Assembly: GCA_937921305.1 (NCBI GenBank)
Contig: CAKZSU010000002.1
Span: 1,711 to 65,710 of the forward strand
Origin: an uncultured Patescibacteria group bacterium
GTDB taxonomy: Bacteria > Patescibacteriota > Microgenomatia > UBA10105 > UBA927
DNA: 64,000 nt
Direction: 5' to 3'
In this document: piece by piece, positions 1 to 64,000 of the stretch
How positions within the stretch are numbered: the stretch's first letter is position 1
How the letters are laid out: each line of letters opens with the position of its first letter
Notes under the pieces: generated by a model
Told to the model about the DNA's origin: nothing
What the model saw: the letters and a program-made list of their open reading frames with translations, nothing else
The model's database searches: none
Program-made: the position numbers and the translations under genes

Positions 1-854
1 GAACAAGCAAACAAAATGCAAAGACAACACCGGCAAGAAACAATACTCCTCTCCGTTTTTTTTCATTTCCGTGTTTTTCTTTCTTTTCCTCTTCCCATGC
101 CATACTCATCAGCAAAACACCAACTAACCCCAAAAATGTCGCCCATGTGTCCGGGCGAATTTCAATATATTTATCATATGGCAACGGCAAAAACGCGAGA
201 ATCACCGCCGGAAGCAACGCATATTGCGGAGTACGAAGACGCGCAAACAAGATAATAACGACCGCAAGTATGCCGATAAATCCGATTACATTGAAATATC
301 GCCCAGCGATAAAGATGAATGGCGATGAAGAAAACAATAGAAACAACGGCTGCAACATCCAGTGATAGCCGGGAGGGAAAAAGGTAAAAAAATCAATATA
401 CGGCTTCTCTCCCATGAATATCTGCCCCGCCCACCGCATGTGCGTAAATTCGTCCACATCAAAAAATCGCTGAGACGCCACTTGCAAACGGAAGAAGAGA
501 AGAATGTTTAGTCCACCGCCAAGAATAAATAGAATACTCTTCTCTACTCGCTCCTTATATCGCATATATGGATATTCTAGCACGATGCGACAAACAACTA
601 TCTCAAAAATACTATCTAAAAAGATCCATCATATTACTCTTGAAAGGTCGTCTGGCTCGAAGTCACAATATAGGAATAAATCTCAGGATCTTCTCCACGC
701 AATATACGATAGACGTTATGATGAGGATTAATCATCGCGGACGCTGGAATTATCTCTTTTTCTCTCTCCTCTCCCTGAAAGAAATACCGCTGCATCGTGA
801 TCGGTTGACGCATATCAATAAGCGACACAAGTCCGTCTAATAAATCGCACTGTT

Positions 855-1157
855 CTATAGCTTTTGGACGGTCAACGCGTCCTGCTCTATCCCGACAGTT
901 TTTAACTCTCCGTGTTGTTTTTCATCGAGAATCGCGCCAACCGGGCACAAAGCGAGAAAGTATCCTCGATAATCACTGCTCCGCAATAGTTCTTGCGCAA
1001 TTCGCGCCTGAAACGATACCAACGCAAGCGGATAATTTTTCATCGTTTGATAGTTGGAAAAGACATCGCGAAGTGAATCACGGGCATCAAAGGGCGAATA
1101 TCGGACGAAACGATAGAGAGGAAAATTGATACTCTTGAAATGATTCTTTTTTTTCAT
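855..1157 (-). CDS. hypothetical protein (100 aa)
   Basis: ORF from the six-frame track. No recognisable motif. The upstream 850 bp lacks convincing ORFs. Confidence 0.25.
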   Translation of the reverse strand: MKKKNHFKSINFPLYRFVRYSPFDARDSLRDVFSNYQTMKNYPLALVSFQARIAQELLRSSDYRGYFLALCPVGAILDEKQHGELKTVGIEQDALTVQKL

Positions 1158-1219
1158 GGAACGAAAGTATTGTACTGCAAGACCTGTCCTTGCAAAATAA
1201 AATACGATAGAATACGCTC

Positions 1220-2041
1220 ATGGATACACGTCCATCACTCCTTATCATCGGCTACACAAATATCGACATCAATATCACCCCAACAAAAACCACAACGCTT
1301 CCCGGAGGCGCCGGATACTTCGCTGCGCTCGCGGCGTCGCTCATTACCCAACCGATTGGATTTGTAACCCGCATAGGAACCGACTTTGATCCGTCACTTC
1401 TCCTTTCTCGCATTCTGCCCGATGGTATTCACATCATCCCGGACAAACCGACCGCGCGATCCATACAACGATACCACTCTGACACTGATCTCACCCAACG
1501 AGACATATCTCTTGAATGGGGGGTCGCCCCAGATCTGTGTCCAGAAGACATTCCGCGTGAGTGGACAGATAGTATTCAATATATTCATATCGGAACCATG
1601 CATCCAGATCAACAAGCTCGTTTTCTTTCGTGGATTCGATCCCACATGCCAAAAACAACAATAAGCATAGACACAGATCACTATTTATTCTCATTTCCCG
1701 GTTATCTTGAAAAGATACAAGAAAACTTTCGCTCCGCCGACATTATCTTCCTCAATCGTAATGAATACGCCGAACTTCGAAATATCACAGATACTCATCC
1801 GTTCTCAATTGTAAAGCAAGATAAAGACGGAGCAAACATTCTTCATTATGGGAAAGAAACCTATCGCGTCCAGGCGGAGACCGTCGAACCCGTCGATGTC
1901 ACCGGAGCGGGAGATGTTCTCGCTGGCGTCTTCCTCGCTTCGCTCTCCAAAGGAATACCTGAAGCAGACGCATTGAAAATAGCAGTTTCTTTTGCAACCC
2001 AATCAATAACGCAAGAGGGAATTTTACACCTATTTATTTAA
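1220..2041 (+). CDS. PfkB-family carbohydrate/nucleoside kinase (ribokinase-like)
   Basis: N-terminal GG-containing sugar-binding segment (LPGGAGYFAALAASL). C-terminal DVTGAGD anion-hole motif typical of the ribokinase/PfkB superfamily. Confidence 0.65.
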   Translation: MDTRPSLLIIGYTNIDINITPTKTTTLPGGAGYFAALAASLITQPIGFVTRIGTDFDPSLLLSRILPDGIHIIPDKPTARSIQRYHSDTDLTQRDISLEWGVAPDLCPEDIPREWTDSIQYIHIGTMHPDQQARFLSWIRSHMPKTTISIDTDHYLFSFPGYLEKIQENFRSADIIFLNRNEYAELRNITDTHPFSIVKQDKDGANILHYGKETYRVQAETVEPVDVTGAGDVLAGVFLASLSKGIPEADALKIAVSFATQSITQEGILHLFI

Positions 2042-2855
2042 CAGAAAAAATGCTCTCTCGAATCTTCACAGCCGCCTTTCTCGCTTCGCTGATATAATCA
2101 TTGTTGCCAAGTCCGGCAAAAATAATACCCCGAGAACTGTTCACAAGCAGTCGATTGCCATCGGTTCCAAAAAGCCCGCGAAGAGACGCAACGGTTCCTC
2201 CCTGCGGACCAATACCCGCGACAAGCATTGGCATTTCGTCGCCAACAATCTCGCGAATCCGGCGAAGTTGCTCTGGATAAGTCGCCCCGCCTTCCACCCA
2301 CACATTTCCATTACTATTCCATGCGTTCGCAACTCGTTCTGCGACAACTTCGTAAACTTTCCGTCCGTCGCGAAGTTCAAGATCTTGAAATTCTACCGCG
2401 GACGGATTGCTGTCATGAACATAGACGCACACGCCATGCCGAGGATCGTCAAGATAATCGCGCGCTGTATCAAACCCAAACCATGGCGTTACCATGACAC
2501 AATCAAACAATAACCAATCGAATAACTCTTGTTTGACCATGCGAACAGATTCGCCCATTTCTGATCGCTTACCATCGGCAAGAAGAGGAATATCTGGATA
2601 GTTTTCCTTGATATACGCGCTCGTTTTTCGCAACGCTTCCAATCCTTCTAGCCCAAATCCAGCATAAAACGAAAGATTCATCTTGTACGCCGCCGCAAGA
2701 TCGTGCGTCGCGTCAACAATCTGAGCATTAAACGAAAACACTGTATCAACAATCGACGACGACGCGTTTGGAATGCGATCATATCGACTATCCAACCCAA
2801 CACACAGATGTCCTTTTTGAACAATGGATAAAAGAAGGCGATCTCGAAATGTCAT
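2034..2855 (-). CDS. pyrF: orotidine-5'-phosphate decarboxylase, type 2
   Basis: Length 273 aa. LCVGLD..., IVDATHD and K-containing motifs resemble long-form OMP decarboxylases. Overlaps neighbouring genes by a few nt (operon-like). Confidence 0.6.
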   Translation of the reverse strand: MTFRDRLLLSIVQKGHLCVGLDSRYDRIPNASSSIVDTVFSFNAQIVDATHDLAAAYKMNLSFYAGFGLEGLEALRKTSAYIKENYPDIPLLADGKRSEMGESVRMVKQELFDWLLFDCVMVTPWFGFDTARDYLDDPRHGVCVYVHDSNPSAVEFQDLELRDGRKVYEVVAERVANAWNSNGNVWVEGGATYPEQLRRIREIVGDEMPMLVAGIGPQGGTVASLRGLFGTDGNRLLVNSSRGIIFAGLGNNDYISEARKAAVKIRESIFSVK

Positions 2856-4126
2856 GATTTCGGCGTAAAATCATCATATCGCCCAGACGCGATCTTCGCA
2901 AGAATGTCCGCGCGAGCTTGTTTCGCTAGCTTATCATAATCTGCTCGAAGATGCATCGATTCAACGACTTCAACACCAAATACTTCAAACGCTTGTTTTT
3001 TTCCTCTGTTATTCGATGCCAACGAAACACGATTTATTCGCAGATCTCGATGAAGCACATCAATTAATCCATACGTTCGCACATCGCTGGGCATATCAAG
3101 CAAATCGCGAGCTTTATAAATATCCCCCGATTCACTGATGGTAATATGCGTTTGCCAAAACTTATTCACCGCGCCAAGCCCCATACCTTCCTCGTCAGCG
3201 TAGATAAGAATGCCAGATCCATGTTCCCTGATCATCTGTAGTGTCTTCTCTCGCTGCAATCTGCAGTCACACGCGTTGCCGCCATGTTCTGCGGTTTTAC
3301 AACTGGAATGATAGCGAGCGATTGGCGGCTTGTTTGGATCATGAATATCTCCATAAATCAAGACATAATGTCGTTTGATTTTTTGTCCATAGGATCGACG
3401 TTCAGAGAGCGGTTGTTCTTCATACACAATCATTCGAGCAAAATCTCCATCGATAAACCGCACCGGCATATCGTGGGACTTCACAACTATTCGTCCATCC
3501 GGCGTGTAAAACACTTGATGAAGCGATCGCTCGGTTGTTAATCGACGCTGAAGATCGCATCCATATTCTGGATTTGTTTGAAGATATTGAACATCTCGAA
3601 TTCCCAAAGCCTCAAAGACACCTCGCGCCACAGGAAGACGATAAGGCGTTGTTGTTTCTGGATCGAACGAAAGCAACAACGAAGCGTCCGCGTCTTGATG
3701 AAAAACGGAAGACACAACATGATCCCTTCGTTGAGAACACCCACAATCTAAATTAAAATACATACCGGGACATTCTTGTATGGTCCCAATCAACATCTCT
3801 CGTTGTCGCTCTCGTTCTGATCCATACCAAAACGCATAGTGATGCAAATGATTATCTTTTCCTCTACTTGCGAACAGTGTCATTTTTTGTGGATGATCTT
3901 CGCCTTCGGTAGATTGAAGGCCAGTTGCCAAAATCTGCACGACGCCGAATTGTTCACCGATTCTCTCTATGCCCTGCTGATTCACTATTTCTCCGCTTCG
4001 TGGCAAGAATGCCATCCCGTCATCATCAACAGCGAAATCTACCGCAGATCGATACATGCCTGATTTTTCGTATGGATTCATTCGTTCTTTCATAAAAAAA
4101 CAGAGCCACTCATGGCTCTGCCTCAC
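2852..4126 (-). CDS. GTP cyclohydrolase II (RibA)-like protein with ~200 aa N-terminal extension
   Basis: C-terminal half aligns with RibA. Matching segments are YVLIYGDI, the ARYHSSC...CDCRLQ zinc-cysteine triad, EHGSGILIY and EEGMGLGAVNK. The N-terminal ~200 aa have no counterpart in canonical RibA. Confidence 0.6.
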   Translation of the reverse strand: MRQSHEWLCFFMKERMNPYEKSGMYRSAVDFAVDDDGMAFLPRSGEIVNQQGIERIGEQFGVVQILATGLQSTEGEDHPQKMTLFASRGKDNHLHHYAFWYGSERERQREMLIGTIQECPGMYFNLDCGCSQRRDHVVSSVFHQDADASLLLSFDPETTTPYRLPVARGVFEALGIRDVQYLQTNPEYGCDLQRRLTTERSLHQVFYTPDGRIVVKSHDMPVRFIDGDFARMIVYEEQPLSERRSYGQKIKRHYVLIYGDIHDPNKPPIARYHSSCKTAEHGGNACDCRLQREKTLQMIREHGSGILIYADEEGMGLGAVNKFWQTHITISESGDIYKARDLLDMPSDVRTYGLIDVLHRDLRINRVSLASNNRGKKQAFEVFGVEVVESMHLRADYDKLAKQARADILAKIASGRYDDFTPKS

Positions 4127-4204
4127 TGTATAGTACTTATTTTATAAGACTTCGGGACACACTGCGTTGTTTGCATCATCAAAATCATATACTATAGGAT
4201 AGTA

Positions 4205-4241
4205 TAGTGTACAAAAGCATCTTTTTCAATACCGTACACTA
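4205..4241. promoter_or_regulatory. perfect 8-bp inverted repeat TAGTGTAC-N21-GTACACTA in divergent intergenic region
   Basis: Seen directly in sequence between the minus-strand ribA-like gene (start 4126) and the plus-strand membrane protein gene (4320). A GC hairpin (ctgcaagg cttga ccttgcag) follows at ~4271-4291. Confidence 0.3.
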
Positions 4242-4319
4242 CTACAAAATAATAGTGAACCATAAGTCACTGCAAGGCTTGACCTTGCAGGATCAAGAAG
4301 GCACGATACAATACCAGCA

Positions 4320-5828
4320 ATGAAAAAAAATCCACTGCTTGAATGTATCATCATAATCATCGCTGGATTTCTCTATTTCTACCTTCTCCTCGTCTTTACG
4401 CAGGGAAAAACATTTCGTCTCGATAGTGACTATGACATGATTTATGCGATATATACCTATGCCGTGCAGCACGCACAAACCTATCATTCGCTCCCACGAA
4501 TACATCCATACGCAGGCATGGGCATGCCGCTTTCGGGAGACCCAAGCGTTTCTTATTATAATCCGCTTTTCCTTTTTCCCCTTGTTTTTTTTGGCATGAC
4601 ACACGGACTCTTTATCGTCATTCTTCTGATGATCATCCTTTCAGGCGCGAGCATGTGGTTGCTTCTTCGTTCGCTTGGTATGCCGTCGTGGATTCGCGTC
4701 GCTGGATCGATGCTTTTCATGGTGTCTGGCGCGTTCGCCGCGCGCGTGAGCGCAGGTCACATATTTATCCTTACCTATCCTGCCTGGCCAATTATTCTCT
4801 ATGCCTTGTTGAAAGAATTACCGATTCTTCTTGGTGTCACAACCGCGTACATGTTTCTCTCTGGCGATATCTACGGCGTGTGGTTTACCGTCATCTTTAC
4901 CGTTGTCACCTTCGGATATTACCTTATAACAAAACAACGCTCAGTATCAACAATTATTCAATACAGCATCCTTGCCACAAGGTCATTTCTTCTCCTTTCG
5001 TTGATAAAACTGTACTTTTTTCTTATCGATGTCCTTCCAGTCTTTGAACGAACGTATCAAGGACACCCTCACGAAGGATCAATTCATCTCTGGTGGACGC
5101 TTCTTCCCTTTATTATTCCGTTTAAAGTATTGTTTTATGATCGCCCATTTTTTCAACGCCATCTTGGATTCTTTTTTAATTGGTACGAATACTACGCGTT
5201 CCTTTCGCCGTTAACATTTCTTCTCCTTTGGCCAATCATAAAACACGGAAAAACAATCATCCACAACCATAAAATCACACTTCTTTTCTTGCTTATTCTT
5301 GTTGGTTTATTATACATATCTCTCGCCTATCCGTATTCTCCATTTTATTGGCTCTTTGCATGGATCACACCACTCCATATCTTTCGCGTCCCGCAACGAA
5401 TGTATCTTCCTATAACAGCAATACTAATCACGATCGTTTGCGTGGGAACGAATATGTGGAAACAAAAAAAAATTGCAATGGCAATGTTCCTCTGTAGTCT
5501 CATCGCGACAACACTTGCTTCGCTCCACGCAATGACCATGGGATTTGAATATCCACGCAATGAAGAGCGACATCTTGTTGAAATATTAAAATCTTATAAT
5601 AAAAACAAAGAGCATATATACACTACCCTTTGTTGTCTTCAGCGATTTCTTGTAGAACAACATATTCCAATTCTTAATTTTTATGCTGGTTGGAAAGCAA
5701 AAAATACTCCGTCTTTCCCCGATAAACACCTCCCTCGCTATATTCTTTCATCAAAAAATGAAGATTTTTCTTATGTATCCTATAAGAAAATTCACGAAAC
5801 GTCGGTAGGAATCATTTGGGAACGGTAA
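4320..5828 (+). CDS. polytopic integral membrane protein, GT-C-like putative glycosyltransferase
   Basis: About 12 predicted hydrophobic helices. An acidic motif (DSDYD) follows the first TM. Composition rich in F/L/Y/W. No soluble domain recognised. Confidence 0.45.
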   Translation: MKKNPLLECIIIIIAGFLYFYLLLVFTQGKTFRLDSDYDMIYAIYTYAVQHAQTYHSLPRIHPYAGMGMPLSGDPSVSYYNPLFLFPLVFFGMTHGLFIVILLMIILSGASMWLLLRSLGMPSWIRVAGSMLFMVSGAFAARVSAGHIFILTYPAWPIILYALLKELPILLGVTTAYMFLSGDIYGVWFTVIFTVVTFGYYLITKQRSVSTIIQYSILATRSFLLLSLIKLYFFLIDVLPVFERTYQGHPHEGSIHLWWTLLPFIIPFKVLFYDRPFFQRHLGFFFNWYEYYAFLSPLTFLLLWPIIKHGKTIIHNHKITLLFLLILVGLLYISLAYPYSPFYWLFAWITPLHIFRVPQRMYLPITAILITIVCVGTNMWKQKKIAMAMFLCSLIATTLASLHAMTMGFEYPRNEERHLVEILKSYNKNKEHIYTTLCCLQRFLVEQHIPILNFYAGWKAKNTPSFPDKHLPRYILSSKNEDFSYVSYKKIHETSVGIIWER

Positions 5829-6855
5829 ATGAAACAGACAAACCTATCTTTTTAACTCTTCCCCCATCATCTTGAACTCCACCACTGTCATTCTGACCCT
5901 CCCCATCATCCTGAGGTTGATTCAGGATTTGAAGATCTCAGAAGAATCAATACTATTTTCACACTCCTGCTAGATGCTGAAACGAGTTCAGTATGACACG
6001 AGCGTATCATCCTGAATGTATTTTAACAATCGCGAAATACTACTTTTGCATGAAATATGCTAATATTAATTTAATATACAATTAATCAGAAACAAACCAA
6101 TAAAGTCATCCATCATCATATGACCGACACAGCAACAGAGACATCACGACACTTTCTTCCATTCCTAAAACAAGAAAAACCGGCAAACGATTCTTGCCAA
6201 GCTCATTAAATAGGGATGAGTCTTCATCGTTTTGGCAATCGCTAACAGGACATCCACACGTTTTCTCAGATATTGCCCAATTCTTTGACAAAAAAACAAT
6301 TTTATCCTCCCTCAAAGCGAATCTCATTGGAGAATCCAAGGGCCTACTCTCGGACAAAAACCAGAGGATCTTCTCCACCCTTCATGGCTTGGCGTTCACG
6401 ATGATCTGAGAATATATGTCTTGACCCCTGATGCAATGAAAGCAATGAAAGAGAGATTAAAAATTCTGATATTCACGTTTCGCCACTGGCATCAAACCTC
6501 GGCTTTGCCTTAGAACGAACAATTCCACGGTGGAAGGAACATCCAAGGACGTTCTTAGAACGATTGTTAAGGAGAGACAAATACATAAAAAATGAAAAAG
6601 ATTATGCCAAAAAAAACTCAACGCATTTTCTTTGTCTCGAGTGATCAATTGCAAAATCCACTTGACGCGCTCATCCTTTCCGATGAAATACGAAAACTCC
6701 ACCCAGATACCGCGAACAATTAACTCTTGACCTCCTCCTAAAACTCAAAGCGGCGCAAAAAAAACGGGGAAACATGGCAACGCGTCCTCCAATCATATCC
6801 AGAAAACTCTATCCCAGACTACCTTCGCCAAATATTTACTGATACAAAAACGCAT

Positions 6856-7170
6856 GTGGATCGTCTAAAAACAGATCTTGATCAGTGGATCCTAGCGGCT
6901 CAGCAAAGACTTGGTAAGAATATTTCAGATCTCCCAGAACGAATGCAACAAGATCTTCAACACAAAACATTTTTCTTTCGATCACAATCAGATGAAGCAA
7001 TACAAGAGACCATAAACCGCATCATCAAACGATATGAAAATCTGCCTCAACAAGAACAACAAGAACGAACAAAAACACTTGTTGCATATCTTTTAAGAAA
7101 AAGCCTTCAAGAAACCACCCGCGTCGCGCTTCAAGCAACAGAGACCCTTAATCGAGATCCTAAAGAATGA
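6856..7170 (+). CDS. hypothetical Q/E-rich coiled-coil protein (GTG start)
   Basis: ORF track. Same reading frame as 7237..7851, separated by a single TGA at 7168-7170. Confidence 0.3.
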   Translation: MDRLKTDLDQWILAAQQRLGKNISDLPERMQQDLQHKTFFFRSQSDEAIQETINRIIKRYENLPQQEQQERTKTLVAYLLRKSLQETTRVALQATETLNRDPKE

Positions 7171-7236
7171 CTCTGGGAGGAAGTTGTAATCAGAGGAAGA
7201 GAACAGCTCCTCGACACGCTCTACCCAAGTCAAGGC

Positions 7237-7851
7237 ATGAGAGAGTATGCCCAACACCATGGCATACCTTTAGAGCAGATTCGAAGCGTCCGCGAATGGA
7301 TTCGTGCGTGCAAATTCCAAGAACAGCTTGGCTCTCTCTGGAAAAAACCTGCGGAAGCCCAACAAATCCACCTCTCCACTGAACAACAACAAGAGTATCA
7401 ACGCATAGAACAAAACATTCAACAAAAAATTCAAGAAATCCAAGGAAGACATCGCAATGCAACAAAGCATCCAATTCTTGAAAATTTCTCTGAAATTCAA
7501 GAAATAATTGCTGACGTAGAGGATGAAGAGGTAAAAAAGAAACTCCATGCCGTCTGGGAAGCAAGAAAAGATCTTGCAACATATCAAATGGATATCACCA
7601 ATCTATTCCTTCACGTTACAGCAAAAGACATCGTCCCCGGCAAAGGCTATAAAGGATGGAATCCAGCAAAGGGAAGATTCAAAATTCTTCTTGAAACTGC
7701 TCCATCGTTTATTGCTGAGACAGGAGAACTCAACTGCGCAGGCAGAGTCATACTTATATCGTCCATGCTCCTTGAAGCTAATGTATTTTTGGAAAAAAAT
7801 ATCGTAGTAATGAACACATACAACCACACATTTCTTGGCGGATTTGACTAG
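7237..7851 (+). CDS. hypothetical Q-rich protein (204 aa)
   Basis: ORF track. Q/E-rich N-terminus. In frame with the upstream ORF. Confidence 0.35.
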   Translation: MREYAQHHGIPLEQIRSVREWIRACKFQEQLGSLWKKPAEAQQIHLSTEQQQEYQRIEQNIQQKIQEIQGRHRNATKHPILENFSEIQEIIADVEDEEVKKKLHAVWEARKDLATYQMDITNLFLHVTAKDIVPGKGYKGWNPAKGRFKILLETAPSFIAETGELNCAGRVILISSMLLEANVFLEKNIVVMNTYNHTFLGGFD

Positions 7852-7941
7852 CTGAAAACAGGTCGCATAATTGAACCATCAGGATATTCATTAGAATATT
7901 CATATTTTGGAATACCACGAAAACCGATATTTGAACAAACT

Positions 7942-8400
7942 GTGTTTGATGAACCAGAAATTATAACGCAATATCCATTAAATATTGGATTACTCATAGT
8001 AGCTGGAGGAAATTATGAACAATACCTTCACGATAAAAAAATAAGAAGAGCGTTACTCCCATGGCTCTTGGAACAAAGCAAGTATCAAGAGAGCACGTCA
8101 TGGAATGACTTATCAAAATTGCTTAAAGAGCAATTGCCAAATCATTTTACGATGGCAATAATAAGGGCTGGGATGCTAAACTATTATTTTCCTGAACCAT
8201 TTCATGATGTACTCTTTAACTCTTTTCAGGATGTAAAACGCGTTCTTTCTTCATTGATCAATGATAATATTGTAGAATCCGCTCCCCTCCTTCCATATCT
8301 CAAGCTCTCTCTCCTTGCCATGAAACGAACACTGGACGATGAACAAAAAAGAACAATCCTAAAAAAAGAATTCAGAAAGCATTTAAGATTAAAGATCTAA
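7942..8400 (+). CDS. hypothetical protein (152 aa)
   Basis: ORF track. Tandem with the following small ORF. Confidence 0.35.
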   Translation: MFDEPEIITQYPLNIGLLIVAGGNYEQYLHDKKIRRALLPWLLEQSKYQESTSWNDLSKLLKEQLPNHFTMAIIRAGMLNYYFPEPFHDVLFNSFQDVKRVLSSLINDNIVESAPLLPYLKLSLLAMKRTLDDEQKRTILKKEFRKHLRLKI

Positions 8401-8402
8401 AT

Positions 8403-8669
8403 ATGAATCTTATGAGAAAAAATCTTGATAAACTTCTTTCGATCTTCTCAGACACTCCGCTTCCATTTTCTCTCCCAGACAATCCCCAAGAATGGGCAAA
8501 CCATATCAGAGCGAATCCAGAACAATTCGGCATAACAAAAGAAACTGCAGATAGCATGTCCGACGAAAAGCTCATTCAAGAATTTTTATGGAATCCTAAT
8601 CTTTTTCCAAAACCAAAAGCTATCACAGAAAATGGATCAGTGGAATGGGAAATGCCTCAGCAATCATAA
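8403..8669 (+). CDS. hypothetical protein (88 aa)
   Basis: ORF track. Starts 3 nt after the previous stop. Confidence 0.3.
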   Translation: MNLMRKNLDKLLSIFSDTPLPFSLPDNPQEWANHIRANPEQFGITKETADSMSDEKLIQEFLWNPNLFPKPKAITENGSVEWEMPQQS

Positions 8670-8819
8670 AAATCGTCTCGCTCCCATACGAAAGATATGC
8701 TGAATTTGTTCATAAACAACGGTCTTCCTTTTATTGTTCATAAGAAAGAATAGGAAAATAGTCTTCCTTCTCATCGATTAGAAATCCTGAGCCACATACC
8801 GCATGACAGTGTTTTGCCA

Positions 8820-9791
8820 TTATGAATGTATTGAGATTTTTTTCTCTTTCTCCTGTCGAATATTCATCGTCTCTTTCACAATATACCGAGGACGGCGTTT
8901 AACTTCCAAAAAAATTTTCGCGATATATTCTGCAATCACCGAGAGAGATAATAACTGTACACCACCTAAAAATAACACAAGCACAATAACGGTCGTAATC
9001 CCTGGCGCGGCTTTCCGATACCACACGCCCCACACAAGATTGATCATCAAAAATATGACAGAGAACAGTGTTACGATTCCTCCAAGATAAGAAATGAGTT
9101 GCAATGGTTTGAAAGAAAAATTCAGAATAATCGTTTTCGCCCAATACAATCCGCTTATAAAACTCTCGGTTGTCCTCCCATACGTTCTCGCCGCGCGAAC
9201 ATACGGAATGCCGATTTGTCGAAACCCAACAAACGCTCGCAAACACCGAAGATAATAATCATATTCTGGAATCGCGAGAAGTTCCTCTGCCACCCGTCTG
9301 CTTATCAGCGAAAACTCTCCCGCGTCCAACGGAATCTGAATATACGCAAGGTTTTTTAAGAGATAATAAAATGCGTGATAGTAAAAATTCCATAATCGAC
9401 CATATCCCTCTCGTCGTTCTCGAACCCCATAGACAACATCATATCCCTGCTCGTAATACGCAAGCATCTTTGGCAACAGTTCCGGCGGATCCTGAATATC
9501 GCCATGAAGAAGAAGGATTGCGTCGCCTGTCGCGTACTCGATACCAGCGAGGAAACTCGGCTGTGGAGACCCAAAGTTCCTGCTCATGAGAATCACTTTG
9601 ACTTGTTGATCGCGCTTCACAAGCTCTTTGTACACGCGAAGAGATCCGTCGGTGGACGCGTTGTCAACATAGAGTATCTCATACGTATACGATCGAAGAG
9701 TGAAAAAAACCCGACGAATACGATCGTACATTTCTTTGATATTCTCTTCTTCGTTGTAGCAGGTAACAACGACGGAAATTCGCTTTTTCAT
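8820..9791 (-). CDS. GT2 polyprenyl-phosphate sugar transferase (GtrB/CsbB/ArnC/DPM1-like) with C-terminal TM helices
   Basis: N-terminus ISVVVTCYNEEENI...YEILYVDNASTDGS carries the GT-A DXD signature. The C-terminal ~90 aa contain two hydrophobic helices, as in bactoprenol-phosphate glycosyltransferases. Confidence 0.8.
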   Translation of the reverse strand: MKKRISVVVTCYNEEENIKEMYDRIRRVFFTLRSYTYEILYVDNASTDGSLRVYKELVKRDQQVKVILMSRNFGSPQPSFLAGIEYATGDAILLLHGDIQDPPELLPKMLAYYEQGYDVVYGVRERREGYGRLWNFYYHAFYYLLKNLAYIQIPLDAGEFSLISRRVAEELLAIPEYDYYLRCLRAFVGFRQIGIPYVRAARTYGRTTESFISGLYWAKTIILNFSFKPLQLISYLGGIVTLFSVIFLMINLVWGVWYRKAAPGITTVIVLVLFLGGVQLLSLSVIAEYIAKIFLEVKRRPRYIVKETMNIRQEKEKKISIHS

Positions 9792-9800
9792 AATGTCTTT

Positions 9801-10952
9801 CTAGCGTCTCATCTCCTGAAGTATCGCGTTCAATGCCTTCCCAACAAAGAACACATCGCGTTTCGTCAGATTACCTGCTGACGGCAACGATATACCCTGA
9901 GCGGCGACGCGAGTCGCGACCGGATTTGGAAATCGCGATGGCGCGTAAAGCGGAAATTCGCTCATGCGAGGAAACGCCGGACGCGCGTGAATGTTTAACG
10001 CCTTGAGCTTTGCAAGAATCACATCTCGCTCTAATCGCATATGACGAGGAAGAAGCAATGACGGATAACAATAATTGCTTCGGACATCGCCTTGCTCCTC
10101 AAGAAGATCAATACCAGACACTCCATCCAACGCTTCTCGATACCACGAATGGATTTGTCGCTTTCTTGCTACCAATTCTTCAATCCGTTCAACTTGCGCC
10201 AACGCAAGAGAGGCAGTAAGATTGGCAATCGTGTATTGAAATCCTAACATATCGGACCAAAATACTGCCCTGCTATCCGTCCTTCCCATGCTCGCAAGAA
10301 GTTTCGCTTTCTTATAATATTCCTCATTATTTGTCACCAATATGCCTCCTTCTCCGCTTACCGCAATCTTCGCGCCATGAAAACTAAAGCATCCGATATC
10401 TCCAAATGTTCCAACATGTTTTCCTTTATAGGTCGATCCAAGTGCCGGCGCCGCGTCTTCGACAACCTTCAACTGATATTTCCTCGCGATTACCATAATC
10501 CTGTCCATATCGGAAGGGTGACCAAAGGTATGCACAAGCATGATCCCCTTTGTTTTTTTTGTAATTGCCCGTTCAATTGCGTCCGGATCAATACACCATG
10601 TCTTTGGATCGATATCTACAAATACTGGCGTCGCTCCTGTATAGGAAATCGCGTACGCGGTCGCGACCCACGAAAAATCTGTACAGATAACCTCATCGCC
10701 TTCTTTGAATCCTAGCGTTTCACAGGCGAGATGGAGCGCGAGCGTGCAACAATGGGTCGCGATTGCGTACCTTGCGCCAATATATTCGCAAACTGTTTGT
10801 TCGAGCTTTCGGACATGCTGATCAAAGGTTTCATAAAATCCATATAAAACGCCATCACGGACATACTGAACTTCTTTTTTTGTGATCCACGGACCGGCAA
10901 ATGCGATTTTCTTTTTGCTTGGTGAAAGACATCGACTGCCTCTTGATTTCAT
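9801..10952 (-). CDS. DegT/DnrJ/EryC1/StrS-family PLP-dependent sugar aminotransferase
   Basis: FSFHGAKIAVSGEGG has the PLP lysine in a typical context. Overall length 383 aa. Conserved DAA...G and GD(E)VI motifs. Confidence 0.85.
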   Translation of the reverse strand: MKSRGSRCLSPSKKKIAFAGPWITKKEVQYVRDGVLYGFYETFDQHVRKLEQTVCEYIGARYAIATHCCTLALHLACETLGFKEGDEVICTDFSWVATAYAISYTGATPVFVDIDPKTWCIDPDAIERAITKKTKGIMLVHTFGHPSDMDRIMVIARKYQLKVVEDAAPALGSTYKGKHVGTFGDIGCFSFHGAKIAVSGEGGILVTNNEEYYKKAKLLASMGRTDSRAVFWSDMLGFQYTIANLTASLALAQVERIEELVARKRQIHSWYREALDGVSGIDLLEEQGDVRSNYCYPSLLLPRHMRLERDVILAKLKALNIHARPAFPRMSEFPLYAPSRFPNPVATRVAAQGISLPSAGNLTKRDVFFVGKALNAILQEMRR

Positions 10953-11623
10953 GCAACCTCCTTTTTCATGTACACATGATACCTCGATATGTTCGGACCG
11001 TCATCTGTTTCACCCCACACGCCGCCATCGTCTGCTTGGTGAAACACCACAGGGACGCGACGCGTTTCCGAAAACCCTAATCGATAATATAACATCAACG
11101 CCTTACTGTTATCCGATGTTGTCTGTAAGGTAAACACGCGAATCGATAACACATGTTTTACCCACTCCATAAGCGTTTCAAGAGAAGCTTGCATGATCCC
11201 TTTCCGCCCCTCCTCGCCTCGCACAATATTGTCAAGATCAATGGACCGCTGATTCGGATCGTAACGAAACAATCCCACATGCCCGATATACCGATCATCA
11301 ACGCGAATCAAAAACAGTATGCGATCCCCCACATCAAGCACCCGCTCTTTAAGCCACGATCGCGTTCGTTCTTCTGTAACAGGAAAGATCGATGGAAACC
11401 ATCGTTCATGCGTTTTTCTCCATCGAGCAAGCAATCGAATAATCTCTTGATCGTTCAGACAATCATAGGTGACACACCATAAAGAAAATGGATTATTTTG
11501 AATCGTTCCGCGCAAGACATGGGAACCAAACGGCGATTGTTTCCATTCATGGAATATATCGATATGACGATCACTCATGCATTGCTTCATTTCTCTATTG
11601 GAGAGAAAAACATCTTCACGCAT
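10949..11623 (-). CDS. GNAT-family N-acetyltransferase (amino-sugar N-acetyltransferase candidate)
   Basis: Acetyl-CoA binding-like segment RGEEGRKGIMQASLETL and a C-terminal YYRLGF motif. Lies immediately downstream of the aminotransferase with a 4-nt overlap. Confidence 0.5.
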   Translation of the reverse strand: MREDVFLSNREMKQCMSDRHIDIFHEWKQSPFGSHVLRGTIQNNPFSLWCVTYDCLNDQEIIRLLARWRKTHERWFPSIFPVTEERTRSWLKERVLDVGDRILFLIRVDDRYIGHVGLFRYDPNQRSIDLDNIVRGEEGRKGIMQASLETLMEWVKHVLSIRVFTLQTTSDNSKALMLYYRLGFSETRRVPVVFHQADDGGVWGETDDGPNISRYHVYMKKEVA

Positions 11624-12114
11624 CGATCAATCCATAAGAAAAGCACGCACCCTCGCATCGCAAATGGTTTTATATAGACGACCCCATCGCGACGCAGCAG
11701 ACGCATCGAAACACATCGATCAAGATGTTGTTTAACAATAGCGCGCGGACGAAACGCGCAAGAGATCTCCGCGGCAGATCGTCCGTCTCTCCCCGCGTTG
11801 GCGATATAGGCGAGAAGACGAATCGTCAGCGATTCATTAAACACGCGGAACACAGTAAAAAGATATAGCGTAACGACTCCATGAAAGATCGCCTGAGATG
11901 CTACAGCGACAATAACCACGGTTTGCGGTGTCATCACATCAAGCATTCGCATCGCAATAAGCGATAACACCAACAAAAAACTAATAAACATCTGGAGCCA
12001 AAAACTAAACATCAATCGATGATGATCATCGACATAGCGAACAAATATAACCTGAATGAGCGCATACGCGATAGTGCCCACAAAAGAAAACGCCACAATA
12101 AAGATATCTATCAT
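11587..12114 (-). CDS. small membrane protein (4 TM) with C-terminal winged-helix-like segment; paralog of upstream gene
   Basis: Track ORF 11587..12240 trimmed to the internal ATG at 12114-12112. This ATG forms an ATGA overlap with the stop of the upstream gene. Four hydrophobic helices are followed by LTIRLLAYIAN...SAAEIS...RLLRRDGVVYIKP. Confidence 0.4.
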   Translation of the reverse strand: MIDIFIVAFSFVGTIAYALIQVIFVRYVDDHHRLMFSFWLQMFISFLLVLSLIAMRMLDVMTPQTVVIVAVASQAIFHGVVTLYLFTVFRVFNESLTIRLLAYIANAGRDGRSAAEISCAFRPRAIVKQHLDRCVSMRLLRRDGVVYIKPFAMRGCVLFLWIDRCVKMFFSPIEK

Positions 12115-12602
12115 ACTCGATTCTCCATACCGCACATCGTTCCGACAATATGAAACAACACATTCACTATCCTTCCTTTTAGCGTAGCGCGCCATCTCGA
12201 TTGCTTCTGCTCTATCAATCCCATAGCTTGCAAGGAACAAAGACGAGATGTAATCAATGCGTTTTTAGAAAGCTCTTTCAATATTTCCTCCTCCCGCAGA
12301 GACGACACACCGCGAAACATCGATACGATAAGAAAAAACACCGAGCGTCGTTGCGGAATATACAAGAGAGAAAACAGCGAAAAAAAGCATCCGACAATGC
12401 ATGAAACAACCAAAAGCGTAAACGGATATGCCGAATCGTATGGAATAATACTATTCCTCGCCACCAAATAGGGAAAAAGCGGTATATACATCAACCCCAA
12501 CAAAAACAAAAGAACCTTGTAACGAAACAATAGCCGATATGCAACCGCGTGAATACACAGTGTGGCAAATACCCATCCTGCGACAATCACGAGTCCTTCC
12601 AT
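12111..12602 (-). CDS. small membrane protein (3-4 TM) with C-terminal winged-helix-like segment
   Basis: Hydrophobic N-terminal two-thirds. The C-terminus EEEILKELSKNALITSRLCSLQAMGLIEQK resembles a wHTH. Confidence 0.4.
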   Translation of the reverse strand: MEGLVIVAGWVFATLCIHAVAYRLLFRYKVLLFLLGLMYIPLFPYLVARNSIIPYDSAYPFTLLVVSCIVGCFFSLFSLLYIPQRRSVFFLIVSMFRGVSSLREEEILKELSKNALITSRLCSLQAMGLIEQKQSRWRATLKGRIVNVLFHIVGTMCGMENRV

Positions 12603-12607
12603 GCTAT

Positions 12608-13621
12608 TTATGAAACCAATGAAAATATCACGGCATCTTTTTGAGATGTCAAGGGATTATTGTTCGAAAACATATATGATTCGTACCATGCGTAGACCGA
12701 TGAAGCCATGTCAGGAAGACGTTTCTTTGGGGTCCAACCGAGAATAGTCTTCGCCTTTTCATACGATAATGACTGCGCGGGTATTTCATGCGCCGCCGTA
12801 TTTTGTATCGTATATGAGATCGTTCTTTTTAACGCGTTTTCAAACACGCGAACCAAATCGAGAACCGAACACACATCATCGCTTCCAAAGTTAAACGCCT
12901 GTCCCTTTAGTTCCGACGCGCGCTCCGCGAGCATCAAGTACCCCTCCACCACATCCTTGACATACACATATGCGCGCGTGTGCTTCCCATTGCTTCGAAT
13001 GTGAAATGGTTCGTTGCGAAGGATAGAAAATATCATACCGGGAATAACGCGAGACGGATGAAGATCCCCTTCTCCATAAATATTCCCAAAACGGGTGATA
13101 ACAACAGGAAGATTATAGGTCTCTGCATAAGTTTGCGCGATCAAATCAGCCGACGACTTAGACACTTCATAGGGATGTTTGCCAACCAACGGATCGTCTT
13201 CTCTATATGGACGATCCAACCTCCCATATGCCTTGTCAGACGACGCGACAATCACACTCTCGATCCATGGCGATATTCTCACGGCCTCAAGCATGTTGAC
13301 TGTCCCAAGAATATTCGTCGCCAATGTTTCGCGGGGATTGACAAACGCGGGAACAACCAGCGGTTGCGCCGCAAGATGAAAGAGTATCGAAATTTCATTG
13401 GATGTCACGATATCAATCACGCGCTCCGCGTCTTTAACATCGCCAATCAGCATCGTTGTTTTTTTATGAAGACCCTGAGAAAAAAAATATCCCGCAGGAT
13501 ACGCGGTTCGCGTTAGAACAAACACATGCGCGCCCAACGCAACGAGCGCTTCCACAAGGTGGCTTCCTACAAACCCTGCTCCACCGGTCACCAACACACG
13601 TTTATGAGCGAAATATGACAT
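12608..13621 (-). CDS. NAD-dependent sugar-nucleotide 4,6-dehydratase (CDP-glucose 4,6-dehydratase-like SDR)
   Basis: N-terminal Rossmann motif VLVTGGAGFVGSHL and catalytic YEVSK (YxxxK). Sits adjacent to a glucose-1-phosphate cytidylyltransferase. Confidence 0.7.
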   Translation of the reverse strand: MSYFAHKRVLVTGGAGFVGSHLVEALVALGAHVFVLTRTAYPAGYFFSQGLHKKTTMLIGDVKDAERVIDIVTSNEISILFHLAAQPLVVPAFVNPRETLATNILGTVNMLEAVRISPWIESVIVASSDKAYGRLDRPYREDDPLVGKHPYEVSKSSADLIAQTYAETYNLPVVITRFGNIYGEGDLHPSRVIPGMIFSILRNEPFHIRSNGKHTRAYVYVKDVVEGYLMLAERASELKGQAFNFGSDDVCSVLDLVRVFENALKRTISYTIQNTAAHEIPAQSLSYEKAKTILGWTPKKRLPDMASSVYAWYESYMFSNNNPLTSQKDAVIFSLVS

Positions 13622-13624
13622 AGA

Positions 13625-14446
13625 CTACTTCCAAATCTTCCATGGAGCGTTTCCGCTCTCCCACAGAGCATTCAAATTTTGCACATCCACATAGGTGTCC
13701 ATGGCATGCCAAAATCCCTCATGAATGTATAAAGAAAGCTGTCGGTCGCGAATCAATCGCTTAATCGCTTCATGCTCCATCTCGCCATGACGAAGATACG
13801 AGAAAAACCGTTTATCAAACACCATGAACCCCCCATTCACCCAATCATTCTTTAACACAGGCTTTTCCACAAATCGTGTCACACGAAGCTGTTTGTCCAC
13901 ACGAACCATGCCGTACTTCGTTCGCGGATGAACGCCAGTGATCGTCCCTATTCTTCCTTGCGCTTTATGAAACGCGACAAGATTGGCGATATTGATATCG
14001 CTCACGCCATCGCCATAAGTTACCATAAACAAGTCATCGTTTTCTAGAATATATTCCTTCACGCGAAGAATTCGCTCGCCGGGCAATGTCTCCAACCCTG
14101 TATCAACAAAGGTGATGATAAAATCATCAATCCCGTCAGGTCCCGGCTTGTGAATCTTCTTCTTTCCTGTTTTTGTATGAATTGTAAAATCGTGAAGAAA
14201 ATACTGCTGATTTAAGAAATAATCTTTAATGTATTCTCCTTTGTATCCAAGAGCAATGATAAATTCGTTAAACCCATACGACGCGTAGATCTTCATAATA
14301 TGCCACAAGATCGGCTTATTTCCGATCGCGACCATCGGTTTTGGCTTGAATTCTGTTTCTTCTTTTAATCGATAGCCAATCCCGCCAGAAAGAATGATCG
14401 TTTTCATGCTGCCCCCTAATGAATCACACTTTGAATGGAGAATCAA
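13625..14446 (-). CDS. rfbF: glucose-1-phosphate cytidylyltransferase
   Basis: MKTIILSGGIGYRLKEETEFKPKPMVAIGNKPILWHIMKIYASYGFNEFIIALGYKG matches the RfbF N-terminus almost residue for residue. The true start is probably the internal ATG at 14407. Confidence 0.8.
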   Translation of the reverse strand: MILHSKCDSLGGSMKTIILSGGIGYRLKEETEFKPKPMVAIGNKPILWHIMKIYASYGFNEFIIALGYKGEYIKDYFLNQQYFLHDFTIHTKTGKKKIHKPGPDGIDDFIITFVDTGLETLPGERILRVKEYILENDDLFMVTYGDGVSDINIANLVAFHKAQGRIGTITGVHPRTKYGMVRVDKQLRVTRFVEKPVLKNDWVNGGFMVFDKRFFSYLRHGEMEHEAIKRLIRDRQLSLYIHEGFWHAMDTYVDVQNLNALWESGNAPWKIWK

Positions 14447-15372
14447 GAGGAAGATGAAACGCGAGCATATCGATTTCGTATTTCTTCGACAATCAGCGCT
14501 GGGGATACCCCATGCGCCTTACGAACATACGACTGCGTGCCAACGATATGAGAACTGTACGATCGAACGCCAACGCGATATAATGGAAACGCGATCTGAT
14601 GATCGGCAAAATACTCGGCAACGATCGTCCCAAGTCCTCCGTTTATCGCATGTTCCTCGATTGTCACAATCATCTTTTTTGTCTTGACGACTTCTTCCAA
14701 TAGATTGGTATCAAACGGAACAAGCGTATGCATGCTTACCACCATCGCGTAAATATGGTCATCCGCTAATCGACGCGCAACCTCTATCGCCACTTCAAGG
14801 ATGCTTGATGTGGAAAAGATCGCGATATCATCGCCGTCCTGAAGAATGTTCCCCTTTCCAAGTTCGACAGGGCGGGTTGTGTAGGTAGGCTCCCCTTTTT
14901 TCCCAAGACGAAGATAAACTGGCCCGAAGCGACGAAGCGCTTGACGCGTGAGTTCCCTCGCCTCCACAGGATCGCCAGGAGCAAGAATTGCAAGATTTGG
15001 CAATAACCGCATCATGCCAATATCTTCCAAGCTGTGATGCGAATACCCATATGGTCCATACGAAAACCCCGCCCCGACGCCGACAATCAACACCGGCAGG
15101 TTGTGATAGCAAATATCGTTCCGAAGCTGTTCGATATTTCGCATGGTAATGAACGGAATAATGGAATAAATGACAGGACGATACCCCTCAAATGCAAGCC
15201 CCGCGGCGATGCCCGTCATCGACTGTTCCATGATCCCGCAATTCAAATATTGATTAGGCAACTCTTCCTGAAATCGCTCAAATACCGAATATCCTAAATC
15301 TCCGGTCAGGAGCATAATCGATGGGTCTTTTTTCGCCTCCTCACGCAATACATCAGCGAACGCGTTTCTCAT
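14443..15372 (-). CDS. transketolase, C-terminal (pyrimidine-binding) subunit
   Basis: EQSMTGIAAGLAFEGYRPVIYS...PGDPVEARE pattern of split transketolase subunit B. Confidence 0.8.
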   Translation of the reverse strand: MRNAFADVLREEAKKDPSIMLLTGDLGYSVFERFQEELPNQYLNCGIMEQSMTGIAAGLAFEGYRPVIYSIIPFITMRNIEQLRNDICYHNLPVLIVGVGAGFSYGPYGYSHHSLEDIGMMRLLPNLAILAPGDPVEARELTRQALRRFGPVYLRLGKKGEPTYTTRPVELGKGNILQDGDDIAIFSTSSILEVAIEVARRLADDHIYAMVVSMHTLVPFDTNLLEEVVKTKKMIVTIEEHAINGGLGTIVAEYFADHQIAFPLYRVGVRSYSSHIVGTQSYVRKAHGVSPALIVEEIRNRYARVSSSS

Positions 15373-16198
15373 ATTCCTCCTTTGTAGGCGGCACGTATTG
15401 AGAAGAAACCTGATTCACATGTTGCGGCGGACCACCTTTTCCTTTGATTGTATTCGCAATGATGACAGAGGGTTTTCCCTTTTGAAATGGAATAATAGAA
15501 CATACGCGATGCAACGATCGAAACGAATGACCGTTACATGATCTCGCCGCCCATCCAAAACTTCGCCATTTTGCTCCAAACGGTTTCAAGGATATGACAT
15601 CGTCAACATACCCATACCCTTGCAGTCGATTGTAATCAATAATCACAACAAGATTCTCAAGCCCATGATGCGCTGCGAACAACGCGGATTCCCATGTTGT
15701 TCCTTCATCACACTCACCGTCAGAGAGAATCGCATATACCGCATGCGTTTTCCGTTGTTTTTTCCCTGCAAGCGCCATACCAACAGCAATTGGCAATCCA
15801 TGCCCAAGCGATCCTGACGACACCTCAATGCCCGGAACCGCGCCCCTCGTTGTGTGACCAGCCAGCGCTCCTCCATCCAATTCGTAACCATCAAGAAGCG
15901 ATGGATCAAAGAATCCTCGACGCGCAAGAATCGCATACAACGCTTTTGCATCGTGTCCTTTACTAAACACAAGCCGATCTCGTGACAGATCCAATGGTTT
16001 CTTTGGATCAATCCGCATACGGTAAAAATACAGATACACAAGAATCTCAACACACGAATACGCGCCGCCCGAATGCGCGCTTTGCGCCCGATACGCCATA
16101 CGAAAAATATCAGATCGAATTATTTTTGCTTGTTCTTTTAACTTCCTTAGCGTTTCATCATTCATATGGTATTGATTGGATTGTTCGCCAAGAAGCAT
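15353..16198 (-). CDS. transketolase, N-terminal (TPP-binding) subunit
   Basis: SKGHDAKALYAIL, GHTT...GIEVSSGSLGHGL, ILSDGECDEG and TPP-binding GDG-like motifs. Confidence 0.8.
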   Translation of the reverse strand: MLLGEQSNQYHMNDETLRKLKEQAKIIRSDIFRMAYRAQSAHSGGAYSCVEILVYLYFYRMRIDPKKPLDLSRDRLVFSKGHDAKALYAILARRGFFDPSLLDGYELDGGALAGHTTRGAVPGIEVSSGSLGHGLPIAVGMALAGKKQRKTHAVYAILSDGECDEGTTWESALFAAHHGLENLVVIIDYNRLQGYGYVDDVISLKPFGAKWRSFGWAARSCNGHSFRSLHRVCSIIPFQKGKPSVIIANTIKGKGGPPQHVNQVSSQYVPPTKEEYEKRVR

Positions 16199-17015
16199 AT
16201 CGCATCCCCAACAGATCTTCTGTTTTCTTCACCGCAAGCGCGCTATATTTTGCGTACCGAAGAGGACTATTGCCTAGCGCATAAAACTCCTCAATTGATA
16301 TCTTCGTCACCGTTTGAACGCTTTCTAGAATCATGGTCGTAAATAATTCATACGGAGAAACCAAATCAGGACTTGCAACATGGAATGCTCCTCGCATGCG
16401 TCGATCTATAATACGCCTCAGCGATTCCACAAGATCAGGAAGAAATGTCAATGGAAAATATTGATCAGTAAAAAGCGGAAACAATCGTCCTTCCTGATAC
16501 AATCGAATCATGCGTTGGACATAGTCGTCTCGCATGCCATGTGGAATAACAGGTTGAGCAATGCGAACAATCGCGTCCGCGCCTATTTGTTCCCCAAGAT
16601 ATTTTGTATACCCATACCACCCATTCTTGGTAGGATCAGACTCTGGCTGATCGTCAATCTCAAATGGACCGGGTCGATCATCGGTTCCATGAAACACCGA
16701 TCCTGTGGAGATGTAGATCACAAAGGCGCCAACAGCATGACCGGCGTCAATCACATGCTTCGCGCCATAAACATTTGTTCTGTAACAAATGCCATTACTA
16801 TCTCCTCGCTCACGCTCCGCGTCTGTCGCATTCACATACGCTGCCGCGTGAAGAATAATATCTGGAGATCTTGACGCGATGTATGACTGAACACCTTCTG
16901 GATTAAGAATATCCATATCTTTTCGAGAAGGAGCAAAAAGTATATACGATGAAGACAACAATGAATACAATGCATTTCCAACAAGCCCGCTTGCCCCAGT
17001 GATCAGCACAGTCAT
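16158..17015 (-). CDS. RmlD-like NAD(P)H-dependent sugar-nucleotide 4-ketoreductase
   Basis: VLITGASGLVG Rossmann motif. YGYTK (YxxxK). Length 285 aa, typical of the dTDP-4-dehydrorhamnose reductase family. Confidence 0.65.
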   Translation of the reverse strand: MTVLITGASGLVGNALYSLLSSSYILFAPSRKDMDILNPEGVQSYIASRSPDIILHAAAYVNATDAERERGDSNGICYRTNVYGAKHVIDAGHAVGAFVIYISTGSVFHGTDDRPGPFEIDDQPESDPTKNGWYGYTKYLGEQIGADAIVRIAQPVIPHGMRDDYVQRMIRLYQEGRLFPLFTDQYFPLTFLPDLVESLRRIIDRRMRGAFHVASPDLVSPYELFTTMILESVQTVTKISIEEFYALGNSPLRYAKYSALAVKKTEDLLGMRYASWRTIQSIPYE

Positions 17016-17061
17016 ACGGTCTCTATTCTATATAAAAATGTAGTATCATACTATCGCATCT

Positions 17062-18045
17062 ATGATACTCAAAGAGCATTCCATATTGCTCATTGGCGGA
17101 GCGGGATTTATGGGATCCCACCTCACCGAGGCATTATCAAAAGATAATAACATTACAATATATGATAATTTCTCATCATCTGTCGTGTCTGAAGAATCAC
17201 TCAGAGCCATGCCGAATGTCTCGATTGTTCGAGGAGATATTCGCGATGAACAAACGCTTGCCGATGCAATGCACGGACACGATATCGTGATCCATCTTGC
17301 CGCAGCGCACATCCGTCTTTCTCTTTCTGACCCCAAAACAGTGCATGAGATCAACGCCACAGGGACGCTCAACGCGATTCTCGCCGCAAAACAAACAACC
17401 GTCAAACGCTTTGTACACATCTCTTCATCGGAAATCTATGGCACCGCAAAGCATACGCTCATCCAAGAAGACGATCTAAAAGATCCGACAACCGTGTATG
17501 GCGTCAGCAAATATATCGGCGAACTGTACACGCTCTACGCCCATCGCCATGAAGGATTGCCGTCGATGGTTATCAGACTTTTTAATACTTATGGTCCAAG
17601 GGCGCACTGGAATGATGTATTTGGGGAAGTCATTCCGCGCATGTGCGTTCGAGCTCTGTGCGGAAAACCGCCAATCATTTTTGGCGATGGAGAACAAACA
17701 AGAGATTTTACCTATATCACAGACACAATTCATGGAATTATGCTCGCTTCGTCTGAAGACAGGCTCCTTGGGGATGTCGTCAATATCGCGTATGGACAAG
17801 AAGTCTCGATTCATACCGTCGCGGAGGCTATCAAGAAAGAAACTGGCGTCGCTCCCATCTATCTTCCAGCTCGTCCCCACGATGTTCGACGCCACGCCGC
17901 AGACACAACAAAAGCAAAACGAATGCTTGGATGGAATCCGAGAATCGATATTCACACAGGAATACGACAGTATCTTGCATGGTTGAGACAAACATATCCA
18001 GATCCTAATGAATTGTTACCACATGTTCCGGAGCAAAATTGGTAG
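17062..18045 (+). CDS. NAD-dependent sugar-nucleotide epimerase/dehydratase (extended SDR)
   Basis: ILLIGGAGFMGSHL and YGVSK catalytic motif. 327 aa. Confidence 0.75.
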   Translation: MILKEHSILLIGGAGFMGSHLTEALSKDNNITIYDNFSSSVVSEESLRAMPNVSIVRGDIRDEQTLADAMHGHDIVIHLAAAHIRLSLSDPKTVHEINATGTLNAILAAKQTTVKRFVHISSSEIYGTAKHTLIQEDDLKDPTTVYGVSKYIGELYTLYAHRHEGLPSMVIRLFNTYGPRAHWNDVFGEVIPRMCVRALCGKPPIIFGDGEQTRDFTYITDTIHGIMLASSEDRLLGDVVNIAYGQEVSIHTVAEAIKKETGVAPIYLPARPHDVRRHAADTTKAKRMLGWNPRIDIHTGIRQYLAWLRQTYPDPNELLPHVPEQNW

Positions 18046-18046
18046 C

Positions 18047-18751
18047 ATGATTTCCTCAATTTCACTCCTCATCCCAGCCTACAACGCGAAACAGACACTT
18101 CTTCCCGTTCTTACAAAGGCTCGAAGCATAATAGCATCCATCGCCAACGACAGAGAAATCATCGTCCTTGACGACGGATCAACAGACGAAACCTCTCGCA
18201 TTCTTGCCAATCTTTCATGGAAAGAACTCACTATCCTTCGCCATGAAATCAATCAAGGGTATGGAAAAACAATCAAAGATTTATATTACGCGGCGACGAA
18301 AAAATGGCTTGTTACGCTTCCATCCGATGATCAAATCGACCCGGAAGAAATCCGTAAACTGGCCTCTTGCCATGAACAAGGAGCCATGATCTTGGGAAAA
18401 CGATCAATCCGCCACGACCACCTCAAGAGACGAATACAATCGATGATGTACAATACATTATTGCGTCTTCTCTTTGATATTCCCACAACAGACGCAAACA
18501 CGATCAGACTCATGAAGCGAGAAATTCTTCAACATATAACACTTCGCGCAACGAGCGCGTTTGTTGACGCCGAGCTCATCATCGCGGCTCGAAACGCTGG
18601 ATATACCATTGTTGAAGTTCCGATTAACCATAAACCCAGAACAACGCCCGGCGCGACCGGCGGAAAATTCTTCGCAACCATTCTCCCAACGATTCAAGAC
18701 ATGATCGCGTATGCGATAACGCGTTCTTCTCGCCAATTCACACAATCATGA
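18047..18751 (+). CDS. GT2 family glycosyltransferase
   Basis: ISLLIPAYNAK...IVLDDGSTDET (DXD-type GT-A signature). The start was moved to the internal ATG just after the upstream stop. Confidence 0.7.
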   Translation: MISSISLLIPAYNAKQTLLPVLTKARSIIASIANDREIIVLDDGSTDETSRILANLSWKELTILRHEINQGYGKTIKDLYYAATKKWLVTLPSDDQIDPEEIRKLASCHEQGAMILGKRSIRHDHLKRRIQSMMYNTLLRLLFDIPTTDANTIRLMKREILQHITLRATSAFVDAELIIAARNAGYTIVEVPINHKPRTTPGATGGKFFATILPTIQDMIAYAITRSSRQFTQS

Positions 18752-18770
18752 TATATACTTACCCCTGCCT

Positions 18771-19808
18771 ATGATTCGCGTCCTCGTATTGGGAGCAGGC
18801 GGAGCTCCCTCAACAAATGTTGTCCGATCGCTCAAGAAAAAACGAAAGGCATACTACCTTGTTGGAACGGACGCAAATCCGTATTATCTTGCCCGAGCCG
18901 AGACAGACAAAACTTATCTTGTGCCAAAAGCAGACGATCCCGCGTTCCTCCCAAAACTTCGAGACATTATTCAAAAAGAGCAGATTGAGTATGTCCATAT
19001 TCAAAACGACAAAGAAGTCGCAGTTATCAGCGACCATAGAAATGAAATTCCCGCAACTCTCTTTCTGCCATCACAAGACACGGTTCGCGTCTGTCAAGAT
19101 AAATACGCATCGTATCTCCGGTGGAAACACGCGGGCATTCGTGTGCCGGAAACTATGATGATTAATACAGAAGACGATGTTAAACAAGCATTTTCCTTGT
19201 TTGATGGAATGATCTGGCTTCGATTCACAACTGGCGCGGCAGGAAACGGCTCGCTTAAACCAAAAAATGTTCAACAAGCAATCGCGTGGATCACTTTCCA
19301 CGATGGTTGGGGAAAATTTACCGCGGCGCGCGTGCTTGAGCCAGAAAGCGTCACATGGATGTCCATCTGGTATCAAGGAGAACTTATTGTCGCGCAAGGA
19401 CGAAAACGATTGTATTGGGAAGCGAGCCACCTCGCGCCTTCAGGCATCACTGGCATCACCGGCGCAGGCATCACGATTGACGACCCCGTAGTTGACGACA
19501 TCTCCATAAAAGCAATCAAAGCGATCGATCCCTCTCCACATGGACTCTACGGCGTTGATTTAACATACGATCACACCGGCATCCCAAATCCAACAGAAAT
19601 TAACATTGGACGATTTTTTACCACGCACTTATTTTTTACAGAACTTGGACTCAACATGCCGCATATCGCGGTATCGCTAGCCCTAGGGAAGAAACCAAAG
19701 CTCCCAAAAAAACGGATCAATCCGTTAGATCCTGGATGGGTGTGGATTCGCGGCGTAGACTTCGCCCCTATCCTTATTCGCGAAGAAAACATTGGAAATA
19801 ATCAGTAA
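18771..19808 (+). CDS. ATP-grasp domain protein
   Basis: Glycine-rich N-terminus (RVLVLGAGGAPS) and central/B-loop-like segments resemble PylC/carbamoyl-phosphate-synthase-like ATP-grasp ligases. Assignment from motif recollection only. Confidence 0.45.
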   Translation: MIRVLVLGAGGAPSTNVVRSLKKKRKAYYLVGTDANPYYLARAETDKTYLVPKADDPAFLPKLRDIIQKEQIEYVHIQNDKEVAVISDHRNEIPATLFLPSQDTVRVCQDKYASYLRWKHAGIRVPETMMINTEDDVKQAFSLFDGMIWLRFTTGAAGNGSLKPKNVQQAIAWITFHDGWGKFTAARVLEPESVTWMSIWYQGELIVAQGRKRLYWEASHLAPSGITGITGAGITIDDPVVDDISIKAIKAIDPSPHGLYGVDLTYDHTGIPNPTEINIGRFFTTHLFFTELGLNMPHIAVSLALGKKPKLPKKRINPLDPGWVWIRGVDFAPILIREENIGNNQ

Positions 19809-19850
19809 TCGGCTATTGGCAATCGGCAGTTGATTGTTAGGTGTAATCCT

Positions 19851-20483
19851 ATGACCATTTTTATCGATCTTGACGGAACCATTCTTCACACATTCGTTCG
19901 GCATATCGCAACGCATCACGCGGTTGCGCCTCGCGTTGGACTGCCGATCATTCCTAAAGAAGCATATTGGAGAAAAAAACGAGAGAAACAGACGCCATGG
20001 AACGAGATCTCTCAAGAACAACTCAAAGCATATACAAATCTTTTTCGCATTGAAACCGAACGATCAATCTATCTTTCTCTCGACACGCCGGTGTTTGGCA
20101 TAAAAATGCTTCTGAAAGATCTCACAAAACGCGTTGATCTTGTTCTTGTCACAAAACGATACAACAGAACAAACACGCTGTTTCAGCTCTATGATCTCAA
20201 TCTTCTCTCTTGCTTCACCGATGTGCTCACACCGTTTCCATCCTCGAAACGCGACGCAATTCAAACATATGGATATACACACCGAGATATCGTCATCGGC
20301 GACACAGAAGAAGACATTGAAACCGCAAACGAACTTACCCTTCGGTCTGTCGCCGTCTCATGGGGCATGAGGTCGCCGACCTATCTTGCGTCGCTTGGCC
20401 CAACACGACTCTGTCATACCGTAAAACAATTAAAAAATAATCTCTTTGTCTTGCTTAAGGAGAACTATCCATTGACCAAATGA
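19851..20483 (+). CDS. HAD-superfamily hydrolase
   Basis: Motif I FIDLDGTIL. Later VITKR and GDTEEDIETA motifs are consistent with HAD phosphatases. Confidence 0.6.
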   Translation: MTIFIDLDGTILHTFVRHIATHHAVAPRVGLPIIPKEAYWRKKREKQTPWNEISQEQLKAYTNLFRIETERSIYLSLDTPVFGIKMLLKDLTKRVDLVLVTKRYNRTNTLFQLYDLNLLSCFTDVLTPFPSSKRDAIQTYGYTHRDIVIGDTEEDIETANELTLRSVAVSWGMRSPTYLASLGPTRLCHTVKQLKNNLFVLLKENYPLTK

Positions 20484-20496
20484 TTCCCTTCCTTTA

Positions 20497-21137
20497 GTGT
20501 GTAATCGTATGAACCATACCTTCGCGTCAGTGATGGGAACCATGGGATCAGGGAAAACCACCATCGCGAATCTCATAGCGCAAGAGTGCGAATACACCCT
20601 TGTTCTCGAACAATTTGAAAACAACCCATTTCTTCCGAAATTTTACGCGGATATGAAACGATGGGCGTTTCATTCGCAAATGTTTTTTCTTCTTGAAAAG
20701 GCAAAACAACTTCATGGGATTCCTTCGTTGCTACAACAACAGTCTGTGATTCAAGACACGCCGATCATGCAAGATGTATATCATACGGGAAGGCGCAATA
20801 CGAACTTGGAAACATGGATCATCATGAGTGGAATCTGTATCTCAAAACATACGAAACGATCAGCGCGCATCTTCCAAAACCCGATGTGATCGTCTATCTC
20901 AAGACATCTATCGATACTCTTATGAAACGCATCAAACATCGAGGAAGATCATACGAACAATCAATTCCCAAAGACTATATTGCACTGCTAGATAGACTCA
21001 ACACCTTATGGATTGAATCAACCGACATTCCGATCATTGTTATCGATACCGATGAACGAGATATTGTAAACAAAGAACGCGACAGAGAGTATATAATCAT
21101 TACCCTTCGTCATGAACTTGCCCGTTATGCGCGATAG
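20497..21137 (+). pseudogene. deoxynucleoside kinase (dCK/dGK family) interrupted by a +/-1 frameshift
   Basis: P-loop GTMGSGKTT lies in frame 1 (20497..20889). The ERS-like region, lid region (RIKHRGRSYEQ) and C-terminus lie in frame 0 (to 21137). Homology to the dNK family continues across the frame change near 20700-20760. Confidence 0.5.
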
Positions 21138-21139
21138 CT

Positions 21140-22687
21140 ATGCATAAATTCTTGCTGTTTTTATTTCTCTCATTTGTTGGCACATCGTTGCTTGTCTATA
21201 TCTTCCAAACACGCCAATACCCTCAATGGGATGAACATCACTATCTTACGATCGCGGTAACAACACTTGACGACATCAAGGAACATGGCATCACCGGCAC
21301 ATTCTCGATTCTTGAAAACAGCGGTCATCGACAACCGATTTATCCACTCATCATCGCGACAATCCTACTCGTTACAGGAACAGATCATACCTATAAGATC
21401 GCGCTTGGCCTCAACGCGCTCCTCTTTTGTCTCACGATGATTGGAATTTATCGTATTGCTCGACGATGGCTTTCCAAAACAGCAAGCCTGTTCGCGGTAA
21501 TCACATTTGGAACCTATGGAAACGCACTCTTTTACGCGCATTTTACCTATGTCGAAACCGCGGTCACCGCGGCAATTGTCTGGGCGATCGTCGCGATTCA
21601 TAAAACACAGAAATTTGCAAACACCAAATGGAGTCTCGTCGCGGGGGCGATCGTTTCCGCCGCGACGCTCACGCGATTTATCGCGCCCGCGTTCCTTGCT
21701 GGACCAATCCTTGCGGAATTAATAACCTCGCGGAAACCGTCTCGCGTGTTTTTCAAAAACGCGGGACTCTTTCTTATCATCTCGATAGGATTGCCACTCA
21801 TACTCTACTTTATTCCCAACCGTGAACCATTTTTAGAGTATGTCCGCAACAATCAGACACTTGGACCAGAATGGGTTGCGCAGTATCGCGATCCAGCCAT
21901 GGCAAACATATTCTCCATACGATCGATTATGTATTACTTCAACATCCTACAACAAAACACGATCATTCCATTTCTTGCGTTTGTGTTTGGCATAATGATT
22001 CTGCTTTGGAATATTCCTCGAATCGTTTTAAGAGCATCGTCGAAATATCCTATTTCCATGATTGTGCATCTTCTCTTCTCATTTCTTTTTCCTTATGCGT
22101 TTCTTACTTTCATCACGATTTGGAAAGAGGATCGATTCATCGTTCCGCTCTACCCAACCATGGCGATTATTTCCGCTGTCTTTGTGGATTCGCTTCGCCG
22201 ATGGAGAATGATTCAAACACTTTGCATCACGCTTCTTGTCGGCGTGGGGTTCATGAATTTCTTTGGTGGGCTGTTTGGCATCGGACCAGCGGGACAACGC
22301 GGACTCGTGGATTACATCACGCCCCGATGGGTGCCTCACCCGCGACGAATCTATTTCACACCTCTTGTGTGGCCGCCAACAAAAGAATACACAAATGCGA
22401 GACTCGCCGCGACGATAATTCAAAATGATTGGCAAAATAAAGAACAGACAGACATTGGCATCACGTTTGACCATGAACCATTTATCAACGCGTTTTCTAG
22501 TCTTTTATGGTATGAACAACGAACGCTAGGAACGCTACATCTACAGGCAACAGAAGATATGGAATTTCTTGATTATCTATTCACACAACAGCCTGTTCGC
22601 CATGAAGAACGATGGAAACTCATCGCGACCATTCCGATACCATACGACAAGAGCGACGCCCTTCTCTATAGAAGAATTACTCAGTAA
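21140..22687 (+). CDS. GT-C fold glycosyltransferase, ArnT/PMT-like (GT39/GT83-like)
   Basis: TM1 is followed by PQWDEHHY, a DE motif in the first extracytoplasmic loop as in ArnT/PMT enzymes. Multiple further TM helices. 515 aa. Confidence 0.55.
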   Translation: MHKFLLFLFLSFVGTSLLVYIFQTRQYPQWDEHHYLTIAVTTLDDIKEHGITGTFSILENSGHRQPIYPLIIATILLVTGTDHTYKIALGLNALLFCLTMIGIYRIARRWLSKTASLFAVITFGTYGNALFYAHFTYVETAVTAAIVWAIVAIHKTQKFANTKWSLVAGAIVSAATLTRFIAPAFLAGPILAELITSRKPSRVFFKNAGLFLIISIGLPLILYFIPNREPFLEYVRNNQTLGPEWVAQYRDPAMANIFSIRSIMYYFNILQQNTIIPFLAFVFGIMILLWNIPRIVLRASSKYPISMIVHLLFSFLFPYAFLTFITIWKEDRFIVPLYPTMAIISAVFVDSLRRWRMIQTLCITLLVGVGFMNFFGGLFGIGPAGQRGLVDYITPRWVPHPRRIYFTPLVWPPTKEYTNARLAATIIQNDWQNKEQTDIGITFDHEPFINAFSSLLWYEQRTLGTLHLQATEDMEFLDYLFTQQPVRHEERWKLIATIPIPYDKSDALLYRRITQ

Positions 22688-24440
22688 CCCTGTACACAAC
22701 AGCCATATCGTTTCGATACACTTCCGTCAAAAATGGATAAAACACGCGAAGATCATCCGCTCCATACGCCATTTCCCGCTCTTCAGGGCCAAACAACACA
22801 TATTGAATCCTATTTTCTCTAAACACAGGAGGAAACTCATTAGCCGGACGTTTTCTTCCAAAAAAATTCGCGACAATAATCCCCTTTTCTTCCACTTTCA
22901 CCGTGTTGGCATGACCAATATACGCATAATTCCCCGCGTAGACAGGAATAAGATTGCCTGTAGCTAGACCAGAGAATATAGCAACATCTCGCGGTGTATT
23001 TACTTGAAGCCACACCATCGCATCAACAAGATCACGCAATGGATACATCACTTCAGCGCCTTTTGGCACAAGTGGAATATCTGCGCGTAATTTGTGATCC
23101 ACAAAATCCTTTTGCCATAACCACGACGAATACATGCTCCCCATTCCAAGAAGAATCACTACAATCGGAATAAGCAACACAATATCTGACACTGTTGATA
23201 CGTTTTTCTTTTTGATCCATTTATACAGCCCCCATACGCCATAGAGCGATAACACGCCAAGCGGAATATGCGGGGCCATTTGTGAAAATCGCGTCGGCGA
23301 TTGTTGCGGAATATAATTAAATATCACAATAAACGCCAACCACGCGATCACCCAAACAACAAATCCAAGAAACTTCTGCTCTCTTTTAATGATGACAACC
23401 AACAACCCAAGAAGCCCCAACGGCAACACTGGACCAACCGCCAAAAAATACTCGATATATGAAAACTTCGTCGGGTGCAATACATCAAATTCCACCAGCC
23501 GCTTCCATGGATACTGTTGAAATAGAAGCGCGTAATACACCATCGTTGGGAATGTCATTGCGACGAACACGATTCGTCCAAACAATCGCTCTTTGAAAAG
23601 CGTCCAAAACGATCCACTGATCAACCGACGCGATGCTAGAGTCCGAGCAACAAATAATCCTCCCACATCAACAATCATCCATAATGCAAGAACGCCGTAC
23701 AAGAAAAACAACGCGGGAGGAAATATCACCCCAAGAAGCACACCAATCCAGCCAAGAAATACCCAATTCCCGTACCGTCTCTTTGTGAGAAATCCTCCGG
23801 AAAACACCCAAAGAAAAAACGCGAGCATTGCTTGTCCGACCAACACATGCGGAAGAAACGTCGTTCGTTGCAAGCTATCCATCATAGTATACCACGGCAT
23901 GTAACCGCCAAAGCGAGGCCATCCGTCAACGGTTTCCAGTTTGGGCCATGTTGATGCCGTCACGATGAGCAAAAACGAAAGAATCTGCCACGAAAAACTC
24001 GGAAACGCCCATCGCGAAATCTGCCATATAACAAACAACAACACTCCAGCGAAAAATACTCGCATGGTGTGATATGACAACCATACATATGGCGTTTGCA
24101 CATGAAGCCAATCAGACACACGACCAATAAAAACATAGAGTATTTGACTCAAACTTCCCTCGTGCGGTTCCGTCGTGTACTTCTCTTTCGCAAGCCACGC
24201 ACCCTCCTTGCCCTGCCGAATTTTAGAAAGATACAACTGATAGTCTGTTGGGAAATTATGAACCAACTCAAAATATCGGATCGGTTTAATCTTCCACCGA
24301 TTCATCCATTCATAGAGCGTCGGCGTCATCGAAAACAGGAGAAAAAAACCAATCAAAAATAACGGAAGCAACGACCGAACATATCGAAACACCCGAGCAG
24401 TCATAGTGATAGTATGTAGTGTACAAAATTTAGAAAGCAT
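22677..24440 (-). CDS. large polytopic membrane protein, putative GT-C glycosyltransferase
   Basis: More than 10 hydrophobic helices. No soluble catalytic motif. Context among other GT-C genes. Confidence 0.4.
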   Translation of the reverse strand: MLSKFCTLHTITMTARVFRYVRSLLPLFLIGFFLLFSMTPTLYEWMNRWKIKPIRYFELVHNFPTDYQLYLSKIRQGKEGAWLAKEKYTTEPHEGSLSQILYVFIGRVSDWLHVQTPYVWLSYHTMRVFFAGVLLFVIWQISRWAFPSFSWQILSFLLIVTASTWPKLETVDGWPRFGGYMPWYTMMDSLQRTTFLPHVLVGQAMLAFFLWVFSGGFLTKRRYGNWVFLGWIGVLLGVIFPPALFFLYGVLALWMIVDVGGLFVARTLASRRLISGSFWTLFKERLFGRIVFVAMTFPTMVYYALLFQQYPWKRLVEFDVLHPTKFSYIEYFLAVGPVLPLGLLGLLVVIIKREQKFLGFVVWVIAWLAFIVIFNYIPQQSPTRFSQMAPHIPLGVLSLYGVWGLYKWIKKKNVSTVSDIVLLIPIVVILLGMGSMYSSWLWQKDFVDHKLRADIPLVPKGAEVMYPLRDLVDAMVWLQVNTPRDVAIFSGLATGNLIPVYAGNYAYIGHANTVKVEEKGIIVANFFGRKRPANEFPPVFRENRIQYVLFGPEEREMAYGADDLRVFYPFLTEVYRNDMAVVYRVTE

Positions 24441-24552
24441 TATGAAACTAGAAGAACGATATCTTTTCTCTAGTTCATCTGACTAATACTTTAATCCAAC
24501 GCGCATCTAGAAAAGAAAGAAAAAACACGATATAACAAATAATATTGATCTT

Positions 24553-25245
24553 ATGGAACATGAAGAACAAGAGATGAAATCGTTTCTCCGTGTTGGGGCG
24601 ATTGTCGCGATTTGTGTTGTTATCCTTCTTAGCGTTGTTTTTGTGTGGAACGCGTGGACCGTTCAACGAAACGGCAAGGTCGTCTTTCATGCGGGTGTCA
24701 CTTACACCGGACCAGATCAAAAACAACAGAAACAACTCCCGGAAAAATTTGCTGTCGATGATACAACGAAATGGATTAGAATAACTGGAAAGCTCTATCC
24801 GTACTCTTTTGAAGCTCCGGAAACGCTAACGCTTGTCCGATTTGACAACGACCCTTACGATATCTACGCGGTCTCGTACAACAATCAACCGCCAAGCTCC
24901 CACGTCCTCATCGGTGTTGATGATCTCTCGGCAAAAAAAGAACTCAAACAATACATTAAACAACCAAAAACAGTATATGTCCAAGAATGGTGGAAACACA
25001 TCGGCGGATTAAGCGGCATGTCGTCAATCACTCCATTCACAAACAGCAACGGATTAAAAGGATATCGCGCGAAATTTCTTCTCAAGAATGGAACACCAAC
25101 GCCATACGACGATGTATTCTTTGAAGTGCCGAAACGAAATGATCTTATAATCCATCTCTCGAACAACATTCTTGAATCAACAGTATTTGAACGCATTGTA
25201 GATTCACTCTCTTGGAGTTCTACTGCGTCAGGAATAACAAAATAG
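24553..25245 (+). CDS. hypothetical membrane-anchored exported protein
   Basis: Single N-terminal TM (AIVAICVVILLSVVFVW) followed by a hydrophilic domain. Confidence 0.35.
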   Translation: MEHEEQEMKSFLRVGAIVAICVVILLSVVFVWNAWTVQRNGKVVFHAGVTYTGPDQKQQKQLPEKFAVDDTTKWIRITGKLYPYSFEAPETLTLVRFDNDPYDIYAVSYNNQPPSSHVLIGVDDLSAKKELKQYIKQPKTVYVQEWWKHIGGLSGMSSITPFTNSNGLKGYRAKFLLKNGTPTPYDDVFFEVPKRNDLIIHLSNNILESTVFERIVDSLSWSSTASGITK

Positions 25246-25316
25246 CGTAAAAAGTTCCAATATGATTCTTATCTAAAAATCGACAATTTGCGATTGATAA
25301 TTGATCATCATGATTT

Positions 25317-27200
25317 ATGAGACTATTATTCATCACCATTGTCTTCATCCTCGGGTTGTTTATTCGATTATTTTTTGTTCCAAATCCTGGCTTTGAAGCA
25401 GATATCGCATTTTGGAAAGGATGGGGACTCGCGGCCGCTGACAATGGCGGACTGTGGGCAATACTTAACACAAATAATAATTACCCTACGCTATTTGTGT
25501 ACACGCTTGGCGCGATGGTTCATCTGTATCGTCTCCTCGGAGGCGAGCCTCACAATGTCCATTCATACTGGATGAATACGAATCTTCGATTTCTGTTTGT
25601 CTCAAAACTCCCCTCGATCCTCGCGGATGTTGGAATCGCGGGAATTATTCTCTATGTCGGCAAACGATTTAACCACCTCTTTTCATACACTTTTGTGAAT
25701 CAGAAACAGAGACAAAAACAAAAGAACCCTATCACCGCGCTTCTTGAATCTCAATGGCTCTTTCCTTTTCTCGCCGCACTGTATTTGCTCAACCCTGTAT
25801 CAATCATGGACGGCTCGTGGTGGGGGCAAGTAGATAGTCTTGGCGTTGCATACTTTCTCCTCGTTGTGATCGCCATCTTACATAAACGGATGATGCTCAC
25901 AGGAGCGCTGTTTATATTCGCGATGATGACAAAACTTCAAAATATGATTTATGGACCACTCTTGTTTGTGTTCATATGGCATACATTCGGTGTTCGCGCG
26001 ATGACAAAAACAATCGTCGGAGCGATCATCGCATTTTTTGGATTGAATATCGAATTTTTTCTCTCAAAAAACATGCACCTCGTCATAGGCTCGCTTATCA
26101 ATAATTATGATTACTTCCCGTATATGTCGTTGCACGCGTATAACCCGTGGTGGATTATTTCTGAAGGAAACGGCATGGGCGTGTCTGACAAATTTCTGGT
26201 TATTGGGATACTAAACGCAAAAACCGTGGGTACCATCATCTTCGCATCGTGCTACCTTGTTGCTGTCCTCGCGATAATTCTACCAACATTGCTCCGCATG
26301 AAGCAAAGAACTCCGAAAAATCAAACAGACGCTGACGAACGACAATCATTCTTTTGTTTTATTCTTGGCCTCTGCCTTGTGAATCTTGCGTTTTTCTTAT
26401 TTCTCACCCAATCACATGAACGATACGCCTTCCCCTTTTTTGGATTCAGTTTGCTCCTCGCGCCATTTCTTTCTCATCAACGCAAAATCGTCTTTCTTGT
26501 GTTGTATTGCGTATTTTCCTTCGTTTATTTTCTTAATCTCCACACCGCCTTCGCGCACAATTATCCAGAAAACGTCTTTCAATGGCTTCGATTTCTCGCT
26601 TCGTCCAGCTACACGAATCTTTTATCTTTCATAAATATAGCGATCTTTGCCATATTCATACTTCTCTTTGCAAACGACTTCACAAAGCACACCCTAGGAA
26701 TTGGTGTGATCGTATGTATTGGATTACTTCTCTTTGGAAATCATTCATATCTTCTTAGACAACCCATACATCTCTCCTCGATTACTCCATATCAAAGTTG
26801 GCAAGCGTATGGGGCGCGACAAACAAACATGCCTGTGTCTTCCTCTGGGTCAAATCCAAAGAGCTGGACGTTTCTCTCGACGCAATATGCATTCTTCCGA
26901 AAAGGCATTGGAACACACGCTAATAGCGCAATCTCATATGACATTGGAAAGAAATTCTCAATATTTCGAACAGACTATGGCATTGACACAAACGCAGGAA
27001 CTCAAGCATCCGCAATCTTCGAAATCTGGGGAGACGATAAGTTGCTCTTTCAGTCAGATGTCATGAGGCGATTCGACATGCCAAAACATGTAGTCATTAC
27101 TGTCAAGGGGATAAAGACACTCACACTTATCACGCGAGAAGCAAAAGACGGAAATACCGATGATCACACAAATTGGTTGAATCCTAAACTATATAGATAA
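25317..27200 (+). CDS. polytopic GT-C-like membrane protein with C-terminal NPCBM-like carbohydrate-binding domain
   Basis: N-terminal ~520 aa are multi-TM, with GFEADIAFWKGW after TM1. The C-terminal ~110 aa (GIGTHANSAISYDIGKKFSIFRTDYGIDTNAG...FEIWGDDKLLFQSDVM...VITVKGIKTLTLITREAKDGNTDDHTNWLNPKL) follow the NPCBM/F5-8-like pattern. Confidence 0.55.
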   Translation: MRLLFITIVFILGLFIRLFFVPNPGFEADIAFWKGWGLAAADNGGLWAILNTNNNYPTLFVYTLGAMVHLYRLLGGEPHNVHSYWMNTNLRFLFVSKLPSILADVGIAGIILYVGKRFNHLFSYTFVNQKQRQKQKNPITALLESQWLFPFLAALYLLNPVSIMDGSWWGQVDSLGVAYFLLVVIAILHKRMMLTGALFIFAMMTKLQNMIYGPLLFVFIWHTFGVRAMTKTIVGAIIAFFGLNIEFFLSKNMHLVIGSLINNYDYFPYMSLHAYNPWWIISEGNGMGVSDKFLVIGILNAKTVGTIIFASCYLVAVLAIILPTLLRMKQRTPKNQTDADERQSFFCFILGLCLVNLAFFLFLTQSHERYAFPFFGFSLLLAPFLSHQRKIVFLVLYCVFSFVYFLNLHTAFAHNYPENVFQWLRFLASSSYTNLLSFINIAIFAIFILLFANDFTKHTLGIGVIVCIGLLLFGNHSYLLRQPIHLSSITPYQSWQAYGARQTNMPVSSSGSNPKSWTFLSTQYAFFRKGIGTHANSAISYDIGKKFSIFRTDYGIDTNAGTQASAIFEIWGDDKLLFQSDVMRRFDMPKHVVITVKGIKTLTLITREAKDGNTDDHTNWLNPKLYR

Positions 27201-29668
27201 TGAAACACACCCACACAATCGAACCATCGCCACAAAAAACAAATCGTCGATTTCGCTCATTCTTTGAACACGGAATCGCATGGTTCATGCTTGCTTTTGC
27301 GATAGGCTTTAATCTCTGGATTTATCGTCTCGAACCAACAAGTGTCGTCGATCCAAACGACAATCCCTTTCAATACGCGCTCGTGGAACGAACCAATCAA
27401 ATCTGGGACTATGCGACAGAGACGTGCGGGATAAATCTTCTCTGTTTCACTGGCTATCTTCTCGATCACTGGGTGCCAAATTGGGCGCAAGGCTACAATC
27501 TGCCACATTATTACTCTCATCTTCCGCAAATCGCGATCGTGGCAAGTTATAGAATGCTCTCGGCGATCAGCAGTCAGCTGACTGTAATCAGCTTGTTTTC
27601 GTATTATCACATCGTCATCTATCTTCTTCTTTGCTTCTTCCCGCTTTCATTGTTTCTTGCATTCCGCATTATAAAAGCGCCTCCGATTATAGCCGGAAGC
27701 GCGGCGCTCATCGCCAGTCATATCTCAACCGATGGACTGTACGGCCTCGATCCATCGTCATTTCTCTGGCGAGGATATGGACTAACCAGTCAATTATTCG
27801 CCATGATCTGGATACCTCTTGCCATCGCGTCGGCGTATCGATTGTTCGTTAACGATACTGCGATTCGATATGCGTCAGTAAAATCATTTACTGCCTCCAT
27901 CGGCTCTCTTCCGTTTGTCAAAACGACAATATTCTTCCTTATTTTAACCATCAGCGGGCACCTTGGACTAGGTATCGTCACGATACTCTCTCTTGCAGTT
28001 CTTGCACTGACAAAACCAGTATTGGGCATTCTTTTGAAACAGTCATTCGGCGTAATCATTGCAAAAACACGAGATCAATTCCTGAAACTGTTGCTTGTCT
28101 ACGGATCGACGATATTTTTTCTTAGCTATTGGATTGTTCCCACGCTTTTGTATAAAGAGTATCACAACTATTCCTTCTGGGATCCGATATGGAAATTCAA
28201 CTCGTATGGCTGGAGACAGATTATGGAATGGTTTGTCAACGGCGACCTCTTTGACTTTGGACGAAGCATCCCAATCTTTACTATCCTTCTTCTTATTGGT
28301 GGCGCATCAGCGTTTCTTGCAAAGCTCCCCGAACAATCAAGCGAAAACCAAGAATCAATCGGTCGTCTCGCTCCATTCTCATTGCTCTTCTCGTTCTGGC
28401 TTCTCATGTTTTTTGGCAGAACCACATGGGGCGGACTCCTTGATCTCATCCCAAGCATGAAAGAATTTCACCAATCGCGATTCATCGTTGGCGTTCATCT
28501 CGCGGGATTGTTTCTCATTCCTTTTGGAATATGGATGATAAGCGACACGCTCGTAGCGATCTTCTATCGCGTCTTCTCAGGGATCAAAAATCGCCTTCCG
28601 GAACATATACATCCTGTCTTGTCAACTACGCTGATCATTGGCGTCACGATCACCATATGCGCGCTGTCCTATCCACAAACCATACGGTACGCGTCGCATA
28701 ACGATGTTTTGATTCGACAAGGCAACGCGAATGCAAAAAAACAAAAAGGGGATCTTGATCGTCTGATTACAGCACTCAAACAGTCTCCCTCGGGGAGAAC
28801 TTACCCGGGGAGAGGTGGATCGTGGGGGAAAAATCTCGTAATCGCGGAAACGCCTTATTACATGCATCTTTCAACCTACGGTATACCGGTTATTCTTTGG
28901 CTTCCTCAAACATGGTCGCCGAATTCCGATGTGGAGCAATTTTTTATCGAAGAATGGAAAGAACACTACAATCTTATGAATATCAATCGCGTCGTCACGC
29001 CGCCAAATCATACACCGATTCAACCCTTTTGGCAACTCAAAGAAAAAACTCCACAATGGGAGCTATACACAGTGGAAACGTCGGGATATATCGGAGCGGG
29101 AAGCCATGCCGCTGTTGTCTATAGTTCAAAATTTGATTTCATCAATCTCGTCCGTCTCTGGCTTCAATCTGATTATGTAAAACGAGGCATCGTTCCTCAA
29201 CTAACCTTTAATCGATCGGAGATGATAAACTCTCCCATTCCTGCATTCGAAATACTCGATGAAGCGACATATCGAACACGAGACGGAACTATCTATGGAC
29301 TTTTTCAAGAGCCTCCACGCTACGAAGCGCCTGAAGCAAAAATTGTGGTAAAAGAAGTTGCAACAAAAGCAGATATGGAATTTGTAGCAAACGCCACAAT
29401 CCGCGAACCATGTGAGCGATGCATCGTGTTTCTGAAACAAACGTTTCACCCAAATTGGCGCGTGTGGATCAACGGAAAAGGAACAGAGCCATTCATCAGT
29501 TTTCCTTTTTATATTGCGGTAAAACTAACGACGCCTGGTGATCATGAAATTGTCTTCAAGTATCAACCAGGCGCACTCAAGATGATGCTATTCACCTTTT
29601 CGTTTATGACAGGAGCACTTCTTGTTGTTTTTTTATTTATAAAATATGTTCGCGCCCGCATATCTTAA
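27200..29668 (+). CDS. YfhO-family large membrane protein (GT-C fold glycosyltransferase)
   Basis: 822 aa with many TM helices. The C-terminus FHPNWRVWINGKGTEPF...AVKLTTPGDHEIVFKYQP matches the characteristic YfhO C-terminal motif. Confidence 0.5.
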   Translation: MKHTHTIEPSPQKTNRRFRSFFEHGIAWFMLAFAIGFNLWIYRLEPTSVVDPNDNPFQYALVERTNQIWDYATETCGINLLCFTGYLLDHWVPNWAQGYNLPHYYSHLPQIAIVASYRMLSAISSQLTVISLFSYYHIVIYLLLCFFPLSLFLAFRIIKAPPIIAGSAALIASHISTDGLYGLDPSSFLWRGYGLTSQLFAMIWIPLAIASAYRLFVNDTAIRYASVKSFTASIGSLPFVKTTIFFLILTISGHLGLGIVTILSLAVLALTKPVLGILLKQSFGVIIAKTRDQFLKLLLVYGSTIFFLSYWIVPTLLYKEYHNYSFWDPIWKFNSYGWRQIMEWFVNGDLFDFGRSIPIFTILLLIGGASAFLAKLPEQSSENQESIGRLAPFSLLFSFWLLMFFGRTTWGGLLDLIPSMKEFHQSRFIVGVHLAGLFLIPFGIWMISDTLVAIFYRVFSGIKNRLPEHIHPVLSTTLIIGVTITICALSYPQTIRYASHNDVLIRQGNANAKKQKGDLDRLITALKQSPSGRTYPGRGGSWGKNLVIAETPYYMHLSTYGIPVILWLPQTWSPNSDVEQFFIEEWKEHYNLMNINRVVTPPNHTPIQPFWQLKEKTPQWELYTVETSGYIGAGSHAAVVYSSKFDFINLVRLWLQSDYVKRGIVPQLTFNRSEMINSPIPAFEILDEATYRTRDGTIYGLFQEPPRYEAPEAKIVVKEVATKADMEFVANATIREPCERCIVFLKQTFHPNWRVWINGKGTEPFISFPFYIAVKLTTPGDHEIVFKYQPGALKMMLFTFSFMTGALLVVFLFIKYVRARIS

Positions 29669-29712
29669 TTTCTCAAAACCTGGCCTTACAATAAAATTCA
29701 TCTCAGCTCAAC

Positions 29713-30006
29713 TTGCTAAACATTCCTCTTGACAACTCCGTAAAAATTCGGTTTCATAATAGTATGAAGAAAAAACCTGTCCTAAAAAAGAAACCGCAAG
29801 CAAAATCATCTTCAACGGTAAAAAAAATTGCGAAAAAATCCGATACAACGAATAAACGAGAAGACATTCATATTATTCTCATTCGAAGCTGGGCATTCCT
29901 CGTGTTGTTTGCCTTCATGCTTGGCATAGGCGTGATCGTAGGAAATTATATTAATGCCCAAATGAACGGCTACCCCACGGTCGCTGGTGCTTCGACTTCC
30001 CGATAA
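29713..30006 (+). CDS. small lysine-rich membrane protein, hypothetical
   Basis: K-rich N-terminus followed by one TM helix. Confidence 0.3.
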   Translation: MLNIPLDNSVKIRFHNSMKKKPVLKKKPQAKSSSTVKKIAKKSDTTNKREDIHIILIRSWAFLVLFAFMLGIGVIVGNYINAQMNGYPTVAGASTSR

Positions 30007-30043
30007 TTTCCCCTCTCAAAACATGCTATAATATCTGCAATAC

Positions 30044-30114
30044 GGGCTCGTAGTATACCGGTAGAACGTCTCCATGGCATGGAGAAGGAAGGGGTTCAAT
30101 TCCCCTCGAGTCCA
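30044..30114 (+). tRNA. tRNA-Ala (anticodon GGC)
   Basis: Hand-folded cloverleaf. Acceptor stem GGGCTCG/CGAGTCC with a G3:U70 pair (alanine identity). Anticodon stem TCTCC/GGAGA with loop ATGGCAT. T-arm AGGGG-TTCAATT-CCCCT. The D-arm is irregular. No encoded CCA. Confidence 0.55.
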
Positions 30115-30244
30115 CCCCTCCTCAATCCTACATTTAGATAGCGCGAAACCCGTCTACAAACTTCATCGCGGAACACACATTGCAAAGATAGTAATCAATT
30201 GTGATGAAGAAGCAATAATCTTATGGTAGAATAATAATTGCTTT

Positions 30245-30317
30245 GGGCCTGTAGCACAGTTGGTAATGCGCCGCATTCGCATTGCGGAGATCAGCGGTTC
30301 GAATCCGCTCAGGTCCA
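30245..30317 (+). tRNA. tRNA-Ala (anticodon CGC)
   Basis: Acceptor stem GGGCCTG/CAGGTCC with G3:U70. Anticodon stem CCGCA/TGCGG with loop TTCGCAT. T-arm AGCGG-TTCGAAT-CCGCT. Confidence 0.75.
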
Positions 30318-30322
30318 CTAAC

Positions 30323-31429
30323 TTACTTTAGGTACGCCCCCGGATTAATCACCGGAGCGCCATTGACTCGGACTTCAAAATGCAAGTGAATCCCCGTTGA
30401 TCTCCCTGTTGACCCCATCTTTCCAATCACTTGCCCCTGAGAAACTTTGTCACCAACTTTCACATACATTTCCGAAAGATGCGCGTAGAGCGTGGACAAC
30501 CCATCGCCATGATCGATAATGATATGCCGCCCATAATCATACCGAAGGGACGCAACATAGACAACCGTTCCATCCCCAGCAGCGACAATCGGCGGAGCAA
30601 CTGGATTCGCTATATCATAAGCCTTGTGGTACCAAATAGGATATTGGGTAATTGTTCCGCTTGTTGGCCAGATGAATCGACCAGACCCGCCAGTAGTTAC
30701 CGGTGCTTGCGGAGACGCGAAACGCGGAGCAGTTTGTTGTGGAGGAGGCGGAGCTTTTGGCATAACGCCATCGGGAACGATCAGGATTTTCCCAACCGTC
30801 AATCCAAAGGTGTCAAGATCGGTAAATTCATTAAAAATCCAGTTCGCGATCTTTTGCGGATCAGTTCGATATCGCTTGGCAATGCTATAAATCGTTTCCC
30901 CTTCTCTTACTTTATGAACAATCCCTGTCACAGGAGGAATTTTCAATGTTTGTCCAATAGAAAGATTTGTCCCGGTCATATTGTTTGCCCATTGAATGGT
31001 CTCGACAGAAATGCCATATTTTTGCGCGATACTTGATAGTGTGTCTCCCTGTTGCACCGTATATTCTTCAATCACATCTCTAGGTTTGTCCGAGCGATCC
31101 GTCCGCACACCATATTCCGAAAAATCAAGCGACGTCGCAACAGCAGAAGGAGGCGTAAAAGAAGCCAAATCAGATTGCGATGTCAACCCGGGATAGGTAT
31201 CTGCCAAAATCGGCGCGGCAAGAATGCCAACGGCAAACAATACAATAACGGAAAAATGCAAAAATGGCTTTTGATACATTCCTCGCCGAGCCATAAGGAT
31301 ATCCACAACCGCGTCTTTCTGCTCTTCAAACCATTTCGAAAATAGTCGAAGCCGACGATCAAAATAATAGATCAACCCTCGTCTCCAAAGAGAGATATCA
31401 TCAAGAAACAAACGAATACGCTTCTTCAT
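30323..31429 (-). CDS. LysM-domain M23 family metallo-endopeptidase
   Basis: Two LysM repeats (QGDTLSSIAQKYGISVETIQWAN; EGETIYSIAKRYRTDPQKIANW). C-terminal M23 motifs HxxxD (HHGDG) and GSTG...HLHFE. Confidence 0.85.
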   Translation of the reverse strand: MKKRIRLFLDDISLWRRGLIYYFDRRLRLFSKWFEEQKDAVVDILMARRGMYQKPFLHFSVIVLFAVGILAAPILADTYPGLTSQSDLASFTPPSAVATSLDFSEYGVRTDRSDKPRDVIEEYTVQQGDTLSSIAQKYGISVETIQWANNMTGTNLSIGQTLKIPPVTGIVHKVREGETIYSIAKRYRTDPQKIANWIFNEFTDLDTFGLTVGKILIVPDGVMPKAPPPPQQTAPRFASPQAPVTTGGSGRFIWPTSGTITQYPIWYHKAYDIANPVAPPIVAAGDGTVVYVASLRYDYGRHIIIDHGDGLSTLYAHLSEMYVKVGDKVSQGQVIGKMGSTGRSTGIHLHFEVRVNGAPVINPGAYLK

Positions 31430-31478
31430 GATCCTTGAAGGGTATCAAAGAAGAGGAGGAAAAGCAAATTTTTTTCGA

Positions 31479-31506
31479 TTGACAAATCATTAAGCATGTG
31501 TATAAT
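31479..31506 (+). promoter_or_regulatory. near-consensus sigma70-type promoter (TTGACA-N16-TATAAT)
   Basis: TTGACA at 31479-84 and TATAAT at 31501-06. An AAGGAGGA RBS lies ~7 nt before the ATG at 31565. Confidence 0.5.
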
Positions 31507-31564
31507 ATTTTCAAATATTCCTTGATGGAATGTTTCATGAAGCGTAAAGAAGAAGGAGGATGCC

Positions 31565-33781
31565 ATGGCAAATCCCAAAGAAGCTCCAAAAAGAAATCCT
31601 ATCACAACAGAAGATCAAAAAATAATCCCGAATAACTGGAAAAATAACTGGAAAAGCCTTGTTGCGTCAGCACTGTTTGCTATATCTTCTGCTGTAGTTC
31701 CTGACAGACAAGCATCCCCTTCTTCTGTTGACGACAGAGCATTAGAAATATTAAACGGACAACGACAACGAAGAATATCGCTTGTTGTGGATCAACGTGG
31801 TGATATATTTTCTCGAATTTCCCTCCCTGAATCTTCACGATCGGAGGAGCAGCAGAGAAACCTTGGAGCATTTGTGGAGCTTCCATCGATAGGAACTTTT
31901 ACAAAAGAAGAACAAAAACGCATACAAGCGCTGGTGTCAAATCGATTTTCTAATGCAACAACCGGAAGATATCTTATTCCTACTGCGGATGAGTCAGAAC
32001 TCTCCTCTCTTCTTTCGGATGAATCACCATTTGCTCAATATATTCATAAGATAATGCAGATAAGAAGATCAATAGAAGGAGAAGTGCAACTACTACTACT
32101 CATCCAGAAAGAAAATAGCCAGAAAGAAAATAGCGTTAAACAAGTAAGTATTATCTTCCAACCGATGGGTTCGCTTTCTCTTGGAGAGAGGATGGTAAAT
32201 CCGGAAAATCCAACATGGATTTTTCCAGGGAAAGATGGTGGATTACGAGTGATTGATGCGGGAAATTTACCTCAAGGAGCATCTCTTGATGCTATTACAG
32301 ACAGGCGTGATCTTCTAACTCTTCAAAGGAGCGCAAGAGCGCAAGGCTATGAAATTGATCTTTCGTCATATAACGGGGGATTTGTTCCTGTAATAAGAGA
32401 TGAGAAAGGACGGGTGATTCGCGTATTCGGCGAGAAAGGACCGGTCACATTTGAGCAACCATATATAAGACATACTGGAGGAGATCCAGTGAATATTCGA
32501 GATAATCCTTCCACATCTGGGAATCGTGTTGGATCATTCACATCAACAGGAGAGCCACTACGCGTGATAACTCCTGAAGAATTTCAAGAATACAGAGAAG
32601 CGATTCCTGATCAGACACGACTTTCGATAGAAAATAATAGAGTAACTTATAATGATGGTCGATATACATGGATTGCTGTATCATACGAAGGAAAAATACG
32701 ATGGGTTGCCCAGTTTCCTCAAATCCAACCATTTTCTCAACTCGAAGGAGTTTCGATAAGACAAGAAGCAATAAAAGAGTCATTCTCAAATAATCCAAAT
32801 ATCCTTGCTCGTCAACTTCGCCTCCCTGAAGGACAGTATAATTTTTATACAAATGAAGATTATGGACCGATAGAAATGTTACGAGATCAAAATGGAAAAA
32901 TTTGGGCAGTAAAAAAAGAAGGACAAGCAAACTGGCAAACAGCCGAAATGGTCGCAAGAGAATTAGGATTAGATACGCATGGAACCATAGAAATACCCGG
33001 ACTAGTAATTCAAAGACGAGAAGAAAAATTATACTATTATTTTTATAGTGATCTCTTGAATCTCTTTCTTAAAGAAGAAAGACCAAGCGGCAATAGACGA
33101 GGCATTGTTGCCATGTTTGACCATGAAACAGGAGATTGGTTAAATTTTCAATATGCTCAATATCGGATGATTGGTGTCCAAAACCTTGGAATCGTTAATA
33201 ATCCCCCATTGGGAATCGGATATAGTCGAGCTGCAGAACGATTTTTCTCTTTATATGGCGTAGGTGGAGGAGTAAGAAAAGTAGATCTTTGGATTTCCCC
33301 AGAATTGCATATTACAAAAATATTGAGGGTATATTGGTTAGAAAATCCCGGTCCAAGAACACCATGGACGCTTGAAAATCTTGCAATGAGAACCACAGTC
33401 ATTGTCCTTGACGGAACATTTAATGGTCAACAAATACAAGTATATGACAGTGAAATTTCTGAGGTTGAAAAATATTTACAAACAGTAGGTGTCCTTATCC
33501 GCAGTAGAATTAATATTGATCCAAGGTCGGAAAAAAATTTTCCAAAAACAACTCTATCCATATGGGATTTCATGGGGAGAGGAGAAAGATTGAATCTCCC
33601 ATGGGAAGAATATCAACGAAGACTAAACGATTTTTATCGTCAACATGGAGTGATGTTTGTCCAACTTGAAAGAATAGATACCAGAGAAAATCCTTATTAT
33701 CCAGGTCATTTTCGATTTCAAGTAGTGCCGTTCCCACCTGCGTTTCCTCCACATCCAATATATCCTGAAGATCCTAAATAA
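31565..33781 (+). CDS. large hypothetical exported protein (738 aa)
   Basis: One N-terminal hydrophobic segment (LVASALFAISSAVVP). No recognisable catalytic motifs. Proline-rich C-terminal tail. Confidence 0.4.
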   Translation: MANPKEAPKRNPITTEDQKIIPNNWKNNWKSLVASALFAISSAVVPDRQASPSSVDDRALEILNGQRQRRISLVVDQRGDIFSRISLPESSRSEEQQRNLGAFVELPSIGTFTKEEQKRIQALVSNRFSNATTGRYLIPTADESELSSLLSDESPFAQYIHKIMQIRRSIEGEVQLLLLIQKENSQKENSVKQVSIIFQPMGSLSLGERMVNPENPTWIFPGKDGGLRVIDAGNLPQGASLDAITDRRDLLTLQRSARAQGYEIDLSSYNGGFVPVIRDEKGRVIRVFGEKGPVTFEQPYIRHTGGDPVNIRDNPSTSGNRVGSFTSTGEPLRVITPEEFQEYREAIPDQTRLSIENNRVTYNDGRYTWIAVSYEGKIRWVAQFPQIQPFSQLEGVSIRQEAIKESFSNNPNILARQLRLPEGQYNFYTNEDYGPIEMLRDQNGKIWAVKKEGQANWQTAEMVARELGLDTHGTIEIPGLVIQRREEKLYYYFYSDLLNLFLKEERPSGNRRGIVAMFDHETGDWLNFQYAQYRMIGVQNLGIVNNPPLGIGYSRAAERFFSLYGVGGGVRKVDLWISPELHITKILRVYWLENPGPRTPWTLENLAMRTTVIVLDGTFNGQQIQVYDSEISEVEKYLQTVGVLIRSRINIDPRSEKNFPKTTLSIWDFMGRGERLNLPWEEYQRRLNDFYRQHGVMFVQLERIDTRENPYYPGHFRFQVVPFPPAFPPHPIYPEDPK

Positions 33782-34186
33782 AAATATACAAATTTTCTTC
33801 TTATTGTCTTTGTAAGATACAAAATATCTCTACTTATAGAGTTCTACCATTTTGCTAAACTTTTTGATCTGATACATAATCATGACATATAATAAAGTTC
33901 TCGAATCGTTTAGCTTTTTCATTTACATAAAAAACAGCGTTTGTATATTACATTTCCTTTATTAAGATTTTATCTTACCGCAAAGATTGCATCATACCGA
34001 TTATTTTTTTATCATATTAGTTGTAAAAAGCAGTAAACAACGATGTTAAAGTAACATGTAATAAATACCATCACTCCATCCTTTTTTTAAATGAATTTAT
34101 TGAGAAGATATATTCTAATAAAAAGATGCAAAAAGAAATATATTGTATTAAAAATAATAATCGTTTCATAAAATAGATAATAACTT

Positions 34187-34960
34187 ATGCATGTAAAAAC
34201 ATTTTTTGATTCCATCTGGAAACATAAAATATCTATTATTCTTTTTGCACTATTTTTTTCTCTGTTTGTTTCTATAGTAATCTACAGCATTAGGGCAAAT
34301 CCTAGTATAAAAAATACTATAAAAAAATATACTACTCCTAAAAAAACATATCGAGAACAAGAATTACTTCAAAAAATGAAAACGTTCGCGTTTCGAAACG
34401 GAGAACCTGCTCTTGCAAGAGGTATTACCGGTGGAGCAAAAGATTACGGTGGCAACACAATAAAAGGCGTACTTGCGGATATTACAACCAATCCAATACC
34501 TATCAAAACAAAAGATGGAAAAGAAATTGCAAAATCAATCATGACGTTTACTATTTTCTATATCAATGATTATAACGAGCTTGAAAAAATATATTTATCT
34601 GCAGCCATTCAATTTCCTGATGGATCATATTATCTGATAAGCGATAATCCAATTCGATTACCAAATGATACCGTAAATGATGAATATTATTACGATAAAA
34701 TTGGCACACCAGTATTCGCGCTCTTTCGAACAAATACAACATTAGGGCTAGAAACACTTAAACAACAAGGAAAATCTAAAGAAGAGCTTGATGCTGCAAA
34801 ACGAATTTTTTCATTTATTCAAACATATGAATCAAGCTGGAAGGAAGAACTAGACACGCTTGTTCTAGGAGGAAGAAAAGGAGCGTTGGAATTTCTCTTT
34901 CCTATCGCCTATAGCGATGATAGCTTTCGTCTTGAATATCAAGTATTTACTATTCCTTGA
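34187..34960 (+). CDS. hypothetical membrane-anchored protein (257 aa)
   Basis: N-terminal TM (ISIILFALFFSLFVSIVIYSI). Remainder hydrophilic. Confidence 0.35.
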   Translation: MHVKTFFDSIWKHKISIILFALFFSLFVSIVIYSIRANPSIKNTIKKYTTPKKTYREQELLQKMKTFAFRNGEPALARGITGGAKDYGGNTIKGVLADITTNPIPIKTKDGKEIAKSIMTFTIFYINDYNELEKIYLSAAIQFPDGSYYLISDNPIRLPNDTVNDEYYYDKIGTPVFALFRTNTTLGLETLKQQGKSKEELDAAKRIFSFIQTYESSWKEELDTLVLGGRKGALEFLFPIAYSDDSFRLEYQVFTIP

Positions 34961-36672
34961 CGAATATGAACTACAATGTTTATTCAAAATACTATCATTT
35001 TTTTATTGTCTGCATTTTTATCATTTTATTCTCTAGCAATGGCAAACATATTGTGATGGCTCAAGGGTATTCTACATCATGGTGTCCAAGTGGATGGTGC
35101 ACTGGGGAAAATAGTGGATTATGTTATAAAATGTGTGGAGTAGTTTTTGGAGTATGTCAGCCGACAGAAGGAGAATGGAGATCCTGGACATGTGGTGGAC
35201 ATCAATGTCTCTCTGGTCCTATTTTAGGATGCGGCAGCAATGTATCGTGCTCTAGTAGTGGAGTTACTATAGATAAGTGCGGTAACTGTCCTGGATCGCA
35301 ATATCGAGAATGCGGAACTTATGGAGCTGGATGTTATAATAATGTTAATCAATATGGATGCGGAACAGGATATAGAGGGGTAGCAAATCTAGGAGCATGT
35401 GGGAAAATTATAGAGGGTAGTTGCGCCGAACTTTCTTATCAGCCTATGGAGTGCTGTAGTCCAAACCCAAATCCAAATCCAAGTCCGAATCCAAGTCCAA
35501 GTCCGAATCCAACTTCTCCACCTCCGCCTGGAACATTTCAAGCAAGAGCGAGAAGAATTCCGTACGCAAGCATTGGAAACTGTAGCAATCCATCGGCAAC
35601 CCCCCTCTCTTCTTCCCTTCGCTTTGCCCCAGGAGTTCCTTCTCAAAACTCCGATGGAACATCCTATGCCTCGTGGTCTGTTACTCCTGGGACCTACACC
35701 ATCCTTCCAACGATTACGGAAGAAAATGGTTCTTCGTATGTATTACAAACCGTTTGTGTGTCGCGAGATGGAGGTTCGTTTTTTCCTTCTACGGTTGCTC
35801 AGACTGTAGGAAGCGGACAGACGATCGTGTTCGATCTTCTCTATACCTATGCAACATCGTGGATGCTGGTCGATGGAGGGGATGTAATTGCCTGTCAAGA
35901 TCTTTCTTCTGTTGTTCCTCCTTCTGCTGTTCCCGCGCCATATTTTATACTTGCGTCTGATGGAGGGTATCCTGGGGTAGCGTTGTATGGGACATGGTAT
36001 AGTTTTGATGAGTCACGATTGTATCGAACAGGGAGAGAATCTATTTCTCAGACCGGATGGATTGCGCAGTCTTCAAATCATCCATTGTGCAATACACAGA
36101 AGGTGAATTTTTACAAGGAGTTTGCGCACGCTGTTGATGTGAAAGCGATGACGCCGAAGAGAAATCTTCTTGGAGAACGAACAAAGGATGATTTTCCCGA
36201 CGCAGCGACCTATGTGATTGGAGATCTCACGCTTGGAGGATCTGACGACACGGCATGGGCGCTGTCTCAGAATGAGAAAAAAACGATTGTTGTGGATGGT
36301 AATGTAACCATTCGACGGAATATTACCTATCCTAACGGCGGGTTCTTTGGACTGATTGTGAATGGTGATATCACCATTAATTCCACTGTAGGATCGAATC
36401 CTTCAACAAGAACGCCAAGTCTTCGCGGATTCTATGCCACGAGTCCACAAGGAAGGTTAAACACGGGGAGAAGCACTATTACTGGAAAAGAGAAACTAGT
36501 CATTCTTGGGACCGTTGCGGTGGGGGGGGTAAATCTTCAGCGGAACTTGGATACGATTGGGATGAATCACACAACACCTGGAGAAGAATTCATCTATGAT
36601 ACTCACCTTATCATGAATCTCCCAGAGGCATTCCTTGAAACCAACATCGTTTGGCAAGAAGTCCCCCCGTGA
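34957..36672 (+). CDS. secreted cysteine-rich protein with PNPS-repeat linker and large C-terminal domain
   Basis: Signal/TM at the N-terminus. About 150 aa with more than 25 Cys. Low-complexity PNPNPNPSPNPSPSPNP linker. A ~380 aa C-terminal domain rich in G/T/S/N. TTG start in the track; the ATG at 34966 is more likely. Confidence 0.4.
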   Translation: MTNMNYNVYSKYYHFFIVCIFIILFSSNGKHIVMAQGYSTSWCPSGWCTGENSGLCYKMCGVVFGVCQPTEGEWRSWTCGGHQCLSGPILGCGSNVSCSSSGVTIDKCGNCPGSQYRECGTYGAGCYNNVNQYGCGTGYRGVANLGACGKIIEGSCAELSYQPMECCSPNPNPNPSPNPSPSPNPTSPPPPGTFQARARRIPYASIGNCSNPSATPLSSSLRFAPGVPSQNSDGTSYASWSVTPGTYTILPTITEENGSSYVLQTVCVSRDGGSFFPSTVAQTVGSGQTIVFDLLYTYATSWMLVDGGDVIACQDLSSVVPPSAVPAPYFILASDGGYPGVALYGTWYSFDESRLYRTGRESISQTGWIAQSSNHPLCNTQKVNFYKEFAHAVDVKAMTPKRNLLGERTKDDFPDAATYVIGDLTLGGSDDTAWALSQNEKKTIVVDGNVTIRRNITYPNGGFFGLIVNGDITINSTVGSNPSTRTPSLRGFYATSPQGRLNTGRSTITGKEKLVILGTVAVGGVNLQRNLDTIGMNHTTPGEEFIYDTHLIMNLPEAFLETNIVWQEVPP

Positions 36673-36736
36673 GGAAATAGGTACGCCTTTTAGTTCCTAA
36701 CTTTCGAAACAAAGAAAAATTCCACAAGCAACAATC

Positions 36737-38299
36737 TCATTCTCCCTTGGACAACGATTCGAGGAAATCGTCATTTTTTTCTGTTTTACTCAAACGGTCA
36801 ATCAACATAACTGTTCGCTCGTCATCGGAAAGCATAGACAGCATATGGCGAAGCGTGGTGACCCGTTTCATTTTTTCTTCTCCGAGCAAAAGCTCGTCGT
36901 GCCGCGTGCCAGACTTAGCGATATCAATCGCCGGGAAAATTCGCCGTTCTTGCAACGAACGAGACAAATGAAGTTCCATGTTTCCCGTCCCCTTAAATTC
37001 TTCATAAATCAAATCATCCATTCTGCTCCCTGTGTCAACAAGCGCCGTGCCGATGACCGTCAACGATCCTCCAGGTTGCGGTTGACCATCAGGGCCAGTG
37101 ATCTCCACGCAACGCGCCGCACCCAAAAACCGTTTCGCTGGATACAACGCAGCAGGGTCAAATCCGCCAGACAATGTTCGCCCTGATGGATTCACGACAA
37201 GATTATACGCTCGCGCAAGGCGCGTGATCGAATCAAGAAGCACCACAACGTGCTTCCCCATCTCTACCAATCGCTTTGCGCGATCCAACGCAATCTCCGC
37301 AATTCGTGTTTGTTCTTGCGGTGATTGATCAAAATTACTTGCTAATACTTCTCCCTTTACACTTCGCGAGATATCAGTTACTTCTTCTGGTCGCTCTCCA
37401 ATAAGTGTTGCCATAAGATGAACATCAGGAAAGTTTTGAGCTATGCCAGCAGCAATTTCTTTCATGATCGTCGTCTTTCCTGCTTTTGGCGGAGAGACGA
37501 TTAACCCTCGCTGTCCAAATCCTATTGGCGCGATTAAATCAATGATGCGCGTGGATAACGGAAGTCGCCCTGTTTCCAACCGCAACAGTCTATTCGGATA
37601 AATCGGCGTGAGATCTTCAAATTTTGGACGATTCGCCAATTCCTCGACAGGAATATCATTCACTTTTTCAACCTTCAAAAGTCCCCAATATCGTTCATTT
37701 TCTTTCGGCCGTCTCGCCTGTCCTTCAACCATATCACCATTTCGAAGGAGGAATCGACGAATTTGCGATTGAGAAATGTAAATATCGCGATCGCTTGGCG
37801 TAAATTTTGGTCGAAGAAATCCATGTCCTTCTGGCATCATATCCAAAATTCCTCGAACAGTTTCTGTTGGCACATTGATATCTTGAATTTGTCCATTTTC
37901 TGTCTGTACGACATCGCGACGCATAAGCGTACGACGAGGTTGATACCGAGGACGATATCCTATCTGCGAAGAAGCAGATCCATGCCCGTTACCATTCCAT
38001 CGTTGATGAGATTGCTGAACCGCTGGAGGTTGCAAAGGGCTTTCAAAAGAAAGATTTGAAGAATCAGCCGATAACGAAGAGCTAGGCAATCCCGAGGCAT
38101 TGGACATTTCAGTAGCATCAGACGGCGTTCCCACAAGATCATCCACAGATGGTTCAGGCGACGAGGAAGAAACAGAAAGTGTTTCATCAATTCTTTGAGA
38201 AGAAACATCGGTTGATTCAGTAGATGATAAAGACGGAACATTCACATCTTCATCAGTGGCTTTCGATTTAGATAGTTTTCTTGAAGCGCGAAATGCCAT
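36737..38299 (-). CDS. rho: transcription termination factor Rho with serine-rich N-terminal insertion
   Basis: Walker A GLIVSPPKAGKTT. The Q-loop/R-loop region and the C-terminal ...FPAIDIAKSGTRHDELLL are near-identical to canonical Rho. The first ~110 aa are a low-complexity S/T/Q/N-rich insertion. Confidence 0.9.
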   Translation of the reverse strand: MAFRASRKLSKSKATDEDVNVPSLSSTESTDVSSQRIDETLSVSSSSPEPSVDDLVGTPSDATEMSNASGLPSSSLSADSSNLSFESPLQPPAVQQSHQRWNGNGHGSASSQIGYRPRYQPRRTLMRRDVVQTENGQIQDINVPTETVRGILDMMPEGHGFLRPKFTPSDRDIYISQSQIRRFLLRNGDMVEGQARRPKENERYWGLLKVEKVNDIPVEELANRPKFEDLTPIYPNRLLRLETGRLPLSTRIIDLIAPIGFGQRGLIVSPPKAGKTTIMKEIAAGIAQNFPDVHLMATLIGERPEEVTDISRSVKGEVLASNFDQSPQEQTRIAEIALDRAKRLVEMGKHVVVLLDSITRLARAYNLVVNPSGRTLSGGFDPAALYPAKRFLGAARCVEITGPDGQPQPGGSLTVIGTALVDTGSRMDDLIYEEFKGTGNMELHLSRSLQERRIFPAIDIAKSGTRHDELLLGEEKMKRVTTLRHMLSMLSDDERTVMLIDRLSKTEKNDDFLESLSKGE

Positions 38300-38500
38300 A
38301 GGAAGGAATACTTGCTGATTTATATCATCTATGAGACATATTTATGAAATACGACAAATACATGTTAGTAAGATGTGTAAGCGATAGATTTCCTTTTGGA
38401 GGATATCATACATATTACATCATAAACCAGTAAAAATGTCAAGGAAGAAACTATTTCGGAAGCGTTAACATTGGTTAAGAAATAGAAAATTATTCGTTAA

Positions 38501-40840
38501 TTAGAGCGTTTGATAAATAACGGTGTTTCCAGATCTGAATACCTCACGAGATTCGCTCATTATATCATCCTCTCTCAAGTTCTGAAACTTCTGTCGTTCA
38601 AGCGTTCCGATTACAATATATCGAACAGCGTATTTTTGGAGAATGCGACGACGCTGATAAGCATCACCTTCATATACCAATCGCACCTCGTCTCTTCTCG
38701 GAGCGACAACATCATATGATCCTCGCCACAACCACTCATGCACCGCCCATCCAATAATTGTAGGAGCGCCTGCAAACGCGCTCATTGTGTTGTAATCGGT
38801 ATAACTTTCTCCATCCGCTTCCACAATCACAGGAATGCTATTGAGATGACGGGTAAAAAACGTATCGCGAACATGAACATCCTGTTTCGCTAATCCTCTT
38901 AAAAATGTGTCTGATGTCCGATATCCGACGCCAGACATCTGCCCTCTTAACCAACGCATGGCAGCGTAATCGTCTGGATAGTCTCTCGCAAACCATTGCA
39001 GTCCATCCAACCCCCTATAAACCTGCAATCCGCCAAAATATGACCGTACGGAAAAAAATGGATATATAGACACTAAAAATAACTGTGGCATAAGAAGGAT
39101 GAAAAAGGTTCGCTTCCCCCACAAACGAAGCATAGATGTTTTTTGTTGTTTTGATCGCTCTAACATCTGAACAATGATATACGCGGAAAGCAACGAACAT
39201 ATAATAAACGCCTGATATCCCAACTTAAACATCGTATTGCTTCGGAAATCCGCTGGATAAATATCTTTGAAATAAAAAAATTCCGCAAAGAAAATAAGGC
39301 CAACGGAATAAAGAAATAAAACGATCAACAATCGATTCACTGAATCAACATGAAGATGAATTTGTCCCTTTTCTCGACTGATCCGAATTGTCTTGATTAT
39401 CAACGCAATCCCGCAAAAGAAGAAAAATCCCCACAGAAGCCATATCATCCAAAGCGGCGACCTTTGACACTGCTCAACGGTTTCGAACAACAATGGACCG
39501 ATTTTTGTATTTTCGAAAACTTTTGGCGGGCAGTTCACCGCAAGTCCTGTCGCAAACGACTTGAAATTCAAAAGAAAAGGAAGAGATATAGCGATAAAAC
39601 CAAATGCAACAGACAGAATCTTCGATCCGATATCTTGGATCCACTCCCACGACCACGGTTCGCGCGCGCTCCACCGATACACAAGAATAAGAATACCCAT
39701 AATGCCAAGATAAATCGGACCATCAAGCGCGTTAGTCATAAACAACACACCAACCAGTCCTCCATATAACACAAATGCAACAAGCAATGTTTTATCCTTC
39801 ATCACAAACATAGTGAGAATCGAAGCAATGGCAAGAAGCGCGAATGGAATGCCAAGCACATGCCCATGATTATCTGAAACAACAAATGAATAGCTGGGAA
39901 ACTCGTGAATTGTGAATGGAATAAAGCGCGTCGCGTTAGCGTACCAATAACTATTCATTGATTCCGGAAGTTTCGCGAAGAGTTCGCTTGGCGAGTGCAG
40001 AATCGTCCAAAATGGCGGCGGTGTGTCTTCGTGATGATACCCTTTTGTAAACGCATAAATCGTCTGCATGTTTCCCGATAGCGACACCAAAAACGCGCCA
40101 AGAAGACCTGCAAGGATAAGAAATAATCTTCGAGGTTTTCGTTGCGACAATTGATACCCGAGAACTGTTAATTGAACGCTGATGGAAAACGACATGGTGA
40201 AACACAATGCGAACAATGTCGCAAGCATTAAGTTGTATCCATACGCAAGGTTAATTCCGGAAAGCTTGGAAAGCATTACCATGACAGCGTGTCCGAAATA
40301 GTAGTAATTAATCGTTCCTCCCGCGTACCACATGTCTGGCGGCGGGAAGTAGGGAGCATTCAAAATCGACTGGGCAAACCCGTAATCCATAAACTTTTCC
40401 AAACTTCGAATATCCGGCTCATGCGCTTTGATGAAACTCCAGAAGAACAAACAACAAAAAAAGAAGATCTCAAGAAGCATGAAGCGATTGAGATGAATGT
40501 TTCTTATTCGAGATTGTTTTTTATTATCACTTTGAGATTGTCTCCAAAGATGAAAACCGCGAATGCCACCCTGATGCAAAAAGACACCAATAATCAGCAA
40601 CAATATAACACTTCCAATAATCGTTATTTGGGTAAACGGAAGAATCTTAAAACTCCCAAGATACCAAGAGATAAGCATCGTTCCCGCGATCCCAATAACC
40701 TTCGAAAGCGAATATCCCTCGTCCCACCATGAAGAAAAGAACAATCGAGCAAGAGGAAACGCAGCGGCGCCAATAAAAAATATTACTACCCACCAGAGAA
40801 GGATAAAAAAGAAATCAACAGAGAAGACATCAAAGTTCAT
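38501..40840 (-). CDS. large polytopic membrane protein, GT-C-like (DUF2298-like by recollection)
   Basis: 779 aa. TM1 is followed by SSWWDEGYS (DE motif). More than 12 TM helices. C-terminal soluble domain with HEWLWRGSYD. Confidence 0.45.
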   Translation of the reverse strand: MNFDVFSVDFFFILLWWVVIFFIGAAAFPLARLFFSSWWDEGYSLSKVIGIAGTMLISWYLGSFKILPFTQITIIGSVILLLIIGVFLHQGGIRGFHLWRQSQSDNKKQSRIRNIHLNRFMLLEIFFFCCLFFWSFIKAHEPDIRSLEKFMDYGFAQSILNAPYFPPPDMWYAGGTINYYYFGHAVMVMLSKLSGINLAYGYNLMLATLFALCFTMSFSISVQLTVLGYQLSQRKPRRLFLILAGLLGAFLVSLSGNMQTIYAFTKGYHHEDTPPPFWTILHSPSELFAKLPESMNSYWYANATRFIPFTIHEFPSYSFVVSDNHGHVLGIPFALLAIASILTMFVMKDKTLLVAFVLYGGLVGVLFMTNALDGPIYLGIMGILILVYRWSAREPWSWEWIQDIGSKILSVAFGFIAISLPFLLNFKSFATGLAVNCPPKVFENTKIGPLLFETVEQCQRSPLWMIWLLWGFFFFCGIALIIKTIRISREKGQIHLHVDSVNRLLIVLFLYSVGLIFFAEFFYFKDIYPADFRSNTMFKLGYQAFIICSLLSAYIIVQMLERSKQQKTSMLRLWGKRTFFILLMPQLFLVSIYPFFSVRSYFGGLQVYRGLDGLQWFARDYPDDYAAMRWLRGQMSGVGYRTSDTFLRGLAKQDVHVRDTFFTRHLNSIPVIVEADGESYTDYNTMSAFAGAPTIIGWAVHEWLWRGSYDVVAPRRDEVRLVYEGDAYQRRRILQKYAVRYIVIGTLERQKFQNLREDDIMSESREVFRSGNTVIYQTL

Positions 40841-40880
40841 AGAGCATACTTATAGTAATATAATTATATACAGGGAAAAC

Positions 40881-42521
40881 ATGAAGCGCAATAAAAAAAA
40901 AATTCATTTTCACCACCTCATCTATCTCGGTTTTTTTCTCTTCTCGTTTTACCTCATGACACATACCTTTGGCTACGATTCAAAGAAACATCATATCGTT
41001 ATCGCATCTCGATTATGGAGTGATTTTGGCGCGCACATCCCGCTCATTCGCTCGTTTTCTTTTGGAGACAATTGGCCACCGGAGTACCCATTATTTCCAG
41101 GAGAAAAGATTCGCTATCACTTTCTGTTTTATTTCATCGCGGGGATGCTGGAACGGATAGGAGTTCGGATCGATTGGGCTATAAATATTCCAAGCATTCT
41201 TGGTTTTTTCCTTCTTCTTATTATGATCTATAAACTTGGAACCCTTCTCTTTGAGAGAAAAATTGTCGGCGCGATAGCTGTTGTCTTTTTCCTCTTTAAT
41301 GGATCGCTCTCGTTTCTAAAATTTTTTGAAAAACATCCGCTCGGGCCATCAACGATTCGCGATATTCTCACGCTTAATCAATTTCCAACGTTTGGACCAT
41401 GGAGCGGAGATCTCGTCACCGCGTTTACACACTTGAATGTATACACAAATCAACGTCACCTTGCGCCATCATTCGCAATTTCCCTCTTCATCATATACGC
41501 GCTTATGAAGCGAGAAAAACAGCATCACGGTAAAAAAATAGCATCAATCATTCCACTCTCACTTGGCATCGGCATGTTGGTTGGCAGCCTCTTTTTTCTG
41601 AATCACCCTGTGCTTCTTATTACTGTCATTTTCTGTTGCTATCTTTTTCTTTTTCATGCAACAACGCGAGCTCCTCTGTTGATTGCCGGCATAACAAGTC
41701 TTCCTTTTCTTTTCCTGTTTTTTAAGATATTTCAACCATCAGGAATGCCTGTTTGGGATATTGGCTACCTATCAAAAAAACCATTTGCATGGACTACATT
41801 CTTTGAATTTTGGCTCCATAATTTTGGATTTCATCTTTTTCTTATTCCTATTGGATTCCTTCTCGCGCCAAAACGGATCCGCTTTCTTTTTCTCCCCATG
41901 CTCATCCTCTTCACGATTCCAAACATGTATCGCTTTTCACCTGATATGATCAATAATCATAAATTTTTTAATTTCTTTACCATCATCGGCGGCATGTACA
42001 GCGCGCATGTTCTCTTCAGACTATTTCAAATTCGCTTTGTTTTTTTTAAGATTCTGGCGATTGCGCTTCTTTTCTTCTCTACATTCTCAGGGATATTGGA
42101 CTTTATAGTAATTCACAATGATTACTATATTTTCATGCAAGACATCCCAAAAAATAAAGATGCCGCGTTTATCGCCGACTTTACCGAAAGAGACGCCGTG
42201 ATTCTTAACAGCACATGGTTCCATCCAGCGTCAATCGCGGGAAGAAAAATTTATAATGGGTACTTATTCTTCACTTGGTCAGCAGGATACCCAGCATTTG
42301 AACGAGAAGCAGTTGTGAAAATGATTTACCAATCAGAGGATCGCAAAACTATATGCTCACTCCTTCAACGAGAAGGAATATCATATGTGGAGCTCAATCG
42401 AAACCCTGAAAAATTTTTAGAGCCTATTGGTATGATCTGGGAAACATTTAAACCATGGTACGATAATAAAAAAACCGGGATGAGACTCTATAGAACACAA
42501 GATCTTTGTGAGCACCTATGA
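40881..42521 (+). CDS. polytopic membrane protein, putative GT-C glycosyltransferase
   Basis: 546 aa with many TM helices. Arranged divergently from, and adjacent to, other GT-C genes. Confidence 0.4.
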   Translation: MKRNKKKIHFHHLIYLGFFLFSFYLMTHTFGYDSKKHHIVIASRLWSDFGAHIPLIRSFSFGDNWPPEYPLFPGEKIRYHFLFYFIAGMLERIGVRIDWAINIPSILGFFLLLIMIYKLGTLLFERKIVGAIAVVFFLFNGSLSFLKFFEKHPLGPSTIRDILTLNQFPTFGPWSGDLVTAFTHLNVYTNQRHLAPSFAISLFIIYALMKREKQHHGKKIASIIPLSLGIGMLVGSLFFLNHPVLLITVIFCCYLFLFHATTRAPLLIAGITSLPFLFLFFKIFQPSGMPVWDIGYLSKKPFAWTTFFEFWLHNFGFHLFLIPIGFLLAPKRIRFLFLPMLILFTIPNMYRFSPDMINNHKFFNFFTIIGGMYSAHVLFRLFQIRFVFFKILAIALLFFSTFSGILDFIVIHNDYYIFMQDIPKNKDAAFIADFTERDAVILNSTWFHPASIAGRKIYNGYLFFTWSAGYPAFEREAVVKMIYQSEDRKTICSLLQREGISYVELNRNPEKFLEPIGMIWETFKPWYDNKKTGMRLYRTQDLCEHL

Positions 42522-44299
42522 AAATAAACCAATTCTTAATTCCTTTATGGTGTATCGTAATTGCGTTTGGCGCGATCACGCGATGGCATGGTAACGACTG
42601 GGACCAAGGGAATCACCTGCATCCAGACGAACGTTTTTTAACCATGGTCGCAAACGCTATGGAGTGGCCAATAACGATTCAAGAATACTTGAATACAGGC
42701 GAATCAAAACTCAATCCACATAACATTGGCTTTCCTTTTTATGTGTATGGCACATGGCCGGTTATCTTCGTCAAATACGTTGCGGAGTCATTAGGAAAAG
42801 GAGATTATTATCATCTTACGCTCATTGGACGATTATTGTCGGGATTGACTGATCTTTTCATCTGCATCTTCATCTTTTTAATCGGAAAAAGATTATCATT
42901 TCTTTTATATAGTTATGTAAATCATTCTCGTCATATCATTGTAGGACTCGTCGCTATGACCCTCTATATTCTTATGGCGCTTCCGATCCAACTTTCTCAC
43001 TTCTTCACAACCGATCCATATGTTACGGTGTTTCTTGTTGTATGCGTCTATCTTCTTCTCTTTTCACCTTCATGGAAAACCGGAGCGCTTCTCGGCGTTT
43101 TTGCAAGTCTCGCGGTATCAGCAAAAATCTCTGGTGTTTTAATCCTTCCAATCATTGGCGTTAGCCCCCTTCTCTATTTGGTATATAAAAAAAAACTATA
43201 TGATAAAAAGAATGCTTTCAAATATATAAAGAAAAAGAGTATTCAATTGTTCATTTTTTATATTTTATTTTCAATCTTTTTTATTTTGTCATTTCGAATT
43301 CTTATGCCCTACCTTTTTGATTCTTCTCAGATATTTTCTTTCAATCAAAAAACACTTGATAACTGGCGGACATTGAACAGTTTTGACGATCCGAATGGAT
43401 GGTTTCCCCCGGCGGTGCAATGGATCAATCAACCGAAACTCATTGCGCCGCTTTTCATGATCTTTTTCATCGGTCTTGGCCCGCCGCTTGGCATCCTTAT
43501 CACTGTTTCTCTTATATGGATGGTTACACAACTAAAACATGCCATCATTCTCCTTTTGCCTTTCTCATTTATTGGCATAATCTTTTTCTATCACGCGATG
43601 GGATTCGCCTTCCCTCTGCGATATTTTTGGCCTATGTATCCCATGCTCGCAATCATTTGCGGTCTTTGGATTGAGTCAATGTATCATCGATACGCTCATC
43701 GGCGGATCGTGTTAATTGGTTTAACAATTATTATCTTGCTCCTCCTTGTCTGGCCAACCGCAGTTCTTTTGCTATATGCTCGTCCTCATAGTAGAGTAAC
43801 AGCGTCTCAATGGATCTATGAAAACATCCCTGAAGGAAGTGCGATCAGTTATGAATATTGGGATGATCCTCTCCCGCTCCATCTTCCAGAATCTCCCGGA
43901 AGCAAAATCTATAAAGGTGTTGAGCTTCCCATGTATTTTCCCGATACAGAAGAAAAATGGATCGAGATAGAGACAAAACTTGAAGAAATCGATTACGTTA
44001 TCTTGTCCAGCAATCGCGTCTACGGATCGATTCTTTCAGCGCCGGAACGATACCCAAAAACGGCAAAGTTTTATCGTGACCTCTTTTCAGAACGACTTCC
44101 GTTTGAAAAAATTGCAGAATTCACTTCGAGACCTTCGCTTCCGCTCCCTATTAATCTTTGCATTCCAATACCATGGTTTTCGTATGGGAAAATAAACCAA
44201 TCGCATGTCTGTCAAGGCATCGAATTTATCGATGATTATGTCGAAGAATCATGGACCGTGTACGATCATCCAAAAGTGACAATATTTAAGAGAAAATAG
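42518..44299 (+). CDS. polytopic membrane protein, GT-C-like with HPDERF motif after TM1
   Basis: 593 aa. NDWDQGNHLHPDERF acidic motif in the first loop. 4-nt overlap with the upstream gene. Confidence 0.45.
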   Translation: MKINQFLIPLWCIVIAFGAITRWHGNDWDQGNHLHPDERFLTMVANAMEWPITIQEYLNTGESKLNPHNIGFPFYVYGTWPVIFVKYVAESLGKGDYYHLTLIGRLLSGLTDLFICIFIFLIGKRLSFLLYSYVNHSRHIIVGLVAMTLYILMALPIQLSHFFTTDPYVTVFLVVCVYLLLFSPSWKTGALLGVFASLAVSAKISGVLILPIIGVSPLLYLVYKKKLYDKKNAFKYIKKKSIQLFIFYILFSIFFILSFRILMPYLFDSSQIFSFNQKTLDNWRTLNSFDDPNGWFPPAVQWINQPKLIAPLFMIFFIGLGPPLGILITVSLIWMVTQLKHAIILLLPFSFIGIIFFYHAMGFAFPLRYFWPMYPMLAIICGLWIESMYHRYAHRRIVLIGLTIIILLLLVWPTAVLLLYARPHSRVTASQWIYENIPEGSAISYEYWDDPLPLHLPESPGSKIYKGVELPMYFPDTEEKWIEIETKLEEIDYVILSSNRVYGSILSAPERYPKTAKFYRDLFSERLPFEKIAEFTSRPSLPLPINLCIPIPWFSYGKINQSHVCQGIEFIDDYVEESWTVYDHPKVTIFKRK

Positions 44300-44305
44300 T
44301 AGATT

Positions 44306-44989
44306 TCATCGCTTCGCTTTTATATGACCAACATGAGGAACGCCGCGAGTTGGAATGATATCAACAGTAAATCCAGCTTTATAAAGGAGATTGACAATCA
44401 TCTCTTTTGTCTTTTCTTCAAATTCATGATACTCCATGCTTAGTTTCTTTATCTTCTTCAACGCGGGCAGTGAATGATCGTTGATCATGTCATATTCGCA
44501 TCCTTCACAATCCATTTTGAAAAAATCTATGCGCTTATACCGCTTAATAAGCTCAAAAAGAGATATGGGTCTATCAATAACGTGAATAGTAGAGACATTA
44601 TTTTCTTGAATATTCTTTCGAAGTAACGCAAGATAAGTTGGATCAATTTCAACCGCAACAACCGTTGCCGATGGATATCGTTTCGCAACACTGATGGAAA
44701 AATCACCAAATCCAGCGCCAACATCAACAATTACCTTATCGTCATGTTCTACATGAACAAATAATGATTCGTATTCTTGATCAAGAATTACCTCTTTTGC
44801 AACTAATAAGTCGAGTACCGAATGAAAAGAAAGCGTAATCTGGTATGGGCGATAGAATACTAGTTTTTTGATAGTAAGTATTGGAAGGAAGTGAACAGAC
44901 CCCAGCAATGCATGTAATGAAGCAATATAATACGGGAAACGATAAAATTTCGGAAGATTTTTTTGTACCATGCTACTTTTCCAAAACAA
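44306..44989 (-). CDS. FkbM-family methyltransferase
   Basis: VDVGAGFGDFS SAM-binding motif and the Methyltransf_21-like pattern FKMDCEGCEYDMI. Confidence 0.7.
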   Translation of the reverse strand: MFWKSSMVQKNLPKFYRFPYYIASLHALLGSVHFLPILTIKKLVFYRPYQITLSFHSVLDLLVAKEVILDQEYESLFVHVEHDDKVIVDVGAGFGDFSISVAKRYPSATVVAVEIDPTYLALLRKNIQENNVSTIHVIDRPISLFELIKRYKRIDFFKMDCEGCEYDMINDHSLPALKKIKKLSMEYHEFEEKTKEMIVNLLYKAGFTVDIIPTRGVPHVGHIKAKR

Positions 44990-45806
44990 GAATAATATTT
45001 ACTGTTGAAACATCGTCTGCTTCTGTATCTCGATTTTTATGATCTCTCACATATATAAAGGATCGAAGGAAAGAAAAGAACTTTGAATGATGATTCAGAG
45101 ATCGAAACCGATAACATTCAGGCAACAATCCTAACTCAACAATATTTTTCCCAATGCTATACAGCAAGAAATGAGAAAAAGGAATGCAGTAATGCGTCGA
45201 GAGAAAAACACGACGAACCGAAAATCCAACGGAACGCGCTTTATCAATAAGTTCGTTTTTTTCATACAATCGTTCATGATCCGCCCAAATGCCGGCAAGC
45301 CACCAGATATCCTTTGGCACATGCGTATGAAACATCCGCTCCAATACCCAATTCAACGGATCCCAGAAAAATGGATAATGCTTATTTGGAACCGTGATCA
45401 CAGCAATTCCACCTTTTTTCAAAACGCGATACATTTCGGATAATCCTTTGGTATCGTCTGGAAGATGTTCAAGCACTTCTGTCGCAAACACGCGATCAAA
45501 TCTATTTGCCTTCCACGGGAGATTGAGTGCGTCCGCGTTAAGAAATTCAATATGCTGAGATTGATTCATCTTTCTTGCAATATCCAAATATCGATCATTC
45601 GTGTCGATTGCGACAAGCCGAAGATTCTGATATAAGAAAGAAAGTAATCCTTCATAATATCCTCGCCCGCACCCAATTTCCAACACCTTCTCTCTCCCGG
45701 AAAGACGAAGCGATTGAACAAGAATTCTTGCCCGCCTTGCAAACGCTGGGTCAAGCTCGTGAAAAAGATAAGAAGATAGCTTATCTTCTACCAAATCGAT
45801 CTTCAT
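44973..45806 (-). CDS. class I SAM-dependent methyltransferase
   Basis: VLEIGCGRGYY motif I. Later LKKGGIAVI motif. Confidence 0.7.
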   Translation of the reverse strand: MKIDLVEDKLSSYLFHELDPAFARRARILVQSLRLSGREKVLEIGCGRGYYEGLLSFLYQNLRLVAIDTNDRYLDIARKMNQSQHIEFLNADALNLPWKANRFDRVFATEVLEHLPDDTKGLSEMYRVLKKGGIAVITVPNKHYPFFWDPLNWVLERMFHTHVPKDIWWLAGIWADHERLYEKNELIDKARSVGFSVRRVFLSTHYCIPFSHFLLYSIGKNIVELGLLPECYRFRSLNHHSKFFSFLRSFIYVRDHKNRDTEADDVSTVNIILVLEK

Positions 45807-46924
45807 CTCGCCACCTCTTGAATTAGTTTCTCATACTTATCGAGTGTTTTTGCATAGTCAAACATCGATAGAACTTTGTCCTTGTTTTTCTTATACCGCG
45901 ATGGATTTCGCACTACTTCGCATATTCCCCTCGCAAGATCTTCTGGATCTTCGGGCTTTACCAAGACACCCATACCAGTTTCTTTCACTGGGACGCGTGC
46001 GCCGGGAATATCTGTCGCCACCACAGGAACGCCGGCAAGCATCGCTTCTACCTGAACAAATGCAAGACAATCGCTTCGCGACGGTAACACAAATACATCA
46101 AGGCTTGTATAAAACGAAGGCATCTCTTCTTGCGAACGCTTGCCTAAAAACAAAAGATATGGACGGAAACGCTCGATGAGCGGCAACATTCGCTCATAAA
46201 ACCGCTCGTATGACATGCGCGTTTCCCCAGAAAACACAAAAAGCGCGTTAGGATATTTTTTTAACACAAAAGGAATAGATTTAATCAATATATCAAACCC
46301 TTTTTCCTCGACAAATCTTCCCGCAAACCCAATGATTGGTGTCTTTCCTTTCGGAAGAGCAAGCGTCTTCCTCCGTTGTCTATCATCCTGAGGAAACAAT
46401 GAAAGAATTGCGGTTGTTTTATGGAGAAATCGAGACAAAAATCGAGAATGTTTTGCATAATCGTCGCTGTAAGCGATCAATCGATCCGCAAGTATTCCAG
46501 CGATGCGACTTGAATAATCAAATATCAATTCAATCATTCTATTGATCGCTCCTTTTGGAAGAATCAAATCGCCATTATGAATAATGATCATCTTCTTTTT
46601 TTGAATTTTAGCCATCGCGATGATCAAAACAACTTCGGCAAGTGGCGTGTACACGATCACGCAGTCAGCATCGTTTATCAAGCTCCATGACTTAAACACA
46701 AACGATGGGGACACAAGAGTACGAGACAAACGAAACCATACAGGACAACGAATCACTTGAACACCTCGAATTGTTTCAACAAGAGGAAGCGACGCGTCAT
46801 GCTGCGTCGCGATGACGCGAACCGAATAACCTCGATCGACAAGTCCTTCGGCAAGACGCCTCGCGTGCTCCGTGAGTCCTGTCCAATGCGGCGTGTAATA
46901 CGTAAGAACAAATAGTAGTTTCAT
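45803..46924 (-). CDS. GT4 family glycosyltransferase (GT-B fold)
   Basis: C-terminal FVLPSRSDCLAFVQVEAMLAGVPVVATDIPG carries the E-x7-E motif. Confidence 0.8.
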   Translation of the reverse strand: MKLLFVLTYYTPHWTGLTEHARRLAEGLVDRGYSVRVIATQHDASLPLVETIRGVQVIRCPVWFRLSRTLVSPSFVFKSWSLINDADCVIVYTPLAEVVLIIAMAKIQKKKMIIIHNGDLILPKGAINRMIELIFDYSSRIAGILADRLIAYSDDYAKHSRFLSRFLHKTTAILSLFPQDDRQRRKTLALPKGKTPIIGFAGRFVEEKGFDILIKSIPFVLKKYPNALFVFSGETRMSYERFYERMLPLIERFRPYLLFLGKRSQEEMPSFYTSLDVFVLPSRSDCLAFVQVEAMLAGVPVVATDIPGARVPVKETGMGVLVKPEDPEDLARGICEVVRNPSRYKKNKDKVLSMFDYAKTLDKYEKLIQEVAR

Positions 46925-47508
46925 TGTTTTTTAACAATATACTCCAATGCTTGTTGTAAATATGGAAATTTCTTTTCGTATGGATGGAAACGATCAAGAA
47001 GATTGTAAATCCATAGAATCTCTGTGCTTGTCGTTCTTGACAAGTGCTCAACAATATCAAGATTATCCTCAACAAAATAATCAAATCGATTTTCTTTTAT
47101 AACTCGTTCTTTGTACAGATGGGGTTGATGATCCCGTTCGTTCACGGTAATTGATGAAAATATACGTTCCAAATCGTATCGTCGAAGCCATTGATACAAT
47201 CGATCCTGAAGAAAATGAAATCGCGCGGTCACAAGATGCGCTTCTATCCGATCTTGTTCGACAAACTCCCGCAATAAATCAACGCCATTCGCCGGAAACA
47301 CGCTCGACTCGTGAAGAATTGTCCATAGTATTTTTTCAACACTCGATTGCGGAATGTAAAACTTCGTCTTCTTAATTCCAAGCATGTTTTTTTTCACATA
47401 CGCAATGGGAGCGCGGATAATCCGAAACGGATTATATGCAACGACGCCGTCAAAATCGACGCCAACAACGATACGGTTCTTTTTCTTCATTTGTTTACGC
47501 TCCTCCAA
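46921..47508 (-). CDS. HAD-like phosphatase/nucleotidase-fold protein
   Basis: Motif I VGVDFDGVV. Motif II LVTAR. Acidic motif FVEDN near the C-terminus. Overlaps upstream UbiA gene by 14 nt. Confidence 0.5.
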   Translation of the reverse strand: MEERKQMKKKNRIVVGVDFDGVVAYNPFRIIRAPIAYVKKNMLGIKKTKFYIPQSSVEKILWTILHESSVFPANGVDLLREFVEQDRIEAHLVTARFHFLQDRLYQWLRRYDLERIFSSITVNERDHQPHLYKERVIKENRFDYFVEDNLDIVEHLSRTTSTEILWIYNLLDRFHPYEKKFPYLQQALEYIVKKQ

Positions 47509-48463
47509 TACCGTACACTACAATCATAACCATCGCAAACCAACATATCATCGTAAGAATCAACGGTTTATCTTTTGTTACCAAATTAATTAACACTTCT
47601 TTTCCAGAATAGACTAATTGAAGATACCGCATAATCGCGTATAAAACAAACGGCGCGGTAAGCATCATCCACTTTCTGCCTAAAATTGGAAAAATATAAT
47701 CTGTGTACCCTCGAAAGAGAAATCCGTCTTCCGACACTGTGGAAAGAAAAGTAAAATATGTATAAGCAAGAAAAGACGAACTTGCAAAGACAGAAATATA
47801 TGCATCTAGTATTTTTTCTGGATAATGAAAAGATTCATTACTAAATTGGCGAACAAGAGACAATTCACTCCGTCGTTTTCCTAACGCAAGCAACAACGAA
47901 ACAGAAAGAACCGTCAGGAAAAACCATACAGACATGACAACTCCTCCTGCCTTCTCTCCAGCCATAATCCGCAGCATATACCCAGACGCGATCATTAATA
48001 CATCAATGATAGGAACTTTTCGAAAAAAGAAGTACGAAAGATAATGAAGAAACACAAACATAAACGCGATGAAAAAAAAGGGCTGCCCGACAAAGAACGC
48101 AAGCAAAACCCCACATAATCCAAAAAGAAGCGACGCGCCTAACGCGTCGCGAAATGATAAATCGCTTTTTGCGATCGGACGATTCTTTTTTTGCGGATGC
48201 ATGGCGTCTTGCTTCGCGTCAAGCAAATCATTCAAGATATAGTTTGATGATGATAACAAACAAAATGCAATTGCCCCAATCCCAACAGGAACAAAACGAT
48301 TGACATGAAACAATGTGCCATCGAAAAGAATCGGTAAGAAGAGTCCAAGGTTTTTGATCCACTGTCGCGGGCGAGCCGCCGTAATAATGTGGCGAACGCT
48401 ATTCATGACACGAAAAAAAATAAATCCAATACGGGATATGTATCGTATCATACTCTCATTCAC
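47495..48463 (-). CDS. UbiA-family prenyltransferase, decaprenyl-phosphate phosphoribosyltransferase (DPPR synthase)-like
   Basis: ARPRQWIKN N-terminal motif. NDLLDAKQDAMHPQKKNRPIA matches the ND-x2-D-x3-D...HP-x-K-x2-RPIA signature of Rv3806c-type enzymes. LGKRRSEL second motif. About 8 TM helices. Confidence 0.7.
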   Translation of the reverse strand: MNESMIRYISRIGFIFFRVMNSVRHIITAARPRQWIKNLGLFLPILFDGTLFHVNRFVPVGIGAIAFCLLSSSNYILNDLLDAKQDAMHPQKKNRPIAKSDLSFRDALGASLLFGLCGVLLAFFVGQPFFFIAFMFVFLHYLSYFFFRKVPIIDVLMIASGYMLRIMAGEKAGGVVMSVWFFLTVLSVSLLLALGKRRSELSLVRQFSNESFHYPEKILDAYISVFASSSFLAYTYFTFLSTVSEDGFLFRGYTDYIFPILGRKWMMLTAPFVLYAIMRYLQLVYSGKEVLINLVTKDKPLILTMICWFAMVMIVVYGIGGA

Positions 48464-48521
48464 TTATGATAGAGGAAAATCCCTTCTTTCCTCTCCTCTA
48501 TTATTTGTATATGCTCATGAC

Positions 48522-49616
48522 ATGACTATCGTTGCAGTAAATCCCGGAAGTTCTTCCATAAAACTTGGCGTATATACTGTCAAAGACAACAACCATATAC
48601 AAGAAATAAAAAGAATAACAATTCCTTTAGGGGGAATAACGATTCAAGACAAGCTTTTTCAAGAACTTTCATCATATGATCCTTCTGATACAATATTTGG
48701 CATCCGCATCGTGCATGGAGGATGGAAATATACAACCCCAATTAGTGTTGATGAAGAAGTCTATCGATATCTCGAAACAATCACGCCGCTTGCTCCTCTG
48801 CATTTACCGTTTGCAATTGAAACCATTGATACGATTCGATCCTTTGCTCCATCGTCAAATATTATTGCGGTATTTGATACAGAATTTCATAGCACGATGC
48901 CATCCGTCGCTCGACACTACGCAATTCCAAAAACGATTGCCGACACTTATCATATCTACCGATACGGATTTCATGGACTCGCGTACGCATCAATGCTTCG
49001 ACTCTACGCCACACACTGTGGCATTCCCGAAAATCAAGCAACATTCATTGGTATTCATCTTGGAAGCGGGTGCAGTATGTGTGCCATACAAAATGGACGA
49101 TCAATAGATACGACGATGGGATTTTCACCACTCGAAGGACTGCCATCAAGAACACGATCTGGAACTATTGATCCAAACATCGTTTTATACCTACAACAAC
49201 AGACAGGTCAATCAGTAGAAGCAATCATGACATTGCTCACTCGCGATTCTGGACTCAAAGGGCTTTCGCAAACCGATGGACACATACAACACATTCTTAC
49301 CGCCAACACAGCGGACGCGACATTTACCATTGATTTTCTCATCTATAAGATTCTTGCTGTTATCGGTTCGTATGATATAATTCTTCAAACACAGGCGCCC
49401 CTTGTTCTTTCTGGCGGCATCAGCGAGCATACGCCCACTCTATGGAAACGCCTTACCGATTACCCCTTACTTAGGGTCACTCTTGCTCATCACGCGATTG
49501 ATCATATCACTCGACCATTCGATACAATCTCATCACCCGACTCTCCTCGACCTCTATACATCGCATTTGTGAATGAAGAAGAAGAAATAGCAAGAAAAAT
49601 CTTGAATACGCTGTAA
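48522..49616 (+). CDS. ackA: acetate kinase
   Basis: VAVNPGSSSIK, RIVHGG, FDTEFH, RYGFHGLAY, HLGSGCS, MGFSPLEGL, SRTRSGTIDP and SGGISEHT motifs. Start taken at the internal ATG (MTIVAV...). Confidence 0.85.
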   Translation: MTIVAVNPGSSSIKLGVYTVKDNNHIQEIKRITIPLGGITIQDKLFQELSSYDPSDTIFGIRIVHGGWKYTTPISVDEEVYRYLETITPLAPLHLPFAIETIDTIRSFAPSSNIIAVFDTEFHSTMPSVARHYAIPKTIADTYHIYRYGFHGLAYASMLRLYATHCGIPENQATFIGIHLGSGCSMCAIQNGRSIDTTMGFSPLEGLPSRTRSGTIDPNIVLYLQQQTGQSVEAIMTLLTRDSGLKGLSQTDGHIQHILTANTADATFTIDFLIYKILAVIGSYDIILQTQAPLVLSGGISEHTPTLWKRLTDYPLLRVTLAHHAIDHITRPFDTISSPDSPRPLYIAFVNEEEEIARKILNTL

Positions 49617-49639
49617 CTCTCCATGGTATACTCATCTTC

Positions 49640-50914
49640 ATGTCAATAGCAATCATCGGCGGAGGAATTACTGGACTAACCACAGCGTATGAACTCACAA
49701 AATATGGAAATGCGGTGACCATCTTTGAAAAAGAAAAAACCGTAGGAGGATTAGCGCGAGGGTACAAAAAACCTTCATGGCAATGGCATCTTGAATATAC
49801 TTATCACCACTTATTCACCAACGACACTGCGATCATCAACCTCGCAAAAGACCTTAAACTGAAAGACGATCTTCTTGTCAAACGACCAATCACCGCAACG
49901 CTCTGGAACAGTACTGTGTATCAACTTGACTCTCTTTCTTCTCTTCTCTCTTTTCCAGGACTCTCTTTTGCAGGAAAACTTCGCACGGGGATATTCCTGG
50001 CAAGTATGAAAGTAAATCCTATTTGGAAACCACTTGAATGGATCACGGCAAAACACATCGCCATCACGCTTGGAGGAAAAGAAGGATGGCAAACAATATG
50101 GGAACCGCTCATGGTAGGAAAATTTGGCGAATACGCAGATCGGATCGCTGCATCGTGGCTGTGGGCAAGAATCGTAAAACGAACACCCAAACTAATCTAT
50201 TTTCGCGGAGGATTTCACACATTCATTACAACGCTTGAAAATGCAATACAAAAGCGCGGCGGAACGATCATCACAAACGCGCGAATAACTTCTATACAAC
50301 GCTTCAACAATGAATTTTCTATCATGTACAATAAAAAACAAGCCCTTTTTGACAAGGTGTTACTCACCATTCCAACACCTCTCGCCCTTTCGCTTACAAA
50401 AGACCTCGACCCGCAAGCATACCGCGATCAATTCCAAATTCCTCACCTGCACGCGCAAGTACTCGTTCTTGAAACAGCAACACCAATCCTTAACGATATC
50501 TATTGGCTAAATATCACCGATCGATCATTTCCATTTCTCGCTGTTGTAGCGCACACAAATTTTATAGATCCATCATATTACGGAGGAAAGCATCTTACCT
50601 ACATCGGCAACTATCTCCCTTCTGACCATTCGTTCCTTTCAATGAACACTCAAAATCTCTTAAAAATCTTTACCCCATATATACAAAAACTCAATCCAAC
50701 ATTTTCTCCACGAAAAGCAAACGCTACGCTGTTCATTGGTCCGTTCGCGCAACCAGTGCATGAACTGCGATATTCGCGCCGAGCACCGACAATTCGCACG
50801 CCAATTCCGAACCTTTACTTTGCAAACATGGATGCAATCTTCCCATGGGATCGAGGAACAAATTACGCGGTGGAACTTGGACAAATCGCTGCGAAAGAAA
50901 TGATGAAGACATAA
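49640..50914 (+). CDS. FAD-dependent oxidoreductase (GR2-type Rossmann; protoporphyrinogen-oxidase/UDP-galactopyranose-mutase-like)
   Basis: IAIIGGGITGLTTAYEL dinucleotide-binding motif and GGLARG. The YHHLFTND segment resembles the Glf HIFHTND motif. Confidence 0.6.
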   Translation: MSIAIIGGGITGLTTAYELTKYGNAVTIFEKEKTVGGLARGYKKPSWQWHLEYTYHHLFTNDTAIINLAKDLKLKDDLLVKRPITATLWNSTVYQLDSLSSLLSFPGLSFAGKLRTGIFLASMKVNPIWKPLEWITAKHIAITLGGKEGWQTIWEPLMVGKFGEYADRIAASWLWARIVKRTPKLIYFRGGFHTFITTLENAIQKRGGTIITNARITSIQRFNNEFSIMYNKKQALFDKVLLTIPTPLALSLTKDLDPQAYRDQFQIPHLHAQVLVLETATPILNDIYWLNITDRSFPFLAVVAHTNFIDPSYYGGKHLTYIGNYLPSDHSFLSMNTQNLLKIFTPYIQKLNPTFSPRKANATLFIGPFAQPVHELRYSRRAPTIRTPIPNLYFANMDAIFPWDRGTNYAVELGQIAAKEMMKT

Positions 50915-52043
50915 AAAAACGCGGGTCATATTCTGTATGGGAGATAGCACGCCTGCCCAACATACTATCCCCCATACAAAGCATGATACCGCGTTTTTTC
51001 AAAATGAATATATATACTATTCAATCAAACAGTCAATGAATAGTCAAGATCCTCAAAATATCAATTTTTTATCAATACAATAGTATTGTATTGCGATAGA
51101 AAGAAAATGTCAAATTAGTATGTGTTGTATAAGGAAAATAGAAACAAAGAATATGCTTCTAAATGGTCTGCGCGATGCTGAAATGAATGCAGTATGAGAA
51201 AAAGAAGATGTATCACAAATTTTTGTCATCCTAAACTCGTTTCAAAATCTAGAAAGAAAGACAATGGAACATGTACTCCGAACCGCTCCAAGACGGTGAA
51301 CCAAGGTGACCATGAAAAATGAAGAAAGAACAAAAATTGAAAATTAGAATTATCTTGTTTTAATAAGATAATTTTGCTTTTTTGAGCTTAGAAAACAATT
51401 TGACAAAAAATTTGTCTCTTGCTACTGTTTATAGCACAAGTACTGATTCACTGTCCCAAAGTATCGGTACGGTCAAAAGGCATTACTACTCGTAGAATAG
51501 TTCTCTCATGGTTCTAGCGGTAGTGATGCTTTTTTGTTATTTTCTTCTCTCTTAATTCCTTATCGTTTGTTTAATTTATTTTTTTCTTTCTTTCTTCCTT
51601 TTTGATCTACAACGCTCTACAATGTCTGTTAAAGCATTGTAATAGGCAAGGATAACCCTTTGCTCTTCAACGACTCCAACTGCCTTCTCATATTCTCTCG
51701 CAACGCTTCATTTTCTTGTTCTTCCGGCGTTTGCCGTTTTAGATCACGATCTTTCTTTCTAGACAAAAGATATCGAATAAACGATAACAGTTTATTCATA
51801 ATAACTTTCGCTTATTGAATCACGATGTGTACAATTCGTCAAGACCTATAATTTATTTACTTCGTTATTTTTATAAAACCTATAATTTTTTAATGCTTAT
51901 TTAGATTGATTTGGCAATATAAAAATATTTTAACATTTTTTGTGGATAACTTTTGGAAAACTGTTTGATATATGAATACCCAGCGAAAGTAAACGATGAT
52001 CAAATAAAAACAACAAACGGAGTAAAAAAGAAGAATAATCGTA

Positions 52044-52898
52044 TTATTGCTTTAATCGCGCGAAAAACAACTGTCCCGCAGGGGTTTGATGAACTTTTGA
52101 CAATACGGTAACCACATCAATGCCTACTTTATCTTGCGCGTCTTCCACCACAACCATCGTTCCATCTGATAAATACCCTACTCCTTGTTTGCGCTCTTTA
52201 CCTGCGTGCGTTATTTTCACCGTTATTTCCTCGCCCGGAATAAGAGACAATTTTAAAGCGTTTGCTAAATCGTGAATGTTCAACACTTTAACGCCATGGA
52301 CCCTTGCGAGCTGGGCAAGGTTAAAATCAATGGTCAACAACTTGGTGTTCCAATACTTCGCAAGCGACACAAGTTTTTGATCTACTTCTTGAATCTCGGG
52401 AACAGCGTCAGTAACAATGATGACTTTGACCAATTCGTTGGCTTTCTGCGATGAAAGTTTGTTGACAACCTCAAGACCTCGTCTTCCCTTTGCGCGTCGA
52501 AGCGCGTCGCTGGAATCTGCGATGTGTTGAATTTCTCCCAAAATAAACTCGGGAACAAGAAGCGTTCCCGTCATAAATCCGCTATTCACTACAGGAAGAA
52601 TCCGACCGTCAATCAGCGCGCTTGTGTCAACAAGAATTAAATGTTCTCCCTCTGGAGCGGGAACATCTTTTAATTCAATCATTGATATGTCTGTAGATCG
52701 AGATTTTATGCGGAGATTTGAGAAACTTAAGGTTTTCACAATTTCTCGGGCAACCATGGCTGCAAATTCTGCAGCCGCCACAGGAGGACGAAGAACAATA
52801 TCGCTTACCGATGATCGTTTTTCTGACGGAATAATTAATGACTGCTCTGCTTCCTGTTTTTCATTGTGTTTTTCTTGTTTTTTCTTTTCTAATTTCAT
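52044..52898 (-). CDS. PIN/TRAM-domain protein (YacL-like)
   Basis: Central PIN-like segment LILVDTSALIDGRI. C-terminal TRAM-like beta-barrel segment (GEEITVKITHAGKERKQGVGYLSDGTMVVVE). Downstream of radA, as in Firmicutes. Confidence 0.65.
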   Translation of the reverse strand: MKLEKKKQEKHNEKQEAEQSLIIPSEKRSSVSDIVLRPPVAAAEFAAMVAREIVKTLSFSNLRIKSRSTDISMIELKDVPAPEGEHLILVDTSALIDGRILPVVNSGFMTGTLLVPEFILGEIQHIADSSDALRRAKGRRGLEVVNKLSSQKANELVKVIIVTDAVPEIQEVDQKLVSLAKYWNTKLLTIDFNLAQLARVHGVKVLNIHDLANALKLSLIPGEEITVKITHAGKERKQGVGYLSDGTMVVVEDAQDKVGIDVVTVLSKVHQTPAGQLFFARLKQ

Positions 52899-52945
52899 GC
52901 CTTCATTGTATCACAGACTGTTCTATCAATCTCTTGTCATATTTA

Positions 52946-54244
52946 TCAATGAAGCAATTGTTTCAAATCGGTGATTGCTCGGAAAGATGAAGGAGAAACA
53001 ATGGTATCATACCCTACTCGTTTTGCCTCTTTTGCTCGACGCGCTTCTTGGGAAACTCGCCGAATCTCTCCCAATAATCCAACTTCGCCAAACACAACCG
53101 CCGACGCGTTCAATGGCTTGTTGAGAAACGACGACACAATCGCCGCGCACACCGCAAGATCCGCCGCTGGCTCGGACACGCGAATCCCGCCAGATACATT
53201 AATGAATATGTCATTTCCTCCCAGCGGAAGATGTAGTCGCTTCTGAAGAATAGCAACAAGAATCTGCAATCGATTCTGATCAAATCCGTTTGCGACACGA
53301 CGCGGTATGGCAAGTTGCGTCGAAACGGTTAACGCTTGAATCTCTACAAGAATCGGTCTGGTACCCTCGAGAATCACCGTCACCACAGATCCGGGCACGC
53401 CAACGACTCGATCGGCAAGAAACACCTCCGACGGATTTGTAACTTCAACAAGCCCTGCTTCTCGCATCTCAAAAATGCCTGCTTCCTCAACCGCTCCAAA
53501 CCGATGCTTTAAGGCGCGAAGAATTCGAGCGGTTGCGAACCGTTCTCCCTCAAAAAAAAGCACCGTATCCACCATATGCTCTACGATTTTTGGACCAGCA
53601 ATAACTCCTTCTTTTGTGATATGACCAATGAGAATTATTGGAATAGCAGAGGATTTTGCAATAGCAACAAGACGCTCCGCACAATATCGCAGCTGCGTCA
53701 CAGAACCAGACAATCCTTCCACACGATCTGACACAAGTGTTTGAATTGAATCAATAATAACAAGCTTTGGAGATTCGTGAACTATCGTTGCTTCAATTTT
53801 ATCGATATCTGTTTCAGAATAGATGGTAACCGCATCACCAGGAATGCCAATTCTAGATGCGCGAAGCTTCACTTGCTCTGCAGACTCTTCTCCGGCAATA
53901 TACAATCCTCCAATCATTGAAAGAACTAAAAGCAACAATGTTGACTTCCCAATACCAGGTTCTCCAGAAAGAAATGTTACACTTCCCGGCACAATGCCTC
54001 CACCCATAACTCGATCGAATTCTTCAATATTTGTTTTTAGTCTTTTTGCTTCTATACAAGGAATATTAGAAAGCTTTTGTGGTTTTGCTTGTTCTTTCCC
54101 TATTTTTCGGCCATTGTTCTTTAACAACTCTTTATACGCATACTCAACCAACGCTCCCCACTCGCCGCAGGACGGACACTTGCCGTACCACTCGGGAGCT
54201 TCGTAGCCACATTGCTGACACAAAAATACTGATCGAGATTTCAT
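52946..54244 (-). CDS. radA: DNA repair protein RadA/Sms
   Basis: N-terminal C4 zinc finger (CQQCGYEAPEWYGKCPSCGEW). Walker A GEPGIGKSTLLL. KNRFG motif. Lon-protease-like C-terminal domain. Confidence 0.9.
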   Translation of the reverse strand: MKSRSVFLCQQCGYEAPEWYGKCPSCGEWGALVEYAYKELLKNNGRKIGKEQAKPQKLSNIPCIEAKRLKTNIEEFDRVMGGGIVPGSVTFLSGEPGIGKSTLLLLVLSMIGGLYIAGEESAEQVKLRASRIGIPGDAVTIYSETDIDKIEATIVHESPKLVIIDSIQTLVSDRVEGLSGSVTQLRYCAERLVAIAKSSAIPIILIGHITKEGVIAGPKIVEHMVDTVLFFEGERFATARILRALKHRFGAVEEAGIFEMREAGLVEVTNPSEVFLADRVVGVPGSVVTVILEGTRPILVEIQALTVSTQLAIPRRVANGFDQNRLQILVAILQKRLHLPLGGNDIFINVSGGIRVSEPAADLAVCAAIVSSFLNKPLNASAVVFGEVGLLGEIRRVSQEARRAKEAKRVGYDTIVSPSSFRAITDLKQLLH

Positions 54245-54275
54245 TGGATATCACGATTATACTGAAAGAGGCATA

Positions 54276-55415
54276 TTATCGATACCCAATCGGTTTTTCG
54301 GTAAGCGCCATGGAGAGGGAAATTTTTCGCTTTTCCGGCTGAACGTCTTCGACAATGCACGCAATTTCATCGCCTTCTTTTGGTTCTTCTCCGGGAGCGA
54401 TTTTGCTAATATGAATTAATCCTTCAACACCAGGGAGAAGGGTAACAAAAATACCAATCTGCGTAACTTTTGATACCGTTCCTTTGACTTGCGAGTCTTT
54501 TTGAAAAATATCCAACACGTCTTCCCATGGATCTGGCAACAGTTGTTTGATCGAAAGCGTTACTTTTCCACTTTCTTTATCGACACCAATAACTTTTACT
54601 TTTACCGTATCCCCTTCTTTTACATAAAGATGCAGATCCTCGACTTTTTCCCACGCAATTTCGGAAACATGAATAAGCCCTTCTATTTCATGCTCTTGGT
54701 CATCTTTGCAAACAACAAATTTCGCAAATGCGCCGAATGGCACCACAGAAATAATCGTGGCTTCTACTGTTGTGCCTTGTTCAAGATCTTGAATGTATGG
54801 CTTTTGTTTCGCGAATGCCTCTGCTTCAGCAACAGCGCGCTGAGAGAATATCAGTCTATTCGTATCTTTATCTACCTCAACAACCTTCACAGAGATTATT
54901 CGTCCGGAAAGTTTGTCTAATTGTTTCTCGATTTGAGGGTCTAACTGAGACTGCGGAATGTACCCGCGAATGCCATTATATTCTACAAGAACGCCGCCGC
55001 GAACCGTTTCTCGGACAATGACATCAACAAATGTTCCCGCTTCTTTCGCGTTTTTCAGAATATCCCACCGTCGCTCTGTAATAAATTTACGAAGAGATAA
55101 CACCGACTGTCCTCGATCGTTCTCTGGCACAATGACCTGCGCAACAACGGTATCTCCCACCTTTAATCCTAACAGCATCTCTTTATATACTTCCAATTCT
55201 TTATCAATAACAACGCCTTCTGACTTGCCTTTGATATCAATCAATACTTCTCGAGGAGACACTTTCGTCACTATGCCTTCAACCGTATCTCCTTTTTTTA
55301 ATCCTTTAATGACATACCCTGTCTTCGCCAGAAGTTCTTCCATGGAAGACACGGGAGAAGCAGTGTTAGATAGTGAAGATGTTGTGTTACTAGAATGTTT
55401 TGTTTTTTTTGCCAT
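54276..55415 (-). CDS. rpsA: 30S ribosomal protein S1 (short, four S1 domains)
   Basis: Repeated S1 OB-fold motifs (GDTVEGIV..., GTFVDVIVRE..., GTTVEATI..., DSQVKGTVSKVTQIGIFV). Confidence 0.8.
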   Translation of the reverse strand: MAKKTKHSSNTTSSLSNTASPVSSMEELLAKTGYVIKGLKKGDTVEGIVTKVSPREVLIDIKGKSEGVVIDKELEVYKEMLLGLKVGDTVVAQVIVPENDRGQSVLSLRKFITERRWDILKNAKEAGTFVDVIVRETVRGGVLVEYNGIRGYIPQSQLDPQIEKQLDKLSGRIISVKVVEVDKDTNRLIFSQRAVAEAEAFAKQKPYIQDLEQGTTVEATIISVVPFGAFAKFVVCKDDQEHEIEGLIHVSEIAWEKVEDLHLYVKEGDTVKVKVIGVDKESGKVTLSIKQLLPDPWEDVLDIFQKDSQVKGTVSKVTQIGIFVTLLPGVEGLIHISKIAPGEEPKEGDEIACIVEDVQPEKRKISLSMALTEKPIGYR

Positions 55416-55540
55416 TCTTTTGTTGTACCGCCTTTCAATAAAGTATTTCTTTCATTATAACGAAATGATGAAAAAACGCGAGAAGGACGAAGATTCTTGC
55501 ATCTTCTTTTCACGTTTTCCAGAATAAAAAAACACAATTG

Positions 55541-55659
55541 CCTCGGCGATGACCTATCTTCCAATAGCTCGCGAGAGCTACGTATTGTTGGCGCTGAACC
55601 GTTTTACTTCTGAGTTCGGAATGGGATCAGGTAGTTCCAGTTCGCTCAAATCACCGAGA
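55541..55659 (-). rRNA. rrf: 5S ribosomal RNA
   Basis: Reverse complement contains the conserved GATCCCATTCCGAACTCAGAAG loop C/helix III region. Ends pair (TCTCGGTG.../...CGCCGAGG). A hairpin plus T-tract follows on the minus strand. Confidence 0.75.
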
Positions 55660-55771
55660 CAATTCTGTTTTTTTGAACCGCATTGAATATGAGTCAATTG
55701 CCTAAAAAGGGGCAATGTGCATCCGCATTTTTCTGCATACGGTAATCGCCGTCACGGAAAAGGACCCTTTA

Positions 55772-58980
<3,209 letters not shown>

Positions 58981-59171
58981 AGAACAAAAGGCTTTTGTTC
59001 CGGCGACTCTTTTTTATGGCATAAAAAAAGAGGTGAATGTCATTACCCCTTTTCATGCAACTACTCATTCAATGTTTCAATGTTTTTCCCTATTCACTTG
59101 TTAAAGTGCAACACTGTACTCACGAAGCAATACCTACGATGACATTGCTTCATCATCGTCTGTATCGCATC

Positions 59172-59244
59172 GTAATGGAGTGGACCTGGGCGGAGTCGAA
59201 CCGCCTACCTCTTCATTGCAAATGAAGCGTTCAACCAGGTAAAC
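59172..59244 (-). tRNA. tRNA-Ala (anticodon UGC), upstream of 23S
   Basis: Acceptor stem GGGCCTG/CAGGTCC with G3:U70. Anticodon stem CTTCA/TGAAG with loop TTTGCAA. T-arm GGCGG-TTCGACT-CCGCC. No encoded CCA. Confidence 0.75.
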
Positions 59245-59284
59245 TTCAGGCCCTTCGACTTCGCTCAGGATACTGTCCCAACAC

Positions 59285-59314
59285 TTGAAATATAAAAAAT
59301 CCCGCTTCCGCGGG
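59285..59314 (-). terminator. rho-independent terminator-like hairpin downstream of aminotransferase gene
   Basis: GC stem CCCGC-TTCC-GCGGG followed on the minus strand by TTTTTTATATTT. T-rich on the plus strand as well. Confidence 0.45.
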
Positions 59315-59446
59315 GCTTCTTTGTTTATTTTTATGGAGAAGCGTTACCAGCGATACATGGAAAAAATACGGTATATATCGTTTATGTTGGATAGGTAGCT
59401 TCTCATGAAAAATAAACAGTTCCTTCCGCAGAAGGTAGAAATTATT

Positions 59447-60661
59447 TTACCAAGCGTCCAACGCTTTTGCAAGTATCTGAATAGCGCGTTTTAGTTTGGG
59501 AATTTCTAACACATAGGCAAGACGAACTTCATTCTTTCCCTTCCCTTCAGAAAGATAAAACCCATTTGCCGGCGCAAGCATAACGGTTTCTTGTTCCAAT
59601 CGAAAATCTGTCAACAACCACTGGCAAAACATTTCAGCGTTTTCCACAGGAAGAGACACAACCGTATAGAACGCCCCTTCTGGTTTATGAATCCCAACGC
59701 CGTTTATCGATCTTAATCCTTCATACACAACATTTCTCCTCTGTTCATACTCTTCTCGAACGCGTTGCATATATGAATCGGGAACATTCACAAGTTTCGC
59801 CGCCATCTTTTGATCCACAAATCCAGACGATAATCGTCCTTGAGCAATGCGCAGCACACCATCAAGCAATTCTTTATTAATAGAAATAAGCGCACCAAGC
59901 CTTGCACCACATAAGCTATACCGCTTCGACACGCTATCAAGAACAATAATCTGCTCGGGAAGTTCGTTCGCGTAGGACAAAAGTGAGACATGCGTTCTAC
60001 CATCATATACAAACTCCCGATACACCTCGTCAGAAAGCAAAAAGAGATCTCGGTCTTTCGCCAAAGAAACCAGCATCGTAAGTTCGTCTTTTCGATATAC
60101 TGTGCCTGTCGGATTATTTGGATTGCACAGAAGAATACCTTTCGTTGTTTCATCGATATATCGTTCAATCGTTGAGCGATCCGGCAAATGAAATCCATTT
60201 TTTAACGATGTTTGGATTGGGACAAGACGAACATCATACAAAAGCGCGATTGACTGATAATTCGCGTAAAATGGTTCAAACACAAGCAATGAATCGCCTG
60301 GATTACACACGGCAACCATAGCCATGCCGATTGCTTCAGACCCTCCCGATGTGACTTGAATATGGTGTTCTGTAATAAACGGATATCCGCACCGCTGATA
60401 GTACCACGCAAGCGCAGAGAGAAATTCAGGATCTCCTTTAGATTGGGCGTAGGAAATCGTTGAAATATCCCACTGTCGCAAAACAGTAAGCATCACTTCG
60501 GGTGTTTTGATGTCAGGATCGCCGATATTCAAGCGATACACGGTAACTCCTTGTTTCTTCGCTTGTTCCGCAAACGGAATTAACTTCCGTATCGGAGACG
60601 CTGGAATGGTTGATAATCGATGAGAAAGATTCATATGACGATATAGTCGTGCTAGAATCAA
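59447..60661 (-). CDS. class I/II PLP-dependent aminotransferase (aspartate aminotransferase family)
   Basis: Motifs NPNNPTG, SDEVY and SVSKRYSLCGARLG (PLP lysine). 404 aa. The true start is probably the internal ATG (MNLSHRL). Confidence 0.8.
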   Translation of the reverse strand: MILARLYRHMNLSHRLSTIPASPIRKLIPFAEQAKKQGVTVYRLNIGDPDIKTPEVMLTVLRQWDISTISYAQSKGDPEFLSALAWYYQRCGYPFITEHHIQVTSGGSEAIGMAMVAVCNPGDSLLVFEPFYANYQSIALLYDVRLVPIQTSLKNGFHLPDRSTIERYIDETTKGILLCNPNNPTGTVYRKDELTMLVSLAKDRDLFLLSDEVYREFVYDGRTHVSLLSYANELPEQIIVLDSVSKRYSLCGARLGALISINKELLDGVLRIAQGRLSSGFVDQKMAAKLVNVPDSYMQRVREEYEQRRNVVYEGLRSINGVGIHKPEGAFYTVVSLPVENAEMFCQWLLTDFRLEQETVMLAPANGFYLSEGKGKNEVRLAYVLEIPKLKRAIQILAKALDAW

Positions 60662-60666
60662 TAGTC

Positions 60667-61434
60667 ATGCGGAATAACGAGCCTATTGGATTCATAGATT
60701 CAGGAATCGGTGGTATTACCATGCTCAATGAATCGCTTCACATCCTTCCTCATGAACGCTATATTTATATCGGAGACACAGCAAATGTTCCGTACGGAGA
60801 TAAATCGCCGAAAGAAATAAAAACGCTTGCAATATCTCTTGCGCGGCGTCTTCTTATAAGAAATATTAAAGCCCTTGTTCTTGCATGTAATACGATCTCT
60901 GCCATTGCATATTCAGATATTCAAACAATCGCTTATCCAATTCCCGTGATTGACGTTATTAGACCAACAGTTGAATCTATTCCAAAAACAACTGGAACAA
61001 TTGCAGTTATTGGAACACAGGCGACAATCGATACACACATATATAAAACAATGATTCGCCAACAAACCAATCGACGTGTTATCGAGCAAGCAACACCAAC
61101 ACTTGTTCCTCTTATCGAACAATCGCTACATGATATAGGTCGAATTCAACAAGCAATAAGAGAAAATCTTGAGTTTCTTCGATCGGAATCAACGATTGAC
61201 ACGCTTATTCTTGGTTGCACTCATTATCCATTGATTAAACATCACATACAAAACTATGCAGGAGACGCGATAACAATCATAGATTCATCAAGACCAACAG
61301 CGCTAACACTCAAACACGTGCTTGAAGAAAAACAGCTTCTTGGAAACCTAAAGCAGTCTATTGAAATAACATTTACCAAACAGCTTTCTTCTAAAACAAA
61401 AACATTTATCAATGCGTATCTTACGCTGACGTAA
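60667..61434 (+). CDS. murI: glutamate racemase
   Basis: IGFIDSGIGG, YIGDTANVPYG, LVLACNTIS (catalytic Cys) and LILGCTHYP (second catalytic Cys). Confidence 0.85.
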   Translation: MRNNEPIGFIDSGIGGITMLNESLHILPHERYIYIGDTANVPYGDKSPKEIKTLAISLARRLLIRNIKALVLACNTISAIAYSDIQTIAYPIPVIDVIRPTVESIPKTTGTIAVIGTQATIDTHIYKTMIRQQTNRRVIEQATPTLVPLIEQSLHDIGRIQQAIRENLEFLRSESTIDTLILGCTHYPLIKHHIQNYAGDAITIIDSSRPTALTLKHVLEEKQLLGNLKQSIEITFTKQLSSKTKTFINAYLTLT

Positions 61435-61600
61435 AAAAGAATTATCAAAGCAATCGTTCATCTTCTATCCTTATAGCAAGGGTACATCACAACTCCATCA
61501 CGCTGTACGATATCAACAAGACTCTTAGAATGTTCAGCTCTAACTGACCAAGATATTATTCCAAGTTATCTTCTCAAGCGATTTGAATAAATTAAAGAAA

Positions 61601-62968
61601 CTATATGATTTTTTCCATCATCTGCTTCAATGCAAGCATAAATGCGCCAAGACGAAGTGAAACATTCTGTGTCTTCGCTATATCCCATACTGCATCTGTT
61701 GCCTTAATCATTGCATCTTGCAATTTTTTCTGCACATCTTCTTTTGTCCAATGCTCTCCTCGCCTATTCTGTTCCCATTCAAAATATGAAACCGTAACCC
61801 CACCCGCGTTCGCAAGTATGTCAGGAATAATAATAACACCTTTTTGATGAAGAATATCATCCGCGTCTTCTGTCGTTGGTCCATTGGCCATTTCTAGAAT
61901 CACCTTGGCGCGAATATCTGGCGCATTTTCTTTTGTGATTACTTGTTCAAGCGCCGAAGGAACAAGAATATCCACATCAAGCGTCAACAACTCATCATTT
62001 GATATATATCTCCCCTTTGCATCGTCACAGACAGATCCAACACAATAACATCCCGCCAATGATCCGCGTTCTTTCTTACACGCAAGCGTCAATGATGGAT
62101 TAATTCCCTCAGGAACAACAATGCCTCCTTTGCTATCTGACACAGCGATTACCCGTATCCCCCGCTCCGCAAGAAACAACGCCGCGTGATAGCCAACATT
62201 ACCAAACCCCTGCACCGCGGCGGTCAATGGCCGATCATGTGGCAATGACCCTGCCGCTCTCATGTGATCCAGCACGCGATCAAGGATATGCGCGCCGCCC
62301 AATCCTGTTGCTTCTTCTCTCCCTTCACTTCCTCCATCAGCAATCGCCTTTCCGGTAAATGTAGCTTTTAGATAGTGTTTATCAGTATTTTGCAATTGAT
62401 TGCTTACAACAATATATTCATCCACCATCCATCCCATAATTTTCGCGTTTGTGTTTACATCGGGCGCGGGCACATCTTTCTCCGGTCCAATGCAATCGGC
62501 AATCGCACGCGCATACCCGCGAGACAACGCCTCTAATTCTCTTTCAGAAAGTTTCTTCGGATCGACAACAATACCTCCTTTCCCGCCTCCTAGTGGAAGC
62601 CCGACAACTGCGCATTTTATCGCCATCCAACACGATAACGCTTTCACTTCATCAAGATCGACCAGTGGATGAAATCGAATACCACCTTTGTATGGACCTA
62701 ATAAATTATTATATTGGACGCGATACCCGCGAAACACTTCGTAGGATCCAGCGTCACGCTTTAGAGGGATCGACACCTCGAGAATTCGTTGCGGAGCAGA
62801 AAGAATACTCCGAAGATAATTGAAATATTGCTGCTCTTCTTTTGTTGACACACGAGACAATACGGTAAACGCTTTATCTAGTTGTTGAAGCGCGGTTTCA
62901 AATGGACTCATAGCGCCCTCCTTACTTGAAAAATAATTCTTTTTTAATCTGCTGTTCAGGAACACCAT
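61601..62968 (-). CDS. gdhA: NAD(P)-specific glutamate dehydrogenase
   Basis: GPYKGGIRFHP, LPLGGGKGGI, the Rossmann segment GFGNVG, and PDILANAGGVTVSYFEW. The true start is possibly the internal ATG at ~62911. Confidence 0.9.
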   Translation of the reverse strand: MVFLNSRLKKNYFSSKEGAMSPFETALQQLDKAFTVLSRVSTKEEQQYFNYLRSILSAPQRILEVSIPLKRDAGSYEVFRGYRVQYNNLLGPYKGGIRFHPLVDLDEVKALSCWMAIKCAVVGLPLGGGKGGIVVDPKKLSERELEALSRGYARAIADCIGPEKDVPAPDVNTNAKIMGWMVDEYIVVSNQLQNTDKHYLKATFTGKAIADGGSEGREEATGLGGAHILDRVLDHMRAAGSLPHDRPLTAAVQGFGNVGYHAALFLAERGIRVIAVSDSKGGIVVPEGINPSLTLACKKERGSLAGCYCVGSVCDDAKGRYISNDELLTLDVDILVPSALEQVITKENAPDIRAKVILEMANGPTTEDADDILHQKGVIIIPDILANAGGVTVSYFEWEQNRRGEHWTKEDVQKKLQDAMIKATDAVWDIAKTQNVSLRLGAFMLALKQMMEKII

Positions 62969-63641
62969 GCGCTAACAGTCGCGCGTGCATGTCCTCGATC
63001 ATCTTGCCGTTTCCGCATAAATAGATATCGCACGATTGAAGATCGGATTCTTCTTGAAAGACATAGTCCTGCACGTGTCCCACTCTTCCTGCCCACGATC
63101 CACGCGGTTGAGAAAGGACTGGCTTAAACACAAACGAAGAGTATCGCGAAGATAACTCAACAAACCGATCCTGCCAAAACAGATCTTCTTCATGCCGAAG
63201 ACCGAAATAAAGAACTGACGGCTTCATGATCTCGGTAGGAAGAAATTCTTCCAACGCAGACTTAAACGGCGCCACACCAGTTCCAGTCGCAACAAATAGC
63301 GCCTTTCTTGGACTTTCCACATCATATAAAAACACGCCAAGCGGTCCCATAAACTCCACTGGATCGCCCACTTGCCGCGCGAGCAACCATTGACCCCCAG
63401 GTCCCATCGGAGACACATCCCAACACAGCGTCAACTCATGGTTTTCTCGAGGAGGAGACGCAAGAGACATCGAGCGATTAATCCCCGGCGCGATATAGAT
63501 CATAATTGTATGCCCTGCACAGTAAGTCATGACAGGAGGATCAACAAGCGTTAACCGCGCTTCGTATACTTTAGAAGATATTTTTTCTTTTTTCGACAAA
63601 ATGGCTTTATATCGAGACGGTTTTATGGATATACGAGACAT
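62922..63641 (-). CDS. FNR-like oxidoreductase (FAD/NAD(P)-binding, FR-type)
   Basis: RSMSLAS FAD-binding motif. FVATGTGVAPFKS NAD(P)-binding motif. C-terminal Cys-containing CDIYLCGNGKM. Confidence 0.6.
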   Translation of the reverse strand: MSRISIKPSRYKAILSKKEKISSKVYEARLTLVDPPVMTYCAGHTIMIYIAPGINRSMSLASPPRENHELTLCWDVSPMGPGGQWLLARQVGDPVEFMGPLGVFLYDVESPRKALFVATGTGVAPFKSALEEFLPTEIMKPSVLYFGLRHEEDLFWQDRFVELSSRYSSFVFKPVLSQPRGSWAGRVGHVQDYVFQEESDLQSCDIYLCGNGKMIEDMHARLLAHGVPEQQIKKELFFK

Positions 63642-63814
63642 AGAGAATACTTATTATAGCTTACGAAAAGTAGACAAATCTAGCCTTGCGAAAACAATTG
63701 AACTGTCGCCATCCATTGAATGCCAAGCCGTTTCATCATGGCAAAACACATGCAATCCATACAAGAAAAATCGTTCTAATCGTTTTCAAACCATACCCAC
63801 GCATGATGTATATG

Positions 63815-64000
63815 TTAATTATTATCTTGGTCCCCTAACCATTTCTGAACATCCAAAGCAGCCATGCAGCCAAACCCGGCGGCGGTAATCGCTTGCTTAT
63901 ACCGCGTGTCATGCACATCGCCGGCGGTGAAAATGCCGGGAATATTCGTCTTTGTAAAGTAAAGAAGATTGCCATGCTCATCACGTTCTTCAAACCGCTT
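63815..64000 (-). CDS. trxB: thioredoxin-disulfide reductase, C-terminal fragment (gene continues beyond window end)
   Basis: Minus-strand translation gives ...[42 protein letters not shown]. This matches the TrxB C-terminus (GLFAAGDV...YRQAIT.AG.GCMAALDAE.YL). Confidence 0.7.

Follow-up and report, generated by a model that had tools for sequence, protein, structure and literature searches.

An attached life on other cells is the lifestyle generally ascribed to CPR/Patescibacteria, and to our knowledge few surface proteins responsible for such contact have been identified. Among the envelope proteins with which a candidate can be compared, S-layer proteins classically combine a signal peptide with little Cys and Met and a size and pI such as those of the protein described below, and the usual role of SH3b domains is to direct lytic enzymes to their targets. 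Many separate origins have been reported for S-layer proteins in bacteria, and new classes have been described in Patescibacteria using criteria such as large size and the presence of a signal peptide and of an anchoring domain (bioRxiv 10.1101/2024.05.28.596244). In a Gracilibacterium, an exported PTD-repeat surface protein forms a local hot spot of variation in a near-invariant CPR genome, and a role in attachment was proposed for it (PMC6851277).

The locus compared here with these systems is centered on ORF A, located in a 64-kb window (the whole stretch of DNA that was analyzed). ORF A resembles the PTD-repeat protein in being a (predicted) exported product and a local hot spot in a CPR genome, but variation in the PTD-repeat protein consists of synonymous repeat shuffling with the amino acids kept (PMC6851277), whereas in ORF A it is dispersed, mostly nonsynonymous and does not involve repeats. 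With the S-layer proteins of monoderms, ORF A shares a signal-peptide-like N-terminus, the absence of Cys, a mass of 84 kDa, a weakly acidic pI, a very strong promoter and RBS, poor conservation and variability between strains; it differs in having no recognized anchor and no evident tandem Ig-like or beta-sandwich repeats, and its nearest relatives lack it. With the SH3_3 (PF08239) wall-targeting proteins it shares residues 309-335, which match the first half of the profile, a stretch up to residue 385 that ends in a W-rich strand pair (by eye only) and an exported homologue, P0006, in which a bona fide SH3_3 domain is joined to the same core domain; the differences are its score (17.5 vs 27 bits), the 30-40 residue insertion that would be needed and the lack of a known catalytic partner (M23, CHAP, amidase or NlpC/P60).

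ORF A heads an inserted three-gene cassette

The features of the locus are as follows.
30323-31429, minus strand: left flank, gene with two LysM domains and a Peptidase_M23 domain (Pfam E 5.7e-27 and 1.6e-32), divergent from A
31479-31506, plus strand: sigma-70-type promoter TTGACA-N16-TATAAT, 12/12 match (TTGACA 31479-31484, 16-nt spacer, TATAAT 31501-31506)
31553-31560, plus strand: Shine-Dalgarno (SD) site AAGGAGGA, 5 nt from GGAGG to ATG
31565-33781, plus strand: ORF A, 738 aa, ATG start, orphan family
31565-31699, plus strand: putative N-terminal export signal (hydropathy and homologue comparison)
32104-32133, plus strand: perfect 15-nt tandem duplication coding for QKENS-QKENS (repeat search)
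32477-32719, plus strand: possible SH3b-like segment with insertion, aa 305-385 (sub-threshold Pfam SH3_3)
32777-33154, plus strand: conserved core domain, aa ~405-530, common to all three lineages (alignments A1 and A2)
33728-33778, plus strand: proline-rich C-terminal tail PFPPAFPPHPIYPEDPK (read from the translation)
33782-34186, no strand: A-B spacer, 405 nt, AT-rich, with promoter-like sites (sequence scan)
34187-34960, plus strand: ORF B, 257 aa, strong N-terminal transmembrane segment (KD 2.7), no family match
34957-36672, plus strand: ORF C, 571 aa, signal peptide (KD 1.9), 23 Cys in the N-terminal domain
36737-38299, minus strand: right flank, rho (Rho relatives and locus comparison), convergent with C

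The nearest Rho relatives were from Microgenomates (CPR) MAGs, in agreement with the small-genome host proposed in the original prediction. In eight relatives (L005, L007, L008, L012, L013, L016, L017 and L027) rho directly adjoins the M23 gene, with no cassette between them, so that the cassette is an insertion; in related genomes the same slot holds a different large insert. The divergent LysM/M23 peptidase noted earlier was thus confirmed by Pfam, but its pairing with ORF A is an accident of insertion. The surroundings are envelope-related (M23, GT-C-type membrane proteins). GC3 was 0.24 for A (z -2.8) and 0.20 for B (z -3.5), compared with 0.40 +/- 0.06 for the window. No integrase was seen, no flanking repeat rose above chance, and a target-site duplication, suggested by an alignment in which both cassette borders looked similar to the ancestral rho-M23 spacer, was rejected, as local alignments scored at chance. 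The absence of A from the eight relatives tells in part against the original prediction, which had looked to conservation across related genomes, but it is offset by a second organism in which the whole cassette is kept: in L002/L003 the A-B-C order is the same with different flanks, at identities of 31-34%, 39% and 41-51%, respectively.

The original prediction had also placed ORF A at the head of three consecutive exported proteins, and B and C do both carry strong N-terminal hydrophobic segments, with A first. ORF B is 100% identical among three near-identical strains and shares its 39% identity with the gene that follows the A homologue P0005. The start of ORF C overlaps the end of ORF B by 4 nt. 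ORF C contains a PNPS linker with 12-nt repeats (35460-35513) of strain-variable length, and a conserved C-terminal domain with the motifs GGYPG and IVNGDIT. Neither a small RNA nor a terminator nor a small ORF was detected in the A-B spacer, which gave no Rfam match, no ORF >42 aa and no stable hairpin in 33775-33900; the equivalent spacer in L002 is 80 nt. Given the promoter-like sites in this spacer, B and C may be transcribed separately.

The C-terminal domain of ORF C has 30 relatives in metagenome contigs, in a family of signal-peptide, Cys-rich proteins. Two of three members gave DUF7305 matches (14.5-16.3 bits, E 0.004-0.03) below the 27-bit level, and no mention of DUF7305 was found in the literature. 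One member lies inside a type IV pilus gene cluster and another after a LysM protein. This family (GGYPG/IVNGDIT, weak DUF7305) is linked to A by the shared cassette, and a gene for a small membrane-anchored protein often overlaps the start of its members, as B does that of C (L087, L096 and L101). A itself is unrelated to the family in sequence, however, and neither A nor B homologues were found at the 30 other C-family loci, including by hmmsearch, so that the functional tie of A to C rests on two lineages. Ten proteins encoded upstream of other C-family genes had no Pfam match.

Expression signals of ORF A

ORF A is a real gene preceded by a promoter that is the sole 12/12 match to TTGACA-N16-TATAAT on either strand of the 64 kb, where 0.09 such matches are expected by chance and at least one occurred in 8 of 100 shuffles. 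An A/T-rich stretch (31460-31476) lies immediately 5' of the promoter, and the predicted leader is ~50 nt. The SD match is among the best three of the 44 ORFs, only three of which reach at least 7 nt, and 33 have no match of at least 4 nt; many genes of the window appear leaderless. The near-consensus promoter, the strong RBS and the ranking of both among the best expression signals of the window, as put forward in the original prediction, therefore all stand, the promoter being in fact perfect.

The promoter is the same in strains L001 and L085, and promoter and SD site are perfectly kept between strains. The two distant homologues likewise have near-consensus promoters, TTGACA-N16-TACAAT upstream of P0005 and TTGACA-N16-TATAAC upstream of P0006. 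In all three independent homologues (A, P0005 and P0006) the promoter thus matches at 11-12 of 12 positions, has a spacer of 16 nt and lies at most 90 nt from the start, when only 1-3 comparable sites occur per 21-64 kb locus. From these signals ORF A is probably strongly expressed, but its atypical codon composition argues against long adaptation to high expression in the present host.

Composition and export of the ORF A product

The product has a calculated mass of 84.5 kDa and a pI of 6.4, with 0 Cys and 1.5% Met. Its C-terminus, ending in VVPFPPAFPPHPIYPEDPK, is proline-rich, as had been read earlier from the translation; this tail is not kept in the alignment with P0005, and neither the LPXTG motif nor the hydrophobic tail expected of a sortase substrate was present in the translated C-terminus. 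The QKENS-QKENS duplication is also found in P0001.

At the N-terminus, a charged n-region of 30 aa is followed by an h-region of 14-15 aa, LVASALFAISSAVV, which comes after K27/K30, with SSA as a possible -3/-1 site (inferred by eye). Compared with the usual Sec signal peptide, the n-region is unusually long and the h-region weak. The hydrophobic segment (aa 31-45) is short and weak, with a best 19-residue Kyte-Doolittle value of 1.14, and is more readily reconciled with the h-region of a signal peptide than with a membrane anchor. A short hydrophobic segment occupies the same position across the homologues, the N-termini of which are otherwise dissimilar, P0005 having an equivalent short segment and P0006 a classical signal peptide. 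The single N-terminal hydrophobic segment of the original prediction therefore exists, but it looks like a cleavable signal peptide rather than an anchor, and hydropathy together with homologue comparison suggests that A is probably exported. A lipobox, for which the original prediction had proposed looking, is impossible: the protein contains no Cys, at +1 or elsewhere, and A is not a lipoprotein.

A tiny orphan family with a conserved core domain

ORF A appears to be a member of a tiny orphan family, with relatives in only three lineages among the proteins searched. Its homologues are 98%-identical strain variants, P0005 (34% identity) and P0006 (core only). An exhaustive phmmer search returned only P0005 and P0006 beyond the strain cluster, and a word-index search only the 98% cluster. 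Profile searches with A1 and the core alignment A2 added nothing new, and pattern scans with A1 across GTDB genomes, JGI metagenomes and IMG/VR gave no match.

No match above threshold was obtained for A in Pfam, NCBIfam, PDB sequences, PHROGs or PADLOC, and the earlier reading that the protein has no enzymatic motif held in the first three of these. None of the peptidoglycan hydrolase profiles (M23, NlpC/P60, CHAP, amidase_2/3, GH25, lytic transglycosylase) matched, no toxin domain was found at the C-terminus (Pfam), and no SLH, CWB2 or other S-layer anchor was detected in Pfam/NCBIfam at E up to 1. The possible SH3b-like segment gave an SH3_3 match of 17.5 bits (E 0.0049), below the 27-bit cut-off and covering profile positions 3-28 of 54 only, and it matched the bona fide SH3_3 domain of P0006 in BLASTP (E 4e-4). 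In the other homologues, SH3_3 scored 27.5 bits in P0006 and had no match in P0005. A profile search of PDB sequences found no SH3 proteins.

The core domain carries the motifs YGPxxML(R/K)D, WQTAE and NLFLRExR and the invariant acidic residues D441, D496 and E504, and no invariant His was present in the four-sequence alignment A1. A and P0005 diverge in their C-terminal regions. Full-length A was modeled by AlphaFold2 with a pLDDT of 42, which is unreliable; the core was the sole part modeled with confidence (pLDDT 70.6, pTM 0.66, blocks up to 90). An internal repeat in the core (two beta-beta-beta-beta-alpha units, top match PUR-alpha) was rejected as its halves were no more alike than shuffles (z -0.3 to 0.3). 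Foldseek comparison of the AlphaFold models with PDB and BFVD only gave no match with E <0.01, TM scores being at most 0.26; the housekeeping fold that would have spoken against the original prediction was thus not revealed in these two databases, a scope within which a known fold or enzyme could be missed.

Amino acid variation between strains

In 21.6 kb compared among three near-identical strains, 25 of the 46 variable sites fell in ORF A (p=1.5e-13), corresponding to 11.3 variable sites per kb vs 1.1 in the neighboring genes (~10-fold). Of the intergenic DNA beside A, the 135-nt stretch had no variable site and the 405-nt stretch a single one. The codon changes in A comprised 21 nonsynonymous, many of them charge-changing, and 3 synonymous, compared with 3 and 4, respectively, in the flanking genes (Fisher p=0.029), while the reading frame remained intact in the three strains (738/735 aa). 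The amino acids of A thus change unusually fast between strains. The dN/dS of A is ~2 and taken alone is not significantly >1 (binomial p=0.18), so that relaxed constraint could contribute. The substitutions are scattered between aa 58 and 717 with no specificity for adenine, no template/variable repeat pair was found in 30000-38500 and no reverse transcriptase among the neighboring genes scanned; hypermutation by a DGR was rejected on the substitution pattern and the lack of a repeat pair.

Discussion

The reading that best accounts for this locus, to which we give a probability of roughly one half, is that ORF A encodes an abundant, non-enzymatic, wall-associated surface binding or structural protein under diversifying pressure. 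The consensus promoter and strong SD site would drive transcription and translation of a Sec-exported, Cys-free, non-lipidated 84-kDa protein with no recognizable catalytic domain. A would be the first gene of a surface cassette that entered the interval between rho and LysM/M23 of a single Microgenomates (CPR) lineage and that also supplies B, anchored in the membrane, and C, which is Cys-rich and secreted. On the cell surface, A would meet partners, hosts or phages that press toward variation, and it would probably act jointly with B and C. The data show the gene with its expression signals, the insertion, the rarity of the family, the joint conservation of the cassette and the hypervariation between strains; export, abundance, wall association, a non-enzymatic role and cooperation with B and C are what we infer from them. 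The interpretation given in the original prediction is thus supported in part.

Another reading is that A is a secreted enzyme that degrades wall or glycan material through a novel catalytic domain, with the SH3b-like segment targeting it to the peptidoglycan of the cell itself, a host or prey. The joining of a true SH3_3 domain to the core in P0006, the invariant D441, D496 and E504, which could be catalytic carboxylates, and the envelope-related genes around the cassette are all compatible with such an enzyme. We consider it unlikely, as no hydrolase family was matched in Pfam, NCBIfam, PDB sequences or PHROGs, the absence of Cys rules out cysteine peptidases, the lack of an invariant His makes a conserved metal site built on His less likely, and the adjacency to M23 is accidental; a binding or antigenic role would also account better than an enzyme for the rapid change in surface charge.

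Slightly less probable again is that A is an S-layer or other major lattice-forming envelope protein, secreted in large amounts, held to the wall by its SH3b-like segment and making up the outermost layer, while B and C assist or anchor it. The strong promoter and SD site kept across homologues, the orphan sequence and the quick amino acid change between strains agree with this, as do the signal-peptide-like N-terminus, zero Cys, low Met, mass and pI, traits that are not specific to S-layer proteins. However, no SLH, CWB2 or other known anchor was present in Pfam, repeated Ig-like or beta-sandwich domains are not evident, the gene is wholly missing in the closest relatives and its foreign-looking codon composition suggests recent acquisition. 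No joint mention of Gottesmanbacteria and S-layers was found in the literature.

More doubtful still is the view of A as the cargo of an islet of recent acquisition, with relaxed constraint, hardly any current function in this host and a drift toward decay. It would account for a lineage-specific insertion with atypical GC3, for the extreme rarity of the family and for a nonsynonymous to synonymous ratio compatible with neutrality (p=0.18), but relaxed constraint alone is insufficient for a ~10-fold substitution excess that is not seen in the adjacent intergenic DNA. The frame is also intact in three strains, promoter and SD site are perfectly kept between them, B is invariant and the A-B-C order has survived divergence to 34% identity. 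A phage-derived, polymorphic-toxin or anti-phage defense protein, which the variable slot with its other large insert in related genomes and the differing C-terminal regions of A and P0005 might suggest, is very improbable and largely refuted by the lack of any PHROG match with E <0.007, of a PADLOC match, of any tblastn hit among 50,697 phage records or match in IMG/VR, and of an integrase or flanking repeats above chance, and by the conservation of B (39%) next to a divergent C-terminus in A, a pattern opposite to that of a toxin-immunity pair.

A more speculative extension of the surface-protein reading, which we rate as unlikely as the enzyme, is that A-B-C forms a horizontally mobile module that sets episymbiont-type partner contact or phage evasion. 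In such a module, A would be an abundant, antigenically variable S-layer-like outer component with an undescribed fold and a degenerate SH3b hold on the wall, B its membrane tether and C a Cys-rich adhesin with kin in type IV pilus clusters.

The locus provides a concrete and cheaply testable candidate for a surface-contact protein, one whose expression signals are the best of the 64 kb. If ORF A is not expressed, it would be merely another orphan gene in a variable islet; if its product is abundant, it would represent a new class of surface or S-layer protein together with a new domain of ~125 residues.

Expression signals of ORF A

The putative exported-protein gene ORF A proved to be a real coding sequence, and the promoter and ribosome-binding site (RBS) ascribed to it in the original prediction are the best expression signals of the window, with the promoter type seen in three lineages. 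The elements are:

31565-33781, + strand: ORF A, 738 aa
31479-31484 (TTGACA) and 31501-31506 (TATAAT): ORF A promoter, 16-nt spacer, preceded by an A/T-rich stretch
31553-31560: ORF A RBS, AAGGAGGA, with a 5-nt gap from GGAGG to ATG

On both strands of the 64-kb window, TTGACA-N15-19-TATAAT was matched perfectly by this promoter alone, against a chance expectation of 0.09 (at least one match in 8 of 100 shuffles). Just three of the 44 window ORFs, A among them, showed a Shine-Dalgarno (SD) match of at least 7 nt and 33 lacked one of at least 4 nt, and a TAnnnT box was present 4-12 nt 5' of the start codon in 18 of the 44, compared with 14% of random positions (starts were taken from the longest ORF and are possibly imprecise). 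These boxes suggest that many window genes may be leaderless (the ORF starts examined include 4320, 17062, 38501-, 52946- and 62922-), and A, classically leadered and with strong signals, would be exceptional among such neighbors. A near-consensus promoter with a 16-nt spacer was found less than 90 nt from the start codon in all three lineages of the A family:

Window: TTGACA-N16-TATAAT
L002, locus of the distant homologue P0005: TTGACA-N16-TACAAT
L004, locus of the third lineage: TTGACA-N16-TATAAC

As promoter matches of at least 11/12 occur only 1-3 times per 21-64 kb locus, strong transcription looks like a conserved family trait. A promoter-like site (TTGACA-N17-TGTAAT) also lies 5' of rho (38405-38442, - strand) and is kept in the closest relative (L005:9852).

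Sequence, relatives and core domain of the A protein

The A protein (84.5 kDa, pI 6.4, 1.5% Met) contains no cysteine, which leaves nothing for a lipobox and rules out a lipoprotein. Its proline-rich C-terminal tail is present as originally described. Of the proposed N-terminal anchor, the hydrophobic segment was recovered and the anchoring role was not; the sole hydrophobic stretch (aa 31-45, LVASALFAISSAVV; best 19-residue Kyte-Doolittle value 1.14), followed by small residues (SSA), resembles a signal-peptide h-region and appears too short and weak for a typical membrane anchor. An equivalent short segment in P0005 and a textbook signal peptide in the second distant homologue, P0006, together with this stretch, suggest that A is exported. 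A perfect 15-nt tandem duplication (32104-32133) encodes QKENSQKENS and is shared with strain variant P0001.

In two protein collections, the A family consisted of P0001 to P0003 (a 98%-identical strain cluster that includes the window), P0005 (699 aa, 34% identity across aa 26-629 of A, E 5.6e-66) and P0006 (469 aa, sharing only aa 386-531 of A, E 1.1e-14). No further relatives came from profile searches, nor from pattern scans of GTDB genomes, JGI metagenomes and IMG/VR. Common to the lineages is a core domain (aa ~405-530) with motifs YGPxxML(R/K)D, WQTAE and NLFLRExR, which forms the C-terminus of P0006 after a signal peptide and an SH3_3 domain and is a self-contained module. The full-length model of A was unreliable (mean pLDDT 42, four-sequence alignment); a core-only model was acceptable (pLDDT 70.6, pTM 0.66, blocks up to 90) and predicted two beta-beta-beta-beta-alpha units. 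The core halves were no more alike in sequence than shuffles, so that a sequence repeat was rejected. No common housekeeping fold emerged, in what is a weak test.

In agreement with the earlier statement that no enzymatic motif is recognizable, A had no match above threshold in Pfam, NCBIfam or PDB sequences. A sub-threshold resemblance to SH3_3 at aa 309-335 (E 0.0049, 17.5 bits, cut-off 27) gains slight support from the pairwise comparison with the genuine SH3_3 domain of P0006 (E 4e-4), and found no backing when PDB sequences were searched with a profile. The resemblance would be accommodated if A were a wall or glycan hydrolase of a novel type, targeted via an SH3b-like module, which is an unlikely identity for it.

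The genomic slot between rho and the M23 peptidase gene

The neighboring genes are:

30323-31429, - strand: LysM/M23 peptidase gene, divergent from A as predicted, with two LysM domains and Peptidase_M23 confirmed
34187-34960, + strand: ORF B
34957-36672, + strand: ORF C
36737-38299, - strand: rho

The closest Rho proteins were from Microgenomates-group CPR MAGs, in line with the small-genome host proposed earlier, the best match being L005 (labelled Woesebacteria; 72% identity full length) and the next ones labelled Gottesmanbacteria. The window Rho has an N-terminal extension of ~125 aa, rich in Ser, Pro, Asp and Glu, which is much less conserved among relatives than residues 122-520 (90% identity to L005). 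In eight relatives (L005, L007, L008, L012, L013, L016, L017, L027), the LysM/M23 gene comes within ~0-280 bp after rho, with synteny to the window on the outer flanks. By this comparison of gene order the 5.3-kb A-B-C block is a lineage-specific insertion, and the position of A beside the peptidase gene is an accident of it. The expected conservation across relatives thus failed for these eight, which lack A, and held for the P0005 loci L002/L003, where the A-B-C order is kept. Five other relatives, Gottesmanbacteria-type genomes, carry a different insert at the slot, encoding one 984-1710 aa protein:

L010:11460-15873
L015:11602-16734
L019:11657-16747
L020:11605-15399
L021:11200-15114

These proteins share a conserved N-terminus, helix-turn-helix-like by eye (VTIGQAAKLLAVSKGSIRNWI...), and continue into long collagen-like triplet repeats. 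This position is a hot spot for large inserts of various kinds. The GC3 values of A (0.24) and B (0.20), the lowest in the window (0.40 +/- 0.06), fit acquisition from elsewhere. No integrase or flanking repeats were found around the insertion, and an apparent duplication of the ancestral rho-M23 spacer was at chance level.

The surrounding genes act on envelope glycans (PMT_2/GT-C-like membrane proteins, NPCBM, DUF2298, GT2, DegT, epimerase). A 627-aa polytopic membrane protein with a C-terminal NPCBM/NEW2 carbohydrate-binding domain (25317-27200, E 5e-31), lying amid the PMT_2/GT-C-like and DUF2298 proteins, points to an envelope glycosylation neighborhood. Two tandem tRNA-Ala genes (GGC and CGC anticodons, 30044-30318) directly adjoin the M23 gene at its 3' end. 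The rRNA operon (55541-59253, - strand; tRNA-Ala, 23S and 5S in order), which has no adjacent 16S (next ORF at 59447), includes a third tRNA-Ala (TGC). The 23S match is 3209 nt long where the model has 2925 nt, giving ~280 inserted nt; all intron families scored below the Rfam gathering score.

The A-B-C cassette and the C family

Downstream of the P0005 gene in L002/L003 come a 249-aa B homologue (39% identity, E 4e-59) and then a C homologue (51% identical across 385 C-terminal aa, also with a Cys-rich N-terminal region), within flanks wholly unlike those of the window (UvrD/AddB-type helicases, FemAB, dTDP-sugar isomerase). Gene order kept despite changed flanks argues that A, B and C function together. 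B has a strong N-terminal transmembrane segment. C contains 23 Cys in addition to a signal peptide and a PNPS linker, and its C-terminal domain shows motifs GGYPG and IVNGDIT. A probably does head three consecutive exported proteins, as proposed.

The C-terminal domain of C has 30 relatives in metagenome contigs, and in all 12 inspected family members the N-terminus is a signal peptide or membrane anchor and the Cys count is 22-99; DUF7305 matched two of three members weakly (E 0.004-0.03). In L087, L096 and L101, a gene for a small membrane-anchored protein runs into the start of the C-family gene, as B overlaps C. In L097 (1834-11959) the C-family gene lies within a type IV pilus cluster, with four N_methyl prepilin-like genes (GspG-, GspH-like) upstream and PilM (E 1e-38) and PilO-like genes downstream; the gene directly 5' of it encodes a 524-aa protein that lacks Cys and has no match in Pfam. 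The window contains no prepilin motif. In L099, the C-family gene comes after one encoding a protein with two LysM domains and a hydrophobic segment near aa 205-220. This C-family protein (L061:15444-18965, the same as L099:5247-8768) is a secreted 1173-aa protein with 99 Cys in repeated Cys-rich modules, Pro/Thr linkers between them and the C-terminal domain shared with ORF C. No A or B homologues were found in the 30 other C-family loci, profile search included.

Strain-level variation and the role of A

The window, L001 and L085 are near-identical contigs; of the 46 sites that vary among them in 21.6 kb, 25 fall in A, which makes up 10% of this stretch (binomial p=1.5e-13) and also shows one 3-codon indel. 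The M23, B, rho and DUF2298 genes are nucleotide-identical and the promoter region is unchanged. Of the changed codons in A, 21/24 are nonsynonymous, with many charge swaps (K/E, D/N, D/R, E/K), compared with 3 nonsynonymous and 4 synonymous changes in seven pooled flanking genes (Fisher p=0.029); the dN/dS of ~2 is not on its own significantly >1 (p=0.18). C differs chiefly by indels in its PNPS linker, encoded by 12-nt repeats (35460-35513), with 60 indel columns indicating that linker length varies. The pattern in A fits diversifying selection on an exposed protein.

Variability, composition and expression signals also agree with an S-layer-type lattice protein, and S-layer proteins of bacteria reportedly arose independently many times, with new classes in Patescibacteria (bioRxiv 10.1101/2024.05.28.596244); however, no known anchor or repeat domains were found in A and it is absent in the closest relatives, making this reading rather improbable. 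Slightly less probable still is that A is drifting cargo of the islet. Relaxed constraint is a conceivable source of the variation, but it leaves the hot spot unexplained, since the adjoining non-coding DNA (0/135 nt and 1/405 nt variable) shows no comparable excess. A phage, toxin or defence origin is largely refuted, and A had no match above threshold in PHROGs or PADLOC.

The original observation thus stands and its interpretation in part: A is a genuine orphan gene with strong signals, a variable slot received the A-B-C cassette, and amino-acid changes are strongly concentrated in A; its function is what we infer. With a probability of about one half, A would be an abundant, exported, non-enzymatic and wall-associated protein of binding or structural type, at the head of an acquired surface module that also comprises B and C, and exposed to selection by partners, hosts or phages. 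The hypervariable extracellular protein described in a CPR Gracilibacterium (PMC6851277) provides a precedent, and as a variable exported CPR protein A would belong to a kind already known.

Follow-up and report, generated by a model that had tools for sequence, protein, structure and literature searches.

The window (the whole stretch of DNA analysed, 64,000 nt) carries on its forward (+) strand three consecutive genes, the last of which is the target of this analysis. A sigma-70-like promoter (31479..31506; TTGACA-16 nt-TATAAT, 12/12, by consensus match only) lies ~60 nt upstream of the first gene and likely drives the three-gene unit. The first gene (31565..33781) encodes a Cys-free protein of 738 aa, the large partner. 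Its N-terminus is weakly hydrophobic, a leader or an anchor, and no known domain was recognised in it, Pfam yielding only a sub-threshold SH3_3 match. The second (34187..34960) encodes a small partner of 257 aa, also free of Cys, with one N-terminal transmembrane helix (a single strong hydrophobic helix, Kyte-Doolittle 2.7). Its stop codon overlaps the TTG start codon of the target by 4 nt (TTGA); an alternative ATG start is present at target codon 4. Judged by its sequence, the target is translationally coupled to the upstream 257-aa gene.

The target ORF (34957..36672, 571 aa) was supported by ORF calling and by homolog and profile matches, and is predicted to encode a secreted modular protein: a Sec-type signal peptide is followed by a Cys-rich module, a (PNPS)n spacer and a 377-aa C-terminal region. 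An earlier note on this DNA had claimed the same ORF, with a TTG/overlapping start directly after a membrane-anchored protein of 257 aa and with a G/T/S/N-rich C-terminus of ~380 aa; these features were all recovered (the 377 residues are rich in T/S/G/N), and the peptide strings it quoted are found in the target translation. On the whole its observations were partly confirmed, and its interpretation was partly supported. A conserved-domain HMM run over the window matched the target ORF only and no paralogs.

The putative signal peptide (aa 1-36; 34957..35064), read from the sequence, has K11, an h-region HFFIVCIFIILF and a predicted cleavage site IVMA|QG. The same n/h/c pattern with xVxA|Q was seen in the 24 family members examined, and the AlphaFold2 model of the target has a helix at aa 9-26. 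The target is thus probably exported via a Sec-type signal, as the word ‘secreted’ in the earlier note implied.

The Cys-rich module (aa 37-168; 35065..35460) contains 18 Cys and 25 Gly and belongs to no known family. The same note had counted more than 25 Cys in it, a figure that is too high, since the whole protein has 23: one in the signal peptide, 18 in the module and four in the C-terminal region. Still, the enrichment is far above chance, as Cys makes up 13.6% of the module vs 0.73% of the 31 neighbouring ORFs (binomial P ~1e-17). The Cys residues are spaced 4-7-3-6-11-4-7-5-9-2-7-6-8-12-7-9-0. Cys conservation in homologs, a check that had been proposed, was found in the single ortholog that has this module too (locus L004), which keeps 18/18: 17 align directly and the 18th after a 4-residue shift. 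Further homologs of this N-module were found neither among the family proteins retrieved nor in JGI metagenome contigs. The target is presumably disulfide-bonded. The proposed likeness of the module to disulfide-knotted and chitin/lectin-binding modules found no support: the module alone had no Pfam match even at E<=1, the whole protein had no chitin-binding, lectin or knottin match in Pfam and NCBIfam even at E<=1, and AlphaFold2 pLDDT is ~35 across the module. The Cys spacing gave no profile match to curated Cys-rich modules (a comparison made with profiles rather than pattern by pattern vs hevein, knottin or TSP1).

The Pro-rich (PNPS)n tract that follows (about aa 168-192; 35461..35532; PNPNPNPSPNPSPSPNPTSPPPP) is at the DNA level a hexanucleotide repeat (35460-35512). 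The tract, taken for a flexible linker in the earlier note, is real and behaves like a spacer of changing length: near-identical strains have proteins of 571, 587 and 591 aa, the spacers of L011 and L012 being longer by 16 and 20 aa, respectively. Apart from spacer length, the strain variants of the target differ by three substitutions only. Four short-read contigs (L001-L003 and L013) end at the PNPS spacer. The sole match of the target to MSCRAMM, a family of sortase-anchored Gram-positive adhesins, is a low-complexity one located on this linker (E 0.15).

The C-terminal region was modelled by AlphaFold2 with pLDDT >90 over aa ~190-560. Its first part (aa 192-298; 35530..35850) is predicted, by AlphaFold2 and Foldseek, to be an Ig-like or prealbumin-like beta-sandwich with the family-invariant pair Cys209-Cys267 (both 100% conserved); the second (aa 299-571; 35851..36669) is predicted to be a beta-helix domain with a subclade-specific Cys pair (C313 and C378) and reached pLDDT 93.5 and pTM 0.90 when modelled alone. 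A beta-helix or a beta-sandwich had been suggested as alternatives; both are predicted, the sandwich first and the helix (aa ~300-560) after it. The extreme C-terminal tail, W-x-E-V-x-P-COOH (here WQEVPP; 36649..36669), is modelled at lower confidence (pLDDT 48-69) and is strongly conserved among 90 sequences (W 98%, E 100%, V 93%, last P 100%). Conserved positions of the region are mostly Gly, aromatic residues and Cys, along with R529, N537, S364 and E568.

Known structures resemble these models weakly. For aa 192-298 the best Foldseek hits in PDB were Gram-positive pilin/adhesin domains and carboxypeptidase-regulatory-like domains (E 2e-3 to 0.4), and one homolog has a weak CarboxypepD_reg Pfam match. 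The hits at E 2e-3 to 2e-2 include carboxypeptidase regulatory-like domains and CnaB/prealbumin-like Ig domains (Spy0128, 3b2m; a Mobiluncus adhesin, 5u5o; UafA, 3irp). Unlike CnaB domains, the target has Arg (in an ARA motif) in the first strand instead of the isopeptide Lys, with the conserved disulfide as the predicted stabilising bond, and unlike CnaB adhesins it lacks an LPXTG signal and a sortase context; neither an LPXTG-type sorting signal nor a C-terminal hydrophobic stretch is present in the target, which ends in ...NIVWQEVPP. For the beta-helix model nothing better than E=0.07 was found in PDB. The best structural matches of aa 299-571, ice-binding-type beta-helices (DUF3494; FfIBP, 4nu2 and 5uyt) and the ComZ beta-solenoid (6qvi), share with it a compact beta-helix flanked by a short helix, at values (E 0.07-0.4, TM-score 0.17-0.32, ~10% identity) that indicate resemblance in shape only. 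DUF3494 itself gave no Pfam match to the target at E<=1 (best Foldseek E 0.07, probability 0.3, TM-score 0.24). The nearest shapes are thus adhesin/pilin Ig domains, ice-binding-type helices, the ComZ solenoid and tapirin, all weak; a sequence profile searched against solved structures gave no match even at E<=10.

The resemblance to ComZ (E 0.03-0.1, probability 0.2 for the beta-helix) raises the question of whether the target could be an accessory or tip protein of a type IV pilus, of the ComZ or PilY1 class, with a conserved pilus-docking domain and a variable adhesive part; a constant C-terminal domain joined to variable N-terminal adhesive modules does recall PilY1. We consider this extremely unlikely. 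The signal peptide is of Sec type, with the AxA-like site IVMA|QG in place of the class III prepilin signal (G|F/M-x-x-x-E), no sequence match to solved pilins was found, and pilus genes are absent from all annotated neighbourhoods.

A secreted glycan-active enzyme, in which the beta-helix would be catalytic (lyase, hydrolase or esterase), the Cys-rich module carbohydrate-binding and the Pro-rich stretch a linker, is quite improbable as well. The layout of signal peptide, binding-module-like region, Pro/Ser linker and beta-helix is that of secreted CAZymes, the target sits amid genes for envelope-glycan biosynthesis, and Foldseek matched pectin methylesterase and phage tailspikes very weakly (E 0.8-8). 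Against it, no Pfam or NCBIfam match to any beta-helix enzyme family was found; with respect to the pectate lyase superfamily there was no profile match, and fold matches had E>=0.8. The helix is short, and the shapes nearest to it are non-enzymatic ice-binding/adhesin helices. Moreover, the region has no invariant acidic or basic cluster, and the best-conserved Asp (93%) is Ser in the window protein while a 90%-conserved Gln is Leu, which argues against a catalytic site. An enzyme would also leave unexplained the co-varying or fused membrane partner described below.

By comparison of sequences, the C-terminal region defines a large uncharacterised family, mainly from metagenomes of tiny, probably symbiotic bacteria. 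An exhaustive profile search with this region yielded 3330 clusters (50% identity) at E<=1e-3, 458 of them at E<=1e-30, and recovered the window's own C-terminal fragment (P0002) at E 8e-130 beside hundreds of relatives; pairwise BLASTP of the target vs P0001 gave E 6e-59 over aa 195-571. The profile search and the one with the C-domain alignment (6 matches) were the informative ones, as word-indexed searches were swamped by low-complexity words (1 match with the full protein and 3 with the 90-sequence alignment). The domain nearly always forms the very end of the protein, preceded by 80-730 aa that vary in sequence. The N-regions begin with canonical signal peptides, contain 4-15% Cys and in many cases finish with a Pro/Thr linker; some of them include known binding modules (LamG, VWA, Big_2, fn3, TSP1, SdrD_B and a sialidase lectin domain). 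The target has the layout of the family: a signal peptide, a variable Cys-rich module, a Pro-rich linker and a domain that ends at the last residue. It has all of the family-invariant residues (Cys209/Cys267, G491, G518, R529, P556, W566, E568 and the terminal Pro) and departs from the family consensus at Q304L, D349S, E490R and P549T.

We found no characterised homologs of the target, and in the sources family members are named ‘hypothetical protein’ only. The taxonomic placement of the family and the assignment to the CPR are indirect: a homolog lies on a contig of 1.17 Mb, the 23S rRNA is oversized and has no 16S linked to it, two homologs are labelled with other taxa in public records, and in GTDB representative genomes one family locus was found, a low count attributable to the narrow degenerate patterns used. 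DUF7305 (PF23981) is the only Pfam entry that the C-terminal region of the target matches; of 67 family members, 29 reach it at E<=0.01 (best 4.3e-10). The beta-helix rungs of the target (aa 417-510) align to model positions 49-142, but the window protein stays sub-threshold (14.5 bits, E 0.033, vs the 27-bit gathering cut-off), and the model spans only ~95 of the family's 377 conserved residues; the family is therefore related to DUF7305 but poorly covered by it. No function of DUF7305 is known, and no mention of it was found in the searched literature. A match of one member to the TafC fimbrial protein (NCBIfam, E 2.7e-14) was set aside; the window protein has no such match. TafC has a laminin-G-like domain and one family member has a strong Laminin_G_3 match, so the TafC match most likely comes from a variable N-terminal module and not from the conserved domain. 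A phage origin was rejected too, with no PHROG match of the target, matches of its two partners at E>=0.007 only and no relative on a viral contig, as was a plasmid origin, given no tblastn match among plasmids.

The genes upstream of the target recur in other loci. The order large partner, small partner, target was observed in the window and in ~30 other loci, most related loci having upstream of the target a large ORF without Pfam domains (no Pfam match was obtained for ten large partners). In ~18 loci the target is immediately preceded, at a distance of -31 to +8 nt, by an N-anchored, Cys-poor ORF of 177-295 aa. Downstream of targets we see unrelated housekeeping genes (Rho, dTDP-sugar isomerase, MurL and rnpA). 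In six representative family proteins, and in two or three more from the fetched loci, a region similar to the small partner is fused in-frame to the target; hhalign shows homology between such fused regions and separate partners (probability 94.7%, E 6e-8, 173 columns). The partners of the window are homologous to those of locus L004, the 257-aa protein with 39% identity to L004_249 and the 738-aa protein with 30% identity to L004_699 over ~600 aa. Since the N-modules of the two loci are homologous too, this fits co-inheritance. Beyond the L004 group, BLAST and hhalign comparisons of both window partners with the partners of other loci were negative, and win_257 and L004_249 had no detectable homology (hhalign probability 1.5%) to the main family of partners that occurs in fusions with the target. 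Arguably, it is the position, size and topology of the 257-aa protein, together with its co-inheritance with L004, that suggest a partner role at the window locus. The adjacency pointed out in the earlier note stands, while the view of this gene as a mere neighbour does not, given the recurring coupling, the fusions and the co-replacement.

The co-replacement was observed in three pairs of loci: the C-domains of a pair are 82-99% identical, yet its first N-modules and partner genes have been swapped jointly. In the pair L004/L016 the 3′ end has 97.6% nucleotide identity over 1.36 kb, the 5′ end has 91-97% over the first 220-270 nt and the middle is unrelated; the conserved 5′ part consists of 75 nt upstream of the large-partner gene and its first ~50-65 codons, the remainder of the gene being replaced. 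In L029/L036 amino-acid identity is 98.6% from aa 348/127 on, with unrelated N-parts and partners, and in L033/L048 the C-part has 82% amino-acid identity while N-modules and partners are unrelated. In several pairs the large partners share only the first 50-95 aa. What close relatives exchange as one unit is thus the central stretch of the locus, made up of the large-partner body, the small partner and the first N-module.

Joint replacement of a variable module and an adjacent small gene is a hallmark of toxin-immunity cassettes, and Hint or pretoxin-HINT domains are present in 6 of 67 family members. The target could then belong to a mirrored polymorphic effector-immunity system, with the N-module as an antimicrobial or toxin, the upstream membrane protein as its immunity protein and the C-domain as a carrier or targeting part. 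This is very unlikely, as several lineages have the would-be ‘immunity’ and ‘toxin’ parts joined in a single polypeptide, the large partner co-varies as well, some members carry ordinary adhesive domains as N-regions and no toxin domain was detected. The polymorphic-toxin carrier of the earlier note, as usually understood, is not supported: the target varies at its N-terminal side and is constant at its C-terminal side, a polarity opposite to that of CDI, Rhs and PT-HINT systems, and the unrelated downstream genes include no conserved immunity gene.

The best explanation, to which we assign a probability of roughly 45% and thus hold as tentative, is a surface attachment complex of the target and the two upstream proteins, with an exchangeable specificity cassette and the C-domain as the outward head. 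The target would be a modular protein of the cell envelope, exported via Sec and stabilised by disulfides, from a bacterium with a small genome that probably belongs to the CPR (Patescibacteria). The C-terminal Ig-like sandwich and beta-helix are its constant part and the N-terminal Cys-rich module is the variable one. This module would act with the 738-aa protein and with the coupled, N-anchored 257-aa membrane protein, and we infer that the three proteins interact physically as a cell-surface complex with this polarity and serve attachment. The small membrane protein may tether the cognate N-module at the membrane or aid its folding, like a lipase-specific foldase or a pro-region; the (PNPS)n tract would be a spacer of variable length, and the conserved Ig-like and beta-helix unit would project outward as a binding head. 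Recombination between the conserved 5′ and 3′ ends could swap the middle of the locus and so create strain-specific variants. The envelope-glycan genes around the locus and the binding modules known from some N-regions speak for this reading. Locus L007, which has an additional pair of partner genes but no target to go with it, is at odds with a simple one-cassette picture.

The foldase comparison is one of analogy only. In Lif/lipase pairs and with pro-region chaperones, an N-anchored bitopic membrane protein is encoded beside a secreted protein and is specific for it. The likeness lies in a partner function that exists either as a separate protein or as a fused pro-region; unlike in Lif/lipase pairs, the partner gene here precedes that of the secreted protein, and there is a third, large protein that co-varies.

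The conserved C-domain could instead be a wall-proximal anchor, by analogy with S-layer proteins and Gram-positive adhesins. In Lactobacillus and C. difficile S-layer proteins and in MSCRAMM adhesins a conserved anchoring part bears a variable exposed part. With such a reversed polarity the C-domain and its WxEVxP tail would anchor the target in the cell wall or S-layer, and the Cys-rich N-module would be the exposed, diversifying tip. The pattern of constant and variable parts, with its cassette exchange, is indeed similar to that of S-layer and surface-antigen cassettes; the strictly conserved tail could be a docking motif, and the N-regions of some members carry known adhesive modules. Still, we regard this arrangement as unlikely: in fused variants the membrane anchor is N-terminal, directly ahead of the Cys-rich modules, the membrane-anchored partner co-varies with the N-module and not with the C-domain, and the target has no SLH, LysM, CWB or LPXTG element.

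A comparable case comes from Peribacteria (CPR) genomes, which are reported to encode large cysteine-rich extracellular proteins (mean 1655 aa) with a proposed role in attachment (PMC4736985). Compared by description, these proteins are, like the target, secreted, very Cys-rich, strain-variable and from CPR bacteria; unlike it, they are much larger, and neither a shared C-terminal domain nor a partner-gene cassette is part of their definition.

Attachment and recognition by ultra-small, host-dependent bacteria are largely unknown, and most of their surface proteins are unannotated. The target offers a concrete handle on them, with thousands of sequence clusters, a confidently modelled conserved domain and obligate-looking partner genes. 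If the complex mediates attachment, the variable cassette is a candidate determinant of host range, and the constant domain would be useful as a marker and as an antigen for localisation. If the adhesion reading is wrong, there is still a large family with a cleanly delimited domain, partly covered by DUF7305.

A bolder and rather doubtful extension is that the loci represent a widespread, undescribed cassette-switching system of surface recognition in CPR-type bacteria. Its homology arms would be the promoter and large-partner leader on the 5′ side and the Ig-like and beta-helix domain on the 3′ side. The swapped specificity module between them would consist of the large-partner body, the membrane-anchored small partner and the Cys-rich N-module, and its exchange would set the specificity for the host or partner cell or permit escape from phages. 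As a foldase or anchor tethered to the membrane, the small partner would serve this three-protein module alone and would occur in separate and in fused (pro-region-like) forms. As in the C. difficile S-layer cassette, Campylobacter fetus sap and CDI/Rhs modules, again by analogy, conserved flanks bracket a swapped centre with cognate genes; unlike in these systems, the proteins are different ones, the polarity is opposite to that of CDI/Rhs and no inversion or silent-copy machinery was seen here.

The target is a secreted-type modular protein and belongs to a very large uncharacterised family. Its ORF (34957-36672, + strand) encodes 571 aa and begins with a TTG codon that overlaps the TGA stop codon of the 257-aa ORF preceding it (…CCTTGACG…); an alternative in-frame ATG is located three codons past the TTG. 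The N-terminus has the n/h/c arrangement of a Sec signal peptide (K11, followed by HFFIVCIFIILF and IVMA|QG), with an xVxA|Q pattern also present in the 24 relatives inspected. Judged by its sequence the protein is thus likely to be exported, as the earlier note had proposed. The idea that the target sits at the tip of a pilus is weakened by the Sec-type signal and by the lack of pilus genes in any annotated neighbourhood. The count of more than 25 cysteines made in the earlier note was too high: we found 23, of which one is in the signal peptide, 18 are in aa 37-168 and four are in the C-terminal region. Still, aa 37-168 are strongly enriched: Cys makes up 18 of 132 residues (13.6%), against 0.73% for 31 ORFs of the neighbourhood (binomial P ∼1e-17). 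Other than this count the observation was largely right, with all the quoted peptide strings found in the target, and the interpretation was right in part, on secretion, the disulfide-type module, the spacer and the beta-sandwich plus beta-helix.

The C-terminal region of the target represents a large unnamed domain family. Word-indexed searches produced few relatives; an exhaustive HMMER profile search against a database of 1.84 billion representatives yielded 3330 family clusters at E≤1e-3; 2227 of them reached E≤1e-10, and 458 reached E≤1e-30. In nearly every full-length match the ∼370-residue domain reaches the last residue of the protein and is preceded by 80-730 residues of unrelated sequence, which starts with a signal peptide or membrane anchor, contains 4-15% Cys and often ends with a Pro/Thr linker. 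Public gene calls in this family are frequently truncated at the 5′ end (352 aa for P0004, at 10001-11059 of the related locus L004, where the real ORF is 626 aa long; 554 instead of 587 aa at 10870-12534 of L011), so that signal peptides and Cys-rich modules are absent from many database entries.

Scanning 67 members against Pfam detected DUF7305 (PF23981) in 29 of them (best E 4.3e-10); the target itself scored 14.5 bits against this model over aa 417-510, with the cut-off at 27. The searchable literature contains no mention of DUF7305 or PF23981. Hint-type domains (six of the 67 members) were located in the variable parts, where Big_2, fn3, Laminin_G_3, VWA, TSP_1, SdrD_B and a sialidase lectin domain are also scattered. 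No relevant match was found with NCBIfam, PHROGs or a PDB sequence profile; an NCBIfam ‘TafC’ match in one member most likely reflects a laminin-G module of its variable region. Two homologs are labelled in public records as ‘Chloroflexi’ and ‘Gammaproteobacteria’, respectively. A phage or plasmid origin of the target found no support in the searches.

The constant domain is confidently predicted to combine an Ig-like sandwich with a beta-helix; the earlier note had suggested one or the other. In an AlphaFold2 run with a 90-sequence alignment, pLDDT was above 90 across aa ∼190-560, and aa 299-571 modelled alone gave a pLDDT of 93.5 and a pTM of 0.90. The modelled beta-sandwich (aa 192-298) has as best PDB neighbours Ig-like domains of Gram-positive pilins and adhesins and carboxypeptidase-regulatory-like domains (E 2e-3 to 0.4); a weak CarboxypepD_reg match was seen in a homolog. 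For the predicted beta-helix (aa ∼300-560), built from two-strand rungs at regular spacing, no solved structure matched better than E 0.07, with ice-binding proteins, the ComZ solenoid, tapirin and tailspikes giving only weak shape matches.

Gly and aromatic residues dominate the positions conserved among the 90 sequences, together with the pair Cys209/Cys267, which is invariant; R529, N537, S364 and E568 are conserved as well. The target deviates from the family at position 349 (Ser, with Asp in 93% of members) and position 304 (Leu, with Gln in 90%). This pattern suggests a structural or binding role rather than a catalytic one and, together with the lack of any enzyme-family match, it weakens the reading of the target as an enzyme. 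The near-invariant tail W-x-E-V-x-P-COOH (aa 565-571, 36649-36669), modelled with low confidence, may be a docking or recognition motif; we know of no sorting signal matching it.

The variable module is of disulfide type. It had no match in Pfam even at E≤1, which leaves the proposed resemblance to chitin- or lectin-binding modules without support, and AlphaFold2 modelled it with a pLDDT of ∼35. A single recognizable homolog exists, the N-terminus of the full-length L004 ortholog (626 aa, the original gene call being too short), and the two modules are 38-45% identical. The earlier note had asked whether homologs keep the Cys positions; here they do, since 17 of the 18 align and the 18th is displaced by a 4-residue gap. 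Across the family the N-modules share no homology with one another, and a metagenome scan for the target's module type gave no further copies. The L004 ortholog carries an extra Cys module (CTCGAWVDGACRxGGCGNGQRLQTRSC, 9700-9850, aa ∼183-228), listed for the family protein P0162 as well, that by eye is like a thrombospondin type-1 repeat, yet has no Pfam match at E≤1. Many members of the family have the motif CSGSPATKTRT...C immediately ahead of the C-domain.

The PNPNPNPSPNPSPSPNPTSPPPP tract (aa 168-192), which the earlier note took for a flexible linker, supports the reading as a spacer. It is encoded by a hexanucleotide repeat (35460-35512) with the unit CCAAAT/CCAAGT. The spacer is polymorphic among contigs: in the near-identical L011 and L012 the same gene differs by three substitutions and is longer by 16 and 20 residues of PNPS type, respectively, so that protein lengths, the window included, are 571, 587 and 591 aa. 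Since lengths differ between near-identical contigs, and since four short-read contigs (L001-L003 and L013) terminate exactly inside the repeat, either the spacer really varies in length or assembly has collapsed it, possibly also in the window copy.

Two partner genes co-vary with the target, and in other lineages one of the two is fused to it. In the window, a sigma-70 promoter with perfect consensus (TTGACA-16 nt-TATAAT, 31479-31506, + strand) about 60 nt upstream is followed by a 738-aa ORF (31565..33781, no Cys, weak N-terminal hydrophobic segment), the 257-aa ORF (34187..34960, no Cys, strong N-terminal TM helix) and the target; by size and topology, loci L004-L008 have the same order. 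The survey drew on a set of about 30 informative loci, which includes 33 metagenome loci retrieved by means of a family alignment. In about 18 loci an N-anchored, Cys-poor ORF of 177-295 aa is situated directly 5′ of the target (gap −31 to +8 nt), and most remaining loci have there a large ORF without Pfam domain. Partner sequences are fast-evolving: the window's two partners have homologs only in L004, while eleven small partners of other loci form one family. Locus L007 has a second, upstream pair of partner-type genes (1722-4192; 572 aa and an N-anchored 266 aa) without its own target gene, possibly a cassette that is orphaned or spare; between its 572-aa protein and the next large partner, similarity is limited to the first ∼95 aa.

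Fusion-type proteins, in which the Cys-rich modules are preceded by a strong TM helix at the N-terminus and a region of 200-265 aa free of Cys, comprise six representative members (P0162, P0017, P0044, P0067, P0014 and P0063) along with L029 (860-3637), L031 (3915-6713) and possibly L027. The fused regions are homologous to unfused small partners (hhalign probability 94.7%, E 6e-8, 173 columns), and at the sequence level these in-frame fusions provide a ‘Rosetta stone’ link of partner to target. At the junction, a motif like a signal-peptide c-region (IPxxYA|Q) is retained in eight of nine cases with a decayed hydrophobic core, and this motif may mark a cleavage site that has persisted. The fusions also weaken the view of target and partner as a toxin-immunity pair, as does the failure to find toxin domains, which likewise left the earlier suggestion of a toxin carrier unsupported.

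In mosaic loci the two ends, namely the 5′ large-partner leader and the 3′ C-domain, are 82-99% identical, with unrelated partner bodies and first Cys-module in between. L004 (6171-11058) and L016 (3770-7780) are 97.6% identical at the nucleotide level across the final 1.36 kb of the target (TSP1-like module, linker and whole C-domain) and 91-97% identical across the start of the large partner (roughly its first 50-65 codons) and the 75 nt in front of it; the intervening 2.4-3.3 kb are unrelated and the outer flanks differ. The L029 and L036 proteins are 98.6% identical from residue 348/127 on, one having a fused partner region and one first Cys-module; in the other, the partner is separate, and neither it nor the first Cys-module is related to its counterpart. 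L033 and L048 repeat the pattern at 82% identity, and several pairs of large partners are alike only in their first 50-95 residues. Because ends but not middles are shared, the small partner, the large-partner body and the first N-module are inherited and replaced together, with the C-domain constant. The comparison of the window with L004, where homologous partners accompany a homologous N-module, is consistent with joint inheritance.

As to function, we infer that the three proteins would form a cell-envelope complex used for attachment, with the small partner tethering or folding its cognate N-module. Fused forms would put the membrane anchor beside the N-module, so that the PNPS spacer would hold the conserved unit of Ig-like sandwich and beta-helix away from the cell; in the main rival reading the polarity is opposite, in that the C-domain would anchor the protein to the wall and the N-module would be exposed. 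What is added here is the family definition, the structural model and the evidence for partner fusion and cassette exchange.

The window's 23S rRNA match (55541-58981, − strand; 3209 nt versus the 2925-nt model) carries about 280 nt of inserted sequence and adjoins a 5S gene; a search of the whole window, with the ∼5 kb that lie 5′ of the 23S included, gave no match to 16S rRNA. In bacteria of the Candidate Phyla Radiation (CPR) it is typical for the rRNA operon to contain insertions and for the 16S gene to be unlinked. Together with a gene content dominated by envelope-glycan genes and with the placement of a close homolog on a contig of 1.17 Mb, these features suggest a CPR/Patescibacteria-like origin, as does a report of strain-variable Cys-rich extracellular proteins, with a proposed role in attachment, in Peribacteria, a CPR class of the phylum Peregrinibacteria (PMC4736985). 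The target is flanked by a gene for the Rho termination factor (36737-38299, − strand), a protein with an N-terminal extension of ∼130 aa rich in Ser, Pro and Asp. In L007 the equivalent locus is likewise flanked by Rho, and by a LysM-M23 peptidase; with Rho at both loci, the genomic position is conserved between distant relatives. Large multi-pass membrane proteins (PMT_2-like, DUF2298 and two unannotated; 21140-22687, 38501-40840, 40881-42521 and 42518-44299) and a nucleotide-sugar/glycosyltransferase cluster (8800-20500) are, speculatively, candidate glycosylation enzymes for envelope polymers or for the Ser/Pro-rich spacer of the target.

Follow-up and report, generated by a model that had tools for sequence, protein, structure and literature searches.

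A conserved gene cluster in an uncultured, ultra-small CPR (Microgenomates) bacterium most likely serves both to synthesise a lipid-linked, ribose-type sugar donor and, by way of three membrane glycosyltransferases, to use it in constructing or decorating the cell envelope. Judged from its sequence, the locus at 38501-50914 is probably the Microgenomates (CPR) version of a lipid-linked pentofuranose glycosylation pathway, a type of pathway with known examples in mycobacteria, Pseudomonas and Citrobacter. What is new is the repeated fusion of a HAD phosphatase to a GT4 glycosyltransferase, the presence of an Rv3807c-type PAP2 phosphatase in place of the HAD protein in UbiA-bearing relatives, and a flavoenzyme which is the most conserved partner in the cluster.

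The gene cluster and its recurrence in other genomes

The window analysed is a 64,000-nucleotide stretch of contig CAKZSU010000002.1, and all ten open reading frames proposed in an initial annotation were found, at or a few codons off their proposed positions. The features of the locus are:

38501..40840, minus strand: 779-aa DUF2298/Chlor_Arch_YYY membrane protein (PF10060, 1.5e-90; about 13 hydrophobic segments)
40881..42521, plus strand: 546-aa GT-C glycosyltransferase without a Pfam model, distant DUF2298 relative
42518..44299, plus strand: 593-aa GT-C glycosyltransferase, distant PMT_2 (ArnT/PMT-like) kin by hhalign (about 10 hydrophobic segments)
44306..44989, minus strand: FkbM-family methyltransferase, variable accessory (TIGR01444 fkbM_fam, 2.2e-16; Methyltransf_21, 4.5e-10)
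44973..45806, minus strand: class-I SAM-dependent methyltransferase, variable accessory (Methyltransf_11, 1.3e-21)
45803..46924, minus strand: GT4 (GT-B) Leloir glycosyltransferase (Glycos_transf_1, 6.6e-29; Glyco_transf_4, 9.6e-11)
46921..47508, minus strand: soluble HAD-superfamily phosphatase of a small family, with HAD motifs (likely start 47490, 189 aa)
47495..48463, minus strand: UbiA-superfamily polyprenyl-phosphate 5-phosphoribosyltransferase, DPPRS/PPPRS type (Pfam UbiA, 2.4e-16)
48173..48235, minus strand: loop-II signature of the UbiA protein, N77-D78-x2-D81-x3-D85 ... H88-P89-x-K91-x2-R94-P95-I-A97 (invariant, n=29 homologues)
48522..49616, plus strand: acetate kinase (Acetate_kinase, 1.4e-71; 364 aa as called on the public contig)
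49640..50914, plus strand: soluble FAD enzyme of amine-oxidase fold, phytoene-desaturase/protoporphyrinogen-oxidase-like (NCBIfam PRK07233 family)

The genes for UbiA, HAD, GT4 and the two methyltransferases run in one direction, with junctions that are either overlaps of 4-17 nt or a 5-nt gap, and the gene set was found again in independent genomes whether UbiA or the 593-aa GT-C was taken as the locus anchor (the core set is kept in L004, L006, L007, L008 and L010, and in L087, L092, L093, L109 and L114). Such an arrangement, recurring in independent genomes, is not due to chance. The wider surroundings hold cell-envelope genes (MurJ, LytR-CpsA-Psr, FemAB and an additional PMT_2 GT-C). Family models upheld the identities given earlier to the GT4 and to both methyltransferases, of which the FkbM enzyme is limited to 8-9 related loci, while the class-I enzyme is kept in L004 and L007, with an SDR epimerase in its stead in L006.

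The acetate kinase, which lies inside the interval and had gone unmentioned, is absent from the corresponding position in L004, L006, L007, L008 and L010; it stands outside the system, as a lineage-specific insertion separating UbiA and the flavoenzyme. A 433-aa open reading frame beginning at 48315 was rejected as an over-extension.

The UbiA protein groups with decaprenyl-phosphate phosphoribosyltransferases

By HMM scores and PDB search the UbiA protein (likely true start 48451 according to gene callers, 318 aa) groups with the DPPR synthases, as had been proposed, and not with MenA, UbiA, heme-o or DGGGP synthases. It scored 155.7, 150.4 and 103.8 bits against the NCBIfam DPPRS models, all under the equivalog cut-offs (234, 207 and 474 bits respectively), and 142.7 bits against the HAD-UbiA fusion model PRK08238, with each of the remaining UbiA subfamily models at 41 bits or less. 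Its sole PDB matches were the Rv3806c entries 8j8j/8j8k (E 2.9e-21, 28.5% identity over 277 residues). The predicted signature (ND-x2-D-x3-D...HP-x-K-x2-RPIA) is present, K195-R196-R197-x-E199 is likewise invariant in 29/29 homologues, and the spacing matches N247/D248/D251/D255 and R366/E369 of Citrobacter youngae ORF15, in which alanine mutants of the first four residues had abolished or strongly reduced activity while R366A and E369A retained it (PMC11127046). Public contigs carry a 318-aa protein 100% identical to this one, and decaprenyl-phosphate phosphoribosyltransferase is the existing public annotation name for these CPR proteins. Many genomes with these cassettes have a second UbiA paralogue at another site.

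The phosphatase and its links to UbiA and GT4

The adjoining HAD protein is a candidate 5'-phosphatase for polyprenyl-P-ribose-5-P on the strength of its motifs, all four of which (D17xD19, T/S-x-R95, K132 and D147) are invariant in 36 homologues. No Pfam or NCBIfam model matched it, it has no transmembrane segment, the only PDB matches of its profile, a deoxyribonucleotidase and the phosphatase domain of Pnkp1 (E 0.004), were weak, and neither the published PRP phosphatase family nor PRK08238 in its N-terminal half showed a detectable relationship to it. Its adjacency to UbiA, on which the initial annotation had built, was borne out, but the overlap claimed there was not, as the called start at 47490 leaves a 5-nt gap. 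The link between the two is also weaker than had been assumed, because N-terminal HAD-GT4 fusions make up at least 9 of the 153 representatives of the HAD family, while HAD-UbiA fusions were not found among 150 representatives.

This raises the possible, though doubtful, alternative that HAD and GT4 work on their own as a two-step unit resembling sucrose-phosphate synthase/phosphatase or MshA/MshA2, in which the GT4 glycosylates a phosphorylated acceptor that the HAD enzyme then dephosphorylates, the UbiA product being dephosphorylated by another enzyme or put to a different use; in a sub-version it is the UbiA product that serves as phosphorylated acceptor, giving a lipid-linked disaccharide. 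As well as the fusions, such a unit is favoured by the 4-nt overlap of the two genes here, indicating translational coupling, and by the 19 of 29 well-covered loci (those having at least 5 kb on each side) where HAD and GT4 occur with no UbiA inside 10 kb, so that the HAD enzyme may serve the GT4 reaction. The best PDB relatives of the GT4 are the sucrose-phosphate synthase Tll1590, PimB', GlgA, MshA and PimA, among which sucrose-phosphate synthases and MshA use phosphorylated acceptors, and PimA/PimB' lipid acceptors; this similarity, however, is confined to the generic donor-binding domain. The pair moreover always lies amid GT-C genes and not in a solute-synthesis context, the GT4 being the commonest neighbour of the 593-aa GT-C (54/80 loci). 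Further against such a unit, a membrane PAP2 lipid-phosphate phosphatase takes the HAD slot, between GT4 and DUF2298, exactly in UbiA-bearing loci: among the 29 well-covered loci 23 had HAD, 4 had PAP2 and none had both, and UbiA was present in 8/8 assessable PAP2 loci. This substitution where UbiA is present indicates a lipid-linked phosphate as the substrate, and Rv3807c, the neighbour of Rv3806c, is itself a PAP2 phosphatase (PMC3229680).

The flavoenzyme resembles Glf only in its N-terminal part

The flavoenzyme had been described as Glf-like from an HxFxTND segment. Its YHHLFTND does align with AHIFHTND of E. coli Glf, but only residues 3-72 are covered (hhalign 91.7%), and it has no GLF domain (on that model E. 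coli Glf itself reaches 6e-86). In structural comparison it matched phytoene desaturase and protoporphyrinogen oxidases best, and it may act on the lipid-linked pentose or the polyprenyl carrier, by oxidation or by some other modification. That its substrate is the isoprenoid carrier and not the sugar, with the polyprenyl chain being, for instance, saturated or desaturated to yield a dedicated carrier lipid, seems rather unlikely, as UGM and amino-acid oxidases share its fold class at only slightly lower Z and as it is also found in loci without a local UbiA.

The GT-C proteins and the transferred sugar

All three membrane proteins have a GT-C fold or are homologous to GT-C, as had been suggested. 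The 593-aa family, which matched no Pfam family, aligned by hhalign with a PMT_2-positive family (f10; 99.0% probability, E 4.7e-18, 322 columns), and has an invariant H-P-D37-E38-R-F after its first transmembrane helix. In the 546-aa protein the C-terminal globular domain is AglB/STT3-like, and W46-S47-D48-F49 is invariant. The 779-aa protein (TIGR03662, 449 bits against a cut-off of 300) is identified as a GT-C by its sequence homology with the 546-aa family (97.5% probability, E 6e-12, 480 columns).

The initial annotation held that polyprenyl-P-pentofuranose donors serve Emb/Aft enzymes exclusively, which was not supported. The mycobacterial-type reading in line with it would have polyprenyl-P-ribose epimerised to polyprenyl-P-arabinofuranose for Emb/Aft-like arabinofuranosyltransferases, with a Glf-like mutase adding galactofuranose. 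This is improbable: a search of all window ORFs of at least 150 aa turned up neither a DprE1-type (FAD_binding_4) nor a DprE2-type partner, and therefore ribofuranose, or a derivative made by different chemistry, is more likely than arabinofuranose as the transferred sugar. The view that these genes are mere neighbours, with UbiA an ordinary quinone or lipid prenyltransferase unlinked in function to the glycosyltransferases, draws on the sub-cut-off DPPRS scores and the many related cassettes without UbiA, but is already disfavoured and very improbable given the low scores of all other subfamily models, Rv3806c as the sole PDB match, the operon-type overlaps, and the same partners accompanying UbiA even under a different anchor gene.

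Proposed pathway

In the first step of the lipid-linked ribose-type pathway that we favour, strongly inferred, the UbiA-type enzyme would move ribose-5-phosphate from PRPP onto polyprenyl phosphate at the cytoplasmic face, giving polyprenyl-P-ribofuranose-5-P, from which the adjacent soluble HAD phosphatase, or the Rv3807c-type membrane PAP2 phosphatase in sister loci, would probably take off the 5'-phosphate. More speculatively, the co-transcribed GT4, the two methyltransferases and the PDS/PPOX-like flavoenzyme could then work on the cytoplasmic side, on either the lipid-linked sugar or the acceptor glycan. After flipping (no MATE, GtrA, SMR or Wzx flippase was recognisable within the window), the 593-, 546- and 779-aa GT-C enzymes, placed here by their fold and with presumed substrates, would consume polyprenyl-phosphate-linked donors outside the membrane, building or decorating a glycan or glycoprotein of the cell envelope.

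Comparison with known systems

No sequence similarity was detectable to AglB/STT3/PglB or the ALG mannosyltransferases, which share the GT-C fold, and a WWDxG-type motif was not seen among the conserved residues. The GT4 and phosphatase pairs (sucrose-phosphate synthase/SPP and MshA/MshA2) show the same pairing as the CPR locus, with gene fusions in relatives, and the closest solved relatives of its GT4 include SPS and MshA, but the CPR pair lies inside a GT-C/UbiA envelope cluster, has a different HAD family and is without a solute-synthesis context.

Pilin arabinofuranosylation in Pseudomonas aeruginosa involves TfpW and DprE1/E2 homologues, the latter missing here, and no pilin gene is adjacent in the window; pilN-pilO genes lie immediately upstream of the cassette in distant Microgenomates relatives, a link to pili that is one of position alone and is confined to those relatives. 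The P. aeruginosa system does likewise combine, outside the actinobacteria, a PPPRS homologue (a DPPRS ortholog; cited in PMC11127046) with a GT-C transferase.

The mycobacterial decaprenyl-phospho-arabinose pathway (Rv3806c, Rv3807c, DprE1/DprE2, Rv3789 and the Emb/Aft GT-C enzymes) uses the same phosphoribosyltransferase subfamily, with Rv3806c the only solved homologue, and shares several clustered GT-C genes, a PAP2 phosphatase beside UbiA (in CPR sister loci) and a nearby LCP ligase and MurJ (in CPR relatives). It differs in that the CPR locus lacks DprE1/DprE2, an Emb/Aft family match and Glf/GlfT, that this genome has HAD instead of PAP2, and that the identity to Rv3806c is 28.5%.

[quoted passage not shown] 2024, PMC11127046). 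The pentofuranose side-chain system of Citrobacter youngae O1/O2 has three components, the ORF15 PRP-PPPRS, the ORF14 MATE flippase and the ORF12 GT-C (GT136), with an optional SDR epimerase, ORF13, and the logic of PPPRS, HAD phosphatase and GT-C is experimentally established there (Kelly et al., PNAS 2024, PMC11127046). The CPR bacterium differs in having its HAD as a separate protein, of a different HAD family and GT4-fused in relatives, and three GT-C proteins from other families (DUF2298 type and PMT_2-like) where Citrobacter has a single GT136. It also lacks a recognisable MATE flippase in the window, and has additional genes for a conserved PDS/PPOX-like flavoenzyme, a GT4 and two methyltransferases. 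Both systems nevertheless have a DPPRS-like UbiA enzyme with identical loop-II N/D/D/D and loop-IV R..E residues, an associated HAD-fold phosphatase, GT-C proteins as presumed consumers, and optional, swappable accessory genes such as the SDR epimerase of the relative L006.

Gene organisation and conservation of the locus

The locus at 38501-50914 is made up of four transcription units. The ten ORFs that the initial annotation placed here are real, and one further ORF, encoding an acetate kinase, had gone unmentioned.

Genes of the locus by transcription unit (coordinates, strand, product)
Unit 1: 38501-40840, -, DUF2298 protein
Unit 2: 40881-42521, +, 546-aa protein, with a 4-nt overlap with the 593-aa gene
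Unit 2: 42518-44299, +, 593-aa protein
Unit 3: 47495-48463, -, UbiA-family protein
Unit 3: 46921-47508, -, HAD-like protein
Unit 3: 45803-46924, -, GT4 glycosyltransferase
Unit 3: 44973-45806, -, class-I methyltransferase
Unit 3: 44306-44989, -, FkbM methyltransferase
Unit 4: 48522 (true start) to 49616, +, acetate kinase
Unit 4: 49640-50914, +, FAD enzyme (the flavoenzyme)

Within unit 3, neighbouring genes overlap by 4-17 nt or are separated by a 5-nt gap. Domain scans confirmed the families of the DUF2298/Chlor_Arch_YYY protein, the GT4, both methyltransferases, UbiA, the acetate kinase and the amine-oxidase-fold flavoenzyme; in Pfam/NCBIfam scans the 546-aa, 593-aa and HAD-like proteins fell into no family. 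An exact look-up of the 322-aa UbiA ORF gave no match, the public gene call being 318 aa. The acetate kinase gene (48522-49616, +), for which a mechanical ORF from 48315 runs too far, into UbiA, lies between UbiA and the flavoenzyme in this genome only; in related loci the position is empty or is taken by a PMT_2 GT-C or another gene.

The DNA comes from a member of the Microgenomates group (CPR bacteria). Identical proteins occur on metagenome contigs, and its nearest relatives carry the titles Woesebacteria, Gottesmanbacteria or Patescibacteria. Many records with these loci (TPA assemblies, such as L007, L009 and L011 of our related metagenomic loci) are titled “uncultured Gammaproteobacteria bacterium”, but this is probably a labelling artefact as their genes and gene order match those of Gottesmanbacteria/Patescibacteria records.

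The locus is real and conserved, and the initial annotation was right in its core idea. The set of flavoenzyme, UbiA-HAD-GT4, 593-aa and 546-aa GT-C proteins and DUF2298 was found again in L004, L006, L007 and L010 and partially in L008 (UbiA identity across these relatives is 49-67%), and also in the more distant loci L087, L092, L093, L109 and L114. The GT4 subtype varies between loci (31-54% identity), an SDR epimerase stands in place of the methyltransferases in L006, and extra PMT_2 GT-C genes form another variable part. Distant relatives carry the cassette beside MurJ, LytR-CpsA-Psr and FemAB, a neighbourhood of envelope assembly.

In such distant relatives (L107, L116, L122, L125, L132, L143 and L163, at approximately 3000-9000), pilN-pilO and the gene for a Big_13 protein lie directly upstream of the flavoenzyme/UbiA-GT-C cassette on the same strand, with MurJ, LytR-CpsA-Psr, UvrD and FemAB on the flanks. 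The arrangement hints that pilins or the cell wall may be glycosylated; in the present window the locus has no adjoining pil genes.

A putative lipid-linked pentofuranose pathway

Taken as a whole, we consider it on balance probable that the locus encodes a lipid-linked pentofuranose pathway, in which UbiA would load ribose-5-phosphate onto polyprenyl phosphate, HAD (or a PAP2 phosphatase in sister loci) would strip the 5'-phosphate from the polyprenyl-P-ribose-5-P, and the GT-C enzymes would consume the resulting lipid-linked sugar. What GT4, both methyltransferases and the flavoenzyme would contribute to this pathway is speculative.

The UbiA protein matches PF01040 with an E value of 2.4e-16 (60.2 bits against a cut-off of 34.2), and within the family it scores 155.7, 150.4 and 103.8 bits against three NCBIfam DPPRS models and 142.7 bits against PRK08238, a 482-position model of HAD-UbiA fusions. 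By model score it does not group with the quinone prenyltransferases: against DPPRS models at 104-156 bits, other subfamilies reached at most 41 (generic prenyltransferase 41, heme-o synthase 31, 4-hydroxybenzoate UbiA 23 and GGGP transferase 23 bits). The only PDB matches were to Rv3806c, the mycobacterial DPPRS (8j8j/8j8k; E value of 2.9e-21 over residues 21-313, 28.5% identity), and so the DPPRS-type assignment made in the initial annotation is borne out. Its scores do fall under all of the curated equivalog cut-offs (155.7 versus 234, 150.4 versus 207 and 103.8 versus 474 bits), which makes it a divergent member of the DPPRS subfamily and not an equivalog by the NCBI criterion. Public annotation of CPR homologues already reads decaprenyl-phosphate phosphoribosyltransferase.

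Across 29 homologues the loop II residues N77, D78, D81 and D85 (N-D-x2-D-x3-D) are invariant, as are H88-P89-x-K91-x2-R94-P95 and K195-R196-R197-x-E199, in which R196 and E199 form the R-x2-E of loop IV. The spacing of the catalytic positions is that of N247/D248/D251/D255 and R366/E369 in ORF15, the Citrobacter youngae synthase fused to a HAD phosphatase. Alanine substitution of the four loop II residues of ORF15 abolished or strongly reduced activity, while R366A and E369A kept activity despite their active-site location (PMC11127046). Judged from its sequence, the UbiA protein very probably makes polyprenyl-P-ribose-5-P.

A second DPPRS-like UbiA paralogue of approximately 312 aa is near-universal in Gottesmanbacteria (L011-L085; for example L032, 8982-10948, and L029, which shares one contig with L010); some genomes have both paralogues. 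Its surroundings are different but conserved: directly upstream lies a Glycos_transf_4 gene of the MraY/WecA type, and a GT2, a 445-aa multi-TM protein and, downstream, a PEGA/SH3 protein complete the set. This paralogue might conceivably supply those cassettes that have no UbiA nearby.

The HAD-like protein and its replacement by PAP2

The HAD-like ORF encodes 195 aa without a TM segment. Aligning 36 homologues showed little or no variation at the HAD motifs D17xD19, T/S-x-R95, K132 and (E/D)D147, but the window protein itself had no match in Pfam or NCBIfam up to an E value of 5, and matches to HAD-IB, HAD-IIB or e(P4) were weak and isolated, each confined to single homologues. The family is small (153 representatives at E ≤ 1e-3 out of 1.84 billion), and searching its profile against the PDB gave weak matches to the Pnkp1 phosphatase domain (E value of 0.004) and to 5'(3')-deoxyribonucleotidase. 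At E values up to 10 there was no match to the published PRP phosphatases, either as NF006088 or as PRP-containing chains in the PDB.

HAD adjoins UbiA in this window and in 9 related loci. ORFs were clustered from 80 metagenomic loci for which the 593-aa protein served as anchor, 29 of them well covered, with at least 5 kb on both sides. Among these 29, HAD lies beside GT4 in 23 and a PAP2-superfamily phosphatase is found in 4, and no locus has both. The PAP2 protein, of 189 aa, fills the slot of HAD between GT4 and DUF2298 (L129, 5840-6409, +, with equivalents in L123, L132, L134, L143, L153, L158 and L163), and UbiA is present in all 8 of the PAP2 loci that could be assessed. Rv3807c, the mycobacterial partner of Rv3806c, is itself a PAP2 phosphatase (PMC3229680). 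That a phosphatase for lipid-linked phosphoribose is encoded in this slot is best supported by the displacement, and HAD, or PAP2 in its stead, probably takes off the 5'-phosphate.

Counting against a phosphoribose role for HAD, UbiA is absent within 10 kb in 19 of the 23 HAD loci (19 of the 29 well-covered loci). HAD and GT4 might then form a two-step unit of their own, as is also suggested by HAD-GT4 fusions of 550-600 aa with HAD N-terminal, which form at least 9 representative clusters, while fusions to UbiA number none; however, it is in UbiA-bearing loci that PAP2 replaces HAD, and we regard a separate unit as rather unlikely. It overlaps with a further version in which a ribose-primed, lipid-linked glycan would be built: UbiA would prime, GT4 would extend and the methyltransferases would methylate it at the cytoplasmic face, the flavoenzyme would oxidise or isomerise the pentose or its carrier independently of DprE1, and GT-C enzymes of the DUF2298 type, with their AglB/STT3-like C-terminal domain, would pass the product on to protein or cell wall. 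The joint scheme is improbable in its entirety, but if true it would be a form of pentofuranose glycosylation in which three steps rely on new enzyme families. GT4 as a PRPP-dependent gPRT, with HAD as its PRP, was rejected, GT4 being a canonical two-domain enzyme by Pfam and the gPRT of Kelly et al. in 2022 reportedly having a distinct fold.

The membrane GT-C proteins

The three membrane proteins showed no similarity to one another by BLASTP. The 546-aa protein, whose family is spread throughout the Microgenomates with every member annotated as “hypothetical”, has a GT-C membrane fold, and hhalign related the DUF2298 protein to this family (97.5%, E value of 6e-12 over 480 columns). The 593-aa family aligned with a PMT_2-positive family of the related loci (99.0%, E value of 4.7e-18), and it is on this link that its GT-C status rests, since direct hhalign comparisons to the 546-aa and DUF2298 families were negative (1.3% and 17.8%). 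Acidic residues following the first hydrophobic segment are invariant (W-S-D48-F in the 546-aa family and H-P-D37-E38-R-F in the 593-aa family) and would presumably be extracytoplasmic. Together, the fold and homology results make all three proteins GT-C, as the initial annotation had them, and they would probably use up the lipid-linked product of the preceding steps.

None of the three is specifically like the mycobacterial Emb/Aft enzymes. Proteins of the locus gave no match to Arabinose_trans or related Pfam models for Emb/Aft (GT53/GT85/GT89, AftD), and in a structural ranking AftD (17.5) and AftA (17.3) came below ALG12, STT3B and AglB, with AftB at 13.5 and EmbA at 8.0. A literature search found no paper on the function of DUF2298.

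Elsewhere in the window, a further PMT_2-type GT-C is encoded at 21140-22687 (+; hhalign 95% to the 593-aa family), and a 587-aa protein at 22677-24440 (-) belongs to no family, its profile similarity to GT-C families being weak (up to 40%).

The flavoenzyme and the identity of the sugar

Of all proteins in the cluster, the flavoenzyme is conserved best (54-64% identity across Microgenomates). It is a member of NCBIfam PRK07233 (383 bits against a cut-off of 252), the Amino_oxidase model spans it end to end, and it belongs to the PDS/PPOX/UGM fold class. Its earlier description as Glf-like holds for the fold class and the H-x-F-x-T-N-D segment, which it shares with UGM, but not for identity with Glf, which was rejected: the GLF domain (PF03275), which E. 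coli Glf matches at 6.3e-86, was not found in it, only residues 3-72, including that segment, align with E. coli Glf by hhalign, and its profile matched UGM 1i8t in the N-terminus only (E value of 6e-5). In relatives the flavoenzyme lies beside UbiA or, where UbiA is missing, takes its place before the GT-C pair, and it is missing from all nine PAP2-type loci.

No DprE1/DprE2 pair, that is a FAD_binding_4 (VAO-type) oxidase with an SDR reductase, was found among window ORFs of at least 150 aa, and thus ribofuranose or some derivative is likelier than arabinofuranose. Neither the cluster nor the window as a whole has a recognisable flippase of the MATE, GtrA, SMR or Wzx type.

Other features of the window

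A separate nucleotide-sugar/glycan locus at 8820-20483 encodes two GT2, a DegT aminotransferase, a GNAT, an NTP transferase, three SDR epimerase/dehydratase/RmlD-type proteins, a PylC-like ATP-grasp protein and a HAD_2 phosphatase, with a split transketolase-like pair inside it at 14443-16198. A small flippase may be encoded by a 163-aa ORF at 12111-12602, which has approximately 4 TM segments and no family. The stretches 25317-29668 (+) and 31565-36672 (+) encode large proteins of a secreted or surface type; that at 25317-27200 carries an NPCBM/NEW2 carbohydrate-binding domain, and those of 822, 738 and 571 aa could not be confidently assigned to a family. Between these stretches are two tRNA-Ala genes (GGC, CGC) at 30044-30318 and the gene of an M23/LysM peptidase at 30323-31429.

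At 55541-59253 (-) there is a 23S rRNA gene of 3209 nt, which compared with the 2925-nt model implies insertions, followed by 5S and with tRNA-Ala(TGC) upstream. The window contains no 16S gene, an aminotransferase gene coming next, and the rRNA genes look unlinked, as is often reported for CPR bacteria.

Significance and comparison with known systems

A large part of bacterial diversity belongs to the CPR/Patescibacteria, but almost none of these have been cultured and, to our knowledge, their envelope chemistry is essentially unknown. The locus predicts that Microgenomates produce a pentofuranose donor linked to polyprenyl phosphate and possess several GT-C enzymes that use it, and offers testable functions for two large “hypothetical” membrane families without a Pfam model, for DUF2298 and for an unnamed HAD family; the flavoenzyme may stand for a new route of modifying lipid-linked pentoses. 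A literature search, including for decaprenyl and arabinofuranose, found no paper on a lipid-linked pentofuranose pathway in CPR bacteria.

In other bacteria the general principle of the pathway has been established before. Experiments have shown that a DPPRS-like synthase with a fused HAD phosphatase gives undecaprenyl-P-ribofuranose in Citrobacter, where a GT-C moves ribofuranose from undecaprenyl-P outside the membrane, and conversion to Xylf or Araf is possible via SDR or DprE1/E2 epimerases (Kelly et al., PNAS 2024, PMC11127046). A DPPRS ortholog in Pseudomonas aeruginosa is the proposed source of undP-Araf for type IV pilus glycosylation (cited in PMC11127046). With these systems published, the views that such a pathway would be notable outside the Corynebacterineae, and that its donors serve Emb/Aft enzymes exclusively, are outdated. 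The present locus differs from the Citrobacter system in that its HAD has no detected relation to the PRP family and in relatives is fused to GT4, not to UbiA, and from the mycobacterial system in having HAD in the slot where sister loci have a PAP2 of the Rv3807c type. What is of interest here is the CPR setting, the function suggested for three uncharacterised families of membrane proteins and phosphatases, the HAD-GT4 fusions, the displacement between HAD and PAP2, and the conserved flavoenzyme.
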